Assembly (NCBI GenBank): GCA_965220385.1
Contig: OZ244825.1
Location: 323,143-387,142 of the forward strand
DNA: 64,000 bases
Source: Candidatus Poribacteria bacterium
GTDB lineage: Bacteria > Poribacteria > WGA-4E > PCPOR2b
Direction of reading: 5' to 3'
Shown here: positions 1 to 64,000 of the stretch, piece after piece
Position numbering within the stretch: the first letter of the stretch is position 1
Layout: each line of letters starts with the position of its first letter
The notes under the pieces: generated by a model
The model's database searches: none
What the model was told of the DNA's origin: nothing
What the model saw: only the letters and a program-made list of their open reading frames with translations
Position numbers and translations under genes: made by a program

Positions 1-234
1 TTTCTTAATCAAAAGTGGTAGGAATGCGCCGTATGCCGTAACTGCCGCATACCGCGACCTTTCCTAAGTGTTGGTTTTGAGCCTTCAACTGCATAAGTCG
101 TAGGTCATTAGCCGTCTGCAAGATGAAAGCGCGGGCTGTTTTTTCTGGATTCACCCTACATCTTATGACATAATATAAGCGATAGGGGCTGACGCGTCAT
201 CGGCGAAATCATAAAACCCACGCAAGCCCTATTG

Positions 235-257
235 TAGGTCGAGATTCATATCTCGAC
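235..257. repeat. REP-like hairpin element, family A (GTAGGTCGAGAT-TCAT-ATCTCGAC), copy 1 of 4
   Basis: Near-identical copies at 235-257, 10923-10946, 12657-12680 and 60996-61018. 8-bp perfect stem GTCGAGAT/ATCTCGAC with a 4-nt loop, headed by GTAG. Confidence 0.8.
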
Positions 258-1084
258 ACCTACTGCGTGTTGACATTTTGATGTTGCTAATTAGCAAACA
301 CTGTAGTCAGCGGGAAATCTGAAATGTAGCGCGAACTGTTAGTTTGCGTAGTGAGGGACCGCACTCTGATGGCCAGCACCGCCCCTCGCGCGGTTAGAAA
401 AGTTCCTTCCCGGTCACGCCTGCCCTCGGAACGGGGGAACGGACGATTCATCAGGCCTGTCCTGCCTGCTCTCGGCTTGTCGGAGTCCCGCTTGTCCCGA
501 TCCTATCGGGGGATTCATCGGGGGGATTTATCGGGGCGGCGACATGTGTGTCGTAGATCTGGTTATGTTTATAGTAAAAATTATAATTACTGATATATTT
601 GAATAATAACCACTGGTGCTAGTTTGCAGCTGTTGATAACGTCAAAGGTGATGCCCCGATAAATCGGGACAGGCTGTGAAACATCAAAACTATTGGCTTT
701 TGGGTGCCTTTAGCCCCGGAGGGGCGGCATGTTTATAGTACACGGATAAATAAATATCCCAAAGCCCCGGTTTCGAATCCCGATTTATCGGGGAGGGGCG
801 ACATGTGCAGCCGAAGGGTAGAACCAATGAGCTACCCTAATGCATCAATGAACGCTTCAACAATGTGGGAAAGATCCTCTCACTAACTAGCACTAAAGGT
901 CAATATGTATACCTGTTTGTATTGTTCACCATAATTGGGTATTGAGTATGAAAATTCGACCTGCGGGCTAACTACAACCTCCGTCGATATAGACGATAAA
1001 AGCTGATGGCCCGTCAAGCAATCCATAAAACCTGTATCAAACTGTTTGCGTGAACGAAATGTAGAGAATCATTGGGAGAACACT

Positions 1085-2701
1085 ATGAAACTGGCAGAAC
1101 TGATTATCACCGAAGCGAGAGGACGGGGACTAAAACACTTCTTCGGCCTTCCGGGAGGCGGATCTCCGCTGGATATGATGGAAGCCGGACGGCAGCTGGA
1201 CGTTAGCTTTGTCAGTGTTGCCCACGAATCGTCCGCCGCTATAATGGCAGCCTACTACGGCCTGATGCAAAACACCGCGGGATTGGCGCTGTCAGTGAAA
1301 GGGGTTGGCGCTGGTAATCTCGCCGGGGGTGCTGCCAATGCCTACTTTGAACGGATGCCGGTTGTCTGTCTCAGTGAGTCGTCGCCCACGGAGGTAGACC
1401 AAACAGAAATGGTACAGCATTGTGACCACACCCAACTGTTCGGGGCCGTGGTGAAGTATCAAGACACCTTAACCGCCGCCGAAGCAGCAGCCTCTGTACA
1501 AGAAGCCGTGTTTCAAGCGACGGACGGACGTCCCGGTCCCGCTCTCCTAAACCTGCCATCGGATATGGGACTGGTTGAATGCAGCGATCCCCTACCGGTC
1601 AAAACCTCATCGGACGCATCACTACCAGACAACGCTCAACTTGTCGCCGCTCGTAAATTCCTTCAAAACGCCTCCCAGCCGGTTGTCATCGCCGGCACAG
1701 ATGTCGTGCGGGCAGGCGCTATCAAAGAGCTGCAAGCCGTAGTCGAAAACATCGGCGCTGCGGTGTTGGTCAACATGGATGCACGCGGTGTCTTTCCCGA
1801 ATCCCATCTCCAGTGGGCGGGAGTCCTTACCGGCAACTACGGTTCCAACATCATCGAAACCGAGGTGATGGGCCAAGCGGATGCTGTCCTCCTGATCGGA
1901 GCGGACGGGATGATGACGCATACACCGTGGAACGTTGATCTGCCAACCTGTGAACTCGCTCTCCGACCGGAATACGAAGCACTGTCTCCCGATCCGAAGG
2001 TGCGGGTGGACGGGGACCTGAAGGAAACGCTCAAGGCGCTATCCGAGCACAGTCAACCGGGCTTTTCCGACGACCAGATCCAAAGGATACGCCACAAAGT
2101 TCTCCAAAATTTTAAGCGACCTGCGAACGCTCAATTCGCCGTCCAAGATATTATCGAAATCACCCGTGCCGTCCTGCCAGTGGATGGTGTCCTGTTTTCG
2201 GAGACCGGCGCTTACATTGCCATGCTTGAACATCTCTGGGGTGTGGATGACCCAAACACCTATTGGGGCACGGCGGGCGGACGAACCATGGGGCTGACAC
2301 TACCCGCAATTTTCGGTGCAAAGCTCGCGAAACCTGACATGCTCGCGGTAGGGATCGGCGGAGACGGAAGCTTGTTGATGCGCTTGGGTGAACTGGAAAC
2401 CTTTGCACGAACCGGTGTCGCAGCGCCGCTCATCATTATCAACGATCAAGCACTCGGAACCATGAAGTCCCGACAGAAATCGCGCGGCATGCCTGAGTAC
2501 GCTCTGGACTTCCACGCCGTCGATTTCGCCGGAATCGCCACGGCATGTGATCTAAAAGGAGTCACGGTGAACACACCTGAGCAGTTCGAAAGTGAGTTGA
2601 AAGTGGCGATGGACGCAGATCGAACGACGCTCATCGACGCACGGGTGGACGCACAGGCATATCAAGACAGCTTCGGACCAACGATCGGTGTGCTTGATTG
2701 A
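1085..2701 (+). CDS. Thiamine-pyrophosphate-dependent enzyme, acetolactate synthase large subunit / benzoylformate decarboxylase family. Start refined to the Met with a GGGAGA RBS; the ORF track starts at 1046.
   Basis: N-terminal TPP-enzyme pyrimidine-binding domain (GLPGGGSPLDMMEAG, HESSAAIMA). C-terminal TPP/Mg motif GIGGDGSLLMRLGELETF...IIINDQALG. About 550 aa, typical for the family. Confidence 0.8.
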   Translation: MKLAELIITEARGRGLKHFFGLPGGGSPLDMMEAGRQLDVSFVSVAHESSAAIMAAYYGLMQNTAGLALSVKGVGAGNLAGGAANAYFERMPVVCLSESSPTEVDQTEMVQHCDHTQLFGAVVKYQDTLTAAEAAASVQEAVFQATDGRPGPALLNLPSDMGLVECSDPLPVKTSSDASLPDNAQLVAARKFLQNASQPVVIAGTDVVRAGAIKELQAVVENIGAAVLVNMDARGVFPESHLQWAGVLTGNYGSNIIETEVMGQADAVLLIGADGMMTHTPWNVDLPTCELALRPEYEALSPDPKVRVDGDLKETLKALSEHSQPGFSDDQIQRIRHKVLQNFKRPANAQFAVQDIIEITRAVLPVDGVLFSETGAYIAMLEHLWGVDDPNTYWGTAGGRTMGLTLPAIFGAKLAKPDMLAVGIGGDGSLLMRLGELETFARTGVAAPLIIINDQALGTMKSRQKSRGMPEYALDFHAVDFAGIATACDLKGVTVNTPEQFESELKVAMDADRTTLIDARVDAQAYQDSFGPTIGVLD

Positions 2702-2752
2702 GTCACCCTCGTGCCTTCGCTAATCCGAAATGTTGTTAGGGAGAAAAACGCT

Positions 2753-3859
2753 ATGAAAATGAAAGCAGCCGTCCTCCACACAACCCCCGGGAAACTGTCC
2801 ATTGAAGAAGTTGACATCGCAGATCCCGGTCCAAGCGAAGTGCGCGTCAAGATTGCCGCGAGCGGTCTCTGTCACACGGACTGGGAAACAATGCACGGCT
2901 ACCAGCCTGTGAACCTGCCAGCCGTGATTGGCCATGAAGGTGCCGGTATTGTAGAGTCAGTCGGTCCAGGGGTCACCCGCGTCAAAGTTGGCGACCACGT
3001 CGCGTGCTCATGGAGCCCAAACTGCGGTCACTGCTTCTACTGCGACCACGGTCAGCCTATCCTCTGTGAGATTGCAAAAACTGCCAACGGACAAGGACTA
3101 CTGTTCGACGGCACGACGCGGATGCTCTTAGACGGGAAACCGGTCCATTACTACAGCCTCGTCTCCTCACACGCCGAGTATAATGTGATTCCCGAACAGG
3201 CGGCGGTGCCGCTGCGGGTAGATTTCCCGCTCGATCGGGCATCGCTACTCGGTTGTGCTGTCATGACCGGTTACGGCGGTGCTGTCCACGCAGGGCGCAT
3301 TAAGCCGGAGACCAGTGTTGTGGTAATCGGATGCGGGGCAGTTGGACTCAGCGCAATTCAAGGGGCTCGTATCTCTGGGGCGTCAATCATCGTGGGTGTC
3401 GATATCAATCCGCTGAAATTGCAGTGGGCGGAAAAGGTCGGCGCTACGCATGTTGTCGATAGCACGAAGGATGATCCGGTCGAATTTGTGCAGCATCTCA
3501 CGCAAGGACGAGGCGCCGATACCGCGATTGAAGCGGCGGGCCAAAATATCTCGATTCGACAAACGTTGGAAGCATCACGCCCCGGCGCACGTGTCGTCAT
3601 TCTCGGAAAAACCCCATACGGTGAAGAGGTCTCTTTTCCCTTCCATCTCATGATGGGCGAGCGCGAAATCGTCCGCACCTCCTACGGGATGAGTCGACCA
3701 CGCGTTGACTTCCCACGCTTGGCGAATCTGTATATGGAGGGGTGCCTGCTACTTGATGAAATGATTTCCAAGCGGCTATCCCTAGAGGAGATCAATGACG
3801 GCTTTGATGCCTTAGAAAAGGGAGATGTCGCACGGTCACTGGTTGTGTTTGATCTATAG
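2753..3859 (+). CDS. Zn-dependent alcohol dehydrogenase, MDR superfamily (class III ADH-like). Likely co-transcribed with the upstream TPP enzyme.
   Basis: GLCHTDWETMHG and VIGHEGAGIVESVG motifs. Structural-Zn Cys cluster CSWSPNCGHCFYCDHG. Rossmann motif VIGCGAVGLSAIQGA. GGGAGA RBS 7 nt before the ATG at 2753. Confidence 0.85.
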   Translation: MKMKAAVLHTTPGKLSIEEVDIADPGPSEVRVKIAASGLCHTDWETMHGYQPVNLPAVIGHEGAGIVESVGPGVTRVKVGDHVACSWSPNCGHCFYCDHGQPILCEIAKTANGQGLLFDGTTRMLLDGKPVHYYSLVSSHAEYNVIPEQAAVPLRVDFPLDRASLLGCAVMTGYGGAVHAGRIKPETSVVVIGCGAVGLSAIQGARISGASIIVGVDINPLKLQWAEKVGATHVVDSTKDDPVEFVQHLTQGRGADTAIEAAGQNISIRQTLEASRPGARVVILGKTPYGEEVSFPFHLMMGEREIVRTSYGMSRPRVDFPRLANLYMEGCLLLDEMISKRLSLEEINDGFDALEKGDVARSLVVFDL

Positions 3860-4092
3860 TCCGGCTTTGGATATGCCAATACACAAAATAAAACTTGATG
3901 GAATTGACTTTTGCGTGTATCATTTTCACTTGAGCTTTAGAAAGAATAGGCGATCTGCTGACTGGAAACGTAACGTACAGTCCATAGACAGGTTGATACT
4001 TTTGTTCTTGCCAATCCACAAGTCAGCCAAATGCCAAACATAATTCTGTGCCTTATCATTTATAACAAAGGGCAACCAAATCTAGGCGTAAA

Positions 4093-4713
4093 ATGAATCC
4101 TGCCCAAGCAATCCCCAAAATATCAGGCATCATCCTCGCCGCGGGACTGTCCTCCCGCATGGGTGAACCCAAGCAACTCCTTCCTTTCGGTGAAAGCACG
4201 ATTATTGAGACCGTGATAGATAGTCTGCTCGGATCCAAGCTGAACGAAGTTATCGTCGTTATTGGACACGAAGCGGAGAAGGTCCAAGCCCATATTCAGC
4301 ACAAACCGGTCAGAACTGTATTCAACCCTGACTATAAGGAAGGTATGCTGACCTCTGCACAGCGCGGAGTGGAATCAATCTCAGCGTCCGCCGATGCGTT
4401 TGCGATGACACTGGTAGATTTGCCGCTCATCACACCGGATTTAGTGGATATGGTCATTGACGAATACCTCCAAGCGGACGGCGGAATCGCGGTGCCAAGT
4501 TACAACTATCGCCGTGGGCACCCTGTTATTTTTGATCGACGCTATGCAGATGACATTCTCGGTCTGGATGAGGATAGCGGTGGGGTTCGGTCGCTTTTCA
4601 AGAAATATGCAGATGACATTCACTATGTAACTGTTGATACCGACCGAGTCTTGACGGACATCGACTATCGGAAAGATTACGAAGAAGCGCTACAGAAATC
4701 CTTGTCTGCGTGA
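4093..4713 (+). CDS. MobA-like NTP-transferase domain protein (molybdenum cofactor cytidylyltransferase MocA-like)
   Basis: N-terminal GIILAAGLSSRMGEPKQLLPF nucleotidyltransferase motif. About 200 aa. Sits upstream of coxD/coxE-like genes, as in xanthine/CO-dehydrogenase-family accessory clusters. Confidence 0.7.
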   Translation: MNPAQAIPKISGIILAAGLSSRMGEPKQLLPFGESTIIETVIDSLLGSKLNEVIVVIGHEAEKVQAHIQHKPVRTVFNPDYKEGMLTSAQRGVESISASADAFAMTLVDLPLITPDLVDMVIDEYLQADGGIAVPSYNYRRGHPVIFDRRYADDILGLDEDSGGVRSLFKKYADDIHYVTVDTDRVLTDIDYRKDYEEALQKSLSA

Positions 4714-4756
4714 AAACAGGGCAGCCAATTAAAATCTAACTGTAAAAGGATATTAA

Positions 4757-5692
4757 ATGATTGGTTCAATTGAAGAAGTACAAGAGACATTTGTGGAACA
4801 GAATTACATTGCCGATCGTGCGTTGGCAACAACAATCTACCTCGCCCATCACCTGAAAAAACCGATCTTCCTTGAAGGTGAGCCCGGCGTCGGTAAAACA
4901 GAGGTGGCAAAAGTCCTGGCGAGCGCGACCGGTGGAAATCTAATCCGTTTGCAATGTTATGAAGGACTGGATGTGAACAGTGCGTTGTACGAGTGGAACT
5001 ACACGAAACAACTCCTCCAACTGCGCATCGACGAAATGCGGGGGATGGACAAGGAACAGATCGGTGCTGATATCTTCAGCGAGGAGTTTCTGCTAAAACG
5101 TCCCCTCCTTGAAGCTATTCAGACTGACGGCGCTGCGGCACCTGTACTTCTCATCGATGAGGTAGACCGGAGTGATAGCGAATTTGAGGCGTTCCTTCTC
5201 GAAATCCTGTCAGATTTTCAGATTACCATTCCGGAGATTGGAACAATTCGTGCCAGACATATTCCTTATGTGGTGCTAACCTCAAACCGCACACGGGAGA
5301 TCCACGAAGCCCTGAAACGCCGCTGCCTCTATCAATGGATAGATTATCCGTCGGTGCAGAAGGAATTCGCAATCGTTAAAGCTAAGCTGCCGCATATCGA
5401 CGAAATGCTTGCCCAGCAACTTTGTAGCCTGATGCGGGTATTTAGGGAAGGTGATTACTACAAAAAGCCGGGAGTCGCAGAAACATTGGATTGGGGACTA
5501 GCCCTTATCGCATTGGGTAAAGACGGATTAGATCCCGACATCGTTGATGAAACACTCGGTTGTATTTTCAAATATCAGGATGATATTCAACGGGCACGAG
5601 ATGTGGGCTTGGACAAGATGGTAGATGGTGCCAAAAGTGATTCCGAGGTGACTAACGCCGAAAAGGTAGATTGGCGCTATATGCGTGGATAG
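4757..5692 (+). CDS. MoxR-family AAA+ ATPase (CoxD-like)
   Basis: Walker A GEPGVGKTEVAKVLA. Walker B LLIDEVDR. MoxR-like length (311 aa) and a downstream VWA partner. Confidence 0.8.
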   Translation: MIGSIEEVQETFVEQNYIADRALATTIYLAHHLKKPIFLEGEPGVGKTEVAKVLASATGGNLIRLQCYEGLDVNSALYEWNYTKQLLQLRIDEMRGMDKEQIGADIFSEEFLLKRPLLEAIQTDGAAAPVLLIDEVDRSDSEFEAFLLEILSDFQITIPEIGTIRARHIPYVVLTSNRTREIHEALKRRCLYQWIDYPSVQKEFAIVKAKLPHIDEMLAQQLCSLMRVFREGDYYKKPGVAETLDWGLALIALGKDGLDPDIVDETLGCIFKYQDDIQRARDVGLDKMVDGAKSDSEVTNAEKVDWRYMRG

Positions 5693-5731
5693 AATCAGGC
5701 TTACACAATTTTCCTGATTATCCTTAAAGAT

Positions 5732-5836
5732 TTATGGTGAATTTTAAAAATAAATAAACAGTTTCACCCGCCCGGTAGGTGCGGTTTGTAACCGCACCGG
5801 TTTGGAGTGTCTCATTAATTCTATAAACTACCATAG
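5732..5836. repeat. ~105 bp intergenic element, copy 1 of 2 (near-identical to 47289-47395). Contains a GGTGCGGTT-TGT-AACCGCACC hairpin.
   Basis: TTTATGGTGAATTTTAAAAATAAATAAACAGTTTCAcCCGCCCGGTAGGTGCGGTTTGTAACCGCACCGGTTTGGAGTGTCTCATTAATTCTATAAACTACCATAG. The two copies differ at a single position. Confidence 0.85.
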
Positions 5837-5859
5837 TAAATTCTATTCGGACTTAACCT

Positions 5860-7014
5860 ATGACAGATCAACAGCCTCTCCTTAAAGAAATCACCGCTTT
5901 CTGCCGGTTGCTCAAGCAGACAGGCGTGAATGTTACCACCACGAATCAAATTAGTTTCTGCCGAAGCGTTGAATTAATCGATATCGGACGACAACAAGAC
6001 TTCTACGACGCTGCCAAGATGAACCTGATCGCCAATGAATCGGATCGAGAGGCATTTGATACCCTTTTTGACTGGTTCTGGCGGTATCCCCGTCCCGACC
6101 CCCAGGAGATGGGGATTGACACGGAAGAAGAGCAGACGATGTCCCTTGAGGATCTAATGAACGCCGAAGAGACAACGGTGAACCTGGACCAGTGGACGGA
6201 GATGGAGGACGATAGTGAGGAAGGGGAGGAGGACACAGTTGCTTATAGTGCCGAGCAGGTTTTGACCCAGAAAGATTTCGGTCAATTCACGGCAGAGGAG
6301 ATGCAAAAGGCGCAGGAGGTTATCGCTAAACTTGTTCCACTGTTGGCAACCAAGCTGAGCCGCCGAAAAAAAACCAGCACCAAAGGGAAGACAATCGACT
6401 TTCGGCAGAGTTGGCGTAAAAACATCGCCTACGGCGGGGAACCACTGAAATTAATCCGGAAGCGCCGAAAGATCAAAAAGAACAAGATCTTACTGCTCTG
6501 TGATGTCAGCGGATCAATGGACTACTATTCCACCTTCCTGATTCAATTCATCTACGGGATGCAACAGGCGCTTGAAGAGGTCGAGGTAGCGGTTTTCAGT
6601 ACCGAACTCACGAACATCACCGGACTGCTCCGTCGCAAGGGACTTGAAGAAGGACTCCGTGAAGTCGCGCAGGTTGTCCCTGATTGGTCAGGGGGAACGA
6701 GGATCGGAGAAAGTATCGTTGCCTTTAACCGAGAGTTTGGTCGCTCTTTCTCTGCTTACAGGACCGTCGTTATTCTCATCAGCGACGGTTGGGATCGAGG
6801 CGAAGCCGATATCCTTCAGAAAGGGATGGAGGTGCTCCACCGCCAAGCGTATAAGTTAATTTGGTTGAATCCGCTACTCGGCAGCGAAGGGTATCAGCCA
6901 ATTTGTCGCGGTATCCGTACCGCGCTGCCGTATGTTGACTACTTCTTACCCGCTCACAATCTGGAAAGCCTTGTCCAGCTGACGAAAGTATTGACACCGA
7001 TCTGGACAGATTAA
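5860..7014 (+). CDS. VWA-domain protein (CoxE-like), partner of the MoxR ATPase
   Basis: MIDAS motif LLCDVSGSMDYY in the C-terminal half. Acidic low-complexity N-terminal region. Classic MoxR-VWA gene pair. Confidence 0.75.
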   Translation: MTDQQPLLKEITAFCRLLKQTGVNVTTTNQISFCRSVELIDIGRQQDFYDAAKMNLIANESDREAFDTLFDWFWRYPRPDPQEMGIDTEEEQTMSLEDLMNAEETTVNLDQWTEMEDDSEEGEEDTVAYSAEQVLTQKDFGQFTAEEMQKAQEVIAKLVPLLATKLSRRKKTSTKGKTIDFRQSWRKNIAYGGEPLKLIRKRRKIKKNKILLLCDVSGSMDYYSTFLIQFIYGMQQALEEVEVAVFSTELTNITGLLRRKGLEEGLREVAQVVPDWSGGTRIGESIVAFNREFGRSFSAYRTVVILISDGWDRGEADILQKGMEVLHRQAYKLIWLNPLLGSEGYQPICRGIRTALPYVDYFLPAHNLESLVQLTKVLTPIWTD

Positions 7015-7127
7015 ATAGATGTGTCAAAGAAGGAAAAGCAGGGGAGGCGAGCGAAATCCAATTTTGCAAGTGAGCAACGCTTGTCCATCGGATAGAATGA
7101 GAGGGGGCGAGACAAACAACTTTACGG

Positions 7128-7691
7128 ATGACGCATTACGTTTCACATTTCACGTTCCACGTTTCGCGCAGTTGGATCCTATGTGTCCCACTCGTTCTAC
7201 TGACCTGCGCCTCCTCACCGCTTATCGTTCCAGAGTACGGGATGATAGCCCCCGATTTTACCCTCAAGGACCAGAATGACATAGAAGTTCAGTTGAGCAA
7301 ATTCCGCGGGGAGAATGTGTTGCTATTCGGTTTTGATAAGGATAGCATCGACCGTGGAGGAGCTTGGCTCAATCTCCTTGTGGAACGATATAATGAGCGG
7401 CTGCGGATTCTTCCTGTCGCCAATGGAGCGAGTCTTCCTTTCTCTGCACGTCTGTTTCTGCGGGGCAAGATGAAAGCTGAATTCCAGGACGCTGCTGAAG
7501 AATTTAATCTGTCAAGTTTCCTCTTGGACTGGACAGGCGAAGTCTCTCGTCAGTATGGCATACCGCTTGAGACCCCGACAGTCGCGCTGATTGACCGCAC
7601 AGGTCGCATTCAATTGGTGCATCCGCTTCCACCACTAACGGCGGACGCGGCGCGTGCAACCTTTGATCGGATTGATAAACAGATCAAGTGA
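7128..7691 (+). CDS. Thioredoxin-fold (redoxin/AhpC-TSA-like) protein lacking the catalytic Cys. The start is uncertain: the annotated N-terminus overlaps a TTTCACG heptad repeat array.
   Basis: APDFTLKDQNDIEVQLSKFRGENVLLFGF resembles the peroxiredoxin/TlpA N-terminal strand-helix region, but no CxxC or peroxidatic Cys follows. The true start is probably downstream of 7128. Confidence 0.45.
   Translation: MTHYVSHFTFHVSRSWILCVPLVLLTCASSPLIVPEYGMIAPDFTLKDQNDIEVQLSKFRGENVLLFGFDKDSIDRGGAWLNLLVERYNERLRILPVANGASLPFSARLFLRGKMKAEFQDAAEEFNLSSFLLDWTGEVSRQYGIPLETPTVALIDRTGRIQLVHPLPPLTADAARATFDRIDKQIK
7131..7170 (+). repeat. TTTCACG heptad tandem repeat array with conserved lead-in CGCATTACGTTTCAC
   Basis: TTTCACA-TTTCACG-TTCCACG-TTTCGCG. 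Related arrays at 12721-12743, 14262-14300 and 42083-42125. Confidence 0.7.
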
Positions 7692-7719
7692 TAATGAAAA
7701 CGTAGTGGGCGTCATTCCT

Positions 7720-7745
7720 GTAGGAGTAACCCTTGTGGTTACCCT
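7720..7745. repeat. REP-like hairpin element, family C (GTAGGRGYAAYCCTTGTGGTYRCCC)
   Basis: GTAGGAGTAACCCTTGTGGTTACCC. Stem GTAACC/GGTTAC. Related copies at 36298-36322 and 47431-47455. Confidence 0.7.
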
Positions 7746-7853
7746 TCATAGCTAAGTCCCGATGCGCATTGCGTTGGAAATAATTGAGATTATTTGGAAC
7801 CCAAATCAAAAAAAGCAAATATACATCAAATACAAATATAAGGAGTTTTCAAA

Positions 7854-8981
7854 ATGCAAGTACAAGCTGCAGTAATGCCAGAACCAGGGCAAATTGAGAT
7901 TCGTGCATTTGAAAAACCGACCCCTGCCGATGATGCACTCCTTCTTCAAGTAGACCAAGTCGGAATTTGTGGTAGCGATAAGCACATGTATCTCGGTCAT
8001 ACAAATCTGAATTTCCCCGTAATTCCGGGGCACGAAGTCGTTGGCACTGTCGCTGAAATTGGCAAGAATGCGAATCAGGTCATGAATGTGATGGGCGGAC
8101 CAATTAAAGAAGGCGATCCGGTAACTGTGGTCCCCGGCTCAAAGAACTGTGGGAAATGCTACTACTGTCTGCGGTTTCCGCACCGTCCGACCCTGTGTAC
8201 GAGTCGAACCATCTACGGGTTCAGTAACTGTGAAACCCCACCCTATCTGACCGGCGAGTTTTCAGAGTACACCTACATCCACGGCAACTCTTGGGTGTTC
8301 AAAGTATCAGAGGGTGTCCCTAAAGAGCTGCGCGTCCTGACCGAGCCTGTCGCGGTTGCGACCCGTGCGGTAGAACGGGCACATGCACCGGGTGTACCAC
8401 AAGTTGGGGCAGGTTACGGCATCGGAGATAGTGTTGTCGTCCTCGGTTGCGGTCCCATTGGGCTTCTCGTGATTGCCGTACTCCGTAGCACCGGCGCGGG
8501 CACCATCATCGCTACCGATATTGTGGACAGTCGCTTAGATATGGCGCAACATATGGGAGCAGACGTTGCCATCAACGTTGGTGATACCTCTCCCGAAGGA
8601 CGTCTCGAGCAGGTCCAGGATCTCACAAGCGGAGCGGGCGCGGACATCGCAATCGAATGCGCCGGGATACCGGGTGTCTTCGCTGAAGCTATTGACCTTG
8701 TCCGTCGCGGCGGTAAAGTGATCGAGGTGGGGCACTACACCGACTCAGGTTCCGTCAATGTACGTCCACACCAGATCTGCAACAAAGACCTTGACATCTG
8801 TGGTGTGTGGGCATATCCACAGATCCAATTTCAGACCGCCCTCGATTTCTTAGAGCGAACCCAGGTGCCCCTGAAAGATCTCATTACGCATCATATTCCC
8901 TTAACCCGATTAGAGGAAGGTATCCAAATGCTTGGGGAGGAGGGTGTCTATAAGGTCGTTGTCGAACCGCACGCAAGTTAA
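7854..8981 (+). CDS. Zn-dependent alcohol/polyol dehydrogenase, MDR family (sorbitol/threonine dehydrogenase-like)
   Basis: GICGSDKHMYLGH, VIPGHEVVGTV and Rossmann VLGCGPIGLLVIA motifs. AAGGAG RBS upstream. Confidence 0.85.
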   Translation: MQVQAAVMPEPGQIEIRAFEKPTPADDALLLQVDQVGICGSDKHMYLGHTNLNFPVIPGHEVVGTVAEIGKNANQVMNVMGGPIKEGDPVTVVPGSKNCGKCYYCLRFPHRPTLCTSRTIYGFSNCETPPYLTGEFSEYTYIHGNSWVFKVSEGVPKELRVLTEPVAVATRAVERAHAPGVPQVGAGYGIGDSVVVLGCGPIGLLVIAVLRSTGAGTIIATDIVDSRLDMAQHMGADVAINVGDTSPEGRLEQVQDLTSGAGADIAIECAGIPGVFAEAIDLVRRGGKVIEVGHYTDSGSVNVRPHQICNKDLDICGVWAYPQIQFQTALDFLERTQVPLKDLITHHIPLTRLEEGIQMLGEEGVYKVVVEPHAS

Positions 8982-9045
8982 GCGAGGCGGTACTCGATAA
9001 ATTGCTCCGCAATCTACATCCGCTTCTCCCGAAAGGAGGCAGAAA

Positions 9046-10068
9046 TTGAGACCAAGAAGCATGGAAAGCAGAAAACTACATTCCTGCGCTCTCTCAGCCA
9101 ATTTCCCTTTTCCTATTGTCCAACGCCCCGCTTTTTCTAAGTTGTGGATCTTTCTATTTCTGGTTGCATTGAGTCTACAGACGACCGCGGGGATGGCAGC
9201 GAAATCACCCTATGACACCATCGAGCAAGCTGCGTCGTATATTCTCAAACATCAGAACGATGATGGCGGTTGGCCCCTCATACCGGGCGGAGAGAGTGAT
9301 ATTGAAGTTACGGCATTGGCAATGCAGGCACTGATGCTAAAAGACCAAGGCTCGGGGTCAGGTGTCATCCGTCGAGGAGTTAGCTATTTAGTAAAACATC
9401 AGAAATCCGACGGAAGTTGGAACGGAAATGTCGCTCATACTATTTTTGCCGCTATTGCACTAAAGCGAGCCGAAGCAGTAGAATATTGGGAAGCCCACTT
9501 TAACGCGCTCAAATGGCTCGAGGATGCCCAGAAGGAAGACGGAAGTTGGGGCCGTGAAATCCGTCAACCTGGCAATCCTCTCTATACAGGGGCTGTTTTA
9601 ACGGGGTTTGGACTGCTTGACTTTGACCGGGAGTCTGAACTTGTCACCAAAGCTGCCGATTGGCTTGCTGGTCGCATCAATTACGATGGCGGGTGGTCAA
9701 TGGAACCGGGGGCGCGGTCTAATGTTCTTGTAACGTCGTGGGTGTTGCAGGGATTATCGATTGCCTATAATATTGATGAGCAACTTGTGTGGCTAAAGCA
9801 GATGCAAAATGATGATGGTGGGTTTGGTATGTGGAAAGGTGCGCCTAGTGACCCGGAAATCACCGCCTATGCGGTTCTCGCGTTGGTGATCGGGGAGGAT
9901 CCATTGAACGCGGATCAGGTCGCGCTAGGATATTTGAGGGAGGTGCAAGGGGAAGATGGAAGTTTCGTCAGTGCGACGCCCATTGAACTAAAACAGCCAA
10001 CGGCGAATTTACAAACCACCTGCTTTGCGCTATGGGCGATATATGCAGAAAGAATCAAAGGCAAATAA
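9046..10068 (+). CDS. Secreted prenyltransferase/squalene-oxidase-repeat protein (terpene-cyclase-like alpha/alpha toroid repeats)
   Basis: Six repeats of the QxxxDGGW/DGSW type (DDGGWPLIPGG, SDGSWNGN, EDGSWGRE, YDGGWSMEPG, DDGGFGMWKG, EDGSFVSA). Hydrophobic signal-like N-terminus. Confidence 0.65.
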   Translation: MRPRSMESRKLHSCALSANFPFPIVQRPAFSKLWIFLFLVALSLQTTAGMAAKSPYDTIEQAASYILKHQNDDGGWPLIPGGESDIEVTALAMQALMLKDQGSGSGVIRRGVSYLVKHQKSDGSWNGNVAHTIFAAIALKRAEAVEYWEAHFNALKWLEDAQKEDGSWGREIRQPGNPLYTGAVLTGFGLLDFDRESELVTKAADWLAGRINYDGGWSMEPGARSNVLVTSWVLQGLSIAYNIDEQLVWLKQMQNDDGGFGMWKGAPSDPEITAYAVLALVIGEDPLNADQVALGYLREVQGEDGSFVSATPIELKQPTANLQTTCFALWAIYAERIKGK

Positions 10069-10118
10069 TACTGAATTAGGTTTACTGTTTTCAATAAATT
10101 AGAGAGAAGGAGAAGTAA

Positions 10119-10892
10119 ATGCCGCAAATCAACTTTATGAACGAACTGGGGATCGCGATGGTTGTTCTCGTGATAGCGATGCTGACTTCTGTGCGGATCC
10201 TCAAGGAATATGAACGGGCAGTTGTCTTCCGGTTGGGACGCTTGACCGGGGCAAGGGGACCCGGATTCGTGTTACTCATACCCTTCTGGATTGAACGGAT
10301 GCAGCGTGTGAGTCTTCGAACTGTCGTACAGGACGTGACGCCGCAGGATGTAATTACCAAGGACAACGTCTCGGTAAGTGTGAACGCTGTTTTAACCTTC
10401 CGAATCGTGGACGCATCAAAGGCAGTGGTCGAAGTCGAAGATTTTGGGTTCGCAATCAGTCAATTGGCGCAAACAACGCTCCGAAGTGTGCTTGGAAGCG
10501 CAGAACTTGATGATCTCTTGTCCGAGCGCGAAAAACTGAATGAAGAGTTGGAAGAAATTATCCAAAGGAACAGCGAAACGTGGGGCATCAGCGTCATCGC
10601 TATGGAAATTAAGCATGTAGATCTCCCGGCAGAAATGCAACGCGCGATGGCGAAACAAGCGGAAGCCGAGCGGGAACGTCGGGCTAAATTTACCCACGCT
10701 ACAGGAGAGTTGGAATCGTCCGAAGCCTTAACGGAAGCCGCAACCACTTTAAGCAGAAATCCGATCGGTATCCAACTGCGTTACCTACAAGCCCTGATTG
10801 AAGTTGCAGCCGAGAAAAACTCAACACTCGTTTTCCCGATACCGGTAGATCTGTTGAGTTCATTTATTAACCAAGGAAGCAAAACGGATTAA
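10119..10892 (+). CDS. SPFH/band-7 (stomatin-prohibitin-like) membrane protein
   Basis: N-terminal TM helix. Stomatin-like core ([17 protein letters not shown]...[30 protein letters not shown]). Coiled-coil EAERERRAK region. Strong GGAGAAG RBS. Confidence 0.85.
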
Positions 10893-10922
10893 CAGATGCT
10901 AAGGAGTAGTTGTTATCAGTTT

Positions 10923-10946
10923 GTAGGTCGAGATTCACATCTCGAC
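10923..10946. repeat. REP-like hairpin element family A, copy 2
   Basis: GTAGGTCGAGATTCACATCTCGAC, one mismatch to copy 1. Intergenic, after the SPFH gene. Confidence 0.8.
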
Positions 10947-11037
10947 CCTCCAATGCAGGAGCGGGGGCTGCACTCAATGATATCAGGATCTCGTTCGCGC
11001 CCAGAATGCGTGGGTTGTCAGAATCAACCTGCGACGG

Positions 11038-12390
11038 TTAATGCCCCAGCCCATTTCCTGTTAGAACATGAGTGCCAACTGTCCCATCAGTGATATTAAA
11101 AACTGATGGGAATTTATCCTTCCACGCCTCGTTTGCAATAGGACAGAACTGGCGAGCATTACCCTCAATGGCAGTAACTCGCGGCACCCGTGCAGCTAAT
11201 CCCGCGGAGTGCAGGAATGAAGCCCCCGGACAGGTCAGATCCTGTACCGCCAAGAACATATCATATTCAATCGCCGCAGCCCCCATCAGCAACGCTTGAG
11301 ATTGACCCTTACACGCCTTGAGCGCGACTCCAGAATAGCCCTGTTCCCGTGCGAGTTGAAAAGTTTCAAAGTCGGTCAGCGACTCATCAATGACGACCGG
11401 CTTAATCTCCGCTGCGCGGTGCATTCTGTTCTCAGGATGCGCCTTGAGATCTCGATCGGTCGGCTGCTCAATATACGCTAACCTTTCAAAGGCGTGTCCT
11501 TCACCCTCCTGAATCTTGTGCAGAAATGCCAACAGATACTCAACATCTTGGCACGTCTCGTTGAAGTCCGCGGAGTAGTACCACTCACTCACGCCCTGCT
11601 TTGACTGTGTTTCGGCGGTGACTTCCTCAATCGAGAGCAACCGTTGCACATCCCAATCCAGATCGTCGCCATTCAACTTAATTTTTAGATGCGTCAAGCC
11701 ATCTGCGACAATCCACTCCGGCAACGTCTCCGGCAGACCGTCATCAAGACGGTTCGGCAGATCTGCGTCGGTCAGTGGGTCCAGCGCACCAACCAAATGG
11801 TAGAGCGGCATCTGTGGTTTCGGTTTTCGTAGCGTATATTGGTCAAGATATTTACCAGCGAATTTTTCATTGAGGTAGTGTGAAAGGTCGTGACTCATGA
11901 ACTCTTCACTGAGCCCGTCGTAGCTGTTGATCCCGTTTGCTTTGCCAAACCCGTCGTGGATCGCTGCGTCAATAGGGCTTCCTGTAACCGCTGTACAAAG
12001 CTTCGGAATGGGTACGGTGAGCTGCATCTCCGCAGAGAGATCGGCCGCGATTCGCAGGAATTCTGTTTCAAGCGCCTCGGAGAGATCTACAGGGTGGGCG
12101 CACAGATTGCACCCGCGTGTGGCTTCAACCAGCAGTTCTGAGAGACGCTTCATCGCCTCAAGGCTCTGGTCATAGGGGACGTAACGCGGTGGAAACGCCC
12201 ACACATTGCTAAGCGTCATAGACCCCAAACCTGCTGCCTCTTTCCCGTCGCGTGTCTGCACCTGTACTTGCACATTCAATAGTCCGCAATTGTCTATTGG
12301 GACACCACCGAACTTGAGTGGAGTGCGGTATTGGTACTCCTCGAAATCATAGCTCACATCCAGAATCCGAATGTCCGTCTCTTTGGACAT
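11038..12390 (-). CDS. Enolase-superfamily enzyme (mandelate racemase / muconate lactonizing enzyme-like)
   Basis: Barrel-domain signature residues in order: KxK (LKIKLNG), metal ligands DFNE, IEQP and IDES. About 450 aa with an N-terminal capping domain. Confidence 0.65.
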   Translation of the reverse strand: MSKETDIRILDVSYDFEEYQYRTPLKFGGVPIDNCGLLNVQVQVQTRDGKEAAGLGSMTLSNVWAFPPRYVPYDQSLEAMKRLSELLVEATRGCNLCAHPVDLSEALETEFLRIAADLSAEMQLTVPIPKLCTAVTGSPIDAAIHDGFGKANGINSYDGLSEEFMSHDLSHYLNEKFAGKYLDQYTLRKPKPQMPLYHLVGALDPLTDADLPNRLDDGLPETLPEWIVADGLTHLKIKLNGDDLDWDVQRLLSIEEVTAETQSKQGVSEWYYSADFNETCQDVEYLLAFLHKIQEGEGHAFERLAYIEQPTDRDLKAHPENRMHRAAEIKPVVIDESLTDFETFQLAREQGYSGVALKACKGQSQALLMGAAAIEYDMFLAVQDLTCPGASFLHSAGLAARVPRVTAIEGNARQFCPIANEAWKDKFPSVFNITDGTVGTHVLTGNGLGH

Positions 12391-12458
12391 AAACCCTTCT
12401 CCTAAATAGAATTAAGATAGTTCAAATTGCTATATATTGAAAATCTATCAGTTTGCCC

Positions 12459-12483
12459 GTAGGGGCGAGGTTCTCTCGCCTAC
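12459..12483. repeat. REP-like hairpin element, family B (GTAGGGGCGAGGTTCYCTCGCC)
   Basis: Copies at 12459-12483 and 36234-36256. GGCGAGG/CCTCGCC stem. GTAG head. Confidence 0.7.
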
Positions 12484-12656
12484 CGAGCACTTTCTAATCC
12501 AGTTTTTCTGAACCTCTATATCTGTAGAGGATATCATTACGATGAACCCGTATAGCCCCGTCATTTCCCTACACGCCCAAGCCCCAGAGGGGCGACATGT
12601 GTTTTTGGTCCATTGTCTGATGCTTGCAGCGCTTCGTCAATTGGAAAGAGTAGCCT

Positions 12657-12680
12657 GTAGATCGAGATTCATATCTCGAC
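12657..12680. repeat. REP-like hairpin element family A, copy 3
   Basis: GTAGATCGAGATTCATATCTCGAC, intergenic. Confidence 0.8.
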
Positions 12681-12699
12681 AAAAAGCGGCAATTACTCC

Positions 12700-12790
12700 A
12701 ATGAACCAATGTACTTCTTACGCATTACGTTTCACGTTTTACTATTAATGAACCCATGGACTAATACACTAATGAACCAACATCTACCTC
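12700..12790 (+). repeat. Composite repeat: AATGAACC(A) modules plus a TTTCACG heptads unit. Related to 14236-14300.
   Basis: CCAATGAACCAATG...CGCATTACGTTTCACGTTTTACT...TAATGAACCCATGGACTAATACACTAATGAACCAA. Confidence 0.65.
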
Positions 12791-14016
12791 AAATCCAAAC
12801 AGACCATCTCCTTCTGGGTTCGGAGATAAAGTTTCCCACCAGCCAATGTTGGCACGGTCCAACACTTATCATCGAACAACTGAAAAAGAGCCTTTTCTCT
12901 ATATTCGTCAGGGGTCGCTTCAGCTAATGCCAACTTTCCGCCCTCGCCAAGGATGATCAAGCAGCCATCCGCAAGCAGCAGCGAACCTTTCCCAAAGCCA
13001 CGGTGTCGCCACTGTTCCTCGCCCGTGTTCACCTCAATGCACGTTAAGATGGCATTGTCGAATCCGTACAGATATTCGCCCTGAAGCACCGATGAGTTGA
13101 AATGGTTTTTCATCACACGGCTCTTCCATACCTCTTCAATCCCTATTCCATCTCCATCGGCTATCATTCTGAGGAGCACGGCTCCCTTATCATAGGAAGC
13201 GGAGATAAAGATTTTATCGCCAGGGATGAAAACCGGTGTGGCGATATTGATCCCCTCTGGCCAAGCGTATTTCCAGTAAACCTGCCCGTTCTCTGGCGCC
13301 ACGGAGACGAGCGTCTTCGACGTTAGGAAAATGATTTGCCGAACTCCACCAAAATCGATAGAAATGGGTGATGAATACCCCACCGCGTCTGTGTGGGTTG
13401 CCCATACAACATCGCCGCTCTCTTTATCGAACGCGACAATCGCTCGCTCATCTTTCCCGCCAGCTTCAGCTATAACTAGATTTCCTTCGATTATAGGCGA
13501 TGAAGAGAAGCCCCAAGTCGGTATGCTGCTGCCGAACTCCTCTACGAAATTGTGTGACCATATCTTCGTCCCGCTGCGAGCGTCTAAAGCATAGAGTTTC
13601 CCTTCCGCCCCCAGCGCAAACACCGAATCACCATCAACAGTCGGCATAGAGCGGGGACCATCACCGCGTTGCTCAGTAAATTTTCCACCCGACTGAAATC
13701 GCCAGATCTCCTTACCGTCGGACGCATCCAGACAAATTACAAACTCATCATTCCCTTCAGCAAACATCGTGTAAGCTTTTCCCTGAGCGATAGAGATACC
13801 AGAGTAGCCATCCCCAAGCGGGATGTGCCACAACACTTCAGGACCTGCTTCGGGCCAGTTTTTGATAAATCCGGTTTCAGATGAAATTCCATCGCGATTG
13901 GGTCCCCGCCATTGCGGCCAATCTGCGTCAGCGCCCAATACGCTGCCAACCAAAAACCAAGCCCCAAATAACGCGACAGCGCATCTTCTAAGCGAGACAT
14001 AAACTCTATTTTCCAT
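12784..14016 (-). CDS. PQQ-repeat beta-propeller protein with signal peptide (BamB-like fold), paralogue family member
   Basis: N-terminal signal. WPQWRGPNRDGISSETG motif. Repeated hydrophobic-W beta-propeller blades. Close paralogue of 14336..15613. Confidence 0.8.
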   Translation of the reverse strand: MENRVYVSLRRCAVALFGAWFLVGSVLGADADWPQWRGPNRDGISSETGFIKNWPEAGPEVLWHIPLGDGYSGISIAQGKAYTMFAEGNDEFVICLDASDGKEIWRFQSGGKFTEQRGDGPRSMPTVDGDSVFALGAEGKLYALDARSGTKIWSHNFVEEFGSSIPTWGFSSSPIIEGNLVIAEAGGKDERAIVAFDKESGDVVWATHTDAVGYSSPISIDFGGVRQIIFLTSKTLVSVAPENGQVYWKYAWPEGINIATPVFIPGDKIFISASYDKGAVLLRMIADGDGIGIEEVWKSRVMKNHFNSSVLQGEYLYGFDNAILTCIEVNTGEEQWRHRGFGKGSLLLADGCLIILGEGGKLALAEATPDEYREKALFQLFDDKCWTVPTLAGGKLYLRTQKEMVCLDLR

Positions 14017-14048
14017 TGTTATATAAATCTCCTTGACATAATATAAGG

Positions 14049-14189
14049 TTAGGACTTACGCAGTTAAACGGTCAAAGCCCTGTAGTTCGGCGATTCATCG
14101 CCGCAGAACACTGTTCCCCAAGCCCGTTTCTTAATCCCGATACATCGGGATTAAGAAACGGGCAACTATAATCGCAATGCGTAAGTCCT
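14049..14189. mobile_element. MITE-like element: 12-bp perfect terminal inverted repeats (AGGACTTACGCA ... TGCGTAAGTCCT) flanking ~117 bp that contain a 19-bp perfect palindrome
   Basis: Left TIR 14049-14060, right TIR 14178-14189. Internal palindrome CCCGTTTCTTAATCCCGAT-AC-ATCGGGATTAAGAAACGGG at 14123-14162. Second small hairpin CGGCGATTCATCGCCG. No ORF. Confidence 0.5.
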
Positions 14190-14235
14190 GAGGTATTTCT
14201 TAGGCTCATGTTAAGAAACCGGGCACAGGTTAGTT

Positions 14236-14300
14236 TCCAATGAACTAATGAACCCATGAACCAATCATTTTCACGTTTCACGCATCACGTTTCACGCACT
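14236..14300 (+). repeat. Composite repeat: AATGAAC modules plus TTTCACG heptads
   Basis: CCAATGAACTAATGAACCCATGAACCAATCATTTTCACGTTTCACGCATCACGTTTCACGCACT. Confidence 0.65.
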
Positions 14301-14335
14301 TGGCGTTTTACACTTTTTTCGAGATGAGCCATTTT

Positions 14336-15613
14336 TTAATGTCTTCCTGCCATGTCTAAACAGACAATCTCCTCTTCATTTCGTAGGTAAAGTCTGCCAT
14401 CCGCGAGGGTCGGCGCAGTCCAACACAGTCCACTCAGCACTTTCGCGCTTACCTTCTCTATGTATCCTGCGGGCGTCGCTTCAGCTAATCCTAACTTGCC
14501 GCGGTCGCTGAGAATAATCAAGTGACCGTCAGCAAGTAGCACCGTCCCCTTTCCGAATCCACGGGTCTTCCACTGTTCCTCACCGGTGTCTGCCTCAATA
14601 CACTTTAAGATAGAGTTGTCGAAGCCATACAAGTAATTTTCGTGAAGCACTGATGAAGAAAACTGGTTCTTCATCTTGCGATTTTTCCAAAGCTCTCTAA
14701 TCCTTACTTTGCCTTGGTTTTCCTTAATTTGCGCCACCGCAGCCCGATCATCATCGTGCGAAATAAAAACTCGCATCTGTAGCACAGCAGCACCCTTATC
14801 GTACCCGGAAGAGATAAAGACTTTATCCGGCGGGATAAAGACTGGCGTTGCAGCGTTGACATCGTAGCCGGTCTTCCAAGGATACTGCCAGTAAATTGTT
14901 CCATCGGTTGGAGAGACAGAAACCAGTTTAGTTCCTGTAAAACAGATGATTTGTCGAATCCCCTTGACCGTGATGGCGATAGGCGACGAGTATCCGAGTT
15001 TGTCTTTATGGGAACTCCATATCACATCGCCGCTGCTTTTATTAAAGGCAACGATAGATTTTTCACCTTTCCCACCAACTTCAACCAGAAGCAGCTCCCC
15101 ATCAACCAATGGCGATGTGCTGAACCCCCACCTCGGCATTTTGCTGCCGAATTTTCGCTGCAAATCATGTGACCAGACCTTTTCCCCGTTCCCTGCGTTC
15201 AAGGCATACAGCTTGCCGTGGGCGCTAATTGTGAACAGGAGATCCCCGTCAATCGTCGGCGTTGCACGAGGTCCATTACCACCCTGGCCTTCATGGTAGT
15301 TGTCATCCGATCGGAAACGCCAGATCTCCCCTCCATCCGTAGCATTGAGGCAGACAACAAACTCATCGTTCCCTTTGGAGAACATCGTATAGACGCGTCC
15401 CTGAGAAACAGAGATGCCCGAAAATCCCTCTCCAAGTGAGACCTTCCAGAGCATCTTGGGACCACCCGCAGCCCACTCCTTAAGTATCCCTATTTCACTG
15501 GACACCCCATCGCGATTGGGACCCCGCCATTGGGGCCATTCCGTCGCGCTAGCCGTTAAAATAGCGCCGCACAGCAACGCGGATACAACCAAAAAAACTA
15601 TAACCTTTCTCAT
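14336..15613 (-). CDS. PQQ-repeat beta-propeller protein with signal peptide, paralogue of 12784..14016
   Basis: EWPQWRGPNRDGVSSEIG motif. Overall collinear similarity to the neighbouring paralogue. Confidence 0.8.
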   Translation of the reverse strand: MRKVIVFLVVSALLCGAILTASATEWPQWRGPNRDGVSSEIGILKEWAAGGPKMLWKVSLGEGFSGISVSQGRVYTMFSKGNDEFVVCLNATDGGEIWRFRSDDNYHEGQGGNGPRATPTIDGDLLFTISAHGKLYALNAGNGEKVWSHDLQRKFGSKMPRWGFSTSPLVDGELLLVEVGGKGEKSIVAFNKSSGDVIWSSHKDKLGYSSPIAITVKGIRQIICFTGTKLVSVSPTDGTIYWQYPWKTGYDVNAATPVFIPPDKVFISSGYDKGAAVLQMRVFISHDDDRAAVAQIKENQGKVRIRELWKNRKMKNQFSSSVLHENYLYGFDNSILKCIEADTGEEQWKTRGFGKGTVLLADGHLIILSDRGKLGLAEATPAGYIEKVSAKVLSGLCWTAPTLADGRLYLRNEEEIVCLDMAGRH

Positions 15614-15641
15614 GATAACCTCACATTTTCAAAATTTATAT

Positions 15642-18137
15642 TTATTGTTTTTCATCTGCCACCCCGTGTTCTTGGCAATGGGCACGGATGATGGGCAAAA
15701 AGATATCAGCATATTTCTGAATTTTCGCAATACCGACACCGTGAATCCCCGTGAACGATTCTATCGATTGCGGGAGGCGGGCAGCCATTTCTTTCAACGT
15801 CCTGTCGTGAAAAACAACGTACGACGGCACCTGTTCCGCTTCCGATAACTCCTTGCGTGTAGCGCGGAGTTGCTCAAGAAGTTCAGGGCTGTATTCGTTC
15901 AATTCATCGGAGGTTACAGCGTAGCTGTTCGAATCTTCTGCTATCTGATTTGCCGAATGCACTGACATCCCTTGGAATTGTTCATTACTTCTGAGCACCG
16001 CCCAACCTTCCTGCGTCAAACGAATACTCCCATGTTCCGAATCCCTTTTAAGTAGCCCGTGTTGGAGGAACTGTAACGATAGACGTTTCCACTGTTCTTT
16101 GCTGTACTCCTTGCCAATGCCGTAGACAGAGAGTTGATCTGCACCGTTCTGAATAACTTTTTTCGCTTTCGATCCGCGCAAAACATCGATAATGTACGTT
16201 TCCCCAAAAATCTGCCGTGTCCTAACAACACATGATAGAAATTTTTGGGCGGGCACCGTCAGGTCGACCAGCTCCATCTCTGTTTGACAGCAATTGTCGC
16301 ACATCCCACAATTTGGCTTCTCATAACGATCTCCGAAATAAGCCAATAATCCTTTGCGGCGACACGCTGTAGAAGCTGCCCAATCAACAAGGGTCTCTAA
16401 TCGTTGCAATGCTCCCTCTCGCTCAGATAACGCACCTTGATCTATGAAATATTTGATAGTGTCTACATCGCCATAGCTAAAAAGTAACAGGCAATCCGCT
16501 TGAAGGCCATCCCGGCCGGCGCGCCCAATCTCTTGGTAGTAGGATTCAGGTTCCTTCGGCAAACCCGCATGGAGCACGAAGCGCACATCCTCTTTATCAA
16601 TTCCCATACCGAACGCAATTGTTGCGACTATCACCCGAGTGTCATCGTTGATGAAAGCTTCCTGATTTTGCTTGCGGGTTTCGCTATCCAAGTCTGCGTG
16701 ATAGGGGAGAGCCGAGATCCCATTTTCAACTAATTCATGACATAGCGACTCAACCTGTTTCTTCGTCTGACAGTAGATGATGCCGCAGTCATCACGGTGG
16801 GTATCAAGAAACTCCAATGTTTGCTTGGATAAATCAAGCTTCGGTTCAACGGTGATGAAAAGATTTTCTCTGTCAAAACTGGCAATGAATTCGTTGTCCG
16901 CCTGAATCTTAAGCGATTGTTTGATGTCCTGTTGGACCCGTGGTGTTGCTGTAGCCGTCAGCGCGACGCAAACGGCGTTCGCAAATCGCTCTCGAACAGA
17001 AACTAGTTGTCGATACTCCGGACGAAAATCGTGACCCCATTGTGAAATGCAGTGCGCTTCATCGATCGCAAGGCATGCCACATTCGATTCATCGAGCATC
17101 AACAGGATTTCAGGTCGCATGAGCGTCTCAGGGGCAACGTAAAGTAAGGTAATCTCACCCCGTCTGACACGTTGCATCGTGGCAACATATTCTGAGTTAC
17201 TGAGGGTGCTGTTGAGACAAACAGCACGAATACCCCGCCCCTGCAGCTGCATCACCTGGTCCTGCATCAGCGAAATCAGCGGAGATACAACGACGGTTAC
17301 GCGATCGAAAATAAGGGCGGGCAGTTGGTAACAGAGTGACTTCCCACCGCCCGTCGGCAGAACAATCAACGCATCGTAGCGGTTAAGGAGGTGATGGATG
17401 ATTTCTGCTTGCAACGGCCGGAACTGTTCATACCCGAAAACGTTCTTGAGCACCGCTAACGGTGTCTGAAGATATGTTTGAGGCGGGAGGGATTCTGTCT
17501 CAATGGCACGTTTGGATTCGTCTGGGAGAAGCCAGCCGGAAAGTTGTGCGTAACAGCATTCTTCTGCGTCCGGCGTATCTTTCGGTCGCCACCAATGCGC
17601 CAGTGAAACACGTAAGAGCGTGCCTGCCGGAATGACTTCAAGCGGCTCTTGGAAGCCGACGAAGGTGAGTGTGTGACCACCATTTTCGGTGGGATAGCGA
17701 TACCGCACACGCTTCCCTTCCGTATCACGAATAAGCGGCTGATCCGGTCGCCAGAACGTCGTGCTGTAGGGTGGAACACCGCTCTGCTTGGCGATATAGA
17801 GCGCGCCACTCTCTGTGGACTGCAGCAAACCTTCGTACAAAACGGTTGGATCTCCGACTTTCGGTGGTATCAACAGTTCGACAGCACCCTCCAGCTCCCC
17901 TGTGTTGAGAAGATGCCGTTTTTCATATACTACAATATTTTCGTTATGCGGCGGAATCAGAGACGCTGCCGGTTTAGAGGAAATCTCCCAAACATCTCCG
18001 ACCTCATATTCTCGATTTGCGCCGTCATGTGGATCTTCGTTGAACGGTATGAGCCGAACGCTTTCACCATTTTCTGTAATTGCGCCTATACACGCGCCGC
18101 CACCCATTCGAGTTTTAGCGACAATCAAGACTTTCAT
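15642..18137 (-). CDS. recQ: ATP-dependent DNA helicase RecQ with an unusual ~215 aa N-terminal extension of unknown function
   Basis: RecQ motifs: FGYEQFRPLQAEII, LPTGGGKSLCYQLPAL, DEAHCISQWGHDFRPEY. Zn-binding CxxC cluster (CRRKGLLAYFGD...CGMCDNC). C-terminal HRDC-like region. Residues 1-215 have no recognisable helicase motifs. The start overlaps the stop of the upstream DUF488 gene (ATGA). Confidence 0.9.
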   Translation of the reverse strand: MKVLIVAKTRMGGGACIGAITENGESVRLIPFNEDPHDGANREYEVGDVWEISSKPAASLIPPHNENIVVYEKRHLLNTGELEGAVELLIPPKVGDPTVLYEGLLQSTESGALYIAKQSGVPPYSTTFWRPDQPLIRDTEGKRVRYRYPTENGGHTLTFVGFQEPLEVIPAGTLLRVSLAHWWRPKDTPDAEECCYAQLSGWLLPDESKRAIETESLPPQTYLQTPLAVLKNVFGYEQFRPLQAEIIHHLLNRYDALIVLPTGGGKSLCYQLPALIFDRVTVVVSPLISLMQDQVMQLQGRGIRAVCLNSTLSNSEYVATMQRVRRGEITLLYVAPETLMRPEILLMLDESNVACLAIDEAHCISQWGHDFRPEYRQLVSVRERFANAVCVALTATATPRVQQDIKQSLKIQADNEFIASFDRENLFITVEPKLDLSKQTLEFLDTHRDDCGIIYCQTKKQVESLCHELVENGISALPYHADLDSETRKQNQEAFINDDTRVIVATIAFGMGIDKEDVRFVLHAGLPKEPESYYQEIGRAGRDGLQADCLLLFSYGDVDTIKYFIDQGALSEREGALQRLETLVDWAASTACRRKGLLAYFGDRYEKPNCGMCDNCCQTEMELVDLTVPAQKFLSCVVRTRQIFGETYIIDVLRGSKAKKVIQNGADQLSVYGIGKEYSKEQWKRLSLQFLQHGLLKRDSEHGSIRLTQEGWAVLRSNEQFQGMSVHSANQIAEDSNSYAVTSDELNEYSPELLEQLRATRKELSEAEQVPSYVVFHDRTLKEMAARLPQSIESFTGIHGVGIAKIQKYADIFLPIIRAHCQEHGVADEKQ

Positions 18138-18622
18138 GGTAGGATGTTCTCAACTTCCAATTTGAGTTCTTTTGCCAGTGTCTCTGCTACCAATGAGCGA
18201 TGGCATGCTTCAGGAGCTTTTTCAACACAAAAGAGAGCCACAACCTGTGCGTCCTCTTCAAGATCCTCCAGCAGGCTGTGTGAATCAAACGCTGCGAGGC
18301 ATTCAGTTCGATACGCTGTAATGAATTCCTCCCCCAATACAGTGCGTTTGCGTTTGGCAGTTTTTGTCGCTTTATCTGCTGCCGCTTGCCTGTCGCGAAC
18401 CCCTTGCGTTGGCGCAAGGTCCTTGCGATAGAGGTAGCGGATCCCGAGTTCCGCCAGCCGTTCCTGCAACCGCAGGCTGTTCGCGAACGCGTAAGTCGAA
18501 CCTCGCACCCCTCGTCGACTGCGAATATCACAGAAGGTATCCACCTTTGCCTTGCACAAAGCCTGAAAAAAGCTGTCTTCATCAAACCCGTATACACCGA
18601 TGGTGACAATTTTAGGTTTCAT
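18134..18622 (-). CDS. DUF488-family protein (paralogue 2)
   Basis: IVTIGVYGFDEDSFFQAL...DIRSRRGV pattern typical of DUF488 (IxTIGYG...F...L....I..LxDVR). Translationally coupled to recQ. Confidence 0.6.
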   Translation of the reverse strand: MKPKIVTIGVYGFDEDSFFQALCKAKVDTFCDIRSRRGVRGSTYAFANSLRLQERLAELGIRYLYRKDLAPTQGVRDRQAAADKATKTAKRKRTVLGEEFITAYRTECLAAFDSHSLLEDLEEDAQVVALFCVEKAPEACHRSLVAETLAKELKLEVENILP

Positions 18623-18628
18623 CGTGAA

Positions 18629-19186
18629 TTACCGGTACTGCTTGCGCGAGTGGAATGTGTCTTCACCAAACAGTCGCATCTGTCCCCCTGTCAACCTGTC
18701 AATGACTTTTTCTTGGGTCTGCTGTTCATCATTTTCGTCAATGTGAGTCACGAGGATGTCTTGTGCATCAAGCGATGCTCCGATGAGTTTACTTCGGTGG
18801 CACTGCTCCGGCTTTCCCTCGCTACACATGAGCGCAACGCATTGCTGTTGAGCGAAGGCAGTTTGAAGGCGTGCAACCCCGTTCTGGTAGATTTTGGTGT
18901 CTTTTACCTTTTCGTAGTCCACCTGTCCTTCTTCATCGTAACAGGTTTCGTCATCGGGGTGTCCACCCAACGTATCGCCCATGAACACATACCGAATTCC
19001 GTACCTTTCCAATTCCGCTGCCAACGCTTCTTTGGAAAATTCAGGTTTATAGCGAGAATAAGGGGCTGAGCGCACGTCGATGAGATAGGCAATCTCATGT
19101 TGTTGAAGGGTTTCGATGAATTCCTCAATTGAACGGCTACCGTAACCGATAGTATAGATGGGGATGGGATCTTGCAAGTTTTCCAT
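18629..19186 (-). CDS. DUF488-family protein (paralogue 1)
   Basis: IYTIGYGSRSIEEFIETLQQHEIAYLIDVRSAPYSRYKPEFSKEAL matches the DUF488 core. Lies 6 nt upstream of the second paralogue. Confidence 0.6.
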   Translation of the reverse strand: MENLQDPIPIYTIGYGSRSIEEFIETLQQHEIAYLIDVRSAPYSRYKPEFSKEALAAELERYGIRYVFMGDTLGGHPDDETCYDEEGQVDYEKVKDTKIYQNGVARLQTAFAQQQCVALMCSEGKPEQCHRSKLIGASLDAQDILVTHIDENDEQQTQEKVIDRLTGGQMRLFGEDTFHSRKQYR

Positions 19187-19582
19187 GATAAGTTGATATT
19201 ATGGTACGGAATACAAAAAAAGACAACAGAATCTTATGGGATGCCTCAGAGGCATAGCTGTGTTATCCAGAGTTATTCAGTTTTTGGCAAAACGGTGCCG
19301 TGTGTAGAAGCGCGGTTCCCGCGCCCTACTTCAACAGACGGACGAGGAGACCTCGCTTTACAATCTCTTTACCAAGCTATCAGAAAATTCTTGCCTTCTG
19401 TTGCAGGATTTGTTACGCTAATCCAAGTTACTAAGGCGCATTGACATTTTGCTGTTACCAACCTGGTTTTTGGTAGATCTCTCAAAGTAGTACCCCCACT
19501 CTATTGTACCGTCGTATGCCTCATAGTTACGGCATACAGCGTATACCTACCACTCTGTGACAACTTGCACTAAAGGATAGCT

Positions 19583-20587
19583 ATGCAACTTCCCGAAATC
19601 GCACAGTATCATATCCAGGAACGCTGCACAGAGCAGAGCTACATGCGCGGCTTAGACTACTTCTACGACGGAGCAATTAGCACCCCGACCCTCCACAACT
19701 ATACCCTGTCGGGAACGTGCGAGGGAACAGACATCGAACCGTATCGCGTCACGGTCGAATTGACCCCGACTGGGATTGCCACTGCCGACTGTTCGTGCCT
19801 ATACGACTGGGGCGGAGATTGTAAACACATTGTTGCACTCCTGTTGACCTACGTCAACGCGCCGGACACCATTCTTTCCCTTGAACCCTTGTATGCCACA
19901 CTTGAGGCACAACCTAAGTCAAGCCTGCTACAGATTATTTCTGAGCTTCTCAAATATGCACCGGAACTGGTTCCCATTGTACAGGCATATTCAGACACTC
20001 CCGGTCCCCTACAGGAGTCCGGATCGCTTCCGCTCGTCGCAGTTTACCAGGAACAGATTAATAGCATCTTTAGGGACAGTTTTACTGAACAACATCAATT
20101 TGATAGTGGATTCACTCAACTTGAAGTACTGCAACAGAAGGCGGAGTTACTTGGACAGCAGGGCAAAGCGGAGCACGCACTTTCAGTCCTTCACGCGCTA
20201 ATACATCAATCTGTCGTACACTACTCCGACACCTCCCAGAAAAGCGGATTGATCGAATTCGTCGAGGAATGCCTAATCTCGTTCTCAGAAATCGCTGTAG
20301 ACGCGCCCGAGTCCGTTACCCTCCTTGAACATTGCCGAATGCTATTGCGACTGAGTTTTGATGCAGAACAGGTCTTTACACCACTACTGACATCTTCCCT
20401 AGCAGAGCTCTGTTGGCGACAAGAGATAGCGGACCTACCAGTAGCTATTGAACAGGATCTTATGGAACAAGGTCTTGATAAGAGTCCAGATCGACAGGCG
20501 CATGTTCAGCTCCTGCTCACGCTATATTTTCAATCAGGTCGTACTGAAGATTACCGCCAGCTCGCCCAATCCGAAGAGGAAGAATAG
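19583..20587 (+). CDS. SWIM zinc-finger domain protein
   Basis: CxCx8CxH SWIM signature DCSCLYDWGGDCKHIVALL near the N-terminus. The rest is alpha-helical with no other recognised domain. Divergent from the DUF488-RecQ operon. Confidence 0.55.
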   Translation: MQLPEIAQYHIQERCTEQSYMRGLDYFYDGAISTPTLHNYTLSGTCEGTDIEPYRVTVELTPTGIATADCSCLYDWGGDCKHIVALLLTYVNAPDTILSLEPLYATLEAQPKSSLLQIISELLKYAPELVPIVQAYSDTPGPLQESGSLPLVAVYQEQINSIFRDSFTEQHQFDSGFTQLEVLQQKAELLGQQGKAEHALSVLHALIHQSVVHYSDTSQKSGLIEFVEECLISFSEIAVDAPESVTLLEHCRMLLRLSFDAEQVFTPLLTSSLAELCWRQEIADLPVAIEQDLMEQGLDKSPDRQAHVQLLLTLYFQSGRTEDYRQLAQSEEEE

Positions 20588-20869
20588 CGGTTGATACACG
20601 CTTCTTGCATTCCGGTAAATAGATGTGGTGTGGCAGACACTTAAAGCATTTCTACAAAGGAATTTTTCAAGCCGGTCTGCCACTACTTCGGACGAGTGAA
20701 CCTCGTCCCTATGATCTGATGGTCGCTTGCCACGCTATCAGAAAATCCGTAACTTCTATTGCAGAATCTGTTATCATATCCGAAATCGTGTGGCGTTTCT
20801 TGTAGGAGTATTCTATAGCGATTTCCGAGCGACATGCGCGGAAACCCAAACCGAATAAAGGGGAAAATT

Positions 20870-21544
20870 ATGAAAGCCAGTTTGCAGAATATCGTTGACA
20901 TCCTCGCTGAACCGAGCGCTGCGTTTGCACGCCTCAAATCCGAGCCGAAGTGGGGATTGGCGATGGTCATCTTCTGTCTGTTTTCTGCTGGAATTGCGTG
21001 GGCTATGTTGCCTTTTACCGAGCAGATTATGCGCCAAGCAATGACGGAAGCAGGAGTGCCTGCTGAACAAATTGAAATCTCCACAAAAATTGGCCAAATA
21101 TCTGGTCTTATTGGTTCGCTTGTTGCACCGATTATTTGGTTACTTGCTGTAAGCGCGATACTGACCTTAGCAGGGCGACTTCTCGGATTAAACGATGCGA
21201 TAAGATTTAAACATATCTACGCAGCCGTTGTGCATACCTCATTGATTAGTTTTCTGATAGCTCTAGCCAATACAGCATTGCTGGTTGTTTTTAGGGATGC
21301 TGCAGATATCAAGAGCGTAGCCGATATGAAAATAATTCCGGGGTTGCATCTGCTATTGGGCGCAAGCGAGAACGTCAAGTTGCTGACATTTCTGAGTCAC
21401 TTCAATCCCTTGAGCCTGTGGTATCTCGCCGTGTTAGCGATAGGCGTTCGCATTTTCGCTGATACAGATAAAACCAAGGCATGTTTTTGGGCAATAATTA
21501 TCTGGCTCTTGGGCATTGTTCCAGAGGTTGTATTCGTGTCTTAA
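20870..21544 (+). CDS. Polytopic membrane protein (Yip1/DUF1282-like). Start refined to MKASLQ.
   Basis: Five predicted TM helices. N-terminal cytosolic segment with an amphipathic helix. A-rich RBS before 20870. Confidence 0.45.
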   Translation: MKASLQNIVDILAEPSAAFARLKSEPKWGLAMVIFCLFSAGIAWAMLPFTEQIMRQAMTEAGVPAEQIEISTKIGQISGLIGSLVAPIIWLLAVSAILTLAGRLLGLNDAIRFKHIYAAVVHTSLISFLIALANTALLVVFRDAADIKSVADMKIIPGLHLLLGASENVKLLTFLSHFNPLSLWYLAVLAIGVRIFADTDKTKACFWAIIIWLLGIVPEVVFVS

Positions 21545-21576
21545 TCCAAAAACGTGGGCGGGTTAGAAACTCATCC

Positions 21577-22923
21577 CTATGTATACCGCGCATTCCGGTA
21601 TTTGGGAGCGTAGAACTCCGGCAACAATCCATCCGCCCGGAGCAAGCCCTTCTGCGTCAATGTCACAGCATCTTCGTCGAAGGTCAGCATCCCCTCATCT
21701 TGCAGCTTTTGGTAGGTTGAGCCGAATACTTCAAAGATATCGGCATTAAACTTCTCGCGGAAATAGCCCGTCTCTATTCTTCCCAGCTTTAACTGCAATA
21801 TCATCTCTCGGGTCAGACGTTCCTCCGGTGTGGTGGGGAACGCACGATCCAACGGCAACTTGTCCGCGTGGAGCGAATCGACGTAGTCGTCCCAACTTGC
21901 CGCGTTTTGGAAGTGGACGCCGCTCATGTGGGAGAACGAAGCAACACCCGTACCCAACATGTCGCTGCCACGCCAGACCGCATCCCGATAAACGAACTTA
22001 CCCGGCTTATCCTGTTTCACCATGGTATATGCGCTCGACATCTTATATCCGGCGGCTGCCATCTGATCAAACGCATAGTGATGCCATTCCCGTTTCGTCT
22101 TCCAGTCCGCGACATATAGATCTTTTCCGCCAAAAATATCTTTTGAGTAAACGGTGTTGAACGGCAGTTCCATCTGGTACACGGTAATACTGTCAGGGTC
22201 CAGATCGATGGTCCGTTGGACAGTATCCCGCCAGCTATCCCACGTTTCACCCACCATTCCCGAAATCAGATCTATATTCACCTGATCAAAATCAAGATCG
22301 GCGATCCACGGCATTACCCGATACACCTCTTTGGAAAGGTGTGCCCGTCCGTTTTCCGACAAGATTGTGTCATTGAGATTTTCAACACCGAGGCTCAACC
22401 GTGTGACACCAATCTCTTTGATTGCTTCCAACTTTCCTTGGGTCAACGTCCCCGGTTCACATTCAAATGCTACCTCCTCCGCACTATCCCAAGGCATTAT
22501 CGCTTTAATCCGTTTGACAAGTGTTTTCAGGTGGTTGCTGCTAATATAAGACGGTGTACCACCGCCGAAGTAAACAAAATGCAGCGGTCGATCTGTCACG
22601 GATGGGAGTTCGCTGTAAAGCTCTACCTCTCGCCCCAATGCATCAAGGTAGATTTGAATATCAGAGCTGTTTTTATCTGTATAAACCCGAAAATAACAGA
22701 ACTTACACCGTTTGCGACAGAACGGGATATGCAGATACAACCCCAAAGTGGCTTTCGGCATTGGAGGGGCATTCAGTGCGTCTGTCGCTTCCGACACATC
22801 CCCTTTTCCCCAAAATGAATAGGGTGGATAGTTTGAAACAAAAACGCTTCCAACCTCTGTTTCCTTTCCATCGGTCCGTGTCGTTGCCGGTTCAGGAGTC
22901 GCTGTTTCTAATTGTTCACTCAT
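21577..22923 (-). CDS. Radical SAM enzyme, HemN/HemW (oxygen-independent coproporphyrinogen-III oxidase-like) family
   Basis: CRKRCKFCYF radical-SAM CxxxCxxC cluster after a ~60 aa N-terminal extension. FGGGTPS motif. HemN-like C-terminal domain. Confidence 0.75.
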   Translation of the reverse strand: MSEQLETATPEPATTRTDGKETEVGSVFVSNYPPYSFWGKGDVSEATDALNAPPMPKATLGLYLHIPFCRKRCKFCYFRVYTDKNSSDIQIYLDALGREVELYSELPSVTDRPLHFVYFGGGTPSYISSNHLKTLVKRIKAIMPWDSAEEVAFECEPGTLTQGKLEAIKEIGVTRLSLGVENLNDTILSENGRAHLSKEVYRVMPWIADLDFDQVNIDLISGMVGETWDSWRDTVQRTIDLDPDSITVYQMELPFNTVYSKDIFGGKDLYVADWKTKREWHHYAFDQMAAAGYKMSSAYTMVKQDKPGKFVYRDAVWRGSDMLGTGVASFSHMSGVHFQNAASWDDYVDSLHADKLPLDRAFPTTPEERLTREMILQLKLGRIETGYFREKFNADIFEVFGSTYQKLQDEGMLTFDEDAVTLTQKGLLRADGLLPEFYAPKYRNARYT

Positions 22924-22926
22924 GTG

Positions 22927-24090
22927 TTATTCCCCCTTGCCAAAACAGTATATTCTACCATCGTCCACGCCAATCACCAGTCTTCCTTCCGCAACGCTTG
23001 GAGAAGCGATAATGGATGCCCCAATTACAAATTCCCAGACCTTTTCGCCCGTATCAAGACTTAGTGCAACCAGTTCCCCGCCCATCGTCCCAACGAAAAC
23101 GCGTTCGCCAACAATCACCGGCGAGGAGTCCACTCGCGATGTTGCGGGATATATCCATAACGGTTCGCCTGTCCCCGGCTGCAGCGCATGGACCATCTTG
23201 TCTCGTCCACCGATAATAACTATATCCGCCGTCACAGCCGCCGAAGCGTAGAATGGGAAATGCCGTTCCGGGTGCTGATACCACCATAAAATTTCTGAAC
23301 TGTCCAGGCCCGCACACAACACCTGATTCCCAAACGTTCCTGCATACACCCGGTTGTTCAAAATAGCAGGGCTAGCAGCCACATAGTCACCCAATGCAAT
23401 TTTCTGATGCTCCGCACCATCAGCAATATTAATGACACGCAGATAACCATCGCACCCTGAAACAATGACCGTGCCATTAACAATCGCCGGCGTCCCATGG
23501 ACGTATCCTTCCGTCTCGAACTTCCAAACTAGCGAACCATCTTCGACAGAAAGACAGTAAAGATACTGGTCATAAGAACCGAACAACAACCGATCTTGTG
23601 CAACGTTGGCGGACGAAATGATTTCGGCCTCGGCTTCGAAGGTCCATCTCCCTTTACCCGTCTGAGCGTCCACAGCATGAAATACACCCATGCTGTCGCC
23701 AAAGTGTACCACATTTTTATAGACGGTGGCAGAGGATTTAATTTCACCGGACGCTTGATATTGCCACTTTAATGCCCCGTTACTAAGATCGATAGCGTAA
23801 AGATAGCCGTCTAAGGTTCCAATATAAACCGTTCCCGCTGCAATAGCGGCGGTTGACTCAATCCCATCTGGTGTCTCAAATGCCCAGAGCAGTTCAAGGT
23901 TTTCGGACAATTCACCCGTAGCGACACCGGTGAGTTGGGGGTTCCCACGAAAGCTGAGCCAACCGTCAGTGGAGGCATCGCTCTGTCCGATAGGATGAAT
24001 CAGAATATAACTCAGAAAAATGTAAAATCTGAAACGCCAAATATGAAGCGTAATCTGCTGTGGAGCTTGTGTATTAATAGGTTGCTTCAT
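22927..24090 (-). CDS. PQQ-repeat beta-propeller protein (secreted)
   Basis: Repeated blades (VYIGTLDGYLYAIDLSNGALKWQY, LLFGSYDQYLYCLSVEDGSLVWKF, etc.). N-terminal hydrophobic signal. Overlaps the upstream Fe-ADH gene by 17 nt. Confidence 0.8.
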   Translation of the reverse strand: MKQPINTQAPQQITLHIWRFRFYIFLSYILIHPIGQSDASTDGWLSFRGNPQLTGVATGELSENLELLWAFETPDGIESTAAIAAGTVYIGTLDGYLYAIDLSNGALKWQYQASGEIKSSATVYKNVVHFGDSMGVFHAVDAQTGKGRWTFEAEAEIISSANVAQDRLLFGSYDQYLYCLSVEDGSLVWKFETEGYVHGTPAIVNGTVIVSGCDGYLRVINIADGAEHQKIALGDYVAASPAILNNRVYAGTFGNQVLCAGLDSSEILWWYQHPERHFPFYASAAVTADIVIIGGRDKMVHALQPGTGEPLWIYPATSRVDSSPVIVGERVFVGTMGGELVALSLDTGEKVWEFVIGASIIASPSVAEGRLVIGVDDGRIYCFGKGE

Positions 24091-25237
24091 AAAGTTCCAA
24101 TAATTCGGTCTTGCTGACCTGCCGTGGGTTGAATATTCCTGTCCACTCCTCCGCTGCTTCTTCAGCCAATTGCGGTAGATCTTCAGACCGAATCCCGAAA
24201 TCCCTTAGCTGCTCCGGCAGCCCTGCTACCGCTCTTAGTTCAGAAACACGCTCATGCAACGCCGAGGGATGTAACTCCTGATAAAGCGTCTCCACCGCTT
24301 GGCTGTTAAAACGGACCACACTGGGCAGCATTAATCCAACTGCGACACCGTGTGTGATGTTATGTCTGGCGGTCAAGGGATTGGCGCAGGCGTGTACAGC
24401 ACCGAGCATGGAGTTTTCTATAGCAGCACCCGCCAAATGTGCCCCCAAAAGGGTTCGGCTTCGGGCTTCTATATCTTCTGGATCACTGACAACAATTTCA
24501 AAACTCTTTTCCAACAACTGCCATGCCTCTTTGGCGAACATCTGGGAGATAGGGTTCCGCCGCGTGGACACATAGCTTTCCACCGCATGGGAAATGGCAT
24601 CAATCCCCGTAGCCGCTGTTACCCCCTTCGGAGTGCTCGTCGTCAAAACTGGATCAAGTATAACCGTTCGGAATCGGGCTTTTTTGTCACCGCACGCCAT
24701 CTTCTGGTGCGTGTTCTCTTGAGAGATTAAAGCAAACGACTGTGCCTCGCTGCCGGTGCCAGCAGTCGTCGGGATACCAATGGAAGGTAGCATCGGTTTA
24801 GTGGCTTTGTCCACACCCCAATAGTCCTCCATCCGTCCGCCGTTTGTCAGGATGAAGTTAATCCCTTTGGCGCAGTCCATTGCGCTGCCACCGCCAAGCC
24901 CGATGAGCAGATTAACCCCTCCCCGATCTTTGGCAAACAATACACCCTCTGCGACATGGCGGCTGGTCGGGTTTTCCTCGACACCATCAAAAACGAATGC
25001 CTCCAGACGTGCCGCTTTTAGGGAATCAATTGCCCCTTCTACTATGCCTGCCCTGATGATACCGGGATCGGTGACGAGCAGCACCCGTATGCCCCCTAGT
25101 TCTTTTGTCAGATCGCCCAACTGGCCTAAACTGTTTTCACCGAAAATGACGCGGGTACTGGATTGGAAATCGAATGATTGCATTACCTCTGGTGAATATC
25201 CCTCCGCTTCTAGGCTATGAACGATTTCTTGTTCCAT
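24074..25237 (-). CDS. Iron-containing alcohol dehydrogenase (Fe-ADH family)
   Basis: Fe-ADH signatures GGGSAMDCAKG and the His cluster (HAVESY...H...H). 387 aa. Confidence 0.85.
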   Translation of the reverse strand: MEQEIVHSLEAEGYSPEVMQSFDFQSSTRVIFGENSLGQLGDLTKELGGIRVLLVTDPGIIRAGIVEGAIDSLKAARLEAFVFDGVEENPTSRHVAEGVLFAKDRGGVNLLIGLGGGSAMDCAKGINFILTNGGRMEDYWGVDKATKPMLPSIGIPTTAGTGSEAQSFALISQENTHQKMACGDKKARFRTVILDPVLTTSTPKGVTAATGIDAISHAVESYVSTRRNPISQMFAKEAWQLLEKSFEIVVSDPEDIEARSRTLLGAHLAGAAIENSMLGAVHACANPLTARHNITHGVAVGLMLPSVVRFNSQAVETLYQELHPSALHERVSELRAVAGLPEQLRDFGIRSEDLPQLAEEAAEEWTGIFNPRQVSKTELLELYEATY

Positions 25238-25319
25238 ATATGCGACTTCGGTAAGAACTCACACCGACTTGCATCAAAACTGCATGCAGCGACATATCTA
25301 GGTTTCAGATCAGGGGTCC

Positions 25320-26024
25320 TTAACCCTTTGTCCATTCCAGAAAAAGAAACATCGGCACCTTGGCTAATCGTGGAATTCGAGAAGATGCCTGCATCTGTTC
25401 TTGGGTCGGCATCGGTTCATAAAATCCTTGCATCTTAAAACCTAATTCTAAAAACGGATTGATAAAGTCTTGTAAGGGCATGTGACGGAAGAGCACTTTT
25501 TGTTTGAAGGTCTTAGCGACAAATTCCTTCCAGGGGGTTTTGTCGAAATAGTTATCTGTTGCTCGTTCACTAAAACAAGGATGAAGAATCGACATTAAGA
25601 ATTTTCCACCTTTCTTTAATACCCGTCGGCTCTCAACCAATGCTCCCCTATAATCCTCGACATCCATTAAACTCATTGAAGCTAATACAATGTCAAAGGA
25701 TTGTGCTTTTATGCCATCTAAGGCATTGGCATTTCTAACCAAGTGAGTAATCGATAAACCTTCCTGCCCAGCTTTTTCTTGAGCAATCTCAATTAACTTT
25801 TCGCTTCCATCTATGGCTGTTACCGCTGCGCCCTTCTTTGAGAGTATTCTAGCATATCCGCCTTCACCACAACCCAGATCCAAGATGGATTTTCCATCGA
25901 CGGGTCCAAGAAGGCTCAACGTATGAGGAATCAGGAAATGAGTTCTGTAATCGTTTGTTTCAGCAAAATTCGCCCAATCTGCTGCGATAAGATTCCATGA
26001 TGTCGTTGAACTATCCGTATTCAT
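25320..26024 (-). CDS. Class I SAM-dependent methyltransferase. Start refined to the internal Met MNTDSS; the ORF track extends to 26102.
   Basis: Motif I ILDLGCGEGGYARIL. Post-I acidic residue AIDGSEKLIE. Using the internal start removes the overlap with the upstream gene. Confidence 0.75.
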   Translation of the reverse strand: MNTDSSTTSWNLIAADWANFAETNDYRTHFLIPHTLSLLGPVDGKSILDLGCGEGGYARILSKKGAAVTAIDGSEKLIEIAQEKAGQEGLSITHLVRNANALDGIKAQSFDIVLASMSLMDVEDYRGALVESRRVLKKGGKFLMSILHPCFSERATDNYFDKTPWKEFVAKTFKQKVLFRHMPLQDFINPFLELGFKMQGFYEPMPTQEQMQASSRIPRLAKVPMFLFLEWTKG

Positions 26025-26049
26025 AACCGTTCCTCGCCGGATTCCAAGA

Positions 26050-26790
26050 TTAATCAAATGGTCGCAACGCCCGGATCTGCTTGACTTGTTCAGCAATCTC
26101 ATCGGCGGAAGCGTCTAGCATCCGCTCTCCCTTTTCAGCGGTTGCGGGGCGTGGATCGCCGACGCCACCGTGCTGAGTCCGTTGATCGAAACGGTGGTAA
26201 GAGGACATTCCCGGCACCCGCATCCCGTCGCGCTCCCCGTCGGGGTCTAACCGATCTGTGCGAACAAGGCTCGGATCGATTGCCATAATCATACAGGTCT
26301 CGGTTTCACCGGCATGACCCGATCCTGCGCTACCCAACTCACGAATCTCATCAAGTGCTCCACCCCACGCCCAACGGGAATAAAATTCCGCACCGCTATC
26401 GCCGTAACGTTCCATCAAACGCTGGAGAAGGACTGAGATATTTGAGCCGTTGCCGCCGTGGCTATTCTGGATGAAAATCTTCTTGAAGCCGTGTCCTACC
26501 ATCGAAGCGACGATGTCCATCATCAGCAGTAGATGGGTTTCGGATATAGCACTGATGGTGCCGGGATATCGTATGTGATGCTGAGAATATCCGAGCCACT
26601 GCATCGGCAAAACCAGAACATCGTCCGGGCAGCGTTCATGAACACGACGCGCTACCTCTTGTCCAATCAGGCTGTCCGTGAATACCGGCAGGTGCAGGCT
26701 ATGTTGTTCGCAAGATGCAACCGGCATCAGCACGACAATATCGCGTGGTAGTGCATCAACTTCGGGTGAGGTCATTTCTGCTAAGATCAT
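26050..26790 (-). CDS. Creatininase-family amidohydrolase (creatinine amidohydrolase / MftE-like). Start probably MILAEMTSPE.
   Basis: LAEMTSPE N-terminus. Metal ligands in HLPV...D and NSHGGN context. About 250 aa. Confidence 0.7.
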   Translation of the reverse strand: MILAEMTSPEVDALPRDIVVLMPVASCEQHSLHLPVFTDSLIGQEVARRVHERCPDDVLVLPMQWLGYSQHHIRYPGTISAISETHLLLMMDIVASMVGHGFKKIFIQNSHGGNGSNISVLLQRLMERYGDSGAEFYSRWAWGGALDEIRELGSAGSGHAGETETCMIMAIDPSLVRTDRLDPDGERDGMRVPGMSSYHRFDQRTQHGGVGDPRPATAEKGERMLDASADEIAEQVKQIRALRPFD

Positions 26791-26803
26791 AGATTTTCTC
26801 CTG

Positions 26804-27376
26804 TTATTGTGGAAGTTGTAGTTCCTCTGCATGATTCAAAAGGGTTTCAAGAAGATTCGCCACACTCAATTCTTGCGCCCACTTCCGTAAATACGCTTTG
26901 TCTAGTCTTTGCCATTGAACAACAGCAACTCCGAGGGCATCACTAAATTGACGCTCTGGCTGACTTTCTTTTGACCATTCTAACTTACTCAAGATAGCAT
27001 CCTCTGGAGAAATAGCGGAAACCTGAACCCCCAGCATATTCGCGGATATCCGTCTCCTAAATTCTTCAAAACTAAAAGCACGGTCTTTACGAATAATGAA
27101 ATCCGCCTTCCCACCGGTTTGATAGTCAATCACATTGAACATAGACCGATTTTCAAGTGCTTCTTGCGCCGCTTCGGGACTGACATAATAACCTTCACTC
27201 AGCGACTGGATAAAGGTTGTCAATTGCGCTACGGTAGGGACGATTACCAAATCTATGTCATTGGTTGCTCGCGGTTCTCCATGTAGACTGCTTCCCAACG
27301 ATCCTGAAATCATATAGGGAATTCCGGCATCTTCCAGTTTTGCCACGAGTCGCTCTAAGAAATCTTCTTGGTTCAT
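26804..27376 (-). CDS. Pol-beta-superfamily nucleotidyltransferase (minimal NTase, ~190 aa)
   Basis: hG[GS]x9-13Dh[DE]h motif SGSLGSSLHGEPRATNDIDLVIV. Helical C-terminal half. Confidence 0.55.
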   Translation of the reverse strand: MNQEDFLERLVAKLEDAGIPYMISGSLGSSLHGEPRATNDIDLVIVPTVAQLTTFIQSLSEGYYVSPEAAQEALENRSMFNVIDYQTGGKADFIIRKDRAFSFEEFRRRISANMLGVQVSAISPEDAILSKLEWSKESQPERQFSDALGVAVVQWQRLDKAYLRKWAQELSVANLLETLLNHAEELQLPQ

Positions 27377-27693
27377 TAACTTGTGATCTCAATGTCAGGA
27401 TAGGCCTGACGGAATAACTCTTCTCCTATCGCTATGCGGATGGCAGCCAATCGCACCATATTCTCATCGTAGTCAGGATGACGTTGGCGGACACCGGATT
27501 CTATAATTGAGCGGAGTCCATCACTTAACTCAATAGTCATACGGGCCCGACCCTCCATACCCATTTTACGGAAAATTGAAAACTGCACACGTGCAGCCTC
27601 CAAGGTTGTATCTTTTGGTACAACTTCTATGTGCATTTTATCCTCATGTCTATGCGGATCGCTTTCACTATCCACGGTTTGGGGTGAGCGCAT
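27376..27693 (-). CDS. Small hypothetical protein overlapping the NTase start by 1 nt. Possible cognate partner (antitoxin or regulator-like).
   Basis: 105 aa ORF in the same orientation, with stop/start overlap with the downstream NTase gene. No recognised motif. Confidence 0.35.
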   Translation of the reverse strand: MRSPQTVDSESDPHRHEDKMHIEVVPKDTTLEAARVQFSIFRKMGMEGRARMTIELSDGLRSIIESGVRQRHPDYDENMVRLAAIRIAIGEELFRQAYPDIEITS

Positions 27694-29133
27694 CTAAACT
27701 TGTTTAGCTAGCGAACCCCTCACTTGCAATGCTCGTTGCTGATAGAGAAAATCAAACAGATTCCCTTCGTGCGGTTGATCCCATGAAATCTGATTCGTCG
27801 AAATAGGACCTATATTCAGACGTTCCACATCCGGAGAGGCGAGCAAATCGTGAATAAATGCTTCCTCGTCCGTGACAGCAGTCACTACGAGGCTTGGACC
27901 GATACGATCTAATATCTCTCCTTGCGGAACCTCTACCACACTGACAAAAGGAAATAAAAACTCCGTGTTTGCCAGCGGATGTTCCGGATCTTCGCACCAG
28001 ATAACGGTCGGACTGAGGAAGGTGCAGCCAGCTTCTTTAATCACCCGTCCTCCATTCCGATACTTGGCAGTCAAGTCCGTTGCACCGGGAACTTTCAATT
28101 GATTGTCTATGAGGTTAGAAATTCCTTCAGCAACTTTTGGATTGGTGAAAGCGGCAATTCCGGCTTCCGGATCGTCCAACGCTTTCGGCGTAATATCCGC
28201 CAGACGTTGCGCCAACGCCTCTGCGATTTCACGACCATGCGATGAAACCCAGACGCCGGAGGCGTTGATGCAAGACCGCCCGCCGTTTTCTGCCACCGAG
28301 CTGACCATGAGATCGAGGTGTTCTTCCCATCGTGAGCCCCTATCATTGGCGATGATAATTTTACTCCGTCCCGGACCGTGAATCTGCACGTTGGGATTCT
28401 CCTGCCACGGTGCTACCGTCGAGCCACCACCAAACAGCAAAGATTTGCCGGACTGAAGCAGGATTTCCGCAGCCCCCGAATAGTCCGTAGGATAGAAGCC
28501 AAACGCTGCCGGTGGACAACCTGCTTCAATAAAGGCTTGTGCAATGCGGAAAGGTGTCCACGGTTCCTCACTGCCGGGCTTGAGAACGAGCGGGGTTTTC
28601 AACGGAATCGCGGGCACCCAAAGAGAATGCACGCCGGGCGAATTACTCGGAAGGACCGCCCCCAATGTGTCGGTTTGGGACAGGTAACTCAGCGGACGTT
28701 CATTTTGGATTCCCCAGCCAGAGTCAAGAATAGACAGATCCAATCCGCGTGTCAAGCCACCCAAGACCGCCTCCATTTCGTTCAGAACCAACTGGATTTT
28801 CTGCATATTCTTGCGGCACAGACTTTGAGGCAGACCCGTTGTTCCAGAAACCTGTTGAATATAATCGTCGGGCGATTGTAGCGTGTCGTCCAAAGGCAAT
28901 TCCGATTTCATGAAAAGGTTGGCAGCCTTTTTACAAATCGCCAAGAGTTCTGAGACAGACAGATCCTCAAGGGCACGCTTGTTCTCTTTTGCTTCCATCA
29001 AATCTTTGGCAATCAGTCCACGGTTCGCTTGGCTCACAATCGCGAGCGGTTCGCCTGTTTGGATATGTGATACACGGGCAAGATTCAAACTCTTATAAGC
29101 AAGTCCAGCCCGCAAAATCGGAATATGTATCAT
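27694..29133 (-). CDS. Aldehyde dehydrogenase-superfamily protein (divergent)
   Basis: ALDH-like VLKPGSEEPWTP (cf. LKPSExTP). Catalytic-Cys region ENGGRSCINASGV (cf. GQxCxAxxR). Length 479 aa. Confidence 0.55.
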   Translation of the reverse strand: MIHIPILRAGLAYKSLNLARVSHIQTGEPLAIVSQANRGLIAKDLMEAKENKRALEDLSVSELLAICKKAANLFMKSELPLDDTLQSPDDYIQQVSGTTGLPQSLCRKNMQKIQLVLNEMEAVLGGLTRGLDLSILDSGWGIQNERPLSYLSQTDTLGAVLPSNSPGVHSLWVPAIPLKTPLVLKPGSEEPWTPFRIAQAFIEAGCPPAAFGFYPTDYSGAAEILLQSGKSLLFGGGSTVAPWQENPNVQIHGPGRSKIIIANDRGSRWEEHLDLMVSSVAENGGRSCINASGVWVSSHGREIAEALAQRLADITPKALDDPEAGIAAFTNPKVAEGISNLIDNQLKVPGATDLTAKYRNGGRVIKEAGCTFLSPTVIWCEDPEHPLANTEFLFPFVSVVEVPQGEILDRIGPSLVVTAVTDEEAFIHDLLASPDVERLNIGPISTNQISWDQPHEGNLFDFLYQQRALQVRGSLAKQV

Positions 29134-29349
29134 GATTTATGAATCCTGTCATATAGATTCAGATTGGTTTTTGTCCATCAACCCCGCTCGGCTTGGATAG
29201 GCATATCCAAGCCATTTCTGTGGGAGTGCAGTAGATTTGTCAATCCACTGCGAGCGGTGATTGGTTCCCTGCCCGGTTTGCAACATTTCTTATGACTGGC
29301 AACTTGCGTTAATATAGATTCAGATTGGTTTTTGCCCACTGGCTGGTTA

Positions 29350-31101
29350 CTAAGCCGCGCGAGCCTGAGCCGCTGCCACAGCCTCCACAAGTCGAAATTG
29401 CTTCGCAGCGCGTCCTCCTTCTGGCACCCCTAACGGCAAGCGAACATTCAGGAGAAATGGACGGTTTTCCCCTTCAACCACGTTTAGTCCATGATCAATC
29501 GCCGCAGCAAGCCGAGACTCATCTTGGACGTGCATACCGTCCACACCGAATCCGTCTGCGAGTTTCACCGGATCGATACCGTCCAGAACGACGCCAGCAT
29601 ATTCTCCAGTCTCCTTCATCACCCCATTTGCGCGTCCAAAGGATGAGGCGACAACACCATAGGATTGGTTGTTGGAAATAACATAGAGCACCGGTACGCC
29701 GTGATGTGCTGCGGTCCAAAGCCCCGAATCCGCGTAGAACATTGAGCCGTCACCGACCAACCCGACAACCGGCTTGTCGGGTGCAGCGAGTTTCAAACCG
29801 ACCGCTCCACCAATACCGTAGCCCTCAGAACCACCAGCAGCCCGAATATACGTGTTTTTACCACCGCCATCTGATCCGCCTATGGTGTCCAACGGAACCA
29901 CATATTGCTCAATCATAACTAACCCACCGCCACGGCGTTCCAAGGCTTTGTCAAGGACATCCGCAACCAGCCAAGGTCGGACCTGGTTTGGCTGGGCTTC
30001 AGCCCGCTGTGCGTCCTTTAATCGCTGTGTGCGAAGGGCCGCCGCCCGTTCCTGTGCCAAAGCGCGTCGCTCGGCAAACTGTTTCGGACTGGAATGGCTC
30101 GAAGCCAATTCTGCGAGCCGCTCAAACGTTCTACATTCATCCGCAAGAATCGCTGTGTCTAAGTTCGGGATATTTTTTACATGCTCGATATCCGGCCCAA
30201 TAGCTATAATCTGCGGCGCTTTGGAAAATGTGCCGAAATCCCCCGGCTTCCCGCCGCCGCCGTGCCGCATACCGATACAGACAATCAGGTCAGGCTGAAG
30301 CGTGCTTGCTGCTTGATCCATCCGTCCACAATTGAGTTTATGTGTTGTTGAGATGCCCCGTCCCCAACTCCCGACAAAAGGAACGCCAAAATGTTCAGCA
30401 ATAGCGGTAACCTGTGCTTCTGCGCCGCTCTTCCAAGCACCGTCCCCAATATAAAACAGAGGAGATTTCGCATCCCGTAACGCAGATTCGATCTTCTCGA
30501 CATCGCTGTCTGATGGATAACCCGCATGGAGGTCCGGCAGTTCACCATCGATTATGGTGGTGGATATCTCTTCAGGACCAAGTACGCGATCATAAACAGC
30601 GAGATGGACCGGCCCCACCGGTGGCGTTTTAGCGACCAGTAACGCGCGGTGAATCGCTTGCGGAAGTCCTTCCGGCTCAATCACAGTCCAGTTCTGTTTT
30701 GTGAACGGCGCAGCGATTGAAGTAGGCCCGAAGTCATGACTCAGATCAAGCCCGATCCGATCAGCGTAGCTGCCGGTGTCACCCGCAAACGTGATAACCA
30801 CGACGGGCAGACTACCCGCCCAAACGTTGATGAGCTGCCCCAAGCACTGGGCAAGCCCCGCACCGAGATGGACCAGCATGACCCCCGGATCGAGGTTTGC
30901 CTGCGTATAACCGCCCGCTTGTGCCGCAACGCTACCCTCATGGAGTGCCAAGATGCCGTGTATATCTGGGTGCACATGCAGCGCATCAAAAAAACGCGCC
31001 TCGCGTGAGCCTGAGTTATTGAACACATATTTCACACCCGACGCCGCAAGTTGCTCAACCATAACCTGAGACGGATTCGCCGTAATCGGCCTCATCTGCA
31101 T
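29350..31101 (-). CDS. Thiamine-pyrophosphate-dependent enzyme (acetolactate synthase-like), second paralogue
   Basis: N-terminal TPP domain (VFNNSGSREARFFDAL...ALHEGSVAAQAGGY). C-terminal GLVGDGSMFYADSGLWTAAHHGVPVLYVISNNQSYG TPP/Mg motif. Confidence 0.85.
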   Translation of the reverse strand: MQMRPITANPSQVMVEQLAASGVKYVFNNSGSREARFFDALHVHPDIHGILALHEGSVAAQAGGYTQANLDPGVMLVHLGAGLAQCLGQLINVWAGSLPVVVITFAGDTGSYADRIGLDLSHDFGPTSIAAPFTKQNWTVIEPEGLPQAIHRALLVAKTPPVGPVHLAVYDRVLGPEEISTTIIDGELPDLHAGYPSDSDVEKIESALRDAKSPLFYIGDGAWKSGAEAQVTAIAEHFGVPFVGSWGRGISTTHKLNCGRMDQAASTLQPDLIVCIGMRHGGGGKPGDFGTFSKAPQIIAIGPDIEHVKNIPNLDTAILADECRTFERLAELASSHSSPKQFAERRALAQERAAALRTQRLKDAQRAEAQPNQVRPWLVADVLDKALERRGGGLVMIEQYVVPLDTIGGSDGGGKNTYIRAAGGSEGYGIGGAVGLKLAAPDKPVVGLVGDGSMFYADSGLWTAAHHGVPVLYVISNNQSYGVVASSFGRANGVMKETGEYAGVVLDGIDPVKLADGFGVDGMHVQDESRLAAAIDHGLNVVEGENRPFLLNVRLPLGVPEGGRAAKQFRLVEAVAAAQARAA

Positions 31102-31230
31102 AAAATATTACCTCGCTTTCTTTGTCTATTTGAAACATGAAACATGATGCGTAAAAGTAGTCCAGAAATTCATATTTTGATTAACCAATCACACAACGAA
31201 ACAACCTGAGTTTCATTGGTTAAGTTGGCA

Positions 31231-32682
31231 CTATTTATCCTTTTTCCATACATAGACACACTTTCTCAACGCTTCCCGTCCGTGCCTACCCATCTGTTGG
31301 GAGCTATTCCCTTTACCTTGAGGCAGGACAAGGATTGTTTCTATCTGAAATCCAATGTCTTCAGCTATTTTTGAGAGGATTGTATCTACAGATATTGCAG
31401 CACCCGCATACCTAACATTGTCATTAACCATGAACATCATACCGTCTTTATCCAATACCCGGTAACATTCTTGGATAACACAAGCCATCTCATAAAAATA
31501 ACCCCTTACCATACGAGCAATTCCACTGTTATTGAGTTCTTTTTTATTCTTTTTGTAATCCAAGTAGTTCAATATCCCTTGCAGTAGAGGTAAGTCATCA
31601 CAAATGCCTATAGCCGTTTGCCATGCGGGGTTTAAGTCAATGAGCGCTTTTGCTCTGTTTTCTACCGTGCAACTTAACATCGCTTGCCGCAAGTTAGCTA
31701 ATCCAATTTCACTGACGCCAAGCAGCGCGTGTTCTAAAGCATAAGTGCGTGTATAATCATAACGATTGCAGTAGGGCGGTGACGTAATTATTCCAGAATA
31801 AGTCCGGCGTCCCAATTTCGGTAACACCTCTAAACATGAGCCTTTTAATAAATTCACATCGCCTGTCCGTATATCCTCCTGCATAGATGAAAATAGATCG
31901 CCTTCACCATCCCCAAGGTTCATATCATCTTTTATCTCGTTTAGTTTTTCTACAATGGCTTCATCAAATGACAAAATCTGCCCTTTGTCGAAAGGGTTCT
32001 TACCATTTCTACGTCCAGATCGGTAATCCCATCGGAGATACTGCCCATCTTTCCTTGTATAGCTTATCGATTCCAGAACACACAGCAGGGCAAACAGTAA
32101 TACCTCTTTTGTTTCTGGAGGTTCCCCTTCTAACTCGTTTAGGTATCTTCCGATTTTGTGGTGCGTTTTTTCAGGATACGCCCCATCGGTTATACGAAGC
32201 ACCTCAAAACCTTTGATTTCACCGTCGGCGTTCCAAGGTTTTTGAAGTAACCAGCTGTCCAATCCAGAAACAATGCTTTGTTTATTCGCACCCCTAGCGA
32301 GCATATTTGCCTGTATGATTTTTTGCCCAATTGGTAAGAGTTCAATTCCTTCAGTATGATACCCTAAAGAAGAACAGACAAATAAAGCAGTTCCCGCACC
32401 CGCAAACGGATCGAGTATTTTCCCCTTCATTACCTTGTACTTATGGAAAAGATACTCCACCAAATCCGCAGAGAAAGCCTCTTTGTATTTGTACCATCTA
32501 TAGTATGTACGGGTTTTATTCGCTTGGAAACTGACCAGTTTTCTGGTTAAAGCGTTATCAACGACAAGTGTATTGGGAAAATACTCGATTAAGGATTTAT
32601 CGAGTTCCTCTATTTGTTCCAAAAGCATATCGCCTTGGGTATGTTCGGATCCCTTAATCTCTTGGGCGGCATCAGCAGGCAT
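31231..32682 (-). CDS. DNA N6-adenine/N4-cytosine methyltransferase (motif I before motif IV, alpha-like order). Solitary: no adjacent endonuclease.
   Basis: Motif I ILDPFAGAGTALFV. Motif IV GIITSPPYCNRYDY about 200 aa downstream. Confidence 0.7.
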   Translation of the reverse strand: MPADAAQEIKGSEHTQGDMLLEQIEELDKSLIEYFPNTLVVDNALTRKLVSFQANKTRTYYRWYKYKEAFSADLVEYLFHKYKVMKGKILDPFAGAGTALFVCSSLGYHTEGIELLPIGQKIIQANMLARGANKQSIVSGLDSWLLQKPWNADGEIKGFEVLRITDGAYPEKTHHKIGRYLNELEGEPPETKEVLLFALLCVLESISYTRKDGQYLRWDYRSGRRNGKNPFDKGQILSFDEAIVEKLNEIKDDMNLGDGEGDLFSSMQEDIRTGDVNLLKGSCLEVLPKLGRRTYSGIITSPPYCNRYDYTRTYALEHALLGVSEIGLANLRQAMLSCTVENRAKALIDLNPAWQTAIGICDDLPLLQGILNYLDYKKNKKELNNSGIARMVRGYFYEMACVIQECYRVLDKDGMMFMVNDNVRYAGAAISVDTILSKIAEDIGFQIETILVLPQGKGNSSQQMGRHGREALRKCVYVWKKDK

Positions 32683-32699
32683 TCTTCAAATATTTCCTC

Positions 32700-33788
32700 T
32701 TAATATACTCCCACCACCACGGACTCCTGAAGTTCCGAGAGCAGCCGCAGATTCTCAACGCCGTCCCACGGATATTGCTCAATAGGTTGCGCCCGTTCCG
32801 CTTCATCTCTTTCGAGAAAACGTGGCATGAAAAACTCATGTGTCAATGTCGTCAGCATCACGCGCCCCGTTTCACCGTAGCCTACAGTTTCTTCTGGATT
32901 GTCGGGATTGACCAATTCAATGACAGCGCGGGGTTGCGGCGGATAGTAGATTATCGCGTAATCATCCGCGGGGTCAAAAGGCTTGCAGCACGCCAAACCC
33001 ATAAGCGTGTTTCCATACGTCGGCATAAACTCAACGCCCGGCACCAACTCCTCGCGGGCAAAGCGGTGGAATTGGGCATCCATCTCCGTTCCACCGCAAA
33101 AGATGCCCTTTATGCCAGCCTTTGGCAGGGAGATCTTTTCGGACAATGCTTCAAGCAGCTTCGGTGTTGTGAATAGACACTGGATATTGTCGTGGGCACG
33201 CAGAATATTCAACGCTTGATCAATAACGTGATTTTTATAGAGATCCAACTCCTGATGTTTTCCGTACTGAATCAGCTTGTTCACCCACCGTGGATCAAGG
33301 TCAACGAGGAAACAGATGCCGCCGCGATGTTGGGCGAGATATTCAACAGCGAGACGGAGCCGTCGTGGACCTGTGGGACCGAGCATCAACCAATCGCTAC
33401 CGGGCGGGAAGCTCTCATCGGGCAAAGTTTGGCTGAACATCTCATAATCGATCTGGAAATCGCGAATGCTGATGCGGGTCTTTGGAACACCGGTGGAACC
33501 ACCTGTCTCGAACACATACACAGGTTGGTCTGCGTAACCTTTGGGCACCCACCGCCGCACCGGTCCGCCGCGCAACCATTCATCCTGAAAATGTCCAATA
33601 AGTTTTAAGTCGTCGTAGCTTCCTATCTTCTCGCGGGGATCAAAATCGAGCGTCTCTGCGAATTCCAACCAAAACGGGGCCCCGGTCTCTGGACTGAAAT
33701 GCCACTGAACAATTTCACGCACGTGGGCATCAAGCCGATCCCGTGCTTCTTCCGCCTTTTTAGATAATGATTGATTCAAAATCTCCAT
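32700..33788 (-). CDS. Adenylate-forming enzyme, phenylacetate-CoA ligase-like (COG1541/CapK-like)
   Basis: P-loop-like FETGGSTGVPK (cf. TSGTTGKPK) early in the protein. About 360 aa, similar to PaaK/F390-synthetase-type ligases. Confidence 0.45.
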   Translation of the reverse strand: MEILNQSLSKKAEEARDRLDAHVREIVQWHFSPETGAPFWLEFAETLDFDPREKIGSYDDLKLIGHFQDEWLRGGPVRRWVPKGYADQPVYVFETGGSTGVPKTRISIRDFQIDYEMFSQTLPDESFPPGSDWLMLGPTGPRRLRLAVEYLAQHRGGICFLVDLDPRWVNKLIQYGKHQELDLYKNHVIDQALNILRAHDNIQCLFTTPKLLEALSEKISLPKAGIKGIFCGGTEMDAQFHRFAREELVPGVEFMPTYGNTLMGLACCKPFDPADDYAIIYYPPQPRAVIELVNPDNPEETVGYGETGRVMLTTLTHEFFMPRFLERDEAERAQPIEQYPWDGVENLRLLSELQESVVVGVY

Positions 33789-33813
33789 AAATGTGTCCTA
33801 TATGATGGGAGGT

Positions 33814-34689
33814 TTAATCCGCTAACTTCCAGCCGATATCGATACTTGGGTAATCCTCAACGTAACGCTGTAACTTCGGAGGGAGTCCTTCCATGAACCG
33901 GTGCGCGGATTCAGGTAATTCCCACGGAATTGAGAGCTTTTCTTGAGTCGGACGGAAAATAAAGCCGCATGAGAGACGGGGTTCATCGCCGCCGTGTGGA
34001 AAAGCACCGTGATACGTCCGCGCCGCAAAGATGATGAGATCGCCCGGCTCTGTGAAAAGTGGAACTGTGCCCGGCATATCCATCCGATCATACGGTTTCG
34101 GTTCTTCGCCCGTTCGGTGAAATGAGCGTTGGTCCGGCGTGAATTCAAACCCTTCAGGCGGTTGCCAGTCTGCCCGATGAGAGTCCTCGATCACTGCAAG
34201 GCCCGCTCGGCTCGGATGGGTGCCGTTGAGATAGAACCACATACCGTTGGGCCAATCGCCGCGATTCAGCACGTCGCCGGAGTGTTTTGGCGGCGGTTCA
34301 GAAAAGCCACACCAGTCGGTATGCCACAGCACCGGACCCGATTCAACATTCTTCAGGATTGCAGCGGATCGATGGACGGTGAGCGCGTCTGTCCCAAAAA
34401 CAGATCGATTGATATTCAGATAATCTTCATTCTCAAGCAGTTTCCAAAGGGGCTTTGAGTATTCAATGAAAGCGTGTTTGACACGCGTTTCCCCAAGTCC
34501 CAAGTCACCCTCCGGATCGAGAACTTGGCTGACCGATTCCTTCAATTCCTCCACATAATCCAGCGACAATACCCCCTTTACAACGGCAAAACCGTGTGCA
34601 TCATGACACGCCTTAATCGCTGAGAGTTCGTCTGCCGTAAATTCATATCGATACGGTAAGTCGACAGGTTGAAAGTTATCTTTGGACAT
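33814..34689 (-). CDS. Phytanoyl-CoA dioxygenase (PhyH)-family Fe(II)/2OG oxygenase
   Basis: HTDW (HxD) facial-triad context. Distal His in YHGAFPHGG. About 290 aa. Confidence 0.5.
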   Translation of the reverse strand: MSKDNFQPVDLPYRYEFTADELSAIKACHDAHGFAVVKGVLSLDYVEELKESVSQVLDPEGDLGLGETRVKHAFIEYSKPLWKLLENEDYLNINRSVFGTDALTVHRSAAILKNVESGPVLWHTDWCGFSEPPPKHSGDVLNRGDWPNGMWFYLNGTHPSRAGLAVIEDSHRADWQPPEGFEFTPDQRSFHRTGEEPKPYDRMDMPGTVPLFTEPGDLIIFAARTYHGAFPHGGDEPRLSCGFIFRPTQEKLSIPWELPESAHRFMEGLPPKLQRYVEDYPSIDIGWKLAD

Positions 34690-34703
34690 TGGTTACTCCT
34701 CCA

Positions 34704-36146
34704 TTACTCCATAGCAATCGCAAAGAGCGTATTCCGACTCACGATATACAGCACACCGTCTTTTGCTACCGGGGTGGTATAAACGGCGCTCCCCATGTTG
34801 GTCTCAAAAATAAGCTCTTTCTCTTTGCCCGCTTTTAAGATGGCGAGATCTCCGTCCTCGTCTCCGATGTATACTTTCCCATCCGCCACGAATGTCGATC
34901 CCCAAATCGCAGCAAATGTGTCATACGTCCAATGATGTTCACCCGTATTCGCATCAAGGCAGTAGACGAAACCGCTCAGGTCTGCTATGTAGAGCAAGTC
35001 ATCCTCGATTGCTGCGGTAGACATTGTGCGATGGAAATTCTCGTCGCCCCGATGCCAGACCGCACCCGTCTCAGTGATGTCCCCTTCACCCGTTGCATCG
35101 ATCACCCAGAGGTGTCCAACGCCCTCACCGTGTTCTGGATCCTGTCCCACGCTGATATAAACCTTATCCTCCCAGATGACAGGGGTCGAAATGATGTTAT
35201 TGCGTGTCCCTCTCCCACCCAATTCCCACACTGAATCTTTGGGATTGCAGTCGAACTTCCAGATCAATTTCCCGGTCTCAGGCTCGAGGGAATAGATCCA
35301 ACCGTCGCCACCGGGAAAGATAGCTTGGGGTATGCCGTTGATTACCCCGTAGGCGGGGTTAGACCATTGACCGTGTAAGATGTTTTCGGCAGGAGAGGCA
35401 TCTTCCCAAACCAGTTCGCCGGTCGTCTTATTGAGCGCGATAAAGCTCGGCGCAAAAGGGGAAGGAATGTGCACATGTCCTTCATCAACGCCATTGCTCG
35501 TTTCTACAAAGAGCAAATCGCCTACACCAATCGGGGAACAGGTGGCGAGATTGTGCGGAAAAACCTCCAACTCCTCGATCATATCGTACTTCCAGATAAT
35601 GTCCCCATCAATTTCGCTGGTATCAGTTTCCTCCGTGAAAGGACCATCATTTTCACCGTCCATGAAGCCTTCGGTATCAACGCAGACAACTTCAGCGCGA
35701 TTGGAAACATAGTAGAGTCGATCGTCTTCGATGAAAGGTGTCGAACAGATACCCTGTTGGGGCCAATCGTTGACGCGTCCGGCAGGGAGTTTGGTGTGTG
35801 TGGATTGCCAGAGAAATTCTCCATCCGATTCACGGAATGCCATGATGACGCCACGATCGCCGGTAAGTTTCGGATTTCGTCTGCCTTGGTTGTTTGTCCC
35901 GACAAACACCTTGCCACCGATGAGGATAGGACCCGCATAAGTCTGAGAGCCTAAGGTCGCCGTCCATTTGATGTTTAGTCCAGTTTTCGCGTCCCATTTT
36001 ACCGGCAGATTCTTCTCATCGGAAACAAGGTTACGCGATGGTGTAAAGCCCCACATCGCCGTCTCAGCGAAGGCGGGTGTTCCCGATACTATTAGCACTG
36101 TTAAGAGAATGATAGCACCCGTTCCTATAATCTGTTGATATTTCAT
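34704..36146 (-). CDS. PQQ-repeat beta-propeller protein with signal peptide
   Basis: Signal peptide MKYQQIIGTGAIILLTVLIVSGTPAFA. Multiple W-containing propeller blades (DGEFLWQSTH, GDIIWKYDM, GELVWEDAS, GKLIWKFD, GEHHWTYD). Confidence 0.7.
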   Translation of the reverse strand: MKYQQIIGTGAIILLTVLIVSGTPAFAETAMWGFTPSRNLVSDEKNLPVKWDAKTGLNIKWTATLGSQTYAGPILIGGKVFVGTNNQGRRNPKLTGDRGVIMAFRESDGEFLWQSTHTKLPAGRVNDWPQQGICSTPFIEDDRLYYVSNRAEVVCVDTEGFMDGENDGPFTEETDTSEIDGDIIWKYDMIEELEVFPHNLATCSPIGVGDLLFVETSNGVDEGHVHIPSPFAPSFIALNKTTGELVWEDASPAENILHGQWSNPAYGVINGIPQAIFPGGDGWIYSLEPETGKLIWKFDCNPKDSVWELGGRGTRNNIISTPVIWEDKVYISVGQDPEHGEGVGHLWVIDATGEGDITETGAVWHRGDENFHRTMSTAAIEDDLLYIADLSGFVYCLDANTGEHHWTYDTFAAIWGSTFVADGKVYIGDEDGDLAILKAGKEKELIFETNMGSAVYTTPVAKDGVLYIVSRNTLFAIAME

Positions 36147-36233
36147 TTCGCTCCTCTATAGTTGTGAGTAATTGCTAGGGCATGTTGACATTTATGTGAG
36201 ATGTGTCCTCCATTTGCCGATAAGTCCCGAATC

Positions 36234-36322
36234 GTAGGGGCGAGGTTCCCTCGCCCAACGGGTTGGACAACCCCGCCCCTACAGGAATTAACCCAATGTA
36301 GGGGCAACCCTTGTGGTTGCCC
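36234..36322. repeat. Cluster of REP-like elements: a family B copy, a GTAGGGGCG...CGCCCCTAC hairpin and a family C copy (GTAGGGGCAACCCTTGTGGTTGCCC), downstream of the DUF4276/ATPase pair
   Basis: Three consecutive GTAG-headed palindromes within 90 bp. Family C copies also occur at 7720-7745 and 47431-47455. Confidence 0.7.
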
Positions 36323-36408
36323 AAAGTCATGTTGCTTTGAATCCCGATCTTATTGGGGGTATCAATATTGACTCAATTTTCAAACGTCAACAGAACCCTA
36401 ACCGTAAA

Positions 36409-37182
36409 TTAAAAATTGTCTAACTGCGTTCGTGTGATTTCACTCAGTTTTCCGTCGTGAAGTCTGTATTTGTCATAGAGATCTGTACAATCGTGATCAG
36501 AATATGTTTCCAACACCTTTACACACCAAGCAAACAGGGTTCTGAGCGAAGCGCATGTATCGGGGCGAGATAGAACATGCTCAATGCCGATTTTATCCAA
36601 AATTGCTCCACCGTGTTCAATAGTATCAAAGTTGGAATACAGTCCTTCAAGTTTATCTTTGGGATGGCGGATTTCTTCTACATCACCTTCATAATCTGAT
36701 AAACAGGTGCCCAAGACCTCGTTAATTACTTGTGCGTCGGCGAAGTAGTACGCCTCAAGCATATTCACCAGAAAATGCACGGAGGCGCGATGCTTCAAAT
36801 CGTTTAATATCGTATCAAGTGCCGTTCGATAGCGTTCAAAGACCTCTGGCGCCTCATCTTTGCGGTCATACTCCAAATCATCGATTAAGAGAACAAAGTA
36901 GTAAGGATCATTTTTCAGATACCTTCTTGCCTTGAACCCAATTACCTCGTCTCTGTCCGGCATTTTCTTGCCGTTGCGAAGTGCTTTAAGTCTTTCCTCT
37001 GAAGTAATTGGGTCGCGTTGACCGACGCGCTGAATCACTTTAAAGTTGCAAGTCCCGGTTGCCCTTAGAGATCCGAATAATTCTGGCAGATACTGTCGTT
37101 CAGTTTTGCCGGTAACGATTAAGACGAAATGGAAATAAGCGTATCGCGGGTAGTCGGCAGGCTGTGTATCCTGTTCGGTCAT
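36409..37182 (-). CDS. DUF4276-like protein. Downstream partner of the AAA ATPase; candidate abortive-infection/defence effector.
   Basis: N-terminal FHFVLIVTGKTERQYLPELF resembles the hhVEGxTExxFV signature of DUF4276. Start overlaps the ATPase stop by 4 nt. Confidence 0.5.
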   Translation of the reverse strand: MTEQDTQPADYPRYAYFHFVLIVTGKTERQYLPELFGSLRATGTCNFKVIQRVGQRDPITSEERLKALRNGKKMPDRDEVIGFKARRYLKNDPYYFVLLIDDLEYDRKDEAPEVFERYRTALDTILNDLKHRASVHFLVNMLEAYYFADAQVINEVLGTCLSDYEGDVEEIRHPKDKLEGLYSNFDTIEHGGAILDKIGIEHVLSRPDTCASLRTLFAWCVKVLETYSDHDCTDLYDKYRLHDGKLSEITRTQLDNF

Positions 37183-38375
37183 TCGCCCTCCTCTTGAATT
37201 TCAGGTTTACTTTGGGGGGCAATGGCTTCAGCCATGTAGAGGGACCCTGTATCGTAGCTTTCCAACAAATCTTTAATATCTTCCATCTCACTGACTCGTG
37301 TCAAAACAGTCTGACCGGATTCATCCAGTCCTGTTGCCAAAATATCTTCTGGCTCAAACTGCCCAATCAAAACCGGGGAGTGTGTCGCGATGAAAACCTG
37401 TTTATTCCATTCCTTTGTGGCTAGCTTGACCGCTTCCGCAAACACAGAGATAGCGTAAGGGTGAAGCGAAGTCTCCGGCTCATCGAACAAGATGAGCAGG
37501 CCGCTTCCTTTTTCCTTAGCAAACAGTGCAGTTAGCAGAATAAGCATTTGTAATTGCCCTTCGGATTCACTTAATACTGGAATTGGATATTGCAGATTTT
37601 TTTGCACGAAGTTGGCGTAGACTGTGTTTGGCCCAGAGCGATCAAACACCAAATCTTTGAAATTGGGGAAACTCTTTCGCATGAAATTAATGATAGTTTC
37701 ATAACGCTGATCGATTGCAATTTTACCATGAATATTCTGCAAAACTGACCATAGATTCTCACCTTTCTCGTACAACGAGATATTCGTACCTGATTCTGAG
37801 CCGCGTTGTTTGAGCCCGGATAGGTCTATATAATGAGAATGGTAAAAATGGACAGAGTTGAGCAGATCTCGTAAGTTGAAAACGTCCGGCGGAATAAGTT
37901 CCGTTCCTTGCATATACTGAATCAAAGCAAGTTTTTCTGGAAAGGTCAACCGCGTCCGCACCGGAGGATTTTCTTCATGATAACAGAAATCAGCCGTATC
38001 ACTACTTATTCTTCGAAATATTGAGGGGACTTTTCTTTCTTTAGAATACAGAACTTCCCCTGCATAGGGTTGAATTTGTCCAACTGAAAATTCTAATAGG
38101 AGTACATATAGGGAAAGGGTTGTCTCCAATGTAATTGATATGTATTCCGGGCCATCAACGTCCTGTTGCAACATACCAAAACCGTTATTTCGCGTCCTAC
38201 CAGCTTCAGCAACGTCTCGGGAAACACAATCCCTAACGAACCGCATTGCTTCCAACAAAGTTGATTTCCCTGACCCATTCGGTCCAAACAGAACATTAAT
38301 TGGGCGCAGTTCAACTGAGACATCTGCCAATGATCTGAAATTTTTGACTTGTAAACGGGTTAATAGATTTGCCAT
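37179..38375 (-). CDS. ABC-type AAA ATPase (AAA_21/AAA_15-like, OLD/AbiLi/AriA-like N-terminus)
   Basis: LQVKNFRSLADVSVELRPINVLFGPNGSGKSTLLEAM Walker A. C-terminal Walker B/D-loop LILFDEPETSLHP...IATHSP. Confidence 0.75.
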   Translation of the reverse strand: MANLLTRLQVKNFRSLADVSVELRPINVLFGPNGSGKSTLLEAMRFVRDCVSRDVAEAGRTRNNGFGMLQQDVDGPEYISITLETTLSLYVLLLEFSVGQIQPYAGEVLYSKERKVPSIFRRISSDTADFCYHEENPPVRTRLTFPEKLALIQYMQGTELIPPDVFNLRDLLNSVHFYHSHYIDLSGLKQRGSESGTNISLYEKGENLWSVLQNIHGKIAIDQRYETIINFMRKSFPNFKDLVFDRSGPNTVYANFVQKNLQYPIPVLSESEGQLQMLILLTALFAKEKGSGLLILFDEPETSLHPYAISVFAEAVKLATKEWNKQVFIATHSPVLIGQFEPEDILATGLDESGQTVLTRVSEMEDIKDLLESYDTGSLYMAEAIAPQSKPEIQEEGE

Positions 38376-38384
38376 GACATCTCC

Positions 38385-40604
38385 TCAATTCCGCCAAACC
38401 TTCAGGTTATCGTAGTAGACCTCAGCAGGCGAATAGCCGTAGATCCCCGGACTCCCCTCCCGATTCGGCAGCGGATCTTCGACAGTAATCGTCCATGCCT
38501 CCGGCTCCGGCTCACCCCTTGCCCAAACCTTTCCCTTGACATGCGCCGTATCATCGACGATATCCACCGTCATTTTCATCCTATACCAGACGTTCGGCTC
38601 CCACTTGAAGTCAATCCACTCTGCCATTCGGAGATCGGATCGCCATGAAAGCACCTGAAGCCGTTGGTGATTGCCCTGCATCTCAAGCGTGTAGCGATGG
38701 GCGATGAGTCCCATGTCTGGCATATTCCGCTTCGGCTTGGTTCCCAGCAAATCGACCTGAACGGTGTAATCCTTCATGTTCGGGGGACCGATATAGACAT
38801 TAGAGCGGTGTAACCCACGGCGGGCAGGCGGTTTGACGAGAATTTTGTTCCCATCCACCTCACGGACGACGAATCGGTTTGTTGCACGGACCCAGTGCGG
38901 TGGACTCTTCCCTTCCTCTATCGACTCAAAATCTTCCTGCCACGGTAACGGCGGAATCACGCGAACCCGTGCGGAGTTGCTTATATCCCCAATCTTTGCC
39001 AACACCGTTCCGGCTTGACCGACTGGACTCGATTCAAGAGTCAACTTGCCGCTGTCATCAATTACCCCTGACAACCCATTGAGCGACCATTCGACATCCT
39101 TTTTACCGACGCTCCCTCTGCCTTCATCGGTAAATGCCTGTACACTAAATTGGATACTGTCTCCCGGTTCGGCTAAGACTTCAGTAGGGGTAATCTGTAT
39201 CGATGCGGGCGCATCGGTAGACATCATCATACCAGCACGGTCTGGTACAGAGACAGATTGGCTTGAGGCAGAAGATCCCTGAACCCCTAAGCAGTAAAGC
39301 CCTTCCTCGGTGGTAAAGTAAACTCGACCGTCAGCGATGGCGGGTGAACCGTAAATTTCCGCGTAGTGGCCGGGTTCCCTTTCAATCTGTGTTGTGCTGA
39401 GCGTTTTGCATTCGCGCTCGCTCGGTTGCAGGATGTGGAAGTGTCCGTTGACTTCGGTGACATAGATTTTACCGTCCGCGACAACAGGCGATCCCTTGCC
39501 CACTGTGCCGAGGCTATGTGTCCAATGCACCTCCCCGGTTTCGCCATCAAGACAGTGTAAATTCGCCGAGCTATCCACAACATAAAGCCGACCGTCAGCT
39601 ATTGCTGGAGAGCTATAACCCGCCTCTATGCCGTTAACCCGCCAGAGTTCGTGCGTCTTGGTAATATCCCCCGTACCCGATCCATCGATGCAGACAACCC
39701 GCCCCATCACCGTCGTGTCGGTGTTCTCCCGATTGTGGCTTGCGTAGACCCGTGTGCCATCTACAACCACCGACGCATTGAGCGGGCCCTGACTGACTTG
39801 GAATCCCCAAACTTTCTCACCCGTTTGCATGTCCATAGCATACACATGACCGTCCGAGTTGCCGTCGATTAACAACCGACGCCCATTTATCTCTGCGACG
39901 ACAGAGACAGGATAGGTCGTGTCCTTCGGAGGACCACCGGGCTTCGCTGTCCACACCACCTCGCCGGTCTTTTTGTCGAAGGCAAAATAACGATGGCGCA
40001 TCGCGGCGTGGTCTCCCCAACTAGTGTTGAGGAAACTAAGAATCACAAGGTCCCCATCCACAACCGGTGTAACGGTGCGCCCACCATAGCCCGTGAATCG
40101 ACCATATTCCTCCGTCAAAGAGTGTGACCAGACAACCTTTCCGTCCTTGTCGAAACAGGCAAACACGCCGCTGATAGTGTGGGCATAAATGTATCCCGTT
40201 TCCCTATCGCCAGCTAAACTGGTCCAGCCCAATCGGTTAAAAGGGATGGTGCTGTGAAAGACGTTAAATCGATGTTCCCAGAGCATATCTCCCGACTCTG
40301 CATCAAAACACGCAACCCGTTCCTGTTCAGTGATGTCCATTCCAACGCGCCCGATGACATAAACCCGACTGTTCAGAACGATTGGCGTCGAACGCCCCAT
40401 AAAATCGGCTTTCCAAAGTAAGTTTTCACCCTCCAGCGACCAGTTTGAAATTAACCCAGTTTCTGAGGACGAACCGGTCTGATTTGGACCCCGCCAACTT
40501 GCCCAATCTGAGGCAAATGCGCCGTTAAAGCCTATCAAGCAAACACACAGATTTGCTCCTATCAACAGATACAGAATTGTTTTAAGCGTAACCCGATTTC
40601 GCAT
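38385..40604 (-). CDS. PQQ-repeat beta-propeller fused to a C-terminal DUF1080 (LamG-like jelly-roll, 3-keto-disaccharide hydrolase-like) domain. Secreted.
   Basis: N-terminal signal and DWASWRGPNQTGSSSETG motif. Multiple propeller blades. C-terminal ~200 aa ending YYDNLKVWRN, matching the DUF1080 C-terminal FDNhkV pattern. Confidence 0.7.
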   Translation of the reverse strand: MRNRVTLKTILYLLIGANLCVCLIGFNGAFASDWASWRGPNQTGSSSETGLISNWSLEGENLLWKADFMGRSTPIVLNSRVYVIGRVGMDITEQERVACFDAESGDMLWEHRFNVFHSTIPFNRLGWTSLAGDRETGYIYAHTISGVFACFDKDGKVVWSHSLTEEYGRFTGYGGRTVTPVVDGDLVILSFLNTSWGDHAAMRHRYFAFDKKTGEVVWTAKPGGPPKDTTYPVSVVAEINGRRLLIDGNSDGHVYAMDMQTGEKVWGFQVSQGPLNASVVVDGTRVYASHNRENTDTTVMGRVVCIDGSGTGDITKTHELWRVNGIEAGYSSPAIADGRLYVVDSSANLHCLDGETGEVHWTHSLGTVGKGSPVVADGKIYVTEVNGHFHILQPSERECKTLSTTQIEREPGHYAEIYGSPAIADGRVYFTTEEGLYCLGVQGSSASSQSVSVPDRAGMMMSTDAPASIQITPTEVLAEPGDSIQFSVQAFTDEGRGSVGKKDVEWSLNGLSGVIDDSGKLTLESSPVGQAGTVLAKIGDISNSARVRVIPPLPWQEDFESIEEGKSPPHWVRATNRFVVREVDGNKILVKPPARRGLHRSNVYIGPPNMKDYTVQVDLLGTKPKRNMPDMGLIAHRYTLEMQGNHQRLQVLSWRSDLRMAEWIDFKWEPNVWYRMKMTVDIVDDTAHVKGKVWARGEPEPEAWTITVEDPLPNREGSPGIYGYSPAEVYYDNLKVWRN

Positions 40605-41007
40605 CCAGATCTCCTATATTGTCCTGTAATGTGCCCATGACCCCAAAGTATATTAGTTATAGGGTTAGACTATCTACCGCTTAGAATGATTATGTAACAC
40701 CTAAAATTATATCTCCGCTGTGATAATACGCCGAGAACATTTTATGTTAAGGTGGCCTGCGAAGTCAATCAAAAACTTACCCACCTCCCGTTTACAAAGA
40801 GCTGATCTGACTTCGACAGTTCTGGAGCAGAATTATGCCCTGAATTCTAATAAAATAATGGAGACATAATTTGAATTGTATTGTAAAATATGATGCTATA
40901 GACATATGCTCATGGTCGTAGGTCGGGTTGAATGAGCCTTGAGTCTTCATAAATCCGTAACGGGTTCCGCTACCACACATGTTTGATGCCTCACGAAGGA
41001 GTATGCC

Positions 41008-41973
41008 ATGATTCGCGTGATTAAGCCAGAAGGGTTCGGTAATATCCAGTTGGAAGATATACCAATCCCTGAGATAAACAGTCGTCAAGTTTTGGTGAAG
41101 ACCCACACTACACTGATTAGCCGTGGTTCTGAACTGTTTCGTCGTTATATTATGGAGGAAGCAATCCCTCCATCGATGATGGGATATTCCCTCACGGGTG
41201 TCGTTGAGCAGGTTGGATCTGCGGTCACAGAGTATCAGGTCGGACAACGGGTCATGGTGGTAGCGCCGCACGCCGAATACGCCGTCGGAGAGGTCGATGC
41301 CAGCGTAGATGGCCGGGTCGTGCCGCTCGCAGATGACATCTCCTTTGAAGAGGGGACATTCCTGCCACTCTCAATAAGCTCGATCGCTTGGGCGGACTCG
41401 TCAGGTGTCCAAGAAGGAGATACAGTTGTCATTCTTGGACAAGGTATCGTGGGAAGTCTAATGATGCAGGTCCTTCGCGGATATGGTCCCGACCGCATCA
41501 TCACAGTCGATGCAGTGTCGCTCCGTTGTCAACTCTCCTCCGAATTGGGGGCGGACGCCGTCATCAACGCTGCCGAAGAAGACCCTGTCGAAGCGGTGCA
41601 ACGCTTAACCGATGGGAACGGTGCAGACCTTGTGATCGACTGCGTCGGCGGTCACGCCGGCGTCAAGTCGTTCGAGCAGGCACAAGACATGGTGCGTACG
41701 AAAGGGACCATCCAGTTGATCGCGTTATACCAAGGCGCGCCCCTGCCGCTATATTCATCAAAGATCATGAGCAAACGACTTGTGGCGGGCGTCCTTACCG
41801 ATGAGCCGCGCGGAGACATTGCCCTGCGTGCGATGGAGAAAATCCGTGCGGAGGAAATCCAAGCAGCCCAAATGATTAGCCGCAGTTTCCCCTATGAGAG
41901 TGCAAAAGAAGCTTTCGACTTCTTGTGGGAACATCCAGACGAAGCGCTCGCCGTTCAACTAATCTGGCAGTAA
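41008..41973 (+). CDS. MDR-family Zn-dependent dehydrogenase/oxidoreductase
   Basis: GroES-like N-terminus (LVKTHTTLISRGSEL). Rossmann VILGQGIVGSLMMQV. 321 aa. Confidence 0.7.
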   Translation: MIRVIKPEGFGNIQLEDIPIPEINSRQVLVKTHTTLISRGSELFRRYIMEEAIPPSMMGYSLTGVVEQVGSAVTEYQVGQRVMVVAPHAEYAVGEVDASVDGRVVPLADDISFEEGTFLPLSISSIAWADSSGVQEGDTVVILGQGIVGSLMMQVLRGYGPDRIITVDAVSLRCQLSSELGADAVINAAEEDPVEAVQRLTDGNGADLVIDCVGGHAGVKSFEQAQDMVRTKGTIQLIALYQGAPLPLYSSKIMSKRLVAGVLTDEPRGDIALRAMEKIRAEEIQAAQMISRSFPYESAKEAFDFLWEHPDEALAVQLIWQ

Positions 41974-42082
41974 GACCCCACTTACGCCTCAACCCCAGCA
42001 AACTTCGTCATCGATTCATATCAAGAAATCCTAAACCGTGGGGGCGGGGTTACCCCGCCCATGCTTGCTAATGAACAGATTG

Positions 42083-42125
42083 TTTTCACGTTTTACGCTT
42101 CACGTTTCACGGCCCGTTTCACGAG
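42083..42125 (+). repeat. TTTCACG heptad array upstream of the DppB-like permease
   Basis: TTTTCACG-TTTTACG-CTTCACG-TTTCACG-gcccg-TTTCACG. Confidence 0.65.
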
Positions 42126-42135
42126 AGAATCACAG

Positions 42136-43116
42136 ATGCTTAATTACATCATACGCCGCACGCTTTACGCTCTCCCGATCCTCATCGGCGTCAACCTAAT
42201 TACCTTTGTGCTCTTTTTTATCGTCAATTCGCCCGACGACATGGCACGAAAGATTCTTGGGGAAAGGAACATTACCCAAGACGATGTAGATCGATGGAAG
42301 CGGGATCGTGGCTATCACCTGCCGCTGTTTTTCAACACCGAAGAATCCGGGGCGTCAGTGTTCATGCAAACAATCTTTGCCCAGAAAGCCATGCGGCTAT
42401 TCCTCTTCGATTTCGGCAAGTCAGACCGAAACAACATCGATATCGGTTACCAGATTTCGCACAGGATGTGGGCAAGCCTTGCTATCGCTATACCGACATT
42501 TATGATAGGCTTGCTCGTTAACATTACTATCTCAATGATTATCGCATACTACCGCGCAACCTATGTCGATTTCTGGGGGACCATTGTCGCTGTCATTCTC
42601 ATGTCAATCTCCACACTCTTTTATATTATCGCTGGGCAGTGGCTATTCGGCAAAATGCTCCGTCTGTTTCCGATCTCCGGTTATGATACCGGCGTGAATA
42701 TGCTGAAGTTTGTTTTTCTGCCCGCAGTCATCGGTGTCATCAGCGGCATCGGCACCGGCGTCCGTTTCTACCGCACCATTTTCCTCGAAGAAGTAAATCG
42801 AGACTATGTGCGGACCGCACGTGCGAAAGGTCTCGGCGAGAGTGCCGTACTGTTCAAGCACGCCTTAAAGAATGCAATGATCCCCATCTTAACAAACGTT
42901 GTGCTAGCAATCCCATTTCTCTTCATGGGCAGCCTCGTCATGGAAAACTTTTTCTCAATCCCCGGGCTGGGCAGTTTTACGATTGATGCCATCAACGCAC
43001 AAGATTTCGCTATTGTCCGCAGCATGGTCTATCTGGGGTCAGTGCTCTATATCGTAGGCTTACTGCTGACGGACATCAGTTATACGCTCGTTGATCCCCG
43101 GATCCGATTGCAGTGA
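42136..43116 (+). CDS. ABC transporter permease, DppB/OppB family (start refined to MLNYII)
   Basis: Six TM helices. EAA-like loop RTARAKGLGESAVLFKHALKNAMIPILT. No DppC/ATPase partner adjacent. Confidence 0.85.
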   Translation: MLNYIIRRTLYALPILIGVNLITFVLFFIVNSPDDMARKILGERNITQDDVDRWKRDRGYHLPLFFNTEESGASVFMQTIFAQKAMRLFLFDFGKSDRNNIDIGYQISHRMWASLAIAIPTFMIGLLVNITISMIIAYYRATYVDFWGTIVAVILMSISTLFYIIAGQWLFGKMLRLFPISGYDTGVNMLKFVFLPAVIGVISGIGTGVRFYRTIFLEEVNRDYVRTARAKGLGESAVLFKHALKNAMIPILTNVVLAIPFLFMGSLVMENFFSIPGLGSFTIDAINAQDFAIVRSMVYLGSVLYIVGLLLTDISYTLVDPRIRLQ

Positions 43117-43251
43117 CTAATGGTGAATTGGAGAAATAAGTAGGCCAATATCTCGACCTTCGCGCAGGCTCCCAAGTCTCCCTGATAAGGGGGGGTGGGG
43201 GATTTAGGGGGGTGACTGTGGATCGGGAGTCTACCAGTAATCCTGAAATCT

Positions 43252-45036
43252 ATGAACAAAAAGTGGAAAGGTCACAAAAAGTTGAAAGTGAGTATTAACC
43301 GTCATTTGCAGCGGATAGCTGTAGGTTGGATCTGTACAATTCTGTCCATTCAAGGGTTGTGCATTCCCACACTTATCTTCGCTCAATCCTCAAATTCTCC
43401 GGTTACCTTCAAAGATGTAACAGAAGCCGCAGGGATCGGTTTTGTCCACTCAGCAGGGAAACGTTCCTCTCTGCTACCCGAAGATGTCGGTTCCGGCGCA
43501 GCCTTCGCGGACTACGATAACGATGGCCATATTGATCTTTACGTGGTCAATAACCCCGGTCCGATCAACGCAGAAGTAACGGACGCATCGCCGGGCAATG
43601 TACTCTATCGTAACAATGGTGACGACACATTTACGGATGTCACCGCAGAGGCGGGTGTCGGTGACCGTGGGTATGGCATGGGCTGTGTTTTCGGTGATTA
43701 TGACAACGACGGCGATATCGACCTTTATGTCACGAACTATGGACCGAATGTGCTGTATCGCAACAACGGAGATGGCACATTCACCGATATAACCGAGAAA
43801 GCGGGTGTCGGCGAGACACGATGGGGAACGGGCGCAGCATTTGCCGATTACGACAACGATGGCGATCTCGACCTCTATGTTCCCAACTATATCGACCACG
43901 ATCTCGAAAAATTAGCAGAAGCCCAAAAAGTATCGCAGCAATATGGACAGTCCGTGCCACGCATCTTGAACCCTCACTCCTTCGATCCGCAGGACAATGT
44001 GATGTATCGGAACAATGGGGACGGCACCTTCACCGATGTCACCGTAGAGCTGGGGGTCGAATCCCGCGGCGGACGCAGCTTGCAGGCTATCTTTACAGAT
44101 TTCGATCTGGATGGCGATCTTGAACTCTACGTTGCCAACGACCTCTCTCCTAACTTTCTCTACCGGAACAACGGCGATGGCACATTCACGGATGTGAGCG
44201 ATGCGTCGTGGGCGGCGGATTTTCGGGGATCCATGGGGCTTGCAACGGGCGATTACGATGGCGACGGCGATCTCGACCTTTTTATGAGCCATTGGATCGA
44301 GCAGGAAAATGCACTATACAGCAACATGTGGAAAGAAGAGGGAACAATTGCGGGAACCCCCTCAAGAGCGGAAGGAATGCAGCCGATTCATCTGGTTGAT
44401 GACTCCTACGGTGCCTCGCTCGGCGAAGAAAGCCTCAAATATGTGGGATGGGGGACGGATCTATTCGACTACGATAACGATGGCGACCTTGATATTTTTG
44501 TCGCCAACGGGCACACGTTCCAATATCTTGATAATTATGACCTGCTTATTCCGCAGAAGGATCAGTTTTTTCGTTACGACGGCGATGGTATTTTCACCGA
44601 TGTGTCCGCAGCGACTGGCATTGCTGCACTGCCCTACCGAGTGGGACGTGGTGTGGCTTTTGGGGATTACGATAACGATGGCGATGTCGATATGTTTATC
44701 GTCAACAACCACGGTCCCGCAGTTTTGCTCCGAAATGAAGGGGGCAATCGCAACAACTGGCTGCACGTCAAGCTAATTGGCACGACGGGCAACCGCGATG
44801 CTGTTGGGGCAAAGATTCGAATCAAAGTGGGAGATCGGATACAACTACGCGAAATCAACGCCGGTGCAAGCTATCTGTCCTTCAATAGCCTAACCGCTGA
44901 GTTTGGCCTCGCCCAAGAAACGGCGGTCGATTGGATCGAGGTAATCTGGCCCAGCGGTGATACCGAGCGATTTTCTACTATCACCGTAAATCAACGGCTG
45001 ACGCTGACAGAGGGGAGTGGCATCCGACAGCAATAA
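43252..45036 (+). CDS. CRTAC1-family protein: FG-GAP/VCBS-like repeats plus a C-terminal ASPIC/UnbV domain. Secreted.
   Basis: Repeated FADYDNDGxxDLYVxN and VLYRNNGDGTFTDVT blades (at least seven). C-terminal NWLHVKLIGTTGNRDAVGAKIRIKVGDRIQLREI...GASYLS UnbV_ASPIC signature. Confidence 0.85.
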   Translation: MNKKWKGHKKLKVSINRHLQRIAVGWICTILSIQGLCIPTLIFAQSSNSPVTFKDVTEAAGIGFVHSAGKRSSLLPEDVGSGAAFADYDNDGHIDLYVVNNPGPINAEVTDASPGNVLYRNNGDDTFTDVTAEAGVGDRGYGMGCVFGDYDNDGDIDLYVTNYGPNVLYRNNGDGTFTDITEKAGVGETRWGTGAAFADYDNDGDLDLYVPNYIDHDLEKLAEAQKVSQQYGQSVPRILNPHSFDPQDNVMYRNNGDGTFTDVTVELGVESRGGRSLQAIFTDFDLDGDLELYVANDLSPNFLYRNNGDGTFTDVSDASWAADFRGSMGLATGDYDGDGDLDLFMSHWIEQENALYSNMWKEEGTIAGTPSRAEGMQPIHLVDDSYGASLGEESLKYVGWGTDLFDYDNDGDLDIFVANGHTFQYLDNYDLLIPQKDQFFRYDGDGIFTDVSAATGIAALPYRVGRGVAFGDYDNDGDVDMFIVNNHGPAVLLRNEGGNRNNWLHVKLIGTTGNRDAVGAKIRIKVGDRIQLREINAGASYLSFNSLTAEFGLAQETAVDWIEVIWPSGDTERFSTITVNQRLTLTEGSGIRQQ

Positions 45037-45054
45037 TAGCAGCAATCCTTCTCT

Positions 45055-47271
45055 CTACCTACCGCGCTCCCTCCGCCAGATCGTCACTACCGCCGGAATC
45101 GTTCCAACAATCAGAAACCCGATCGCACCCCAGATGGGCCAAAGCACCGGTTCATTCCATTCATTCTGCCGTCGAGCGCGCAATGTGCTGTCAATGCGTT
45201 TATATTTAAGAGTATTGTACCCGGTAGTATTCGGTTTGCCGTTTTTCAACCATTCGTGATAAAGTCCAAAGTTGACACGGTGATAGGCAAATATCCAAGG
45301 CGCATCGCGCTGGAGGATTAACTTCATCTGACGGACAATCTGGAGTCGTTCTGGCGAGTTGTCCATGTTTTGCATCTGATCGAATAGTCGGTTGTATTCC
45401 GGATTATCGTAATTGGCGACATTCTCACCATCAAATTTGGCTTTGCTATTCGGCCCGTAGAGCAGAAAGAGGAAATTCTCTGGATCCGGGTAGTCTGCGT
45501 GCCAACCCCACATCAGGATTTGTGAACTCCCATTTCTCGCCTTCTCTCTAAAACGGTTATAGTCCGTTGTTCGGACCTCCAACGTAATACCGATCAGTTC
45601 AAACCGCTTGCGCACCCAATTCAGAAAAGCGGTCGCTTGCGGGCCAGTCCGATAGTTGTCAAAATAAAGGATGAGCGGATTGCCATTCTTGTCTTGACCG
45701 CCGGGGTATCCCGCTTCAGCGAGTAGTTGACGCGCGTCTTCCAGCGGTTTGCGAATCGCGCCCTGCTTTGCGTCCCAGCTATAGACATACGGATTAATAC
45801 CAACCTCGCCCTCCTCATATCCGAAGATACCGGGCGGGATCGGATTGTGTGAAGGGATACCGCGTCCGTTGAGGAATATTTCGATGTATTCTTCATAGTC
45901 CAGCACTATCGAAATTGCCTGACGGAGTTTCTGCCGATCTTCGGTGTAGCCACCAACCACATCGTCTATCATATTGAACGCGAAATATATGGTGGTCACA
46001 TCTACGTTTGTTTCCAGCACAATATCTCGGGACCGCAACAGTTCGCTCGTCCGTGGATCACCCGTATCAGAAAACGTAATCGCTTGATCAAAGGTATCTG
46101 AGGAGATTCCAGAGGCATCGTAATAGCCTTGCAGAAATTTAGCCCAGCGGGGGATATATTCCTTTTCCAGTTTATAGACCGCTTTAGGAATCAGCGGCAA
46201 TCTTGCGCCCGCATCAGCGAGCAATCCCGCTTCCCTATCCCCAACTTCCCCTTCTGTGGGATACAGTTCCGTGTGAAAATTCTCGTTCTGGACGAGGATA
46301 ATCTCCTTGTGCGGCTTGAAGGTTTCAAGGCGGTATGGACCCGTCCCGACCGGAAACCGATCGATTGTAATGTTCCGGTTCTTCAGAGCGCTCTGCCCAT
46401 AGAAGTCAATAGCTTCCGCCGGCATCGGTGCGAAAAAAGGCATCGCAAGCCAGTAGATGAATTGCGGATATTTGGTTTTGAGAGTGATCTGGTAGGTGTA
46501 ACGATCAATAACCTCGACACCCGGAAATGGGAAGGCATCTATATCCAACGAGATCGGATTCTCCCGTTCATCGGTAGCTTGGTTATATGTGATTCCCCCT
46601 GCATCTCGCCGTTTCTTGCGCTCTGCCTCCAGTGCCTCGCGTAGTGCTGTTGCGTACTCATCCATACCCAGGATATAATTGTCTAACAGACTCAAGATAG
46701 GGCAGCCGACCCTCGGATCTGCCATCCGCTTTATCTGATAAACATAATCAGCGGCGATCAATTCTCGCGAGCCCGTTTCAGCGAAGTCGCTTACTTCGTA
46801 GACCCCTTTTACATCATCGGTTGTCAGCGTGTGATACCGAAACCTCCCCTCTTCGTCCTTCGCAAAGCACGGGTGGCGTTGGTATTGGATTCCGGGACGG
46901 AGGCGAATTTCATACACCGTCTTTGCAACATGATCCGGAGAAACATCATCCGGCAGCGAGTTGCCTTCAGAGTCGAAATAATGCGGCTTCGGCACAGATT
47001 CAGCCGTCAGTGGGATCAGTTCGTATGGACGCTTGAGGTAGTGATACTGGAGCGGGGATTCGTAAATCTGTTGGATGAAGCGATACTCACCTGAACTATA
47101 TGAAATTGCTGGGTCCAGATGTTTCGGTTCCTCCAAAAAGGTGCTGTAGTAGATTTCCTCCGTCTGCTCTGAAGGCGGATAGGGATTATTGGGAATACAC
47201 CCTGCTCCCCAAAGGACAAGGAGGATGAGCCAAAATCGGTTCCAGATATGCTGCAATCCGTGTCGTGTCAT
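45055..47271 (-). CDS. Family-5 ABC substrate-binding protein (oligopeptide-type), oversized (738 aa), with an N-terminal lipoprotein-like signal and a C-terminal TM helix
   Basis: SBP_bac_5-like core. N-terminal LVLWGAGC (lipobox-like). C-terminal hydrophobic stretch VLWPIWGAIGFLIVGTIPAVVTIW followed by RRERGR. Confidence 0.65.
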   Translation of the reverse strand: MTRHGLQHIWNRFWLILLVLWGAGCIPNNPYPPSEQTEEIYYSTFLEEPKHLDPAISYSSGEYRFIQQIYESPLQYHYLKRPYELIPLTAESVPKPHYFDSEGNSLPDDVSPDHVAKTVYEIRLRPGIQYQRHPCFAKDEEGRFRYHTLTTDDVKGVYEVSDFAETGSRELIAADYVYQIKRMADPRVGCPILSLLDNYILGMDEYATALREALEAERKKRRDAGGITYNQATDERENPISLDIDAFPFPGVEVIDRYTYQITLKTKYPQFIYWLAMPFFAPMPAEAIDFYGQSALKNRNITIDRFPVGTGPYRLETFKPHKEIILVQNENFHTELYPTEGEVGDREAGLLADAGARLPLIPKAVYKLEKEYIPRWAKFLQGYYDASGISSDTFDQAITFSDTGDPRTSELLRSRDIVLETNVDVTTIYFAFNMIDDVVGGYTEDRQKLRQAISIVLDYEEYIEIFLNGRGIPSHNPIPPGIFGYEEGEVGINPYVYSWDAKQGAIRKPLEDARQLLAEAGYPGGQDKNGNPLILYFDNYRTGPQATAFLNWVRKRFELIGITLEVRTTDYNRFREKARNGSSQILMWGWHADYPDPENFLFLLYGPNSKAKFDGENVANYDNPEYNRLFDQMQNMDNSPERLQIVRQMKLILQRDAPWIFAYHRVNFGLYHEWLKNGKPNTTGYNTLKYKRIDSTLRARRQNEWNEPVLWPIWGAIGFLIVGTIPAVVTIWRRERGR

Positions 47272-47288
47272 ACAGTTGCTCTCGCGCA

Positions 47289-47395
47289 GTTTATGGTGAA
47301 TTTTAAAAATAAATAAACAGTTTCATCCGCCCGGTAGGTGCGGTTTGTAACCGCACCGGTTTGGAGTGTCTCATTAATTCTATAAACTACCATAG
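47289..47395. repeat. ~105 bp intergenic element, copy 2 of 2
   Basis: One mismatch (C/T) to copy 1. Lies between the SBP gene start and the BMC-H gene. Confidence 0.85.
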
Positions 47396-47430
47396 CTTCC
47401 AAAGTCCCTTAGGGGGTTCCCTTGATCACC

Positions 47431-47455
47431 GTAGGGGCAATCCTTGTGGTCGCCC
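47431..47455. repeat. REP-like hairpin element family C copy
   Basis: GTAGGGGCAATCCTTGTGGTCGCCC. Confidence 0.65.
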
Positions 47456-47779
47456 TTCTGTGGGAGTCCCCTCCTGGACTTGCCTGTCCCGTCTGCTCCC
47501 TTGGTCTTGGTACGGACGATTCATCGGGTAGCAAGGCATTGGAAGTGTCTAAGTGATTCCAAAATCTAACACAATTAAGTTGACAGAATATCTGTGCTTC
47601 GGCGATTATGTCAATAAAAAAGTAGGATCAGATGAAATTCATGATCCCTAAGATGAGTCCTGAAAATGCTTGAATCAATCAGGTGATTGTGATATACTGC
47701 TATAACAAGTTCAAAATTATCTGTGATATTAAGGTGAGGCGCAAGCGATAACTGTCAATCAGGAGGATACATATCGATT

Positions 47780-48112
47780 ATGGCTGGCGAGGCTTTAGGT
47801 TTAGTCGAAACGAGAGGGCTTGTTGGAAGTATCGAAGCCGCTGACGCGATGGTCAAAGCCGCAAATGTTCAACTTATCGGTTATGAAAAGATTGGTGGCG
47901 GATATGTCACAGTCATGGTTCGTGGTGATGTCGGGGCTGTCAAAGCTGCCACAGATGCCGGGGCAGAAGCGGCCGCACGAGTCGGAGAGGTCGTTTCCGT
48001 CCACGTTATCCCACGGCCACACGCAGATGTTGAATCGGTTTTACCCGTACAAGAACAGGCCGAAGATAGTACGCTGACAATTGATATCGCTAACGCCGAC
48101 GCAGCGAATTGA
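47780..48112 (+). CDS. Bacterial microcompartment shell protein, BMC-H (PduA/EutM-like hexamer)
   Basis: Near-canonical Pfam00936 sequence: [77 protein letters not shown]. Confidence 0.92.
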
Positions 48113-48133
48113 TGGAGTTAGGAAAGATAGCGG

Positions 48134-48871
48134 ATGAATGACAAGGCACTCATTGAACTGGTCACTCATAAAGTGCTTGAACAATTGGAGCAGGTTGCTT
48201 TGAATCCCGATGCAATCGGGAGCGAAGAACCCTGCGGTGGCTGCGCCCTGCGAACCTGTGAGGCTGGAAATCGTGCCTGTGACGTTGTCGTTCAACAGCA
48301 GAAAATTCCCGTTGGTGTCTCAGCACGACATGCACACGTAACCCAAGAACACTTGGAGATTCTGTACGGCGAAGGACATCAATTGACTGTCCACGCCCCC
48401 CTATACCAGCCCGAAGCATTCGCGGCGAAGGAGACATTAACCGTTGTTGGGCGACGGATGCAAGCAATCGAAGGGCTCCGGATTCTCGGTCCCGTCAGAG
48501 ATTATTCTCAAGTCGAGCTTGCCCAGACCGATGCCATTCGCTTGGGACTGAATCCACCCATTCGCGATTCGGGAGATCTCGCCGGTTCAGAGTCGATTGT
48601 ATTGGTCGGTCCCAAAGGATCTGTTCACCTACAAGAAGGTGCAATCTGTGCGACGCGGCATATTCACATGACCCCTCAAGATGCGGAAAACTGGAGGATA
48701 CGTGAAGGGGATCTGTTAACAGTGCGTATTCCCGGCGAGCGAGCACTGACCTTTGAAAACATCCATCCGAAAATATCATCAAGTTATGTGCCGCAGATGC
48801 ACCTTGACACGGATGACGCTAACGCTGCCGGTTTACAGGGAGGAGAAGGCGTCGAGCTGCTGAGAGGTTAG
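48134..48871 (+). CDS. pduL: PduL-type phosphotransacylase (phosphate propanoyl/acetyltransferase) with an N-terminal encapsulation-peptide-like amphipathic helix
   Basis: Two PduL repeats with IPVGVSARHAHVT and ICATRHIHMTPQDA motifs. C-terminal MHLDTDDANAAGL. Residues 4-20 (ALIELVTHKVLEQLEQV) form an amphipathic helix, then a Gly/Pro-rich linker. Confidence 0.85.
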   Translation: MNDKALIELVTHKVLEQLEQVALNPDAIGSEEPCGGCALRTCEAGNRACDVVVQQQKIPVGVSARHAHVTQEHLEILYGEGHQLTVHAPLYQPEAFAAKETLTVVGRRMQAIEGLRILGPVRDYSQVELAQTDAIRLGLNPPIRDSGDLAGSESIVLVGPKGSVHLQEGAICATRHIHMTPQDAENWRIREGDLLTVRIPGERALTFENIHPKISSSYVPQMHLDTDDANAAGLQGGEGVELLRG

Positions 48872-48881
48872 GGGTATCTAA

Positions 48882-49643
48882 GTGAGGTTCAGTCCAGAAA
48901 TCATTCGGCGGATTGAAGCAGAAGTTGCGAAAGTGCTTGAACAACAAGGAACCACCTTGACTGCTCCCCAATCCGATAAACGGGTTCTGGCGATATTCGA
49001 TGCCGCTCAAATTGATCTCACGGTTCCGCTGGCACAACTCGATAAATGCATCCAAGGTGGTTATGCTGTTACAGCGATTGTGTCAGATATAGCGGCTAAG
49101 CTCTTGGACATCTCCCGTATCCGGTCCGCGTGCGGCAATGAACAAGTTTTCATAGCGAGTGAAATTACGAACCTTCAACCCTTTACAGAAGGGTTCTCCG
49201 CAATCGTTGTTCCCACGCTATCTTATGCGATAGCAGCGAAGTTAAGTTTGGGCTTGGCAGATACGCCGTGCGCTTATCTTGTGTTCCAAGCGTTGGTTCG
49301 CGGAAATAGGGTGCTCGCAACAGTTGATGGCTTTGGGGGCTCAGACCAATCTGAAATCCCATCCGAGATCTCAAAGTTGGGGCAAGATTACATCGCAACG
49401 TTGTCGGACTTCGGTGTTCAATTTGTTGCCATGGATCGACTTGCTGAAGCGATTTTAAGCGACGGTATACATCGTTTTAATCAGGCTAACCCAAGGGGTG
49501 GGCGAAACATTATCACCGCTTCGGTAATCGCCGAACTTCCACCAGATGCGCGCGAATTTCGTTACGCGAATCCGGCGATTATCACGCCGCTTGCACGAGA
49601 TTTGGCAGCTCGAAAGGGAATTCGGCTCGTGGCGATGGACTAA
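48882..49643 (+). CDS. Hypothetical protein co-transcribed with BMC-H/PduL (GTG start inferred from the ORF track)
   Basis: 253 aa ORF directly after pduL. alpha/beta-like composition (VLATVDGFGG, GIRLVAMD). No recognised motif. Confidence 0.4.
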   Translation: MRFSPEIIRRIEAEVAKVLEQQGTTLTAPQSDKRVLAIFDAAQIDLTVPLAQLDKCIQGGYAVTAIVSDIAAKLLDISRIRSACGNEQVFIASEITNLQPFTEGFSAIVVPTLSYAIAAKLSLGLADTPCAYLVFQALVRGNRVLATVDGFGGSDQSEIPSEISKLGQDYIATLSDFGVQFVAMDRLAEAILSDGIHRFNQANPRGGRNIITASVIAELPPDAREFRYANPAIITPLARDLAARKGIRLVAMD

Positions 49644-49917
49644 AAAATCAATATCTGGTATCGCTTTTACCACAGCTGCGTATCGCTATTGCTACGGTTT
49701 TCGCTCTACAGATGCCGTGTCCTTTGCTATTATAGACAACTCAGCGGTTAAATCAACGATGGCATCTAACTTGCTACTGATACACATTACGAAATCTATT
49801 GGTGGATAACGTCAAGTTCGCTCATGTCGGCTGATTGGCATGAGCGAACTCCTTAGTATCATGTGATCGAGTCAAGAAAATCCGCTTTGTTAAATGCACC
49901 CAAAAGGAGGGGTTGCA

Positions 49918-51573
49918 ATGAAATTCCAGGTTCCGTTCTCCATATGCCTACTGCTGACAATTCTGCTACTGATGCTCACGCCCCATACTGTTCCAGCACA
50001 GTATGATTACGACTACTTCTCAGATCGACTCAGTCGCGAACACCGGGACGCAGGCGATGTTGAGGACTGGATCGAGCGCGGCAATGCGACCGTCACCGCC
50101 AGCCCTCGTTTTGAAAGTGGGGTCCGCCTGGCAGCGTGGGCAAGTGACTCTAAGAACGCGGAGAGCTACGAATTTGCAATAGCCAGTGCAATCTATCTCT
50201 TCGAAATTCCGCGACGGGCTCAGTACGTTGAGATTTTGGTGCGCTACCGAGGCGAACCACACCAAGCTGATTTTGATCACGAGGACATCGCAGGGCGTGT
50301 TTGGATTCGTAATACCAAACGTGAATATTCTCGCAGGCAGTATGATAATAACGACGAAGAAGAAACCCTGTACGGCGATACCTTCTTTTTGCGTGCAAAA
50401 CGTCGCTCAGAGACCATAAAAGTGGCGACAGCAGGACGTGTCGAGAATGGCATCCTTGAAATGCACATTGTTGCCGAAAATGGTGAGCAGCTTGATATCG
50501 AATATGTTGATGTTGCAACCTATCAAAGACAGCCGGATGTTCGTGTTATACACCGCTATGCTCGGGATTACCACTGGAAGCCTTGGAATCGATATACCTA
50601 TCTCTATTTTTATGATGGTCCCTTCTACTACTGTACAGACTTAGGTTACTATATTCGATGGAGCTATCCAGTTTATGACCATCACTACGTCACGATTCGT
50701 CGTACCTATGGCACCTATCTCCACGACTACTATCGTCGTTACCCGCGTCGGTACCACCGAAATTCCTACTATCACGCAGGTGTCCATGTTGTTCATAAAT
50801 CTCCTAAGACGCAACGGTTGAATCGCTGGACGAATGCGCATGAAACTACCCGCCGCGAATATTCGCGGAGCCGATTGTCGGTGACTACATCCAAAACGAA
50901 CAGAGCTAATGTGCGTACCCGGGTGCGCTCCCTTATCACAGAACACCGTCAGACACCGGTTCGTACAGATAGAGTTATCCAGCAGTCGGCGGTTTCTCGA
51001 AAACGAGGCCTTCGTGACACAAGACGTGAACCAAACACAGCCATAGAGCAGCAGCGCAATAACCAGCGATCTTCGCGTGATGTATCCTCGCGACCTTACC
51101 GTGCAACCCAGCAGATCCAAAAACGTAAACGCTTAAGTACTGTCGAGAGGGACCCCCGTTCTAATGTACAATCTCGTAATGTCCCGCCTCAAACCCGCCA
51201 GTATGATCGCTATCGGTTTGCGCCAAAGAATCAGCGTTCATCGGACAATGACAATGAGGTGTCGACCCGGTCAAACGCAGAACGACGAACGCGCCTTTAT
51301 AACCGAACCCAGTCTTCGAGAAGTAGACTGAGTACACCACCTTCACGCAGCCGATCCTCAACCGTCAAACAGAAGACAGAAACACGCAGCCGGGTTAAGC
51401 AATCCAGGTCTCGTTCATCTACGTCTCGTTCATCTACCGCGACTACTCCACGTACGCAAAGACCGACAACTAAGCAAACGACGTCGAGTTCAAGCAGCAA
51501 AGATGATGATGATGAAAAACGGGAACGTAGTCGCACTACCACAAGAACCCAAACACGTAGTCGAAGAAAATAG
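49918..51573 (+). CDS. Secreted protein with a Tyr/Arg-rich core and a ~250 aa Arg/Ser/Thr-rich low-complexity basic tail. Start refined to MKFQVPF.
   Basis: Strong RBS AAAAGGAGGGG before the ATG at 49918. Signal peptide MKFQVPFSICLLLTILLLMLTPHTVPAQ. Residues ~330-550 are >50% R/S/T/Q/K, ending in poly-Ser and DDDDEK. Rho-independent terminator downstream. Confidence 0.6.
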   Translation: MKFQVPFSICLLLTILLLMLTPHTVPAQYDYDYFSDRLSREHRDAGDVEDWIERGNATVTASPRFESGVRLAAWASDSKNAESYEFAIASAIYLFEIPRRAQYVEILVRYRGEPHQADFDHEDIAGRVWIRNTKREYSRRQYDNNDEEETLYGDTFFLRAKRRSETIKVATAGRVENGILEMHIVAENGEQLDIEYVDVATYQRQPDVRVIHRYARDYHWKPWNRYTYLYFYDGPFYYCTDLGYYIRWSYPVYDHHYVTIRRTYGTYLHDYYRRYPRRYHRNSYYHAGVHVVHKSPKTQRLNRWTNAHETTRREYSRSRLSVTTSKTNRANVRTRVRSLITEHRQTPVRTDRVIQQSAVSRKRGLRDTRREPNTAIEQQRNNQRSSRDVSSRPYRATQQIQKRKRLSTVERDPRSNVQSRNVPPQTRQYDRYRFAPKNQRSSDNDNEVSTRSNAERRTRLYNRTQSSRSRLSTPPSRSRSSTVKQKTETRSRVKQSRSRSSTSRSSTATTPRTQRPTTKQTTSSSSSKDDDDEKRERSRTTTRTQTRSRRK

Positions 51574-51592
51574 TGCTAACCTGCAACAAAAA

Positions 51593-51636
51593 TAAACAGT
51601 TAGGGAGGAGTGCGTTCCTTAACTGTTTTTTTTGTT
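51593..51636 (+). terminator. Rho-independent terminator after the RS-rich secreted protein gene
   Basis: AACAGTTAGGGAGG...CCTTAACTGTT stem followed by TTTTTTTT. Confidence 0.7.
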
Positions 51637-51644
51637 GACAAGAC

Positions 51645-52241
51645 TTGCGCGTTTTGCTATCATACGCCTTGGAAAAGAGGTGTAGGAATTTGACCGGATC
51701 TCTAGTGAAGTTATTGGGGTTTGCGCTGGTCGCCCTCGCTCTATTTTTATTTTCGCGAGGACAACTCAGTGCTGCGCAGCCAGATGAGAATCTGCGCCTT
51801 GTGTCGCCAGTAGGTGCCATAGCCCGTTCTGCAGTTGTGCCCGGTTGGGGGCAGTTTCACGCCCGTAACCGTTTGCTGGGTGCTACATCCTTCGTAGGAA
51901 CAAGCGGATTCCTTGTTGGTGCGTTGATTACTCACCAATCCTTCCGAGATGTCTACGACAATCAGTATGTGCCCGTTGCTTCACAAGACCCTAACTCTCC
52001 GGAAGCGCTTTTTCAATACAATCGAGCGAATCAACGCTACAAGTTGCGACAGTTCTTTCTCTTCGCTGCAGCGGGGGTATGGGCCTATAGCTTGATTGAT
52101 TCCTATGTTGGAGCAAATCTGTACAATGCAGAGGCAAAGGCGAACCAAATTATTGATGAGATGAAGCAGATTGAAGAGTTGAACTTACAGCTTGACGTAA
52201 CTCCAACACAACTTCAACTGGATATCGTCAAATTCTTTTGA
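51645..52241 (+). CDS. Membrane protein with a PGWGQ motif (DUF5683-like); start uncertain
   Basis: Hydrophobic segment LLGFALVALALFLF. VVPGWGQFHARN motif. Second TM segment TSFVGTSGFLVGALI. Confidence 0.4.
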   Translation: MRVLLSYALEKRCRNLTGSLVKLLGFALVALALFLFSRGQLSAAQPDENLRLVSPVGAIARSAVVPGWGQFHARNRLLGATSFVGTSGFLVGALITHQSFRDVYDNQYVPVASQDPNSPEALFQYNRANQRYKLRQFFLFAAAGVWAYSLIDSYVGANLYNAEAKANQIIDEMKQIEELNLQLDVTPTQLQLDIVKFF

Positions 52242-52284
52242 AAGTCTAGCAAACACAGCAATTCCTTATGGAGGAAGTTCAGCC

Positions 52285-52866
52285 ATGCTAAAAGTATTTA
52301 CCAAAATTACTGGGCTATTGCTCGTTTTTAGTTTGCTTATAAGTTGTGGGGATGTAAGTAGTGTTACCAAAGTTCAGTCAAAGGAACTTGTCCTAATTAA
52401 CCAAGTTCTGAAAAACTGGCGTGAAGGATATCAGAGCGAAGACCTTGATAGGTATATGAGTGCGTTTTGGGAAGATGGGTTTCTTTACGTTTCAGATATG
52501 GGAACTGATGCTGATAAGACGGATGACGTTATATTTGACGATATCCGGGACGAAAGGGATTCAGCGCAGCGCGTTTTTGCCAGATTCCAGGATATTGAGA
52601 TCGAGTTGTCCGAACCGCCCGAGATACAACTGAATGCAGACAGGACACGAGCGGAAGTCAGAAATCATTATCGGATCCAAGGGTTTGTCGCGGACGGCGA
52701 TTCACTCGAAGGGGGATTTACCGGCTGGTTCGCAGAAGGGAATAATATCTTTACCTTTGAATTGAGAACCAATACGGGTTCCGATACACAAGAGTGGCGT
52801 ATCACTGAATGGAGGGATGAAGCGTATAGCGAAGAGCAGATTAGAGCCGCTAACAACTTGCAGTAA
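52285..52866 (+). CDS. Lipoprotein, NTF2-like/DUF4440-like fold
   Basis: Signal plus lipobox LLISCGD. NWREGYQSEDLDRYMSAFWEDGFLY resembles SnoaL/DUF4440-like proteins. Confidence 0.45.
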   Translation: MLKVFTKITGLLLVFSLLISCGDVSSVTKVQSKELVLINQVLKNWREGYQSEDLDRYMSAFWEDGFLYVSDMGTDADKTDDVIFDDIRDERDSAQRVFARFQDIEIELSEPPEIQLNADRTRAEVRNHYRIQGFVADGDSLEGGFTGWFAEGNNIFTFELRTNTGSDTQEWRITEWRDEAYSEEQIRAANNLQ

Positions 52867-53333
52867 TCTCTCAATGCGGTCAAACAACCTCTCTTCTTGA
52901 TGATCCTTTTTCACCATTTGATGCAGATTTTATTCTCGAAATGGGGACCACGGTCTCATTGACTCGCGCCACAGGCTTTTCGGCACGACCTTTTAACGGC
53001 CTGAGCCTTTACCAAATCTTGGGCTCTGCAATTTTACAGTTGTCGACATTGACGTGGCTGCAACCGTAGTACTGATCCAACCGGTATTTAACCTGCCTCT
53101 ATTTTTCACCAGCCTTTTTCGATGTTTTTTTGTCCGGCAATGTTAGTCATAACCAAAAGTAACAGCGATCAACACTTCTGCTCAAAATCTCGGAATGACT
53201 GATCTTCTAACTGAACTCTCGCTGCACTTCGTAAAACACTTTCTAAGACTGGGGAAAAGTCGCTTCCGTGTGACGGATTCGACCCATTTTTGCGCTAACT
53301 CTGGTACATCACAATTATTTTAAGAAAAAAGTC

Positions 53334-53362
53334 TTGACAGAAAATTGCAGAAGTGTTATCTT
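53334..53362 (+). promoter_or_regulatory. Candidate sigma70 promoter (TTGACA-17 nt-TATCTT) driving a ~530 nt leader ahead of the large lipoprotein/OMP gene
   Basis: TTGACA at 53334-53339. 17-nt spacer. TATCTT at 53357-53362. No sizeable ORF between it and 53893. Confidence 0.35.
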
Positions 53363-53892
53363 AGAGATTACTTTTTTTCAGAAGCAGAACTTCATTGAGA
53401 AAAAAAGTATCAACTGAATGGCGGCAGCAACACAGATGGGAAACGTGAATACCGTCCAAGTCAAGCATGTGGATCATCCCGCTTACCGAATGAGCAATGG
53501 CTTAATCTGAATCAGTACTTAATTGAATGTTAGTTGTTACATGCCAACTGCTTTCAGATGCTTGTATCCCCCGAAATTGGGCTACAAGCCTTAACCTGAT
53601 GCCGCTGGAACCTAACGCCAGCAGAGAAAACGTAAAGACCGGTTTTGCACCGAATCTGGGTAATTAAATAGTTGCGTATTGCTAATGAATCCTTGCAAAA
53701 GGAGGTTGCGATATGTTCCACCACTGACGCAAGTTAAAATAGGAGATGGATTGGTAGACGGTCACAAACTCCGAAGCCGTGATTGATTCGACTCTCCTAT
53801 TTCGACTTGATGCACGGATGAACGTTATTATGGACGTTTTATATCCTCACTTTTATGTCAAATGTAATTTATGATTTCCTCAAGGAGGCAAA

Positions 53893-56800
53893 TGAAAGTA
53901 ATGAAGTTTTTCAAACGATCACCTGATTTTCTGTTGATTATGGCGGGGCTGATCGGTTGTTTCGTGCTCTACGGGTGCGGCGCAACAAGCCTTGGTCCAC
54001 AGGAACCGCTCCTACCGACGGTTGAAGGACAAGCTAACTTCTCCGACCGGTTCCAATTGGAAGAAGAACCCCAGTTCTTCTATGACCTGTTTGGTAGGGA
54101 ACTTCTCGAAGGTAACGAAGTCTACAATTATCGCGAGGAGAAACAATTCGACCAAAACGGAGAACTGATTGTCGGTTGGACCGGTCAGCTTGATAGCGAA
54201 AGATTTTCCGCCCAGTTGGACCGTCAGATTCTAACCGAAGATAATTTCCGTGGCAGATTTACGCAGTTCGTCATTGGGGACGATATGCGTATTAAGCCTC
54301 AAACCTTATTCCCTAACCGATATGTCATCTACAAAACCGAATTTGATGGCTTCCGATGGGACATCTCCTTCTCGCAAGAACGTCACCTCTTCACACTACT
54401 GAACTCTCGTATTTCTAACCCGGTGAAGCTGTCTGACGCGGCGGCAAACCTCGCACCAACACTCGGGCGACGTAACGGTCTGAGCGATGATGTTGGGCTA
54501 CGCCATATTGAGAACGCACGTTTAATCGGATTTCGTGCACAAGGGTTGCTCGGTGACGTGTTCCGTGTAGGTCTCACCTATGTCAATCTTCACAAAGAAC
54601 ACCCGGAACGAGTTGAAAACCCAATCTTCGGCGGATCTGTTGCCAATACACCCCCAGAGCGTATCGTTGTTGTCTTCCGTGATGATTCTCCAGAAGATAA
54701 CAATTATGGTGGCTTAGCACATGACCTCGAAAGAGATTTCCAAGCATCGAAGATTCAAGGTGGTGTCGGTGCCGCTGTCAAGGGCATGAAAGTCCACGTT
54801 ACCACGCAAGCGCTTTCCGGCTCCTCGGCTGATGGTCCAGACCGTCCGGCTGGTCCCGAGAGGACGCAGACTATCTCAGTCTTTATCGACGACATCGTCG
54901 CGGTCGAGGGCAGTGCTGACCCGATTGAATCCAGAGACGGACAATGGAAAATTGTCGAAGGGTTCAATAAGATGCAGTACGTCTTGGACCTCACCTCTGA
55001 GGAACTACCCAATGGGCCCATTGATCCACGAACAGTGAAGTCAGTTGAGTTCGAAATGACGGTCGCTGGGGACTATAACATCGTCGTCATCGGATTTAGT
55101 GAGGCAAACAAATCGGACGATCCACTTGCAGCTGAATGGATCAAAACCGAAGACGGTCATATCGAGTCGCCGTATCGTGATGTGCTTCAAGCGCCCGGCA
55201 ACTATGGCCGATCAGATCATTACACCGAGAACAGAAGCAGCTTGCTGCATAACCCAAGCGACTGGGAAAATGAAGGCGCATCGCGTACGATTCGATATCG
55301 CTACGGTGCGGCGCGGGCTGGTGTGCTGTATGGTGTTGACCTGGAAGGAACCCTGTTTAATACCTTTATCCGAGCACACTACTCGATTAATGGAAAATTT
55401 AAACAGTATCCAACCATTCCCAGAGACCAAATCGGCTTCAGTCGACTGAATCCTGAAATCGAAGGTTCGAACGTCACTATCGACGAAACAGAGACGACAG
55501 AGGACGGATTGCCGAACCCCACCTTTGGAGTTCCGCTTGATGCCAACGGCATCCCCACATACTCTGAAACGGAAGGGGAACGGTTTGAAGCCAAGTTGAA
55601 TGGTGATCCGAATGATGACGGAGAGATGGGACGCGAAACTGCGTGGTTTGTCAACCTGAGACAACGTTACGGCAAACTCTTCCTTGAAGGAACCCTCTAC
55701 CATATCGATCCGGGTTATACCACTACATACTATAACTTCGGTGCAAACGACGCAAGAGATGCAACCTACTCTCTTGACCGAACACCTGAATCCGGTGCTG
55801 AAGTGCTTCCCTTCGATGAGATTAACTACGCACTCATTGAAGATGATGATGATGACGACGACTGGCCAGACAGCATCGACTTTGACGGCGTTCTGCCGCA
55901 AGCCGATGACCGTGACCAAAACGGTATCCTCGACTTCCAAGAAGACTTCCTCATCTTTGAGGCGGATCCTCCGGTTTTTGAAGATCTCGTTGACCTCAAC
56001 AACAACGGCGTTGTCGACTCATTGGAAGATGACTTCGAGCCACAGTATGAATACGGTATTAACCGTGAAGGATATCATATCACTGCCAGCTACGACCTAC
56101 TCGATAACATGACCCTCAAACTGGGTTGGTTAAAAGAGGGTGAAGTCTCCAGTCAGCGGCAGAATAATTCAAAATATGCGCATCTCACCTTCCAACGTGA
56201 CGTGCCAGATTTCGGAACGGTTCTATTCCAGAATCGGTTTGTCCGTGTTGACGATGATATTCCAGATTATTCGATTACCCTGCGGCCAGGCGAGTTAGAT
56301 GCCACACAGGAATCTGATTTTCTCGATTTCTTCAAAACACGCGTCAATGTGACAAGTCTTCAGTTCCTCTACAGTGCAATTCCAAACCTAACGCTTGAAA
56401 CCAAGTTCTTGGTCGACTGGCGGAAACAGTTGGGACTTGATGAAGAGGATGCTATTGCGCTCGATTTCCCACAGGATGATCCGAGCCAAGAGAAGGACGA
56501 TCACGTTGATTTCATGGTGCCCGACGAACAGGTCCGAGCCGACGGCGACCGGAAGTCATACCCCTTCTATCCAGATCACGGGCTTAACCCGCTGGATCCA
56601 GAAGACCTCGGTTTGATCTATGATCCAGAAAACTGGATTCCACGTCGGTTCCAAGAAAAGACCGTCCGAAATCAGATCACAATTCTCAGAGCCAAATATG
56701 AAATCCCGTTGGGTGACCTGCCCGGCGTGGACAGAATTGGGGAAGACTTAACGTTGACGCCAATGGCAAAATATATTTGGACTCGCGCATTTGATCATAC

Positions 56801-57227
56801 GGCGGCTAATATCGAAGAGGGTAGCTATCTCAATCCGTTGGATCCAACAAAATTTGTGCCTGACGATCCAGAGGTTATTGAGTATCTCCGATTTAACAAA
56901 CGTAGCCGTGAAGATGTCCTCGGTGTGCGTTTGGATTATCAGTTTACTCAGAGAATGAATATCCTCGGCGGTTTTCAGTATCGCAAATTCACCAACCGTG
57001 ATCAAACTATCAAAGACTATCTAGCGACTCCAGCGTTTGAGGAAGCCGATATTCCAATCCTCTTCCGTCCAGACCTCCGTACGCGGATCTTTGAAGTTCA
57101 GTCAATCAGCCGAGGTGAATGGCAAGGTTTCAATATCGTCATTCTCGCCGGTTTCAGAAGAACTACCATCTTGCTTGACCACACGACAAGTAACACGACC
57201 TTCGTCCGAGCGATGATGGGCTTCTAA
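53893..57227 (+). CDS. Large (about 1110 aa) lipoprotein or outer-membrane protein with acidic Ca-binding-like Dx[DN]xDG motifs and a C-terminal Phe
   Basis: AAGGAGG RBS before the ATG at 53893. Signal with lipobox VLYGCG. Poly-Asp run EDDDDDDDWPD. TSP3-like motifs DRDQNGILD and DLNNNGVVD. C-terminal ...TFVRAMMGF-COOH resembles an OMP beta-barrel terminal signature. Confidence 0.6.
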
Positions 57228-57237
57228 CAATCTCCGA

Positions 57238-57277
57238 AAGTGCCAAGCATGTCTGTTCTGCTTGGCACTTTTTCGGT
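57238..57277 (+). terminator. Rho-independent terminator after the large lipoprotein/OMP gene
   Basis: AAGTGCCAAGCA-tgtctgttc-TGCTTGGCACTT stem followed by TTTT. Confidence 0.7.
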
Positions 57278-57444
57278 TCTACCGAAACTTTCAAAAAACA
57301 GAAGTGTTTATAAAACCAAGCATTCGTTTGGATAAAAGTTTAGTCGTCCGAAACGAGGTGGTTGAGGCGACTTGAAATTGAGGGAAATATCGTTTTGCAC
57401 CCTCTAAATTTTATTACACCTTCAAACTCCAATAGGAGGAATAC

Positions 57445-58440
57445 ATGAAACACCTGAGTTTTACCTTAATGATAGCTACCATGCTAATCGTTTTCAGTTC
57501 GGTTGCGCTCGCTCAAGATGCGTCAACCGGCACGGTTCGTGGTAATGTTGTAGATACCACAACGGCGCAAACGCCAATTAGTGATGTGAGAGTTGTTGTC
57601 GTCGGTACCGATGGCACGGAGCATGAAACGACAACCGATGATGTCGGTGAATATAGCAAATCCGGCTTGCCACCGGGTCGTTACCTCCTTAGTATTTACA
57701 AAGACGGATACGGCGACCGAACCGGTAAACCTGTCACCGTCGTCGCTGGTGGTGACCACTATGTGCCACTGAAAATGACCAAAAAAGATACCATCGTCAC
57801 CTTCTTCGCTAAGTTTGGTATCGTTTTCTGGCCACTTCTTCTCTGTTCTGTGGCGGCATTGACCTTCATTATTGAACGTCTCTTTACCTTCCTAAGAAGC
57901 CGTTCCAAACTCGGTACAGAGCAGTTCATGGCAAGCATTACCGATTCTCTGCGTAACGACAATATTATGGAAGCCGTCTCAACCTGTGAAGAAGCTGGTG
58001 GTCCACTTGCAAACGTGTTGAAAGCAGGTCTACTGAGGTACAGCCAAGCACAGATTGAAGAGCAGGAGATTACAAAAGAAGAGATTCAGGAATCTATTCA
58101 AGAAGCAGGGCTTCTCGAGATTCCAGAACTTGAACGGAACATTCCTGTTATTAGTACCGTTGCAGTGATCTCGCCGTTGTTTGGTCTCCTCGGTACGGTT
58201 ATGGGTATGATTAATGCGTTTACCACGATTGCACTTGAAGGTACTGGTGACCCGCAAGCACTTGCAGGTGGTATCTCTCAGGCGTTGCTGACCACCGCCG
58301 GTGGTTTGACAATCGCTATTCCGTGTCTCATCTTCTCACAGGTCTTTGAGAGTTGGGTCAACAAATTCGTGCTTGAGATTGAACAGGTTTCGACAGAAAT
58401 TGTCAACCAACTGATTCTTGGTCAAGCTGGCAACGCGTAA
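57445..58440 (+). CDS. exbB: MotA/TolQ/ExbB-family proton channel with an N-terminal periplasmic carboxypeptidase-regulatory-like (transthyretin/Ig-like) domain
   Basis: Signal peptide, then GTVRGNVVD...DVRVVVVGTDGTE...GRYLLSIYKDGY (CarbopepD_reg-like). Three TM helices. ExbB signature ISPLFGLLGTVMGMINAF. Confidence 0.75.
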   Translation: MKHLSFTLMIATMLIVFSSVALAQDASTGTVRGNVVDTTTAQTPISDVRVVVVGTDGTEHETTTDDVGEYSKSGLPPGRYLLSIYKDGYGDRTGKPVTVVAGGDHYVPLKMTKKDTIVTFFAKFGIVFWPLLLCSVAALTFIIERLFTFLRSRSKLGTEQFMASITDSLRNDNIMEAVSTCEEAGGPLANVLKAGLLRYSQAQIEEQEITKEEIQESIQEAGLLEIPELERNIPVISTVAVISPLFGLLGTVMGMINAFTTIALEGTGDPQALAGGISQALLTTAGGLTIAIPCLIFSQVFESWVNKFVLEIEQVSTEIVNQLILGQAGNA

Positions 58441-58523
58441 ATTTAACGTTCTCCTGTCACCCTATCGGCATACCCTTTAGGGTGACAGGAAGACTTACCT
58501 TTTAGAACAGGAGGTAGTCGGAG

Positions 58524-58970
58524 ATGGCAAGTACGCAAGCACCTAGTGGTATGACCCGAATGGCAGGGAGAGAAAGAAAATCGCCTAAGCTCGACATGGC
58601 CCCGATGATTGATTGTGTGTTCCTGCTTCTGATTTTCTTTATGGTTTCGACCAGTTTTGCTCCAATGCCTGGCATTCGCGTTCAATTACCTCCTCCGGGT
58701 AAACCCAATCCTAATAAACCCAAAGGGCTCATCGTCAGGATCGCGAACCCTGAAGGTGTTCAGAAGTATGGCACTATGATCTTGAATGACGAGATTGTTA
58801 ACATCAATCAGATGTTCACTGAGTTTATTCATGCTCCCGAAGAAATCAAGAATATGGTAATTATTCAGTCAGAACGGGATGTCATACATGAGCAGATTAT
58901 TAACGTGATGGATATTGCCAAGCAAGCAGGTATAGACAAAATCGGCTTTGCAGTAGTGGCAAGGGAATAA
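58524..58970 (+). CDS. exbD: ExbD/TolR-family biopolymer transport protein (paralogue 1)
   Basis: Single N-terminal TM with LDMAPMIDCVFLLLIFFMVS ExbD signature. Periplasmic C-terminal domain. Confidence 0.8.
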   Translation: MASTQAPSGMTRMAGRERKSPKLDMAPMIDCVFLLLIFFMVSTSFAPMPGIRVQLPPPGKPNPNKPKGLIVRIANPEGVQKYGTMILNDEIVNINQMFTEFIHAPEEIKNMVIIQSERDVIHEQIINVMDIAKQAGIDKIGFAVVARE

Positions 58971-58984
58971 CAAAGGAGGATACT

Positions 58985-59416
58985 ATGGCTATACAAATGA
59001 GGACAGGAAAGGCAAAGGAACGCGGTCAAGCCTTGATGATGGAACCGATGATTGATTGCGTTTTTCTATTGCTGATCTTCTTTATGGTTTCAGCAATTAT
59101 GCGTGTGCCTCCGCCTTTCACTGTAACGCTGCCGGAGTCAGCTACGAAGCACGACTTTCCGCGTAAGAAATTCAATCTCTTTATCAGTGCAGATGGCAGA
59201 ATCTCATTTGATGATCTAGAGATGCTCACGCTAGATCACATGGAGATGTATCTGTCTTCAAAAGAGTCTCAAATTACTACACTCATTATCAAAGCCGACA
59301 GACTTGCCAAACATGGCAGAGTGATCGATGTCATGGAACGTGCGAAACGTCGATTTAGTAAGACGGAGGGGCAGGAAATCGCTTTGATGGTCGCAGAGGA
59401 AAGTTACGGGAATTAA
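58985..59416 (+). CDS. exbD: ExbD/TolR-family biopolymer transport protein (paralogue 2)
   Basis: MEPMIDCVFLLLIFFMVS signature. GGAGGA RBS. Followed by rho-independent terminators. Confidence 0.8.
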   Translation: MAIQMRTGKAKERGQALMMEPMIDCVFLLLIFFMVSAIMRVPPPFTVTLPESATKHDFPRKKFNLFISADGRISFDDLEMLTLDHMEMYLSSKESQITTLIIKADRLAKHGRVIDVMERAKRRFSKTEGQEIALMVAEESYGN

Positions 59417-59479
59417 CTGCACATTACACCTGAAGGCAGTTTGCTGCCTTTACTACAATTGATTTAAGAAGTTTTGATG

Positions 59480-59512
59480 TTCACTGAAAAGGCAGCCGAC
59501 GCGCTGCCTTTT
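59480..59512 (+). terminator. Rho-independent terminator after the second exbD
   Basis: AAAAGGCAGCCGACGCGCTGCCTTTTTTTTAT. A second hairpin AAGGCAGTTTGCTGCCTT lies at 59433-59450. Confidence 0.75.
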
Positions 59513-59570
59513 TTTTATATATATACACACCGATTCGTGAGGAACTTAGGCTGAAATACTACTACCTCCT

Positions 59571-60944
59571 GTGAAAGCGGCATCTCAGATGAACGAGCGA
59601 GAGAAAATCCTTATCGTTGATGATGAACCTGACACCATCCTGATCTTACAAGATCGGCTCGAAATGGAGGGCTACGAAGTTGTAACTGCTACTGATGGGT
59701 ACAATGCCCTTGAGCTAATAGATCAGGACCTGCCGGATCTAGTGCTGCTCGACATCCAGATGCCGCAACTAGATGGAATAGCAACCCTGACACACCTGCA
59801 CGAAAAATATCCCGGTATGCTTGTCCTCATGTTGACAGCGCACGGCACAATCCAGCGTGCAGTCGAGGCGACAAAGCGCGGGGCATACGATTTCTTGGAA
59901 AAACCTTTTCAACCAGAACATATTACGCAGAAGGTTGACCGCGCATTAGAGCACCAACGCACCGTTGAGAGCAGCACTAGGGATGAGCTCATCAACAACT
60001 ATAAAGAAATTGTAGGCGAGAGTCCTCCCATCCTTGAGGTCCTAAAAGTTATCGAAAAGATTGCGGACACAGACTCTACAGCGCTCGTCCAAGGGGAGAG
60101 TGGTACAGGAAAGGAGTTAGTCGCGCGTGCGCTTCATCAAAATAGCTCGCGCAGAGAAAAGGAGATGGTAGTCGTCAATTGTGCTGCCATTCCAGATCAT
60201 CTTCTGGAGAGCGAACTGTTTGGGCATGAGCGCGGTGCGTTTACTGGAGCAACTCACCAACAGATTGGGAAATTTGAACGCGCGCACGGCAGCACCCTGT
60301 TCTTGGATGAAATTGGAGATATGTCCATCGAACTACAGTCCAAGCTGTTGCGGGCAATACAGGAAGGAGAAATTGAACGCCTGGGTGGGACGAAAGTAAT
60401 TCGTGTCGATGTGCGAATCATCGCAGCGACCAATCAGGACTTGCGCCAGGCGATTGAAGCAGGGACATTTCGTCAGGACCTCTACTATCGCTTGAATATG
60501 ATTCCAATCCATCTGCCACCATTACGAGCCCGTCAGACGGATATTCTGATATTAGCGGAATATTTCCTGAAAAAACACGGTAGAGCCCATGATCAACCTG
60601 TGCGATTGATTAGCCATAAGGCGAGAGAACTTCTCACGCAATACGATTGGCCCGGTAACGTGCGAGAACTCGAATACTCTATTCTACGAGCAGTCCTCTT
60701 CGCGGAAGGCGATGTAATTCTCGCAAAACATCTCCCTGAAGAGATCCAATCCGCTGACCAACGCCAGGTCGAGAGCGTCCCTGTCGGTCTGACAATGAAG
60801 GAGATGGAAAAAGAGTTAATCCTCAAAACCCTCGAAAGAATGGAGGGCAATCGTACCCGAACCGCAGAAATTTTGGGGATTAGCCTGCGGTCCTTGCAAT
60901 ATAAATTGAAGGATTACGAAAAGACCCCTGAGCTTGACGCGTGA
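59571..60944 (+). CDS. Sigma-54-dependent Fis-family response regulator (NtrC-like: REC + AAA+ sigma54 activator + HTH)
   Basis: REC domain ILIVDDEPD...LVLLDIQMP. Sigma54 activator GESGTGKELVARALH and GAFTGA motif. ESELFGHERGAFTGA. C-terminal Fis-type HTH (TRTAEILGISLRSLQYKLK). Confidence 0.9.
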   Translation: MKAASQMNEREKILIVDDEPDTILILQDRLEMEGYEVVTATDGYNALELIDQDLPDLVLLDIQMPQLDGIATLTHLHEKYPGMLVLMLTAHGTIQRAVEATKRGAYDFLEKPFQPEHITQKVDRALEHQRTVESSTRDELINNYKEIVGESPPILEVLKVIEKIADTDSTALVQGESGTGKELVARALHQNSSRREKEMVVVNCAAIPDHLLESELFGHERGAFTGATHQQIGKFERAHGSTLFLDEIGDMSIELQSKLLRAIQEGEIERLGGTKVIRVDVRIIAATNQDLRQAIEAGTFRQDLYYRLNMIPIHLPPLRARQTDILILAEYFLKKHGRAHDQPVRLISHKARELLTQYDWPGNVRELEYSILRAVLFAEGDVILAKHLPEEIQSADQRQVESVPVGLTMKEMEKELILKTLERMEGNRTRTAEILGISLRSLQYKLKDYEKTPELDA

Positions 60945-60995
60945 AACGTCCTGCTTTTCTTTAACATCTACAACTTTCCGCTTTCAAGGAGCCTG

Positions 60996-61018
60996 TAGGT
61001 CGAGATTCATATCTCGCC
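60996..61018. repeat. REP-like hairpin element family A, copy 4
   Basis: GTAGGTCGAGATTCATATCTCGCC, between the NtrC-like gene and the rhomboid gene. Confidence 0.8.
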
Positions 61019-61025
61019 AACCAAA

Positions 61026-62882
61026 CTAACCTTCATTCGCACCTTGCTGGAAGATACTGAAAATAGCATCGAGTCTTGCCTTATTTCTTCTATCCTCCGA
61101 AAAGAGGCGAGAGAGTCGTTCATAAAATTTCAAGAACGCTGGACTGAAATTTCGCAATGCTTGGGAAGATTTCTCCGCTTGAACCAGCTCCCTTATGCCT
61201 TTCCACCCACTATCCTGCGCCCTCAATTCGTCCTCGGTTTCGGTAGGACTTGCGACAACCTGCTCAAATGCGCGAAGTGATTTGAGATATTGCCGATTCC
61301 GGAAATATGCCCAGCCAAGGGTATCCAGAAAGTTCTTCTCCTGCGGTGCTTGTCTCACCGCGTTCAGGGCGAGCTCCACCGTCTTTTGGGGGTTGGTCCG
61401 CTGCTCAACATAAAGCCACGCCAAGTTATTGCTCCACGTTCCATTGTCAGGGTCGTCTTTAACAGCCTCCCGATAAAACTTTTCTAACTTCCTATCCCAA
61501 AATCTACCCTCTTGAGGCGCAAGCCCCTTGCCACGTATGTAGAAATATTCCAAGTTTAGATAAAGTGTCCGATTGTAGCCCCGTTTATCTGCGACCCTTT
61601 CGTACAGTTCAATGTAATCTGTAAGTTCCGTTTTCTCGTCCGGACGCTCGAAAGCTGTTGCTTGATAAACCCAAAACAGATTATTGTTCCAAACAGGATT
61701 GTCTGGATCTGCTTGGAGTGCCTTTTCGTAGAACTGCTTGAGTTTGCGCGTCCAAGATGCATCATCCGGAAAAGTCTTTAATGCTTCGATATAAAGGGTT
61801 TCGAGAATTGCATAAGCTTCGGGATCGTAAGGACTTTTTAGGATTCTGGCCTCGTGCCTTCTGATATAATCGGTTAGGTCATTAGGGGATGCCGCATCAG
61901 GCAGCTGTTTCACCGTTTCCCGCGAATTCGTAAGGCCCCGTAAAACCGGTATGGTACCACTTGCAATTGCCAATCCTACAAGTACTACTGTCAACCCTGT
62001 TACAATCTGTCTCTCACGTCTATGATAGCTAAAAACTTCCGGCGCAAGGACCAGACCGCCAACAAACCCTGTGAAAAGTCCGCCGAGGTGAGCCGCGTTG
62101 TTGACATTGTAATTAAAATGCGGAAAAACGAAAAACCCAAGAAAAATGTCAATTGCAATAAATGGGAGCAGTCGCAAGCCGAGGATCCGACCCAACCTTC
62201 GAGGTAGACGATCCTTATAACGGATGCCTAAAGCGACTGCAACACCAATTAACCCAAATACGGCGCCCGATGCACCGACACCCAACGCATTTTGGACAAA
62301 AGGTAAGCTGGCGATGCTGCTGACGATAGCGGAAATCAGATAGAGGAACAGGAACCGACTCCTACCATACAATCCTTCCAGCAAGCTGCCGAGAAGAAAC
62401 AGTATGCCCATATTCAGGAGAAGGTGCAACGCATGAGCGTGCAAAAAGGTGCTTGTGAGTAGGCGCCAATATTCCCCGGCTTCTACGATCAAGTGATAAG
62501 AATAAGCCCCAAATTGGATCAAAGGACTCAAGTCTTGGGAAGAAGCAATCAGCCGAAGTTCGAGCGGATGAAAAATTGCAACGTTCAATACAATTAAAAC
62601 CAGCGTCACTACCGGTAACCTTTTGGGGTACCTGAGAAACCCTTGTCCTGTTCTGAACTCGCTTTTGAGAATCGTTGGCTTATCGCTATCTATTCCCTCC
62701 GAATCGTTATCAAGTTCCCACAGTTTCCGAACCGCTGGAAGCTCGGTAATTGGCTTCCATTGCCCGTCAGTAAGCGTTTCAGACCATACAAAGGCATCCC
62801 GCGGTACACGTCCTAACTTTATCCAGTCGTATAGCGTTGGTTCATCAATATCAAGGATACGGTTTGCGATCTGAATCTTCAT
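61026..62882 (-). CDS. Rhomboid-family intramembrane serine protease fused to C-terminal TPR-like repeats
   Basis: Rhomboid core with GASGAVFGLIGV (catalytic Ser) and a downstream His in a TM helix (AAHLGG). C-terminal repeats WNNNLFWVYQA, WSNNLAWLYVEQ and LDTLGWAYF typical of TPR. Confidence 0.8.
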   Translation of the reverse strand: MKIQIANRILDIDEPTLYDWIKLGRVPRDAFVWSETLTDGQWKPITELPAVRKLWELDNDSEGIDSDKPTILKSEFRTGQGFLRYPKRLPVVTLVLIVLNVAIFHPLELRLIASSQDLSPLIQFGAYSYHLIVEAGEYWRLLTSTFLHAHALHLLLNMGILFLLGSLLEGLYGRSRFLFLYLISAIVSSIASLPFVQNALGVGASGAVFGLIGVAVALGIRYKDRLPRRLGRILGLRLLPFIAIDIFLGFFVFPHFNYNVNNAAHLGGLFTGFVGGLVLAPEVFSYHRRERQIVTGLTVVLVGLAIASGTIPVLRGLTNSRETVKQLPDAASPNDLTDYIRRHEARILKSPYDPEAYAILETLYIEALKTFPDDASWTRKLKQFYEKALQADPDNPVWNNNLFWVYQATAFERPDEKTELTDYIELYERVADKRGYNRTLYLNLEYFYIRGKGLAPQEGRFWDRKLEKFYREAVKDDPDNGTWSNNLAWLYVEQRTNPQKTVELALNAVRQAPQEKNFLDTLGWAYFRNRQYLKSLRAFEQVVASPTETEDELRAQDSGWKGIRELVQAEKSSQALRNFSPAFLKFYERLSRLFSEDRRNKARLDAIFSIFQQGANEG

Positions 62883-62913
62883 TCTCTGAAAACCCCGTTG
62901 TGATTGAGCGAGA

Positions 62914-63999
62914 TCATCCGTTACTCCTCAACCGCCCGCCCATCATCTCTTTTAGTGCTGGAAGCGAGTAGGTGTTAAGAACCGAAGCGCTCTCCAGCCA
63001 ACCGCGCCGGGCAACATTGATCCCAAATAAAGCACGTGCTAAGTCAGGGGCTGAGTGTGCATCGGTATTGACTGATAATAAGGCACCCCGATCGCGTGCT
63101 TTCCGCACCGGACCCGGTTCGAGATCCAATCGGCTGGGGGCAGCGTTAATCTCTAATGCCACACCATTCGCTGCCGCTGCATCAATCACCACGTCAAGGT
63201 TGATTGCGAACCCCGGACGCCGTCCCAGCAGACGTCCTGTCGGATGTCCGATGATAGTAACATATGGATTTTCGATTGCGCGGATGACGCGGTCGGTCAT
63301 CTCCGCTTCGCCCATGGATAGACCCGCGTGGACACTTGCCACAACGATGTCCAGTTCTGCCAAGAGATCATCGGGAAAGTCGAGGCTGCCGTCCTTCAGG
63401 ATATCGACCTCTGAACCCGCAAGCACCTCCATCCCATTGATTTCTGCGTTGAGTTCACGAACCTGTTGAATCTGCGCCCGCAACCGTTCCGGCGTTAAGC
63501 CGTTGGCAACCCGTGAGGCTTCGGAGTGATCGGTAATGGCGATGTATTCATGTCCAAGTGATGCTGCAGTCTCTACCATTTCCCGGAGTGTTGCCCGCCC
63601 ATCGCTCCAGTTGGTGTGCATATGCAGATCACACCGTAAATCCTTCTGCTCGATAAGGGTTGGCAAATTATCCGCCAATGCTGCCTCAATCGAATCAGCG
63701 TCGCCTCGCAATTCAGGGGCGATGAACGACAAACCAAGTTGGGCATAAATATCAGATTCCGTCTTATCTTTCGACCAATCTGGCATCCGTTTACCCACTG
63801 CCTCAATATTTTGAGATGCTGCAACCTGATTAAGTCGTGTTACGTGCGCTTCAGCGCCCGTTGTTGTAAATAGAGTTGCTTTATATTCCGCCGTATTCGT
63901 GCAATAAACCCTTAACGGAAATCCTCTATCCACCGAGGCGACGACGCTGAGGTCATCCTGTATCCCCGGAGATGCTACACCTTTTACCTCGGACAACAC
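62914..63999 (-). CDS. DNA polymerase/3'-5' exonuclease PolX family, C-terminal portion (thumb + PHP domain). N-terminal part lies beyond the window end.
   Basis: PolX thumb end LGLSFIAPELRGD. PHP motif CDLHMHTNWSDGRATL...ITDHSEA and further His/Asp metal ligands (SVHAG, GHPTGR, VNTDAHS). The ORF runs open to the window edge. Confidence 0.8.
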   Translation of the reverse strand: MLSEVKGVASPGIQDDLSVVASVDRGFPLRVYCTNTAEYKATLFTTTGAEAHVTRLNQVAASQNIEAVGKRMPDWSKDKTESDIYAQLGLSFIAPELRGDADSIEAALADNLPTLIEQKDLRCDLHMHTNWSDGRATLREMVETAASLGHEYIAITDHSEASRVANGLTPERLRAQIQQVRELNAEINGMEVLAGSEVDILKDGSLDFPDDLLAELDIVVASVHAGLSMGEAEMTDRVIRAIENPYVTIIGHPTGRLLGRRPGFAINLDVVIDAAAANGVALEINAAPSRLDLEPGPVRKARDRGALLSVNTDAHSAPDLARALFGINVARRGWLESASVLNTYSLPALKEMMGGRLRSNG

Positions 64000-64000
64000 A

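Follow-up and report, generated by a model that had tools for sequence, protein, structure and literature searches.

What can a locus with a single shell gene and a single enzyme gene contribute to a metabolosome, and what does the third gene beside them encode? This question is raised by a Candidatus Poribacteria locus in the 64,000-nucleotide stretch of DNA analyzed here (hereafter, the window), in which a BMC-H gene is followed by pduL and by a gene encoding a 253 aa protein, designated as X. An earlier note on this DNA regarded the locus as either a satellite of a main microcompartment (BMC) locus or an unusually minimal compartment. Neither description fits well, as Poribacteria are assigned in published surveys to FRAG2, a dispersed type. 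Our best explanation, to which we assign as a whole a probability of about 0.6, is that the trio constitutes a single operon, with which the poribacterial 'BMC-A' block begins, and that X, by analogy with PduM and EutQ, is a linker that docks the cargo core to the shell in a dispersed FRAG2 metabolosome. Microcompartments of the FRAG type occur widely in candidate phyla, yet to our knowledge neither their function nor the way they assemble has been established; the combination in X of a helix resembling an encapsulation peptide (EP) with a EutQ/PduM-like module would offer a concrete assembly model for FRAG organelles.

The locus itself has been described before, as the poribacterial 'BMC-A region' (Kamke 2014, PMC3909097; Jahn et al. 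2016), whose gene order (BMC-H, PduL, five 'hypothetical proteins', ExbB, ExbD, and ExbD) is the gene order of the window. The value lies in the third gene, and what we add is a domain dissection of the first of the BMC-A 'hypothetical proteins' together with a Cys4 motif in PduL.

The three genes, including the third ORF, are co-oriented on the forward strand exactly where they had been annotated: BMC-H at 47780–48112, PduL at 48134–48871, and X at 48882–49643. The intergenic gaps are 21 nt between BMC-H and PduL and 10 nt between PduL and X. Reading the sequence 5' of BMC-H, we found a Shine-Dalgarno motif, AGGAGG (47761–47766, + strand), 13 nt from the ATG, and a consensus scan revealed a promoter-like site, TTGAAT-17-TATACT with an extended -10 (47670–47698, +), which would serve the operon. 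This putative promoter sits within 47656–47703, the sole upstream segment that is kept in distant poribacterial lineages with different upstream genes. The whole 64 kb window gave no match to Rfam, and thus no riboswitch upstream of the operon, and no intrinsic-terminator-like site was found in 47200–50000.

The first gene encodes an EutM/PduA-like shell protein of 110 aa with an acidic C-terminal tail of about 20 aa. Its single BMC domain matches PF00936 over positions 1–75 of 75 (1.6e-31, 108.5 bits; cut-off 24.5), and the protein exceeds the cut-off of the NCBIfam EutM model NF012018 (136.4 bits; cut-off 133). The interface residues K26, N29, and R79 (PduA numbering) and the pore G39-G40-G41 can be read from the translation, in agreement with the earlier description of a textbook BMC-H protein. 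The catalog of Sutter (2021) likewise lists FRAG2 BMC-H proteins with 'standard interface residues'. Judged by its sequence, the protein would form the facet hexamers of the shell. Candidates for a second BMC-H paralog among the BMC-H matches, P0323 and P0328, were orthologous loci of other lineages, and P0335 was rejected as an orthologous locus with a truncated X.

The second gene encodes a PduL-type phosphotransacylase of 245 aa (48134–48871, +; PF06130, NF011652). The catalytic PTAC domain occupies residues 59–234 (48308–48835, +) and covers positions 1–175 of 176 of PF06130 (9.5e-67, 224.6 bits; cut-off 25); the score against NF011652 was 230.9 bits (cut-off 209). Forty-eight invariant columns are common to the window PduL and E. 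coli PduL, including H66, H68, H176, H178, and H223. The N-terminal residues 1–20, MNDKALIELVTHKVLEQLEQ (48134–48193, +), align with the characterized signal sequence of E. coli/Salmonella PduL, score 10.8 bits on an EP-like profile (none of 2000 shuffles scored as high), and form a helix that is kept in 64 species, all of which upholds the proposal of an N-terminal encapsulation peptide. The amphipathic character that had been ascribed to this N-terminus is also borne out by its hydrophobic moment, which lies at the 91.5th percentile. EP-HMM searches in FRAG genomes were negative in the catalog of Sutter (2021), whereas EP-like helices were detectable here on both PduL and X. PduL thus carries a predicted encapsulation peptide, through which it is predicted to enter the lumen as cargo. 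There it would convert acyl-CoA to acyl-phosphate and recycle CoA for an aldehyde dehydrogenase (ALDH) encoded elsewhere; the substrate of the organelle is likewise inferred.

The order BMC-H–PduL–X was found in 63/63 poribacterial species genomes of a census that started from a poribacteria-leaning query alignment and is therefore biased towards Poribacteria (61 of the 63 genomes are titled Candidatus Poribacteria). All 63 loci have a BMC-H ortholog, all three ORFs are intact in each, and the upstream edge of the conserved block is sharp, lying exactly at BMC-H. Median identity across the poribacterial loci was 90% for BMC-H, 73% for PduL, and 39% for X, which ranges from 33 to 92% across the 63 species and evolves much faster than its two neighbors. 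Because X has shrunk to a degenerate 71 aa remnant in the lineage L078, it is not strictly indispensable.

X itself (48882–49643, +; GTG start) has no hit in Pfam, and its exact protein sequence has no record in the assembly index. Homologs fall into 114 clusters, nearly all from Poribacteria, and a profile search extended the family to 1,502 representative clusters, a large BMC-associated family that directly follows PduL in PDU, EUT2-like, aldolase/ALDH, and FRAG loci. Relatives come after the PTAC gene in the aldolase/ALDH loci L002 and L076, and in a Clostridia PDU locus (L003) the relative fills the PduM slot (PduL-EutJ-X-PduN). Among 96 members of the broad family, 92 match TIGR02536 and 89 match PF02441. 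The C. difficile protein CD1921 ('unknown function') lies between a PduL-type EutD and EutN, and a 'pfam02441 flavoprotein' beside BMC-H/PTAC has been cataloged in FRAG6/FRAG7 loci (Sutter 2021). The 'eut_hyp' proteins of TIGR02536 (CD1921-type) and the FRAG6/FRAG7 flavoproteins therefore belong to one broad family with X, sharing the post-PduL position and a three-module architecture over about 250–270 aa; X differs from them in its low scores and in its replaced flavin-binding signatures. X matches TIGR02536 with 29.7 bits (E 4.5e-7, residues 101–249), below the cut-off of 152.6, and we place it on these grounds as a distant relative of TIGR02536, not as an equivalog member. The earlier note had viewed the 253 aa protein as a candidate new BMC component, and had allowed that homologs might be missing from other BMC loci. 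The association with BMCs holds, in several BMC types, but the protein is not new, being a divergent member of a widespread post-PduL family.

The AlphaFold2 model of X (pLDDT 76) is divided by disordered linkers at residues 19–31 and 195–208 into three modules. The first is an amphipathic helix predicted at residues 5–23, EIIRRIEAEVAKVLEQ (48894–48950, +), which leads into the linker 19–31, where pLDDT is below 50. This EP-like helix, which had escaped the first reading of the sequence, has a hydrophobic moment of 0.68 (99.7th percentile) and scores 19.9 bits on the EP-like profile. The N-terminal profile of the X family aligns to residues 5–20 of PduM, the experimentally defined ssPduM, with 16.5 bits (0/5000 shuffles); it also scores other known EPs (PduB, EutC, and EutE) and does not score non-EP N-termini. 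Amphipathic EPs resemble each other, and the likeness to ssPduM could be convergent. Experiments have established that ssPduM directs proteins to the core (PMC12108088), and, by analogy, the helix of X may join X to the cargo core.

The C-terminal module of X, which we call the 'IITPLARD' module (residues 205–253; 49494–49640, +), is homologous to the C-terminus of PduM and to H1/H2 at the N-terminus of EutQ. The hhalign E-values were 8.8e-6 against residues 115–162 of E. coli PduM and 1.1e-6 against EutQ 2–52, at probabilities of 83–91% with single-sequence templates and an overlap of about 45 residues. In shuffle tests for PduM and EutQ, 0/5000 reached the real score, which was 29.9 bits for PduM. 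When the module profile was run over 17,457 ORFs, it hit only X genes, a PduL fusion in L075, PduM, EutQ, and the N-terminus of EutT. T235, P236, A238, D240, and A242 are invariant in Poribacteria. The fusion in L075 places the module at the C-terminus of PduL without the flavoprotein body, a Rosetta-stone arrangement. A faint resemblance to PF02817 (E3-binding/PSBD; E 0.007 in P0124 and 0.16 in L075) is a lead only.

In the Eut BMC of Salmonella, EutQ H1/H2 (residues 9–41) binds the shell (PMC12487888), and EutQ without residues 1–100 loses EutM binding (PMC4827028). The pattern xITxxDI...IITPxARxxAxxxG, over about 45 residues, is alike in EutQ H1/H2 and X, and by transfer across this homology the module of X would dock on the BMC-H layer as EutQ H1/H2 does on EutM/EutL. 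The two proteins are otherwise built differently: EutQ carries the module at its N-terminus, ahead of the EP-binding helices H3/H4 and of a cupin domain with acetate-kinase function, which X does not have (no hit to the cupin model PF06249), whereas in X the module is C-terminal and is accompanied by an EP-like helix of its own. PduM is a structural protein of the Pdu microcompartment of Salmonella and E. coli. X, too, is encoded directly 3' of pduL and resembles PduM in its N-terminal signal sequence and in the C-terminal region of about 48 residues, but it is 90 residues longer and has a clear HFCD body, of which none is detectable in PduM. The whole-protein PduM models PF15953, TIGR04493, and NF011957 gave no hit with X, and relatives of X match only the last ~40 positions of these models (16–20 of 96 at E up to 1e-3). 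The designation 'long-form PduM' rests on the two termini and on synteny, because no similarity could be detected between the central region of PduM and the flavoprotein body. With this reading of the name, X is probably a long-form PduM-like shell–cargo linker, that is, an assembly or linker protein.

X thereby links PduM, EutQ, and the Gram-positive eut 'unknown' protein, which have been treated in the literature as unrelated. A candidate docking domain may be common to the PduM C-terminus, the EutQ N-terminus, the EutT N-terminus (weakly), CD1921/TIGR02536, and the 'pfam02441 flavoprotein' of FRAG and aldolase-type loci. Tentatively, and at a little under even odds, we further suggest that the module is a portable ancient BMC shell-docking domain, that the family with the flavoprotein fold represents PduM in its ancestral, long form, and that the body of X is a pseudo-flavoprotein scaffold. 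If true, there would be a generic core-to-shell linker across PDU, EUT2, PVM-like, and FRAG metabolosomes, which would be at odds with the current statement that homologs of PduM are confined to Pdu and would provide a first predicted assembly factor for the enigmatic FRAG compartments. If it is a general shell-docking tag, the module would also be useful for loading cargo into synthetic BMC shells.

The middle module (residues 33–195; 48978–49466, +) has the Rossmann-like fold of HFCD/UbiX flavoproteins (EpiD, CoaC/Dfp, UbiX, DmrB/AfpA, and DpaB) with degenerate flavin-binding motifs, and it differs from these proteins in the added terminal targeting modules and the BMC context. The FMN-contact positions of the fold are taken here to be those of the EpiD/CoaC structures. 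By this assignment, X has lost the Gly-rich loop that follows beta-1, as well as the Asn and Thr of a PASANT-like motif, P-x-x-[ST]-x-N-T: it reads F-D-A-A-Q-I-D and P-T-L-S-Y-A-I, where the broad family mostly has F-T-G-G-x-x-G and P-x-L-T-x-N-T. The replacements in the poribacterial clade are T40 to D (D40 in 25/29 sequences), G41/G42 to A/A, G45 to D, N116 to A, and T117 to I. No equivalents of a catalytic His or Cys were identified in X. S68, K120, and D127 remain conserved, and binding of some ligand by the body is conceivable.

Such a body could belong to an encapsulated flavoenzyme, which might, for example, re-oxidize NADH in the lumen or feed electrons into a conduit of the PduS/T type and carry its terminal modules for packaging only. 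The clear HFCD/UbiX fold would suit this role, as would the canonical signatures kept by most of the broad family with its 89/96 matches to PF02441, the PduS-like genes near the L002, L075, and L076 loci, and the precedent of EutQ, in which linker and enzyme are one protein. We nevertheless consider it unlikely for poribacterial X, whose signature positions are replaced and which, in the window, falls below Pfam detection (no hit to PF02441 even at E up to 10). Moreover, L075, in which the module sits on PduL, can dispense with the body, which is also undetectable in enterobacterial PduM, and X is the fastest-evolving of the three proteins. Loss of flavin binding in the poribacterial body is thus suggested, and because the flavin-binding motifs are replaced in Poribacteria, the likeliest role of the body of X is that of a scaffold, not that of a redox enzyme. 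HFCD flavoproteins are normally oligomeric and trimer-based; if X has kept this state, its body could make the link between cargo and shell multivalent.

Downstream of X, beyond a gap of 250 nt in which promoter-like sites occur, lies a co-inherited block (49894–59416, +) that encodes a 559 aa secreted low-complexity protein, a DUF5683 protein, a SnoaL-like lipoprotein, an 1118 aa OMP-like protein, ExbB, ExbD, and ExbD, and corresponds to the remainder of the BMC-A region as published. Its first four genes (d1–d4) are present and co-oriented in 54/54 loci with full flanks, while upstream genes are common to only 16–18 of the 54. A functional link between this block and the trio is conjectural. 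One could nonetheless suppose that the trio builds no closed polyhedra and that BMC-H forms membrane sheets or patches that work with ExbB/ExbD and the outer-membrane block (Jahn et al. 2016). The anti-BMC-H signal was ring-shaped, membrane-associated, and co-localized with ExbD, near the cell membrane and not in obvious polyhedra (Jahn 2016); the conserved synteny with the envelope block, with its sharp edge at BMC-H, and the finding that none of the 63 genomes has a vertex gene within 10 kb would agree with such an arrangement. It is made improbable, in our view, by the reported poribacterial BMC-P triplet, a hallmark of closed shells, and by the predicted targeting and docking modules of PduL and X, which are typical of enclosed metabolosomes. 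The same transcription study placed the downstream block in separate polycistrons (Jahn 2016), the gap before it contains promoter-like sites, and gene order within a single phylum is a weak sign of a functional link.

In our explanation, the remaining parts of the metabolosome would be encoded at other sites. Searches by tblastn and HMMs detected no BMC-P, BMC-T, second BMC-H, or PduP/EutE-type ALDH in the whole 64 kb window, which extends the absence of vertex, BMC-T, and signature genes previously noted within 15 kb, and no BMC-P, second BMC-H, or PduP-like ALDH lies within 10 kb in the 63 poribacterial loci. The ALDH at 27694–29133, singled out earlier as the only one and as divergent, is real and generic (PF00171, 6e-17; best NCBIfam score 32 bits against cut-offs above 440) and lies on the opposite strand, adjoining a benzoylformate-decarboxylase-like TPP enzyme. 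It was rejected as a BMC partner: it has no EP-like N-terminus and no likeness to PduP/EutE-type ALDHs, and it belongs to a TPP-decarboxylase/PhyH/AMP-binding cluster.

Comparison with the cataloged locus types leads to FRAG2 (Sutter 2021), a type that is found mostly in Poribacteria, has its BMC-P triplet elsewhere, and was described by its 'lack of locus organization'. The window agrees with FRAG2 in that BMC-P is missing nearby and in that the locus type is predominantly from Candidatus Poribacteria; the gene order, the phylum, the dispersed shell genes, and the BMC-P triplet elsewhere are the same, and there is no difference at the locus level. A scattered BMC-P triplet, sometimes with a second BMC-H elsewhere, has been reported in Poribacteria (Kamke 2014, PMC3909097; Axen 2014; Sutter 2021, Supplementary Data 2), with three pfam03319 genes in SAGs 3G and 4E (Kamke 2014, Table 2; PMC3909097). 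The vertex pentamers of the BMC-P triplet, together with any second BMC-H, an ALDH, and the enzyme that generates the aldehyde, would lie at such other sites, and the trio would be one fragment of a dispersed FRAG2-type metabolosome of Candidatus Poribacteria.

A conventional main locus with BMC-H and BMC-P, an ALDH, and a signature enzyme might instead be present elsewhere in the genome, making the trio a classical satellite. Fragments that combine shell and enzyme genes are often found at a distance from main loci (Sutter 2021), the first half of the satellite definition (a shell protein without BMC-H and BMC-P together; Sutter 2021) describes the trio, and the catalog's HMM library contains an AldDh model labeled FRAG2, which implies that an ALDH partner exists somewhere. 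Three independent surveys, however, found only scattered fragments (groups A–D, 'satellite-like' loci, and FRAG2), which leaves a classical satellite highly unlikely. According to these surveys, the locus is one fragment of a scattered system with no hidden main locus and is not self-sufficient, and because the literature reports no main locus, 'satellite-like' or 'fragment' is a more accurate label than satellite locus. That the locus is a degenerate, non-functional remnant, as the lack of vertex, ALDH, and signature genes nearby and the truncated X of L078 might hint, is scarcely credible, since all three ORFs are intact in 63/63 species with BMC-H held at ~90%, the catalytic residues of PduL are invariant, and BMC-H and PduL were reported to be highly transcribed in one polycistron with BMC-H protein detected in situ (Jahn 2016), a record that disposes of the earlier suggestion of a locus without expression.

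One further feature of PduL had been missed. Between the encapsulation peptide and the catalytic domain lies a motif of four cysteines, CGGCALRTCEAGNRAC (CxxCx4Cx6C; residues 34–49; 48233–48280, +), and the segment once described as a G/P-rich linker is better described as this conserved Cys4 motif, C34-x2-C37-x4-C42-x6-C49. It is found in 63/64 poribacterial PduLs, L075 having a five-Cys variant; the PduLs of L002, L003, and E. coli lack it. The motif may bind a metal or an Fe-S cluster. This phylum-wide insert could sense a metal or the redox state and in this way control the loading of cargo or the recycling of CoA, and it provides a separate lead to possible metal/redox control of the CoA-recycling enzyme.

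The three ORFs of the trio lie exactly where the earlier note had placed them. ORF1 (47780-48112, +) encodes a canonical single-domain BMC-H protein of 110 aa (PF00936, 1.6e-31), ORF2 (48134-48871, +) a full-length PduL of 245 aa (PF06130 at residues 59-234, 9.5e-67; 230.9 bits against NF011652, cut-off 209), and ORF3 (48882-49643, +; GTG start) the 253 aa protein designated here as X, for which a Pfam search gave no match. The genes are separated by 21 nt (ORF1-ORF2) and 10 nt (ORF2-ORF3), and ORF1 is preceded by a Shine-Dalgarno sequence (AGGAGG, 47761-47766, +) and a promoter-like TTGAAT-17-TATACT (47670-47698, +). The description of the shell protein as a textbook BMC-H holds: ORF1 exceeds the NCBI EutM equivalog cut-off (136.4 bits vs 133), and its translation contains the interface residues K26, N29 and R79 (PduA numbering) together with a G39-G40-G41 pore. 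The lack of BMC-P, BMC-T and a signature ALDH, previously noted within 15 kb, extends to the whole 64 kb window, in which tblastn and HMM searches detected no second BMC-H, BMC-P, BMC-T or PduP/EutE-type ALDH. The ALDH encoded at 27694-29133 was rejected as a BMC partner; it is a generic, divergent PF00171 protein unrelated to BMC ALDHs, and its gene adjoins that of a benzoylformate-decarboxylase-like TPP enzyme on the strand opposite to the trio. The cluster containing both genes (27694-34689, -), which also encodes an AMP-binding-like protein, a PhyH dioxygenase and a protein that gives a partial match to N6_N4 methylase, is unrelated to the trio.

Residues 1-20 of PduL (MNDKALIELVTHKVLEQLEQ) can be aligned to the signal sequence characterised at the N-terminus of enterobacterial PduL and score 10.8 bits on a profile resembling encapsulation peptides (EPs), a value reached by 0/2000 shuffles, which supports the EP predicted from the sequence. 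The linker proposed to follow it is present but is not simply G/P-rich: a Cys4 motif, CxxCx4Cx6C (CGGCALRTCEAGNRAC; 48233-48280, PduL residues 34-49), lies there, between the EP and the catalytic domain. Its consensus, C-[GS]-G-C-A-L-R-[TS]-C-x2-G-x-R-A-C-D, was found in 63/64 poribacterial PduLs and was absent in the PduLs of the other phyla examined (an aldolase/ALDH locus, L002; a Clostridia PDU locus, L003; and E. coli). The motif, of which the open-access literature searched held no description, may be a metal, Fe-S or redox site.

Homologues of X come almost exclusively from Candidatus Poribacteria. When each GTDB species was represented by one genome and scanned with a poribacteria-biased alignment, 63 loci were returned, of which 61 carry the title Poribacteria and many lie on complete chromosomes of 4.7-7.0 Mb. 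HMMs built from verified BMC-H, PduL, BMC-P and acylating-ALDH sequences were run on all 63 species loci. The order BMC-H, PduL, X was conserved in 63/63, with X represented in one of them (L075) only by a C-terminal segment fused to PduL, and no BMC-P, second BMC-H or PduP-like ALDH was detected by HMM search within ±10 kb. The trio, together with the four genes that follow it, was present and co-oriented in 54/54 loci. The upstream border of this block is sharp and coincides with BMC-H: genes upstream were shared in only 16-18/54 loci, and the sole upstream segment kept in distant lineages coincides with the promoter-like site. Median identity to the window proteins was 90% for BMC-H, 73% for PduL and 39% for X, the fastest-evolving of the three. 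The region downstream of the trio (49894-59416), syntenic with it in 54/54 poribacterial genomes, in contrast to the variable upstream genes, encodes a 559 aa secreted R/S/T-rich protein, a DUF5683 protein, a SnoaL-like lipoprotein, an 1118 aa protein ending in …MMGF (an OMP-like terminal Phe), a CarboxypepD_reg-ExbB protein and two ExbD proteins, and is followed by a sigma-54 response regulator gene (59571-60944).

The gene order in the window (BMC-H, PduL, five hypothetical proteins, ExbB, ExbD, ExbD) is identical to that of 'BMC group A', a region known from single-cell genomes of Poribacteria (Kamke 2014, PMC3909097, Text S1 and Table S2). The same genomes carry three pfam03319 (BMC-P) genes at two further sites (Kamke 2014, PMC3909097), so the alternative that the trio builds a self-contained minimal compartment is not borne out. 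Poribacterial loci were subsequently called 'satellite-like', with PduL or AldDh on some (Axen 2014), and in sponge metatranscriptomes BMC-H and PduL formed one highly transcribed polycistron, with immunohistochemistry of the shell protein giving ring-shaped, membrane-proximal signals (Jahn 2016). A later catalogue reported negative EP-HMM searches in genomes of the FRAG types and a 'pfam02441 flavoprotein' next to BMC-H/PTAC in FRAG6 and FRAG7, with no such mention for the dispersed type FRAG2 (Sutter 2021). The observation itself holds up. Given the identical gene order and the surveys of Poribacteria, the locus had already been published and represents a single fragment of a scattered system.

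An exhaustive profile search for the family of X yielded 1,502 representative clusters (E ≤ 1e-10 for 689), mostly full-length (250-270 aa). TIGR02536 ('eut_hyp') matched 92/96 and PF02441 89/96 of the family members sampled, and wherever the genomic context is visible the X-family gene sits directly downstream of PduL. The position of X is thus not specific to Poribacteria. Homologues occur in loci of the type aldolase-II/BMC-H×2/PTAC/X/ALDH (L002, L076) and in the complete Clostridia PDU locus (L003), where the order is PduL-EutJ-X-PduN and X occupies the slot that PduM has in the E. coli order pduL-pduM-pduN. By position, the counterpart of X in C. difficile is CD1921 ('unknown function'), encoded between a PduL-type EutD and EutN. 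Accordingly, the BMC association suggested for the 253 aa protein stands, while its newness as a component does not, since X belongs, as a divergent member, to a BMC-associated family that was already known.

An AlphaFold2 model (mean pLDDT 76) divides X into three modules separated by low-confidence linkers. The N-terminal helix (residues 5-23) is strongly amphipathic, with a hydrophobic moment of 0.68 (99.7th percentile among 14-mers of cytoplasmic window proteins). The N-terminal profile of the broad family scored 16.5 bits on E. coli PduM residues 5-20, a value reached by 0/5000 shuffles; in control comparisons it scored 13.0 on PduB, 8.2 on EutC, 7.2 on EutE and ~6.4 on PduP/D/E, whereas non-EP N-termini (EutQ, EutD, EutG and an aldolase) scored ~0. 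Judged from these scores, the N-terminal segment of X is EP-like, with the two 'structural' signal sequences as its nearest matches, although its likeness to the PduM signal could be convergent. The flavoprotein-fold body (residues 33-195) has canonical signatures in the broad family, F-T-G-G-x-x-G and P-x-L-T-x-N-T-A-A-K, which are replaced in the poribacterial clade by F-D-A-A-Q-x-D and P-T-L-S-Y-A-I-A-A-K at the same positions. These replacements account for the missing Pfam match and suggest that the flavin site has been lost from poribacterial X, the positions concerned being FMN contacts in the EpiD/CoaC structures.

The best-conserved part of X is the C-terminal module (residues 205-253, …IITPLARDLAARKGIRL…), in which T235, P236, A238, D240 and A242 are invariant. 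Over ~45 residues it shares homology with E. coli PduM (last 48 residues; hhalign E 8.8e-6) and EutQ (residues 2-52; E 1.1e-6), with 0/5000 shuffles attaining the observed score in either comparison. A search of 17,457 ORFs taken from 78 loci with the module profile found only X genes, PduM, EutQ, the EutT N-terminus and one PduL fusion. The EutT match (eutT, L007:21503-22306, -, E. coli K-12) is weak, with an E value of 0.004, and covers residues 9-49 (DFITEAWLR…RLTPSARELLESRHLRI) of an unannotated N-terminus; on this sequence evidence, the module may be common to three enterobacterial BMC proteins, PduM, EutQ and EutT. There is no Pfam model for the module as a separate domain, no paper linking the three by homology was found in the open-access literature searched, and PduM was described as having no known homologues outside Pdu (2025 PduM paper). 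The PduL fusion is a natural 310 aa protein of a Guaymas Basin poribacterium (L075:476-1408, QNBQ01000491.1) with the layout EP, Cys motif, PTAC, linker and C-terminal module, the flavoprotein body being absent; PduT-/PduS-like ORFs follow it (BMC-domain-like, 1410-1718; PduS-like, 1724-2548). In another poribacterial locus, on a 6.2 Mb contig (L078:10349-11748, ERZ25072854 ctg60464), X is a 71 aa ORF with a degenerate module only (VIITLLARD), preceded by a 380 bp non-coding gap and a PduL with an aberrant 40 aa tail, probably through deletion or pseudogenisation.

In Salmonella, EutQ H1/H2 (residues 9-41) binds the shell (EutM/EutL) and H3/H4 binds cargo EPs, and loss of either region parts shell from cargo (PMC12487888); in earlier pull-downs, EutM was no longer bound by EutQ once residues 1-100 were missing (PMC4827028). 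Loss of PduM or its signal sequence partly uncouples the core from the shell (2025 PduM paper). By analogy, the best-supported reading is that X acts as a shell-cargo linker, given its PduM-like signal helix, its PduM/EutQ-H1H2-like module, an oligomer-prone fold and the adjacent EutM-like BMC-H. The helix would engage the core, which contains PduL, and the module the BMC-H layer, with the body as a scaffold whose flavin was probably lost in Poribacteria. As a Rosetta-stone case, the PduL-module fusion independently supports a joint action of the module and PduL. PduL would recycle CoA in the lumen, the established function of BMC-associated PduL, with the aldehyde source and the ALDH encoded at other sites; outside Poribacteria, X has its closest relatives in class-II-aldolase/ALDH loci, which would be compatible with a sugar-derived aldehyde substrate. 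This domain logic has apparently not been described before and gives a testable assembly hypothesis.

That X is instead a genuine encapsulated flavoenzyme is plausible for the broad family but less so here, because the body motifs are replaced, X evolves fast and the body is dispensable. The model in which BMC-H forms membrane patches (Jahn 2016) draws some support from the 54/54 synteny with the ExbB/ExbD-OMP block but sits poorly with both the BMC-P triplet and the targeting modules of lumen type. A classical main BMC locus hidden elsewhere, of which the trio would be a satellite, is contradicted by three published surveys. A degenerate remnant, the outcome the earlier note had allowed for, is excluded by conservation in 63 loci and by transcription (Jahn 2016).

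Elsewhere in the window, PADLOC reported a candidate HEC-01 defence system (36409-38375, -) comprising a 398 aa AAA_21/AAA_15 ATPase (HEC-01A, 4.4e-50) and a 257 aa DUF4276 protein (HEC-01B, 1e-4). An 831 aa RecQ-family helicase (15642-18137, -) combines an N-terminal Dual-OB domain (DuOB, PF22557) with DEAD, Helicase_C, RecQ_Zn_bind, RQC and HRDC domains; its very strong match to the PADLOC DpdF model (2.6e-210) may simply reflect the common helicase core. A lactaldehyde-reductase/ErcA-like Fe-ADH is encoded at 24074-25237. The window also encodes five secreted beta-propeller paralogues of PQQ_2/BamB-like type (12784-14016, 14336-15613, 22927-24090, 34704-36146 and 38385-40604, all -), several of them with an N-terminal 'WPQWRGPN' motif, and the PhyH gene (33814-34689) is close to propeller genes. 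This is in keeping with reports that the PhyH and propeller families are expanded in Poribacteria.

What the first reader, a model, noticed from the sequence alone, without database searches (positions are those of the whole stretch)
49918..51573. Secreted protein with a Tyr/Arg-rich core and a ~250 aa Arg/Ser/Thr-rich disordered tail
After a clear signal peptide and a globular-looking first half, the protein has a Tyr-rich segment (YHWKPWNRYTYLYFYDGPFYYCTDLGYYIRWSYPVYDHHYVTIRRTYGTYLHDYYRRYPRRYHRNSYYH). This is followed by about 250 residues dominated by R, S, T and Q (RSRLSTPPSRSRSSTVKQKTETRSRVKQSRSRSSTSRSSTATTPRTQRPTTKQTTSSSSSKDDDDEK...). The tail resembles a eukaryotic RS domain or a silaffin/polyanion-binding tail. 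Low-complexity tails of this kind are rare in bacterial secreted proteins. It could bind eDNA, polyphosphate or acidic polysaccharide, or mediate condensate-like assembly. A strong RBS and a clean terminator argue that it is a real gene.
Basis: seen in the sequence. Interest (0 to 1): 0.55.

Follow-up and report, generated by a model that had tools for sequence, protein, structure and literature searches.

The report
Exported protein with long cationic tail
This is a real, expressed gene for an exported protein of an undescribed family in Poribacteria, Planctomycetota and Lentisphaerae: a sugar-binding-like beta-sandwich, a nearly invariant tyrosine-rich block and a long, disordered, positively charged tail that probably sticks to negatively charged polymers. 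Its biochemical function has not been tested.

Summary
Window 49918-51573 (+) encodes a 551-aa protein with its own promoter-like site, an AAGGAGG ribosome-binding site and a strong terminator. It has a cleavable-looking signal peptide and a beta-sandwich (aa 57-202) resembling carbohydrate-binding modules. Next come a highly conserved Tyr/Trp-rich block (216-300), two basic helices (301-345) and a roughly 200-aa disordered tail. From residue 301 the composition is R 22%, S 16%, T 14%, with net charge +44.

The tail is coding, not a frameshift artefact. Differences from a close homologue fall 33/27/89 by codon position, and all indels are multiples of 3.

More than 250 homologues keep the architecture, in 93 clusters at 50% identity. 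All 176 members analysed have net-positive tails. None matches Pfam, NCBIfam or PDB sequences.

The locus is the published poribacterial "BMC-A region". The positional orthologue, POR3G_00343, was labelled "RhoGEF (COG5422)". I find no support for that label. Published sponge metatranscriptomes show that orthologue at 1.13 times housekeeping level.

Best reading, by inference only: an envelope or extracellular protein that docks on a glycan through its folded half and binds polyanions through its tail. It is an uncharacterised family of moderate interest.

The parts
49815..49850 (+). Perfect 12-bp inverted repeat (AGTTCGCTCATG / CATGAGCGAACT, 12-nt spacer), 68 nt upstream of the start codon. 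Possible operator or 5' hairpin; it overlaps the -35 of the promoter-like site.
   Evidence: repeat. (-23.9 kcal/mol, z -5.6, no T run). In L016 the arms are conserved while the spacer differs.
49835..49862 (+). Sigma-70-like promoter candidate (TTGGCA-16-TATCAT, 10 of 12).
   Evidence: This is a consensus match only. The published transcript level of the positional orthologue differs from both neighbours, which fits a separate transcription unit.
49904..49910 (+). Shine-Dalgarno sequence AAGGAGG, 7 nt before ATG 49918.
49918..51573 (+). Coding sequence, 551 aa plus stop (TAG 51571-51573).
   Evidence: More than 250 homologues.
49918..49998 (+). Signal peptide, aa 1-27 (MKFQVPFSICLLLTILLLMLTPHTVPA | QYDYDY...).
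   Evidence: Hydrophobic N-terminus in 178 of 180 family members. Only 3 have a second TM-like stretch. N-termini are listed. The cleavage site is inferred from the A-x-A-type ends and the conserved mature start.
50086..50523 (+). Beta-sandwich (jelly-roll, CBM-like) core, aa 57-202, inside the conserved N-domain (aa 28-215, nt 49999-50562).
50563..50817 (+). Aromatic (Tyr/Trp/His)-rich conserved module, aa 216-300. Core is P.W.RYTYLYFYDGPFYY (core nt 50590-50631).
   Evidence: Invariant residues. Conserved in distant clades as P.Y.YTY.YYY.GP.Y.P. AF2 cannot model it, pLDDT 23-45.
50818..50952 (+). Conserved basic helical segment, aa 301-345 (LNRW..HETTRR.YSRSRLS ... VR....HR).
   Evidence: W304, E309, R312, Y315, R317 and R319 are invariant. 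Predicted helices 306-320 and 326-345, pLDDT 52-66.
50953..51570 (+). Disordered polycationic R/S/T/Q-rich tail, aa 346-551. It contains a conserved helix motif RSNAERR.RLYNR (nt 51268-51306), an acidic run DDDDEK (nt 51502-51519) and a basic C-terminus RTTTRTQTRSRRK (nt 51532-51570).
   Evidence: pLDDT 30-40, except about 57 at residues 451-460. Composition and charge. Coding-frame test. RS-dipeptide enrichment.
51408..51437 (+). Perfect 15-nt tandem duplication inside the tail (encodes SRSST SRSST), a trace of in-frame slippage.
   Evidence: The in-frame indels of 6, 6 and 15 nt against L016 lie in the tail.
51594..51636 (+). Intrinsic terminator: 14-bp stem, 7-nt loop, T run.
   Evidence: (-18.5 kcal/mol, z -4.7).

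Best explanation
A Sec-exported envelope or extracellular protein that binds polymers in a modular way.

After signal-peptide cleavage, the folded half would dock on a specific partner, most plausibly a polysaccharide. The folded half is a jelly-roll beta-sandwich resembling a carbohydrate-binding module, followed by a nearly invariant Tyr/Trp-rich block.

The roughly 200-250-aa disordered Arg/Ser/Thr-rich tail (net +44) would bind polyanions through many weak electrostatic contacts. Candidates are acidic or sulfated exopolysaccharide, LPS, peptidoglycan and eDNA. The protein would thereby glue or organise material at the cell surface. Tail length evolves by in-frame slippage, while its positive charge is kept.

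Shown here: the gene is real and the tail is coding. The architecture is conserved, the signal-like N-terminus is present, the tail is predicted disordered and the cationic character is universal. Transcription is shown only by published data for the positional orthologue.

Inferred: export, the identity of the ligand, and binding itself.
For: - Architecture and disorder.
- Tail constraint: third-position excess (33/27/89) and in-frame indels only. 47 non-synonymous against 69 synonymous codon changes in the tail, compared with 20 against 43 in the N-domain.
- Charge: all 176 family members have net-positive tails. The median is +39.5 in Poribacteria and +24.5 in distant clusters. Tail length runs from 87 to 514 aa and composition shifts from R/S/T to R/P/A/G. 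Charge, not sequence, is therefore what is kept.
- Export: signal-like N-terminus in 178 of 180 members, and no further TM segment in all but 3. The residues right after the hydrophobic segment are acidic, so the predicted topology is N-in, C-out.
- Fold: the best matches are glycan-binding modules. These include CBM70 (hyaluronan), a porphyran CBM, an alginate CBM, and CBM61, CBM4, CBM16 and CBM35.
- Aromatic block: an invariant Tyr/Trp/Pro/Gly pattern, as expected for sugar-stacking or assembly surfaces.
- Context: in Poribacteria the gene sits among envelope genes. These are a DUF5683 membrane protein, a lipoprotein, in some genomes a Wzz/GNVR exopolysaccharide co-polymerase, an OMP-like protein of about 1100 aa, and ExbB/ExbD. 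One distant homologue is followed by poly-gamma-glutamate capsule genes (PGA_cap).
- Expression: the positional orthologue is transcribed at 1.13 times the housekeeping mean in sponge metatranscriptomes (PMC5087111 Supplementary Data S1).
Against: - There is no binding data of any kind.
- AF2 does not fold the aromatic block or aa 28-56 (pLDDT < 50).
- Cardin-Weintraub heparin-binding motifs are not enriched in the tail (3 against 2.2 +/- 1.3).
- Outside Poribacteria there is no conserved gene neighbourhood to point at a ligand.
- Moving a +44 tail through Sec against the membrane potential is costly, so the predicted topology needs experimental proof.
Confidence: 0.4

Rival explanations
1. 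Structural envelope protein. The folded half associates with the outer membrane or peptidoglycan, and the extended basic tail spans or fills the periplasm. This would resemble the spacers of TonB and TolA, or OM-PG tethers. It would be a housekeeping role rather than adhesion to foreign polymers.
For: - The family is very well conserved across Poribacteria. Among the 120 best homologues the commonest residue averages about 81% per position in the N-domain.
- The gene is conserved in position across all Poribacteria examined: the window, L001, L002, L016 and the single-cell genomes 3G and 4E.
- The positional orthologue is expressed at housekeeping level.
- Distant clades have Pro/Arg-rich tails (P 15-24%), like TonB spacers.
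- ExbB/ExbD and a giant OMP-like protein lie in the same region.
- PMC5087111 predicted an outer-membrane location for the orthologue.
Against: - The domain order is the reverse of TonB and TolA, and there is no C-terminal globular domain.
- No OmpA, LysM, SPOR or SLH peptidoglycan-binding domain is detected.
- No beta-barrel is predicted, and there is no C-terminal aromatic residue.
- Tail length varies from about 20 to 565 aa across the family. That fits poorly with a fixed periplasmic span.
- Only 93 clusters at 50% identity exist among 1.84 billion representatives. It is not a general solution for diderm envelopes.
Confidence: 0.2
2. Self-assembling matrix or coat protein. The Tyr-rich block and the Arg-rich tail act as mutual 'stickers' through cation-pi contacts, or Tyr residues become cross-linked. 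The result would be a gel, coacervate or coat around the cell. The analogy is with the Ser/Lys/Arg-rich, phosphorylated CotB/CotG modules of the Bacillus spore coat, or with Tyr-plus-cation marine adhesives.
For: - Tyr is 24% in aa 216-300 and Arg 22% in the tail.
- RS/SR dipeptides are enriched.
- A poly-Ser plus acidic run precedes a basic terminus in 98% of poribacterial members. This charge-block pattern favours self-association.
- AF2 cannot fold the invariant aromatic block as a monomer, which would fit folding on assembly.
- There is a bacterial precedent for S/K/R-rich structural modules (PMC7821199).
Against: - No CotH-type kinase or other secreted kinase is found among the window's ORFs.
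- The aromatic block is a fixed sequence motif rather than a repetitive low-complexity sticker region.
- Short-tailed members exist (P0141 and P0142, 323-328 aa).
- No assembly data exist.
Confidence: 0.12
3. Functional component of the poribacterial 'BMC-A' system, meaning the microcompartment/PduL pathway or the ExbB-ExbD transport module next to it, as implied by its inclusion in that published gene group.
For: Synteny is conserved in Poribacteria: BMC, PduL, a 250-aa protein, this gene, DUF5683, and onward to ExbB, ExbD, ExbD. PMC5087111 treats the region as one functional unit.
Against: - The gene has its own promoter-like site and terminator.
- The downstream gene has its own strong promoter-like site at 51635-51663.
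- In L002 an IS element separates the gene from the PduL group.
- Published transcript levels differ sharply from both neighbours, 1.13 against 0.26 and 0.56 times housekeeping.
- Homologues in Planctomycetota, in a MAG close to the Lentisphaerae homologue, and in MAGs of unknown phylum have no BMC, PduL or ExbBD neighbours.
- A signal peptide is incompatible with a cytoplasmic BMC cargo.
Confidence: 0.08
4. Membrane-anchored cytoplasmic nucleic-acid-binding protein (histone H1/Hc1-like or RS-domain-like). The N-terminal hydrophobic segment would be an uncleaved anchor and the basic tail would stay inside the cell.
For: The positive-inside rule favours keeping a +44 segment in the cytoplasm. 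The Arg/Ser-rich composition resembles RNA- and DNA-binding tails.
Against: - The charges that flank the hydrophobic segment are the ones that set topology. They are K/R before it and an acidic stretch (DYDYDYFSD...E..D..D.ED) after it, which predicts N-in, C-out.
- The c-region ends in A-x-A-type motifs throughout the family.
- A beta-sandwich with CBM-like matches is typical of extracytoplasmic proteins.
Confidence: 0.05
5. RhoGEF-type signalling protein. This is the published annotation of the positional orthologue POR3G_00343 (COG5422), described as 'outer membrane-predicted RhoGEF' in PMC5087111.
For: IMG assigned COG5422 to POR3G_00343 and POR4CII_00260 (PMC3909097 Table S2; PMC5087111).
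Against: - No Pfam family is matched even at E <= 10, including the RhoGEF/DH domain. Ten distant members also have no Pfam hit.
- The SAG 4E orthologue carries no COG.
- The predicted fold is a beta-sandwich, whereas DH domains are all-helical (the DH fold is from general knowledge).
- The hit is most simply explained by the Ser/Arg-rich low-complexity tail. That explanation is inference.
Confidence: 0.02
6. Artefact: the tail results from a frameshift or sequencing error, or is non-coding.
For: The low-complexity 3' half contains a 15-nt tandem repeat.
Against: - Codon-position pattern 33/27/89 and indels only in multiples of 3.
- The C-terminal motifs (DDDD ... R..T.RRR) stay in frame in 120 homologues of 50-90% identity.
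- The other two + frames carry 5 and 23 stops.
Confidence: 0.01

Closest known systems
POR3G_00343 / POR4CII_00260 / or2322, in the 'BMC group A' region of Poribacteria single-cell genomes (Kamke et al. 2014, PMC3909097; Jahn et al. 2016, PMC5087111)
   Same: Same position in the same conserved gene order: BMC shell, PduL, a 735-bp hypothetical gene, this gene, two hypothetical genes, an optional Wzz/GNVR gene, a large hypothetical gene, then ExbB, ExbD, ExbD. Similar length, 1596 bp against 1656 bp. It is almost certainly the orthologue.
   Different: The literature lists it only as a hypothetical protein with a COG5422 'RhoGEF' label and a predicted outer-membrane location. Neither the architecture described here nor the wider family was reported. 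I could not retrieve its sequence, so orthology rests on synteny and length.
Basic low-complexity polyanion-binding regions of bacterial surface adhesins: mycobacterial HBHA (Lys/Ala/Pro-rich C-terminal tail) and Neisseria NHBA (Arg-rich region). Recalled from general knowledge; NHBA is also mentioned in PMC6477034.
   Same: A surface or secreted protein with a folded part plus a disordered, strongly basic segment that binds sulfated glycans or DNA electrostatically. This is the mechanism proposed here.
   Different: No sequence relationship. The tail here is much longer (about 200-250 aa), Arg/Ser/Thr-rich rather than Lys/Ala/Pro-rich, and not enriched in Cardin-Weintraub motifs. Binding is untested.
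Carbohydrate-binding modules with a beta-jelly-roll fold (CBM70 4d0q, CBM61 2xom, CBM4, CBM16, CBM35, and porphyran- and alginate-binding CBMs)
   Different: Only 5-15% identity, and no Pfam CBM family is matched. The protein has no catalytic partner domain. The ligand site is not identifiable from a medium-confidence model.
[quoted passage not shown]
   Same: A bacterial, extracytoplasmic, structural protein with a long Ser- and basic-residue-rich disordered module.
   Different: Those are tandem repeats phosphorylated by the CotH kinase in a spore former. Here there is no repeat unit beyond one 15-nt duplication, no CotH in the window, and the organism is a diderm non-spore-former.
Eukaryotic RS domains of SR proteins, and diatom silaffins
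   Same: Arg/Ser richness and RS-dipeptide enrichment, 31 against 17.6 expected. Predicted disorder.
   Different: There is no RRM, and the protein is exported rather than nuclear. Silaffins are Lys-rich with modified lysines, whereas this tail has K 5% and R 22%. The resemblance is compositional only.

Membership tests
Any Pfam-A or NCBIfam family | Significant match to a curated profile | tested here: not met
   Pfam gives 0 families at E <= 10. NCBIfam gives only a 7-bit low-complexity match at E 1.3. Ten distant members have no Pfam hit. Precomputed Pfam is '-' for all 120 listed homologues.
RhoGEF (COG5422 / Dbl-homology domain), the published label of the orthologue | A DH (RhoGEF, PF00621) catalytic domain, all-helical | tested here: not met
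   No Pfam hit at E <= 10. The AF2 model shows a beta-sandwich plus disorder.
RhoGEF (COG5422 / Dbl-homology domain) | Cytoplasmic protein acting on small Rho-family GTPases | tested here: not met
   An N-terminal signal-like segment is conserved in 178 of 180 members. The presence of a GTPase partner was not tested.
Carbohydrate-binding module (jelly-roll CBM) | Beta-sandwich jelly-roll fold | tested here: inconclusive
Carbohydrate-binding module (jelly-roll CBM) | Sequence membership in a CAZy/Pfam CBM family | tested here: not met
   No Pfam match. The PDB sequence-profile search returned only a low-complexity hit at E 0.03.
Carbohydrate-binding module (jelly-roll CBM) | Demonstrated glycan binding | not testable with these tools
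   Needs glycan arrays or affinity gels with the recombinant N-domain.
Heparin/polyanion-binding adhesins (HBHA / NHBA type) | Surface-exposed, strongly basic low-complexity region | tested here: met
   Tail net charge is +44 here and positive in 176 of 176 members. The signal peptide is inferred. Surface exposure itself is not shown.
Heparin/polyanion-binding adhesins (HBHA / NHBA type) | Sequence homology, or enrichment of XBBXBX / XBBBXXBX motifs | tested here: not met
   No homologue with such an annotation was found. Motifs number 3 against 2.2 +/- 1.3 in shuffles.
Eukaryotic SR-protein RS domain | Runs of RS/SR dipeptides | tested here: met
   31 RS+SR dipeptides against 17.6 +/- 3.6 in shuffles, p = 0.0002.
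Eukaryotic SR-protein RS domain | Association with RRM domain(s) and an intracellular location | tested here: not met
   No RRM is detected, and a signal peptide is present.
Silaffin-like biomineralisation peptides | Lys-rich (KXXK) segments with Ser, cut at RXL sites | tested here: not met
   The tail has K 5% against R 22%. The family also occurs in planktonic Poribacteria (a TARA contig, L001) and in Planctomycetota and Lentisphaerae MAGs.
CotB/CotG-type SKR modules | Tandem Ser/Lys/Arg repeats with a CotH kinase partner | tested here: not met
   The only repeat is one 15-nt duplication. No CotH domain is found in the window's ORFs. The rest of the genome was not searched.
TonB / TolA-type periplasm-spanning proteins | N-terminal anchor, extended charged or Pro-rich spacer, C-terminal globular domain | tested here: not met
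   The order here is signal, then globular domain, then spacer. No C-terminal domain is present (pLDDT 30-40 to the end). No TonB_C or TolA Pfam hit.

The most novel reading that the evidence does not exclude
A family of exported proteins, seen so far in Poribacteria, Planctomycetota and Lentisphaerae, acts as an extracellular 'sticker-and-spacer' scaffold. The invariant Tyr-rich block and the RS-rich polycationic tail would drive coacervation with anionic polysaccharide or eDNA. The result would be a condensate-like coat around the cell. That would be a bacterial, extracellular counterpart of eukaryotic Tyr/Arg-driven phase separation.
Probability: 0.1. Interest if true: 0.75.

Novelty: new variant of a known kind. 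Interest (0 to 1): 0.42.

Why it matters
Poribacteria and many of the Planctomycetota and Lentisphaerae that carry this family are uncultured, and how their envelopes meet their surroundings (sponge matrix, marine polysaccharides) is poorly known.

This gene is conserved across all the Poribacteria examined here. Published data show its positional orthologue transcribed at housekeeping level. It has no curated family, and its only functional label in the literature (RhoGEF) appears wrong.

Defining the family gives a concrete candidate for an envelope or matrix organiser or adhesin in these phyla. The defining parts are the signal peptide, the CBM-like sandwich, the invariant aromatic block and the expandable cationic tail. 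The family is also a natural case of selection acting on the charge of a tail rather than on its sequence. The work also removes a misleading 'eukaryote-like signalling' annotation from the much-discussed BMC-A region.

Tried and rejected
Curated libraries and PDB:
- Pfam, NCBIfam and PDB sequence searches returned nothing usable.

Taxonomy of distant members:
- The search for related loci with a 28-sequence diverse alignment failed because no stretch was conserved enough. A narrower alignment found only 5 genome loci, in Planctomycetota and Lentisphaerae MAGs.
- The search for homologous proteins with the diverse profile was swamped by word-sharing candidates and returned only 8 hits.
- The listing of cluster members gave no taxon names or IMG ids. 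As a result the phyla of several distant clades are unknown, and the sequence identity to POR3G_00343 could not be checked.

Structure:
- The AlphaFold-database Foldseek library was unavailable.

Genomic context:
- Synteny outside Poribacteria showed no recurring neighbour.
- I looked for a Wzz/GNVR gene in the window. It is absent.
- I looked for a CotH-type kinase in the window. None was found.

RNA and literature:
- The Rfam scan of the window returned nothing.
- Literature searches for DUF5683 or for this protein type in Poribacteria or Planctomycetes found nothing relevant.

Weak or uninformative tests:
- Cardin-Weintraub motif enrichment was not significant.
- The Uversky charge-hydropathy plot also places the folded domain on the 'disordered' side, so it does not discriminate.

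Rejected readings: frameshift artefact, RhoGEF, silaffin, BMC cargo.
Full report
**1. The observation**

The window holds an ORF at 49894..51573 on the + strand. AAGGAGG sits at 49904-49910, 7 nt upstream, and the closest homologues start MKFQ.... The product is 551 aa.

Composition by segment:

| Residues | Character |
|---|---|
| 1-27 | hydrophobic, signal-like |
| 28-215 | net charge -10 |
| 216-300 | Y 24%, R 13%, H 9% |
| 301-551 | R 22%, S 16%, T 14%, Q 8%, net +44 |

The last 250 residues of 19 other long ORFs of the window have net charge from -23 to +10 and 2-9% Arg, so the tail is a real outlier. RS+SR dipeptides number 31, against 17.6 +/- 3.6 in composition-preserving shuffles.

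A promoter-like site lies at 49835-49862 and a terminator-like hairpin at 51594-51628, followed by a T run. The hairpin folds at -18.5 kcal/mol with z = -4.7. Directly after it the downstream gene has its own near-consensus promoter-like site at 51635-51663. The gene therefore looks monocistronic.

**2. Is the tail real coding sequence?**

Yes. I aligned the gene to the closest homologue for which I fetched DNA (L016, encoding P0001, 89% identical to the first 311 aa). Differences in the tail fall 33/27/89 on codon positions 1/2/3. All indels are 3, 6, 6 or 15 nt. The two alternative + frames of the tail carry 5 and 23 stops.

Purifying selection is somewhat weaker in the tail than in the N-domain. 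The tail has 47 non-synonymous against 69 synonymous codon changes, and the N-domain 20 against 43. A perfect 15-nt tandem duplication at 51408-51437, together with the in-frame indels, shows that the tail changes length by slippage.

**3. Homologues**

A search with aa 1-311 found 252 proteins. The 120 listed are 441-545 aa long and 54-90% identical. They have no precomputed Pfam domain, and where a name exists it is "hypothetical protein [Candidatus Poribacteria bacterium]".

In the alignment the N-domain and the Tyr-rich block are the best conserved parts. Invariant residues include W51, E53, R54, G55, the run Y226 T227 Y228 Y230 F231 Y232 D233 G234 P235, W248, Y250 and P251.

Downstream conserved islands are:
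- a basic segment, LNRW..HETTRR.YSRSRLS...VR....HR (aa 301-345);
- the motif RSNAERR.RLYNR (aa 451-463);
- a poly-Ser/Asp run (DDDD, aa 529-532);
- a basic C-terminus (R..T.RRR).

An exhaustive phmmer search of 1.84 billion representatives with aa 28-321 found 93 clusters at 50% identity with E <= 1e-3.

The distant members are 30-45% identical and mostly 390-811 aa long. Nearly all of the 57 longer ones examined have a signal-like N-terminus. All 57 have the N-domain, the aromatic motif (consensus P.Y.YTY.YYY.GP.Y.P) and a low-complexity basic tail. The tail is R/S/T-rich or R/P/A/G-rich. It usually ends in a basic cluster.

All 176 family members analysed have net-positive tails. The median is +39.5 in Poribacteria and +24.5 elsewhere. 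A few members have very short tails of about 20-60 aa (P0141, P0142, P0169).

A genome scan with the distant clade located members in Planctomycetota MAGs and one Lentisphaerae MAG. The phyla of the other clades could not be determined.

**4. Structure**

AlphaFold2 with a 74-sequence alignment gives a beta-sandwich at aa 57-202 with pLDDT 65-88. Confidence is low for aa 21-56 and for the aromatic block (23-45). Confidence is moderate for helices 306-345 (52-66). It is 30-40 for the rest of the tail, apart from a short helix at 453-462.

This places the domain among jelly-roll, mostly glycan-binding sandwiches. Scores this low do not establish a function. No Pfam, NCBIfam or PDB sequence relative exists.

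**5. Genomic and literature context**

In the window and in three other poribacterial contigs the gene order is: BMC shell, PduL, a 244-257-aa protein, this gene, a DUF5683 membrane protein, a roughly 190-aa lipoprotein, an optional Wzz/GNVR co-polymerase, an OMP-like protein of about 1100 aa, then CarboxypepD_reg-ExbB. Two ExbD genes and a sigma-54 response regulator follow in L016, and the window also has the response regulator.

This is the published "BMC group A / BMC-A" region of Poribacteria. Table S2 of Kamke et al. 2014 lists the same order for single-cell genomes 3G, 4CII and 4E (PMC3909097). The gene in our position (POR3G_00343, POR4CII_00260, or2322) is a "hypothetical protein". 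In 3G and 4CII it carries COG5422 "RhoGEF". Jahn et al. [quoted passage not shown]

I find no support for a RhoGEF. There is no Pfam hit at E <= 10, the predicted fold is a beta-sandwich, and the protein has a signal peptide. The COG hit is most simply a low-complexity artefact of the Ser/Arg-rich tail, which is my inference.

The same paper's Supplementary Data give transcript evidence. IMG gene 2265142948 (1596 bp) averages 882.6 FPKM in three Xestospongia testudinaria metatranscriptomes. That is 1.13 times the housekeeping mean. The upstream neighbour stands at 0.26 times, the downstream neighbour at 0.56 times and the BMC shell gene at 1.34 times.

The level differs from both neighbours. 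This agrees with the promoter and terminator signals, and with an IS element inserted between the PduL group and this gene in L002. All point to an independent transcription unit.

Outside Poribacteria no neighbour recurs. One homologue precedes PGA_cap capsule genes. A functional tie to the microcompartment or to ExbBD is therefore not supported beyond phylum-level synteny.

**6. Mechanism**

Shown here:
- a real gene, whose positional orthologue is transcribed in published data;
- a conserved signal-like N-terminus, with acidic residues after the hydrophobic segment, which predicts N-in, C-out topology;
- a folded sandwich;
- an invariant aromatic block;
- a disordered tail whose positive charge is conserved while its sequence and length are not.

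Inferred: the protein is exported. Its folded half docks on a specific partner, probably a glycan given the fold matches and the aromatic block. The tail binds polyanions multivalently.

I give this reading about 0.4. I cannot say whether the target is the cell's own envelope or exopolysaccharide, or foreign polymers such as sponge or algal sulfated glycans. Poribacterial glycan degradation is known from the literature and was not tested here.

Rivals:

| Reading | Confidence |
|---|---|
| Structural periplasm or envelope protein | 0.2 |
| Self-assembling Tyr/Arg matrix or coat (precedent: CotB/CotG S/K/R modules, PMC7821199) | 0.12 |
| Component of the BMC-A system | 0.08 |
| Membrane-anchored cytoplasmic nucleic-acid binder | 0.05 |
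| RhoGEF | 0.02 |
| Artefact | 0.01 |

**7. Comparison with known families, and novelty**

By mechanism the nearest analogues are adhesins with basic disordered regions (HBHA, NHBA; recalled from general knowledge). By fold they are jelly-roll CBMs. By composition they are RS domains and CotB/CotG modules. The protein is a member of none of these; the membership table gives the tests.

The gene itself has appeared in two papers, but only as an unstudied or mislabelled hypothetical protein. The family is undescribed in Pfam, NCBIfam and the PDB. I rate it a new variant of a known kind: an exported modular binding protein with a cationic disordered tail. Interest is moderate (0.42). It is conserved, expressed and unusual in composition. 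There is no functional evidence, and it occurs in uncultured organisms.

Noticed in passing
window 49815-49850: A perfect 12-bp inverted repeat with a 12-nt spacer lies upstream of the gene (-23.9 kcal/mol as RNA, no T run). It overlaps the -35 of the promoter-like site. In L016 the arms are conserved while the spacer differs, which suggests an operator or a regulatory hairpin.
   Followed up: partly
window 52867-53870: A 1-kb stretch with no ORF over 60 aa and lower GC (0.42 against 0.49 for the window). It lies exactly where other Poribacteria (L001, L002, SAG 3G) carry a Wzz/GNVR (COG3206) exopolysaccharide co-polymerase gene. tblastn finds no remnant of that gene. L016 has a similar unannotated gap between the same two genes, and SAG 4E also lacks the Wzz/GNVR gene.
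   Followed up: partly
window 53871-57227 (+): A 1118-aa protein with no Pfam hit, a lipoprotein-like N-terminus (LIGCFVLYGC), an internal EDDDDDDDW run and a C-terminal Phe. It is 67% identical to its counterpart in L002. It is probably a large outer-membrane protein upstream of CarboxypepD_reg-ExbB. The literature lists it only as hypothetical (POR3G_00339).
   Followed up: partly
window 51645-52241 (+): DUF5683 membrane protein. Its real start is probably TTG 51690, not 51645. tblastn with the L002 orthologue aligns from 51687, and AGAGGTG lies 7 nt upstream. The listed ORF start at 51645 lies inside a near-consensus promoter-like site (51635-51663, 11 of 12 with an extended TG). No paper in the held library discusses DUF5683 in bacteria.
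   Followed up: partly
window 47780-49643 (+): A BMC-H shell protein, PduL and a conserved 253-aa protein without Pfam hit. This is the core of the published poribacterial 'BMC-A' group. There is only one shell gene and no signature enzyme other than PduL. In L002 an IS (DDE_Tnp_1) separates this trio from the downstream genes.
   Followed up: partly
window 36409-38375 (-): An AAA_21/AAA_15 (OLD/ABC-like) ATPase gene (37179-38375) overlaps a DUF4276 gene (36409-37182) by 4 nt. This looks like a two-gene defence-type module. A DNA methylase-domain protein lies nearby (31231-32682).
   Followed up: no
window 12784-14016, 14336-15613, 22927-24090, 34704-36146, 38385-40604 (all -): Five paralogous PQQ_2/BamB-like beta-propeller proteins lie within 28 kb. 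They are interspersed with alcohol and aldehyde dehydrogenases and TPP enzymes.
   Followed up: no
window 15642-18137 (-): A RecQ-family helicase (DEAD, Helicase_C, RecQ_Zn_bind, RQC, HRDC) carries an N-terminal DuOB (dual OB) domain, an unusual fusion.
   Followed up: no
L015 12015-13397: A distant family member (P0145) is followed directly by two PGA_cap (poly-gamma-glutamate capsule) genes. This is the only case seen where a polyanion-synthesis gene sits next to a family member outside Poribacteria.
   Followed up: no
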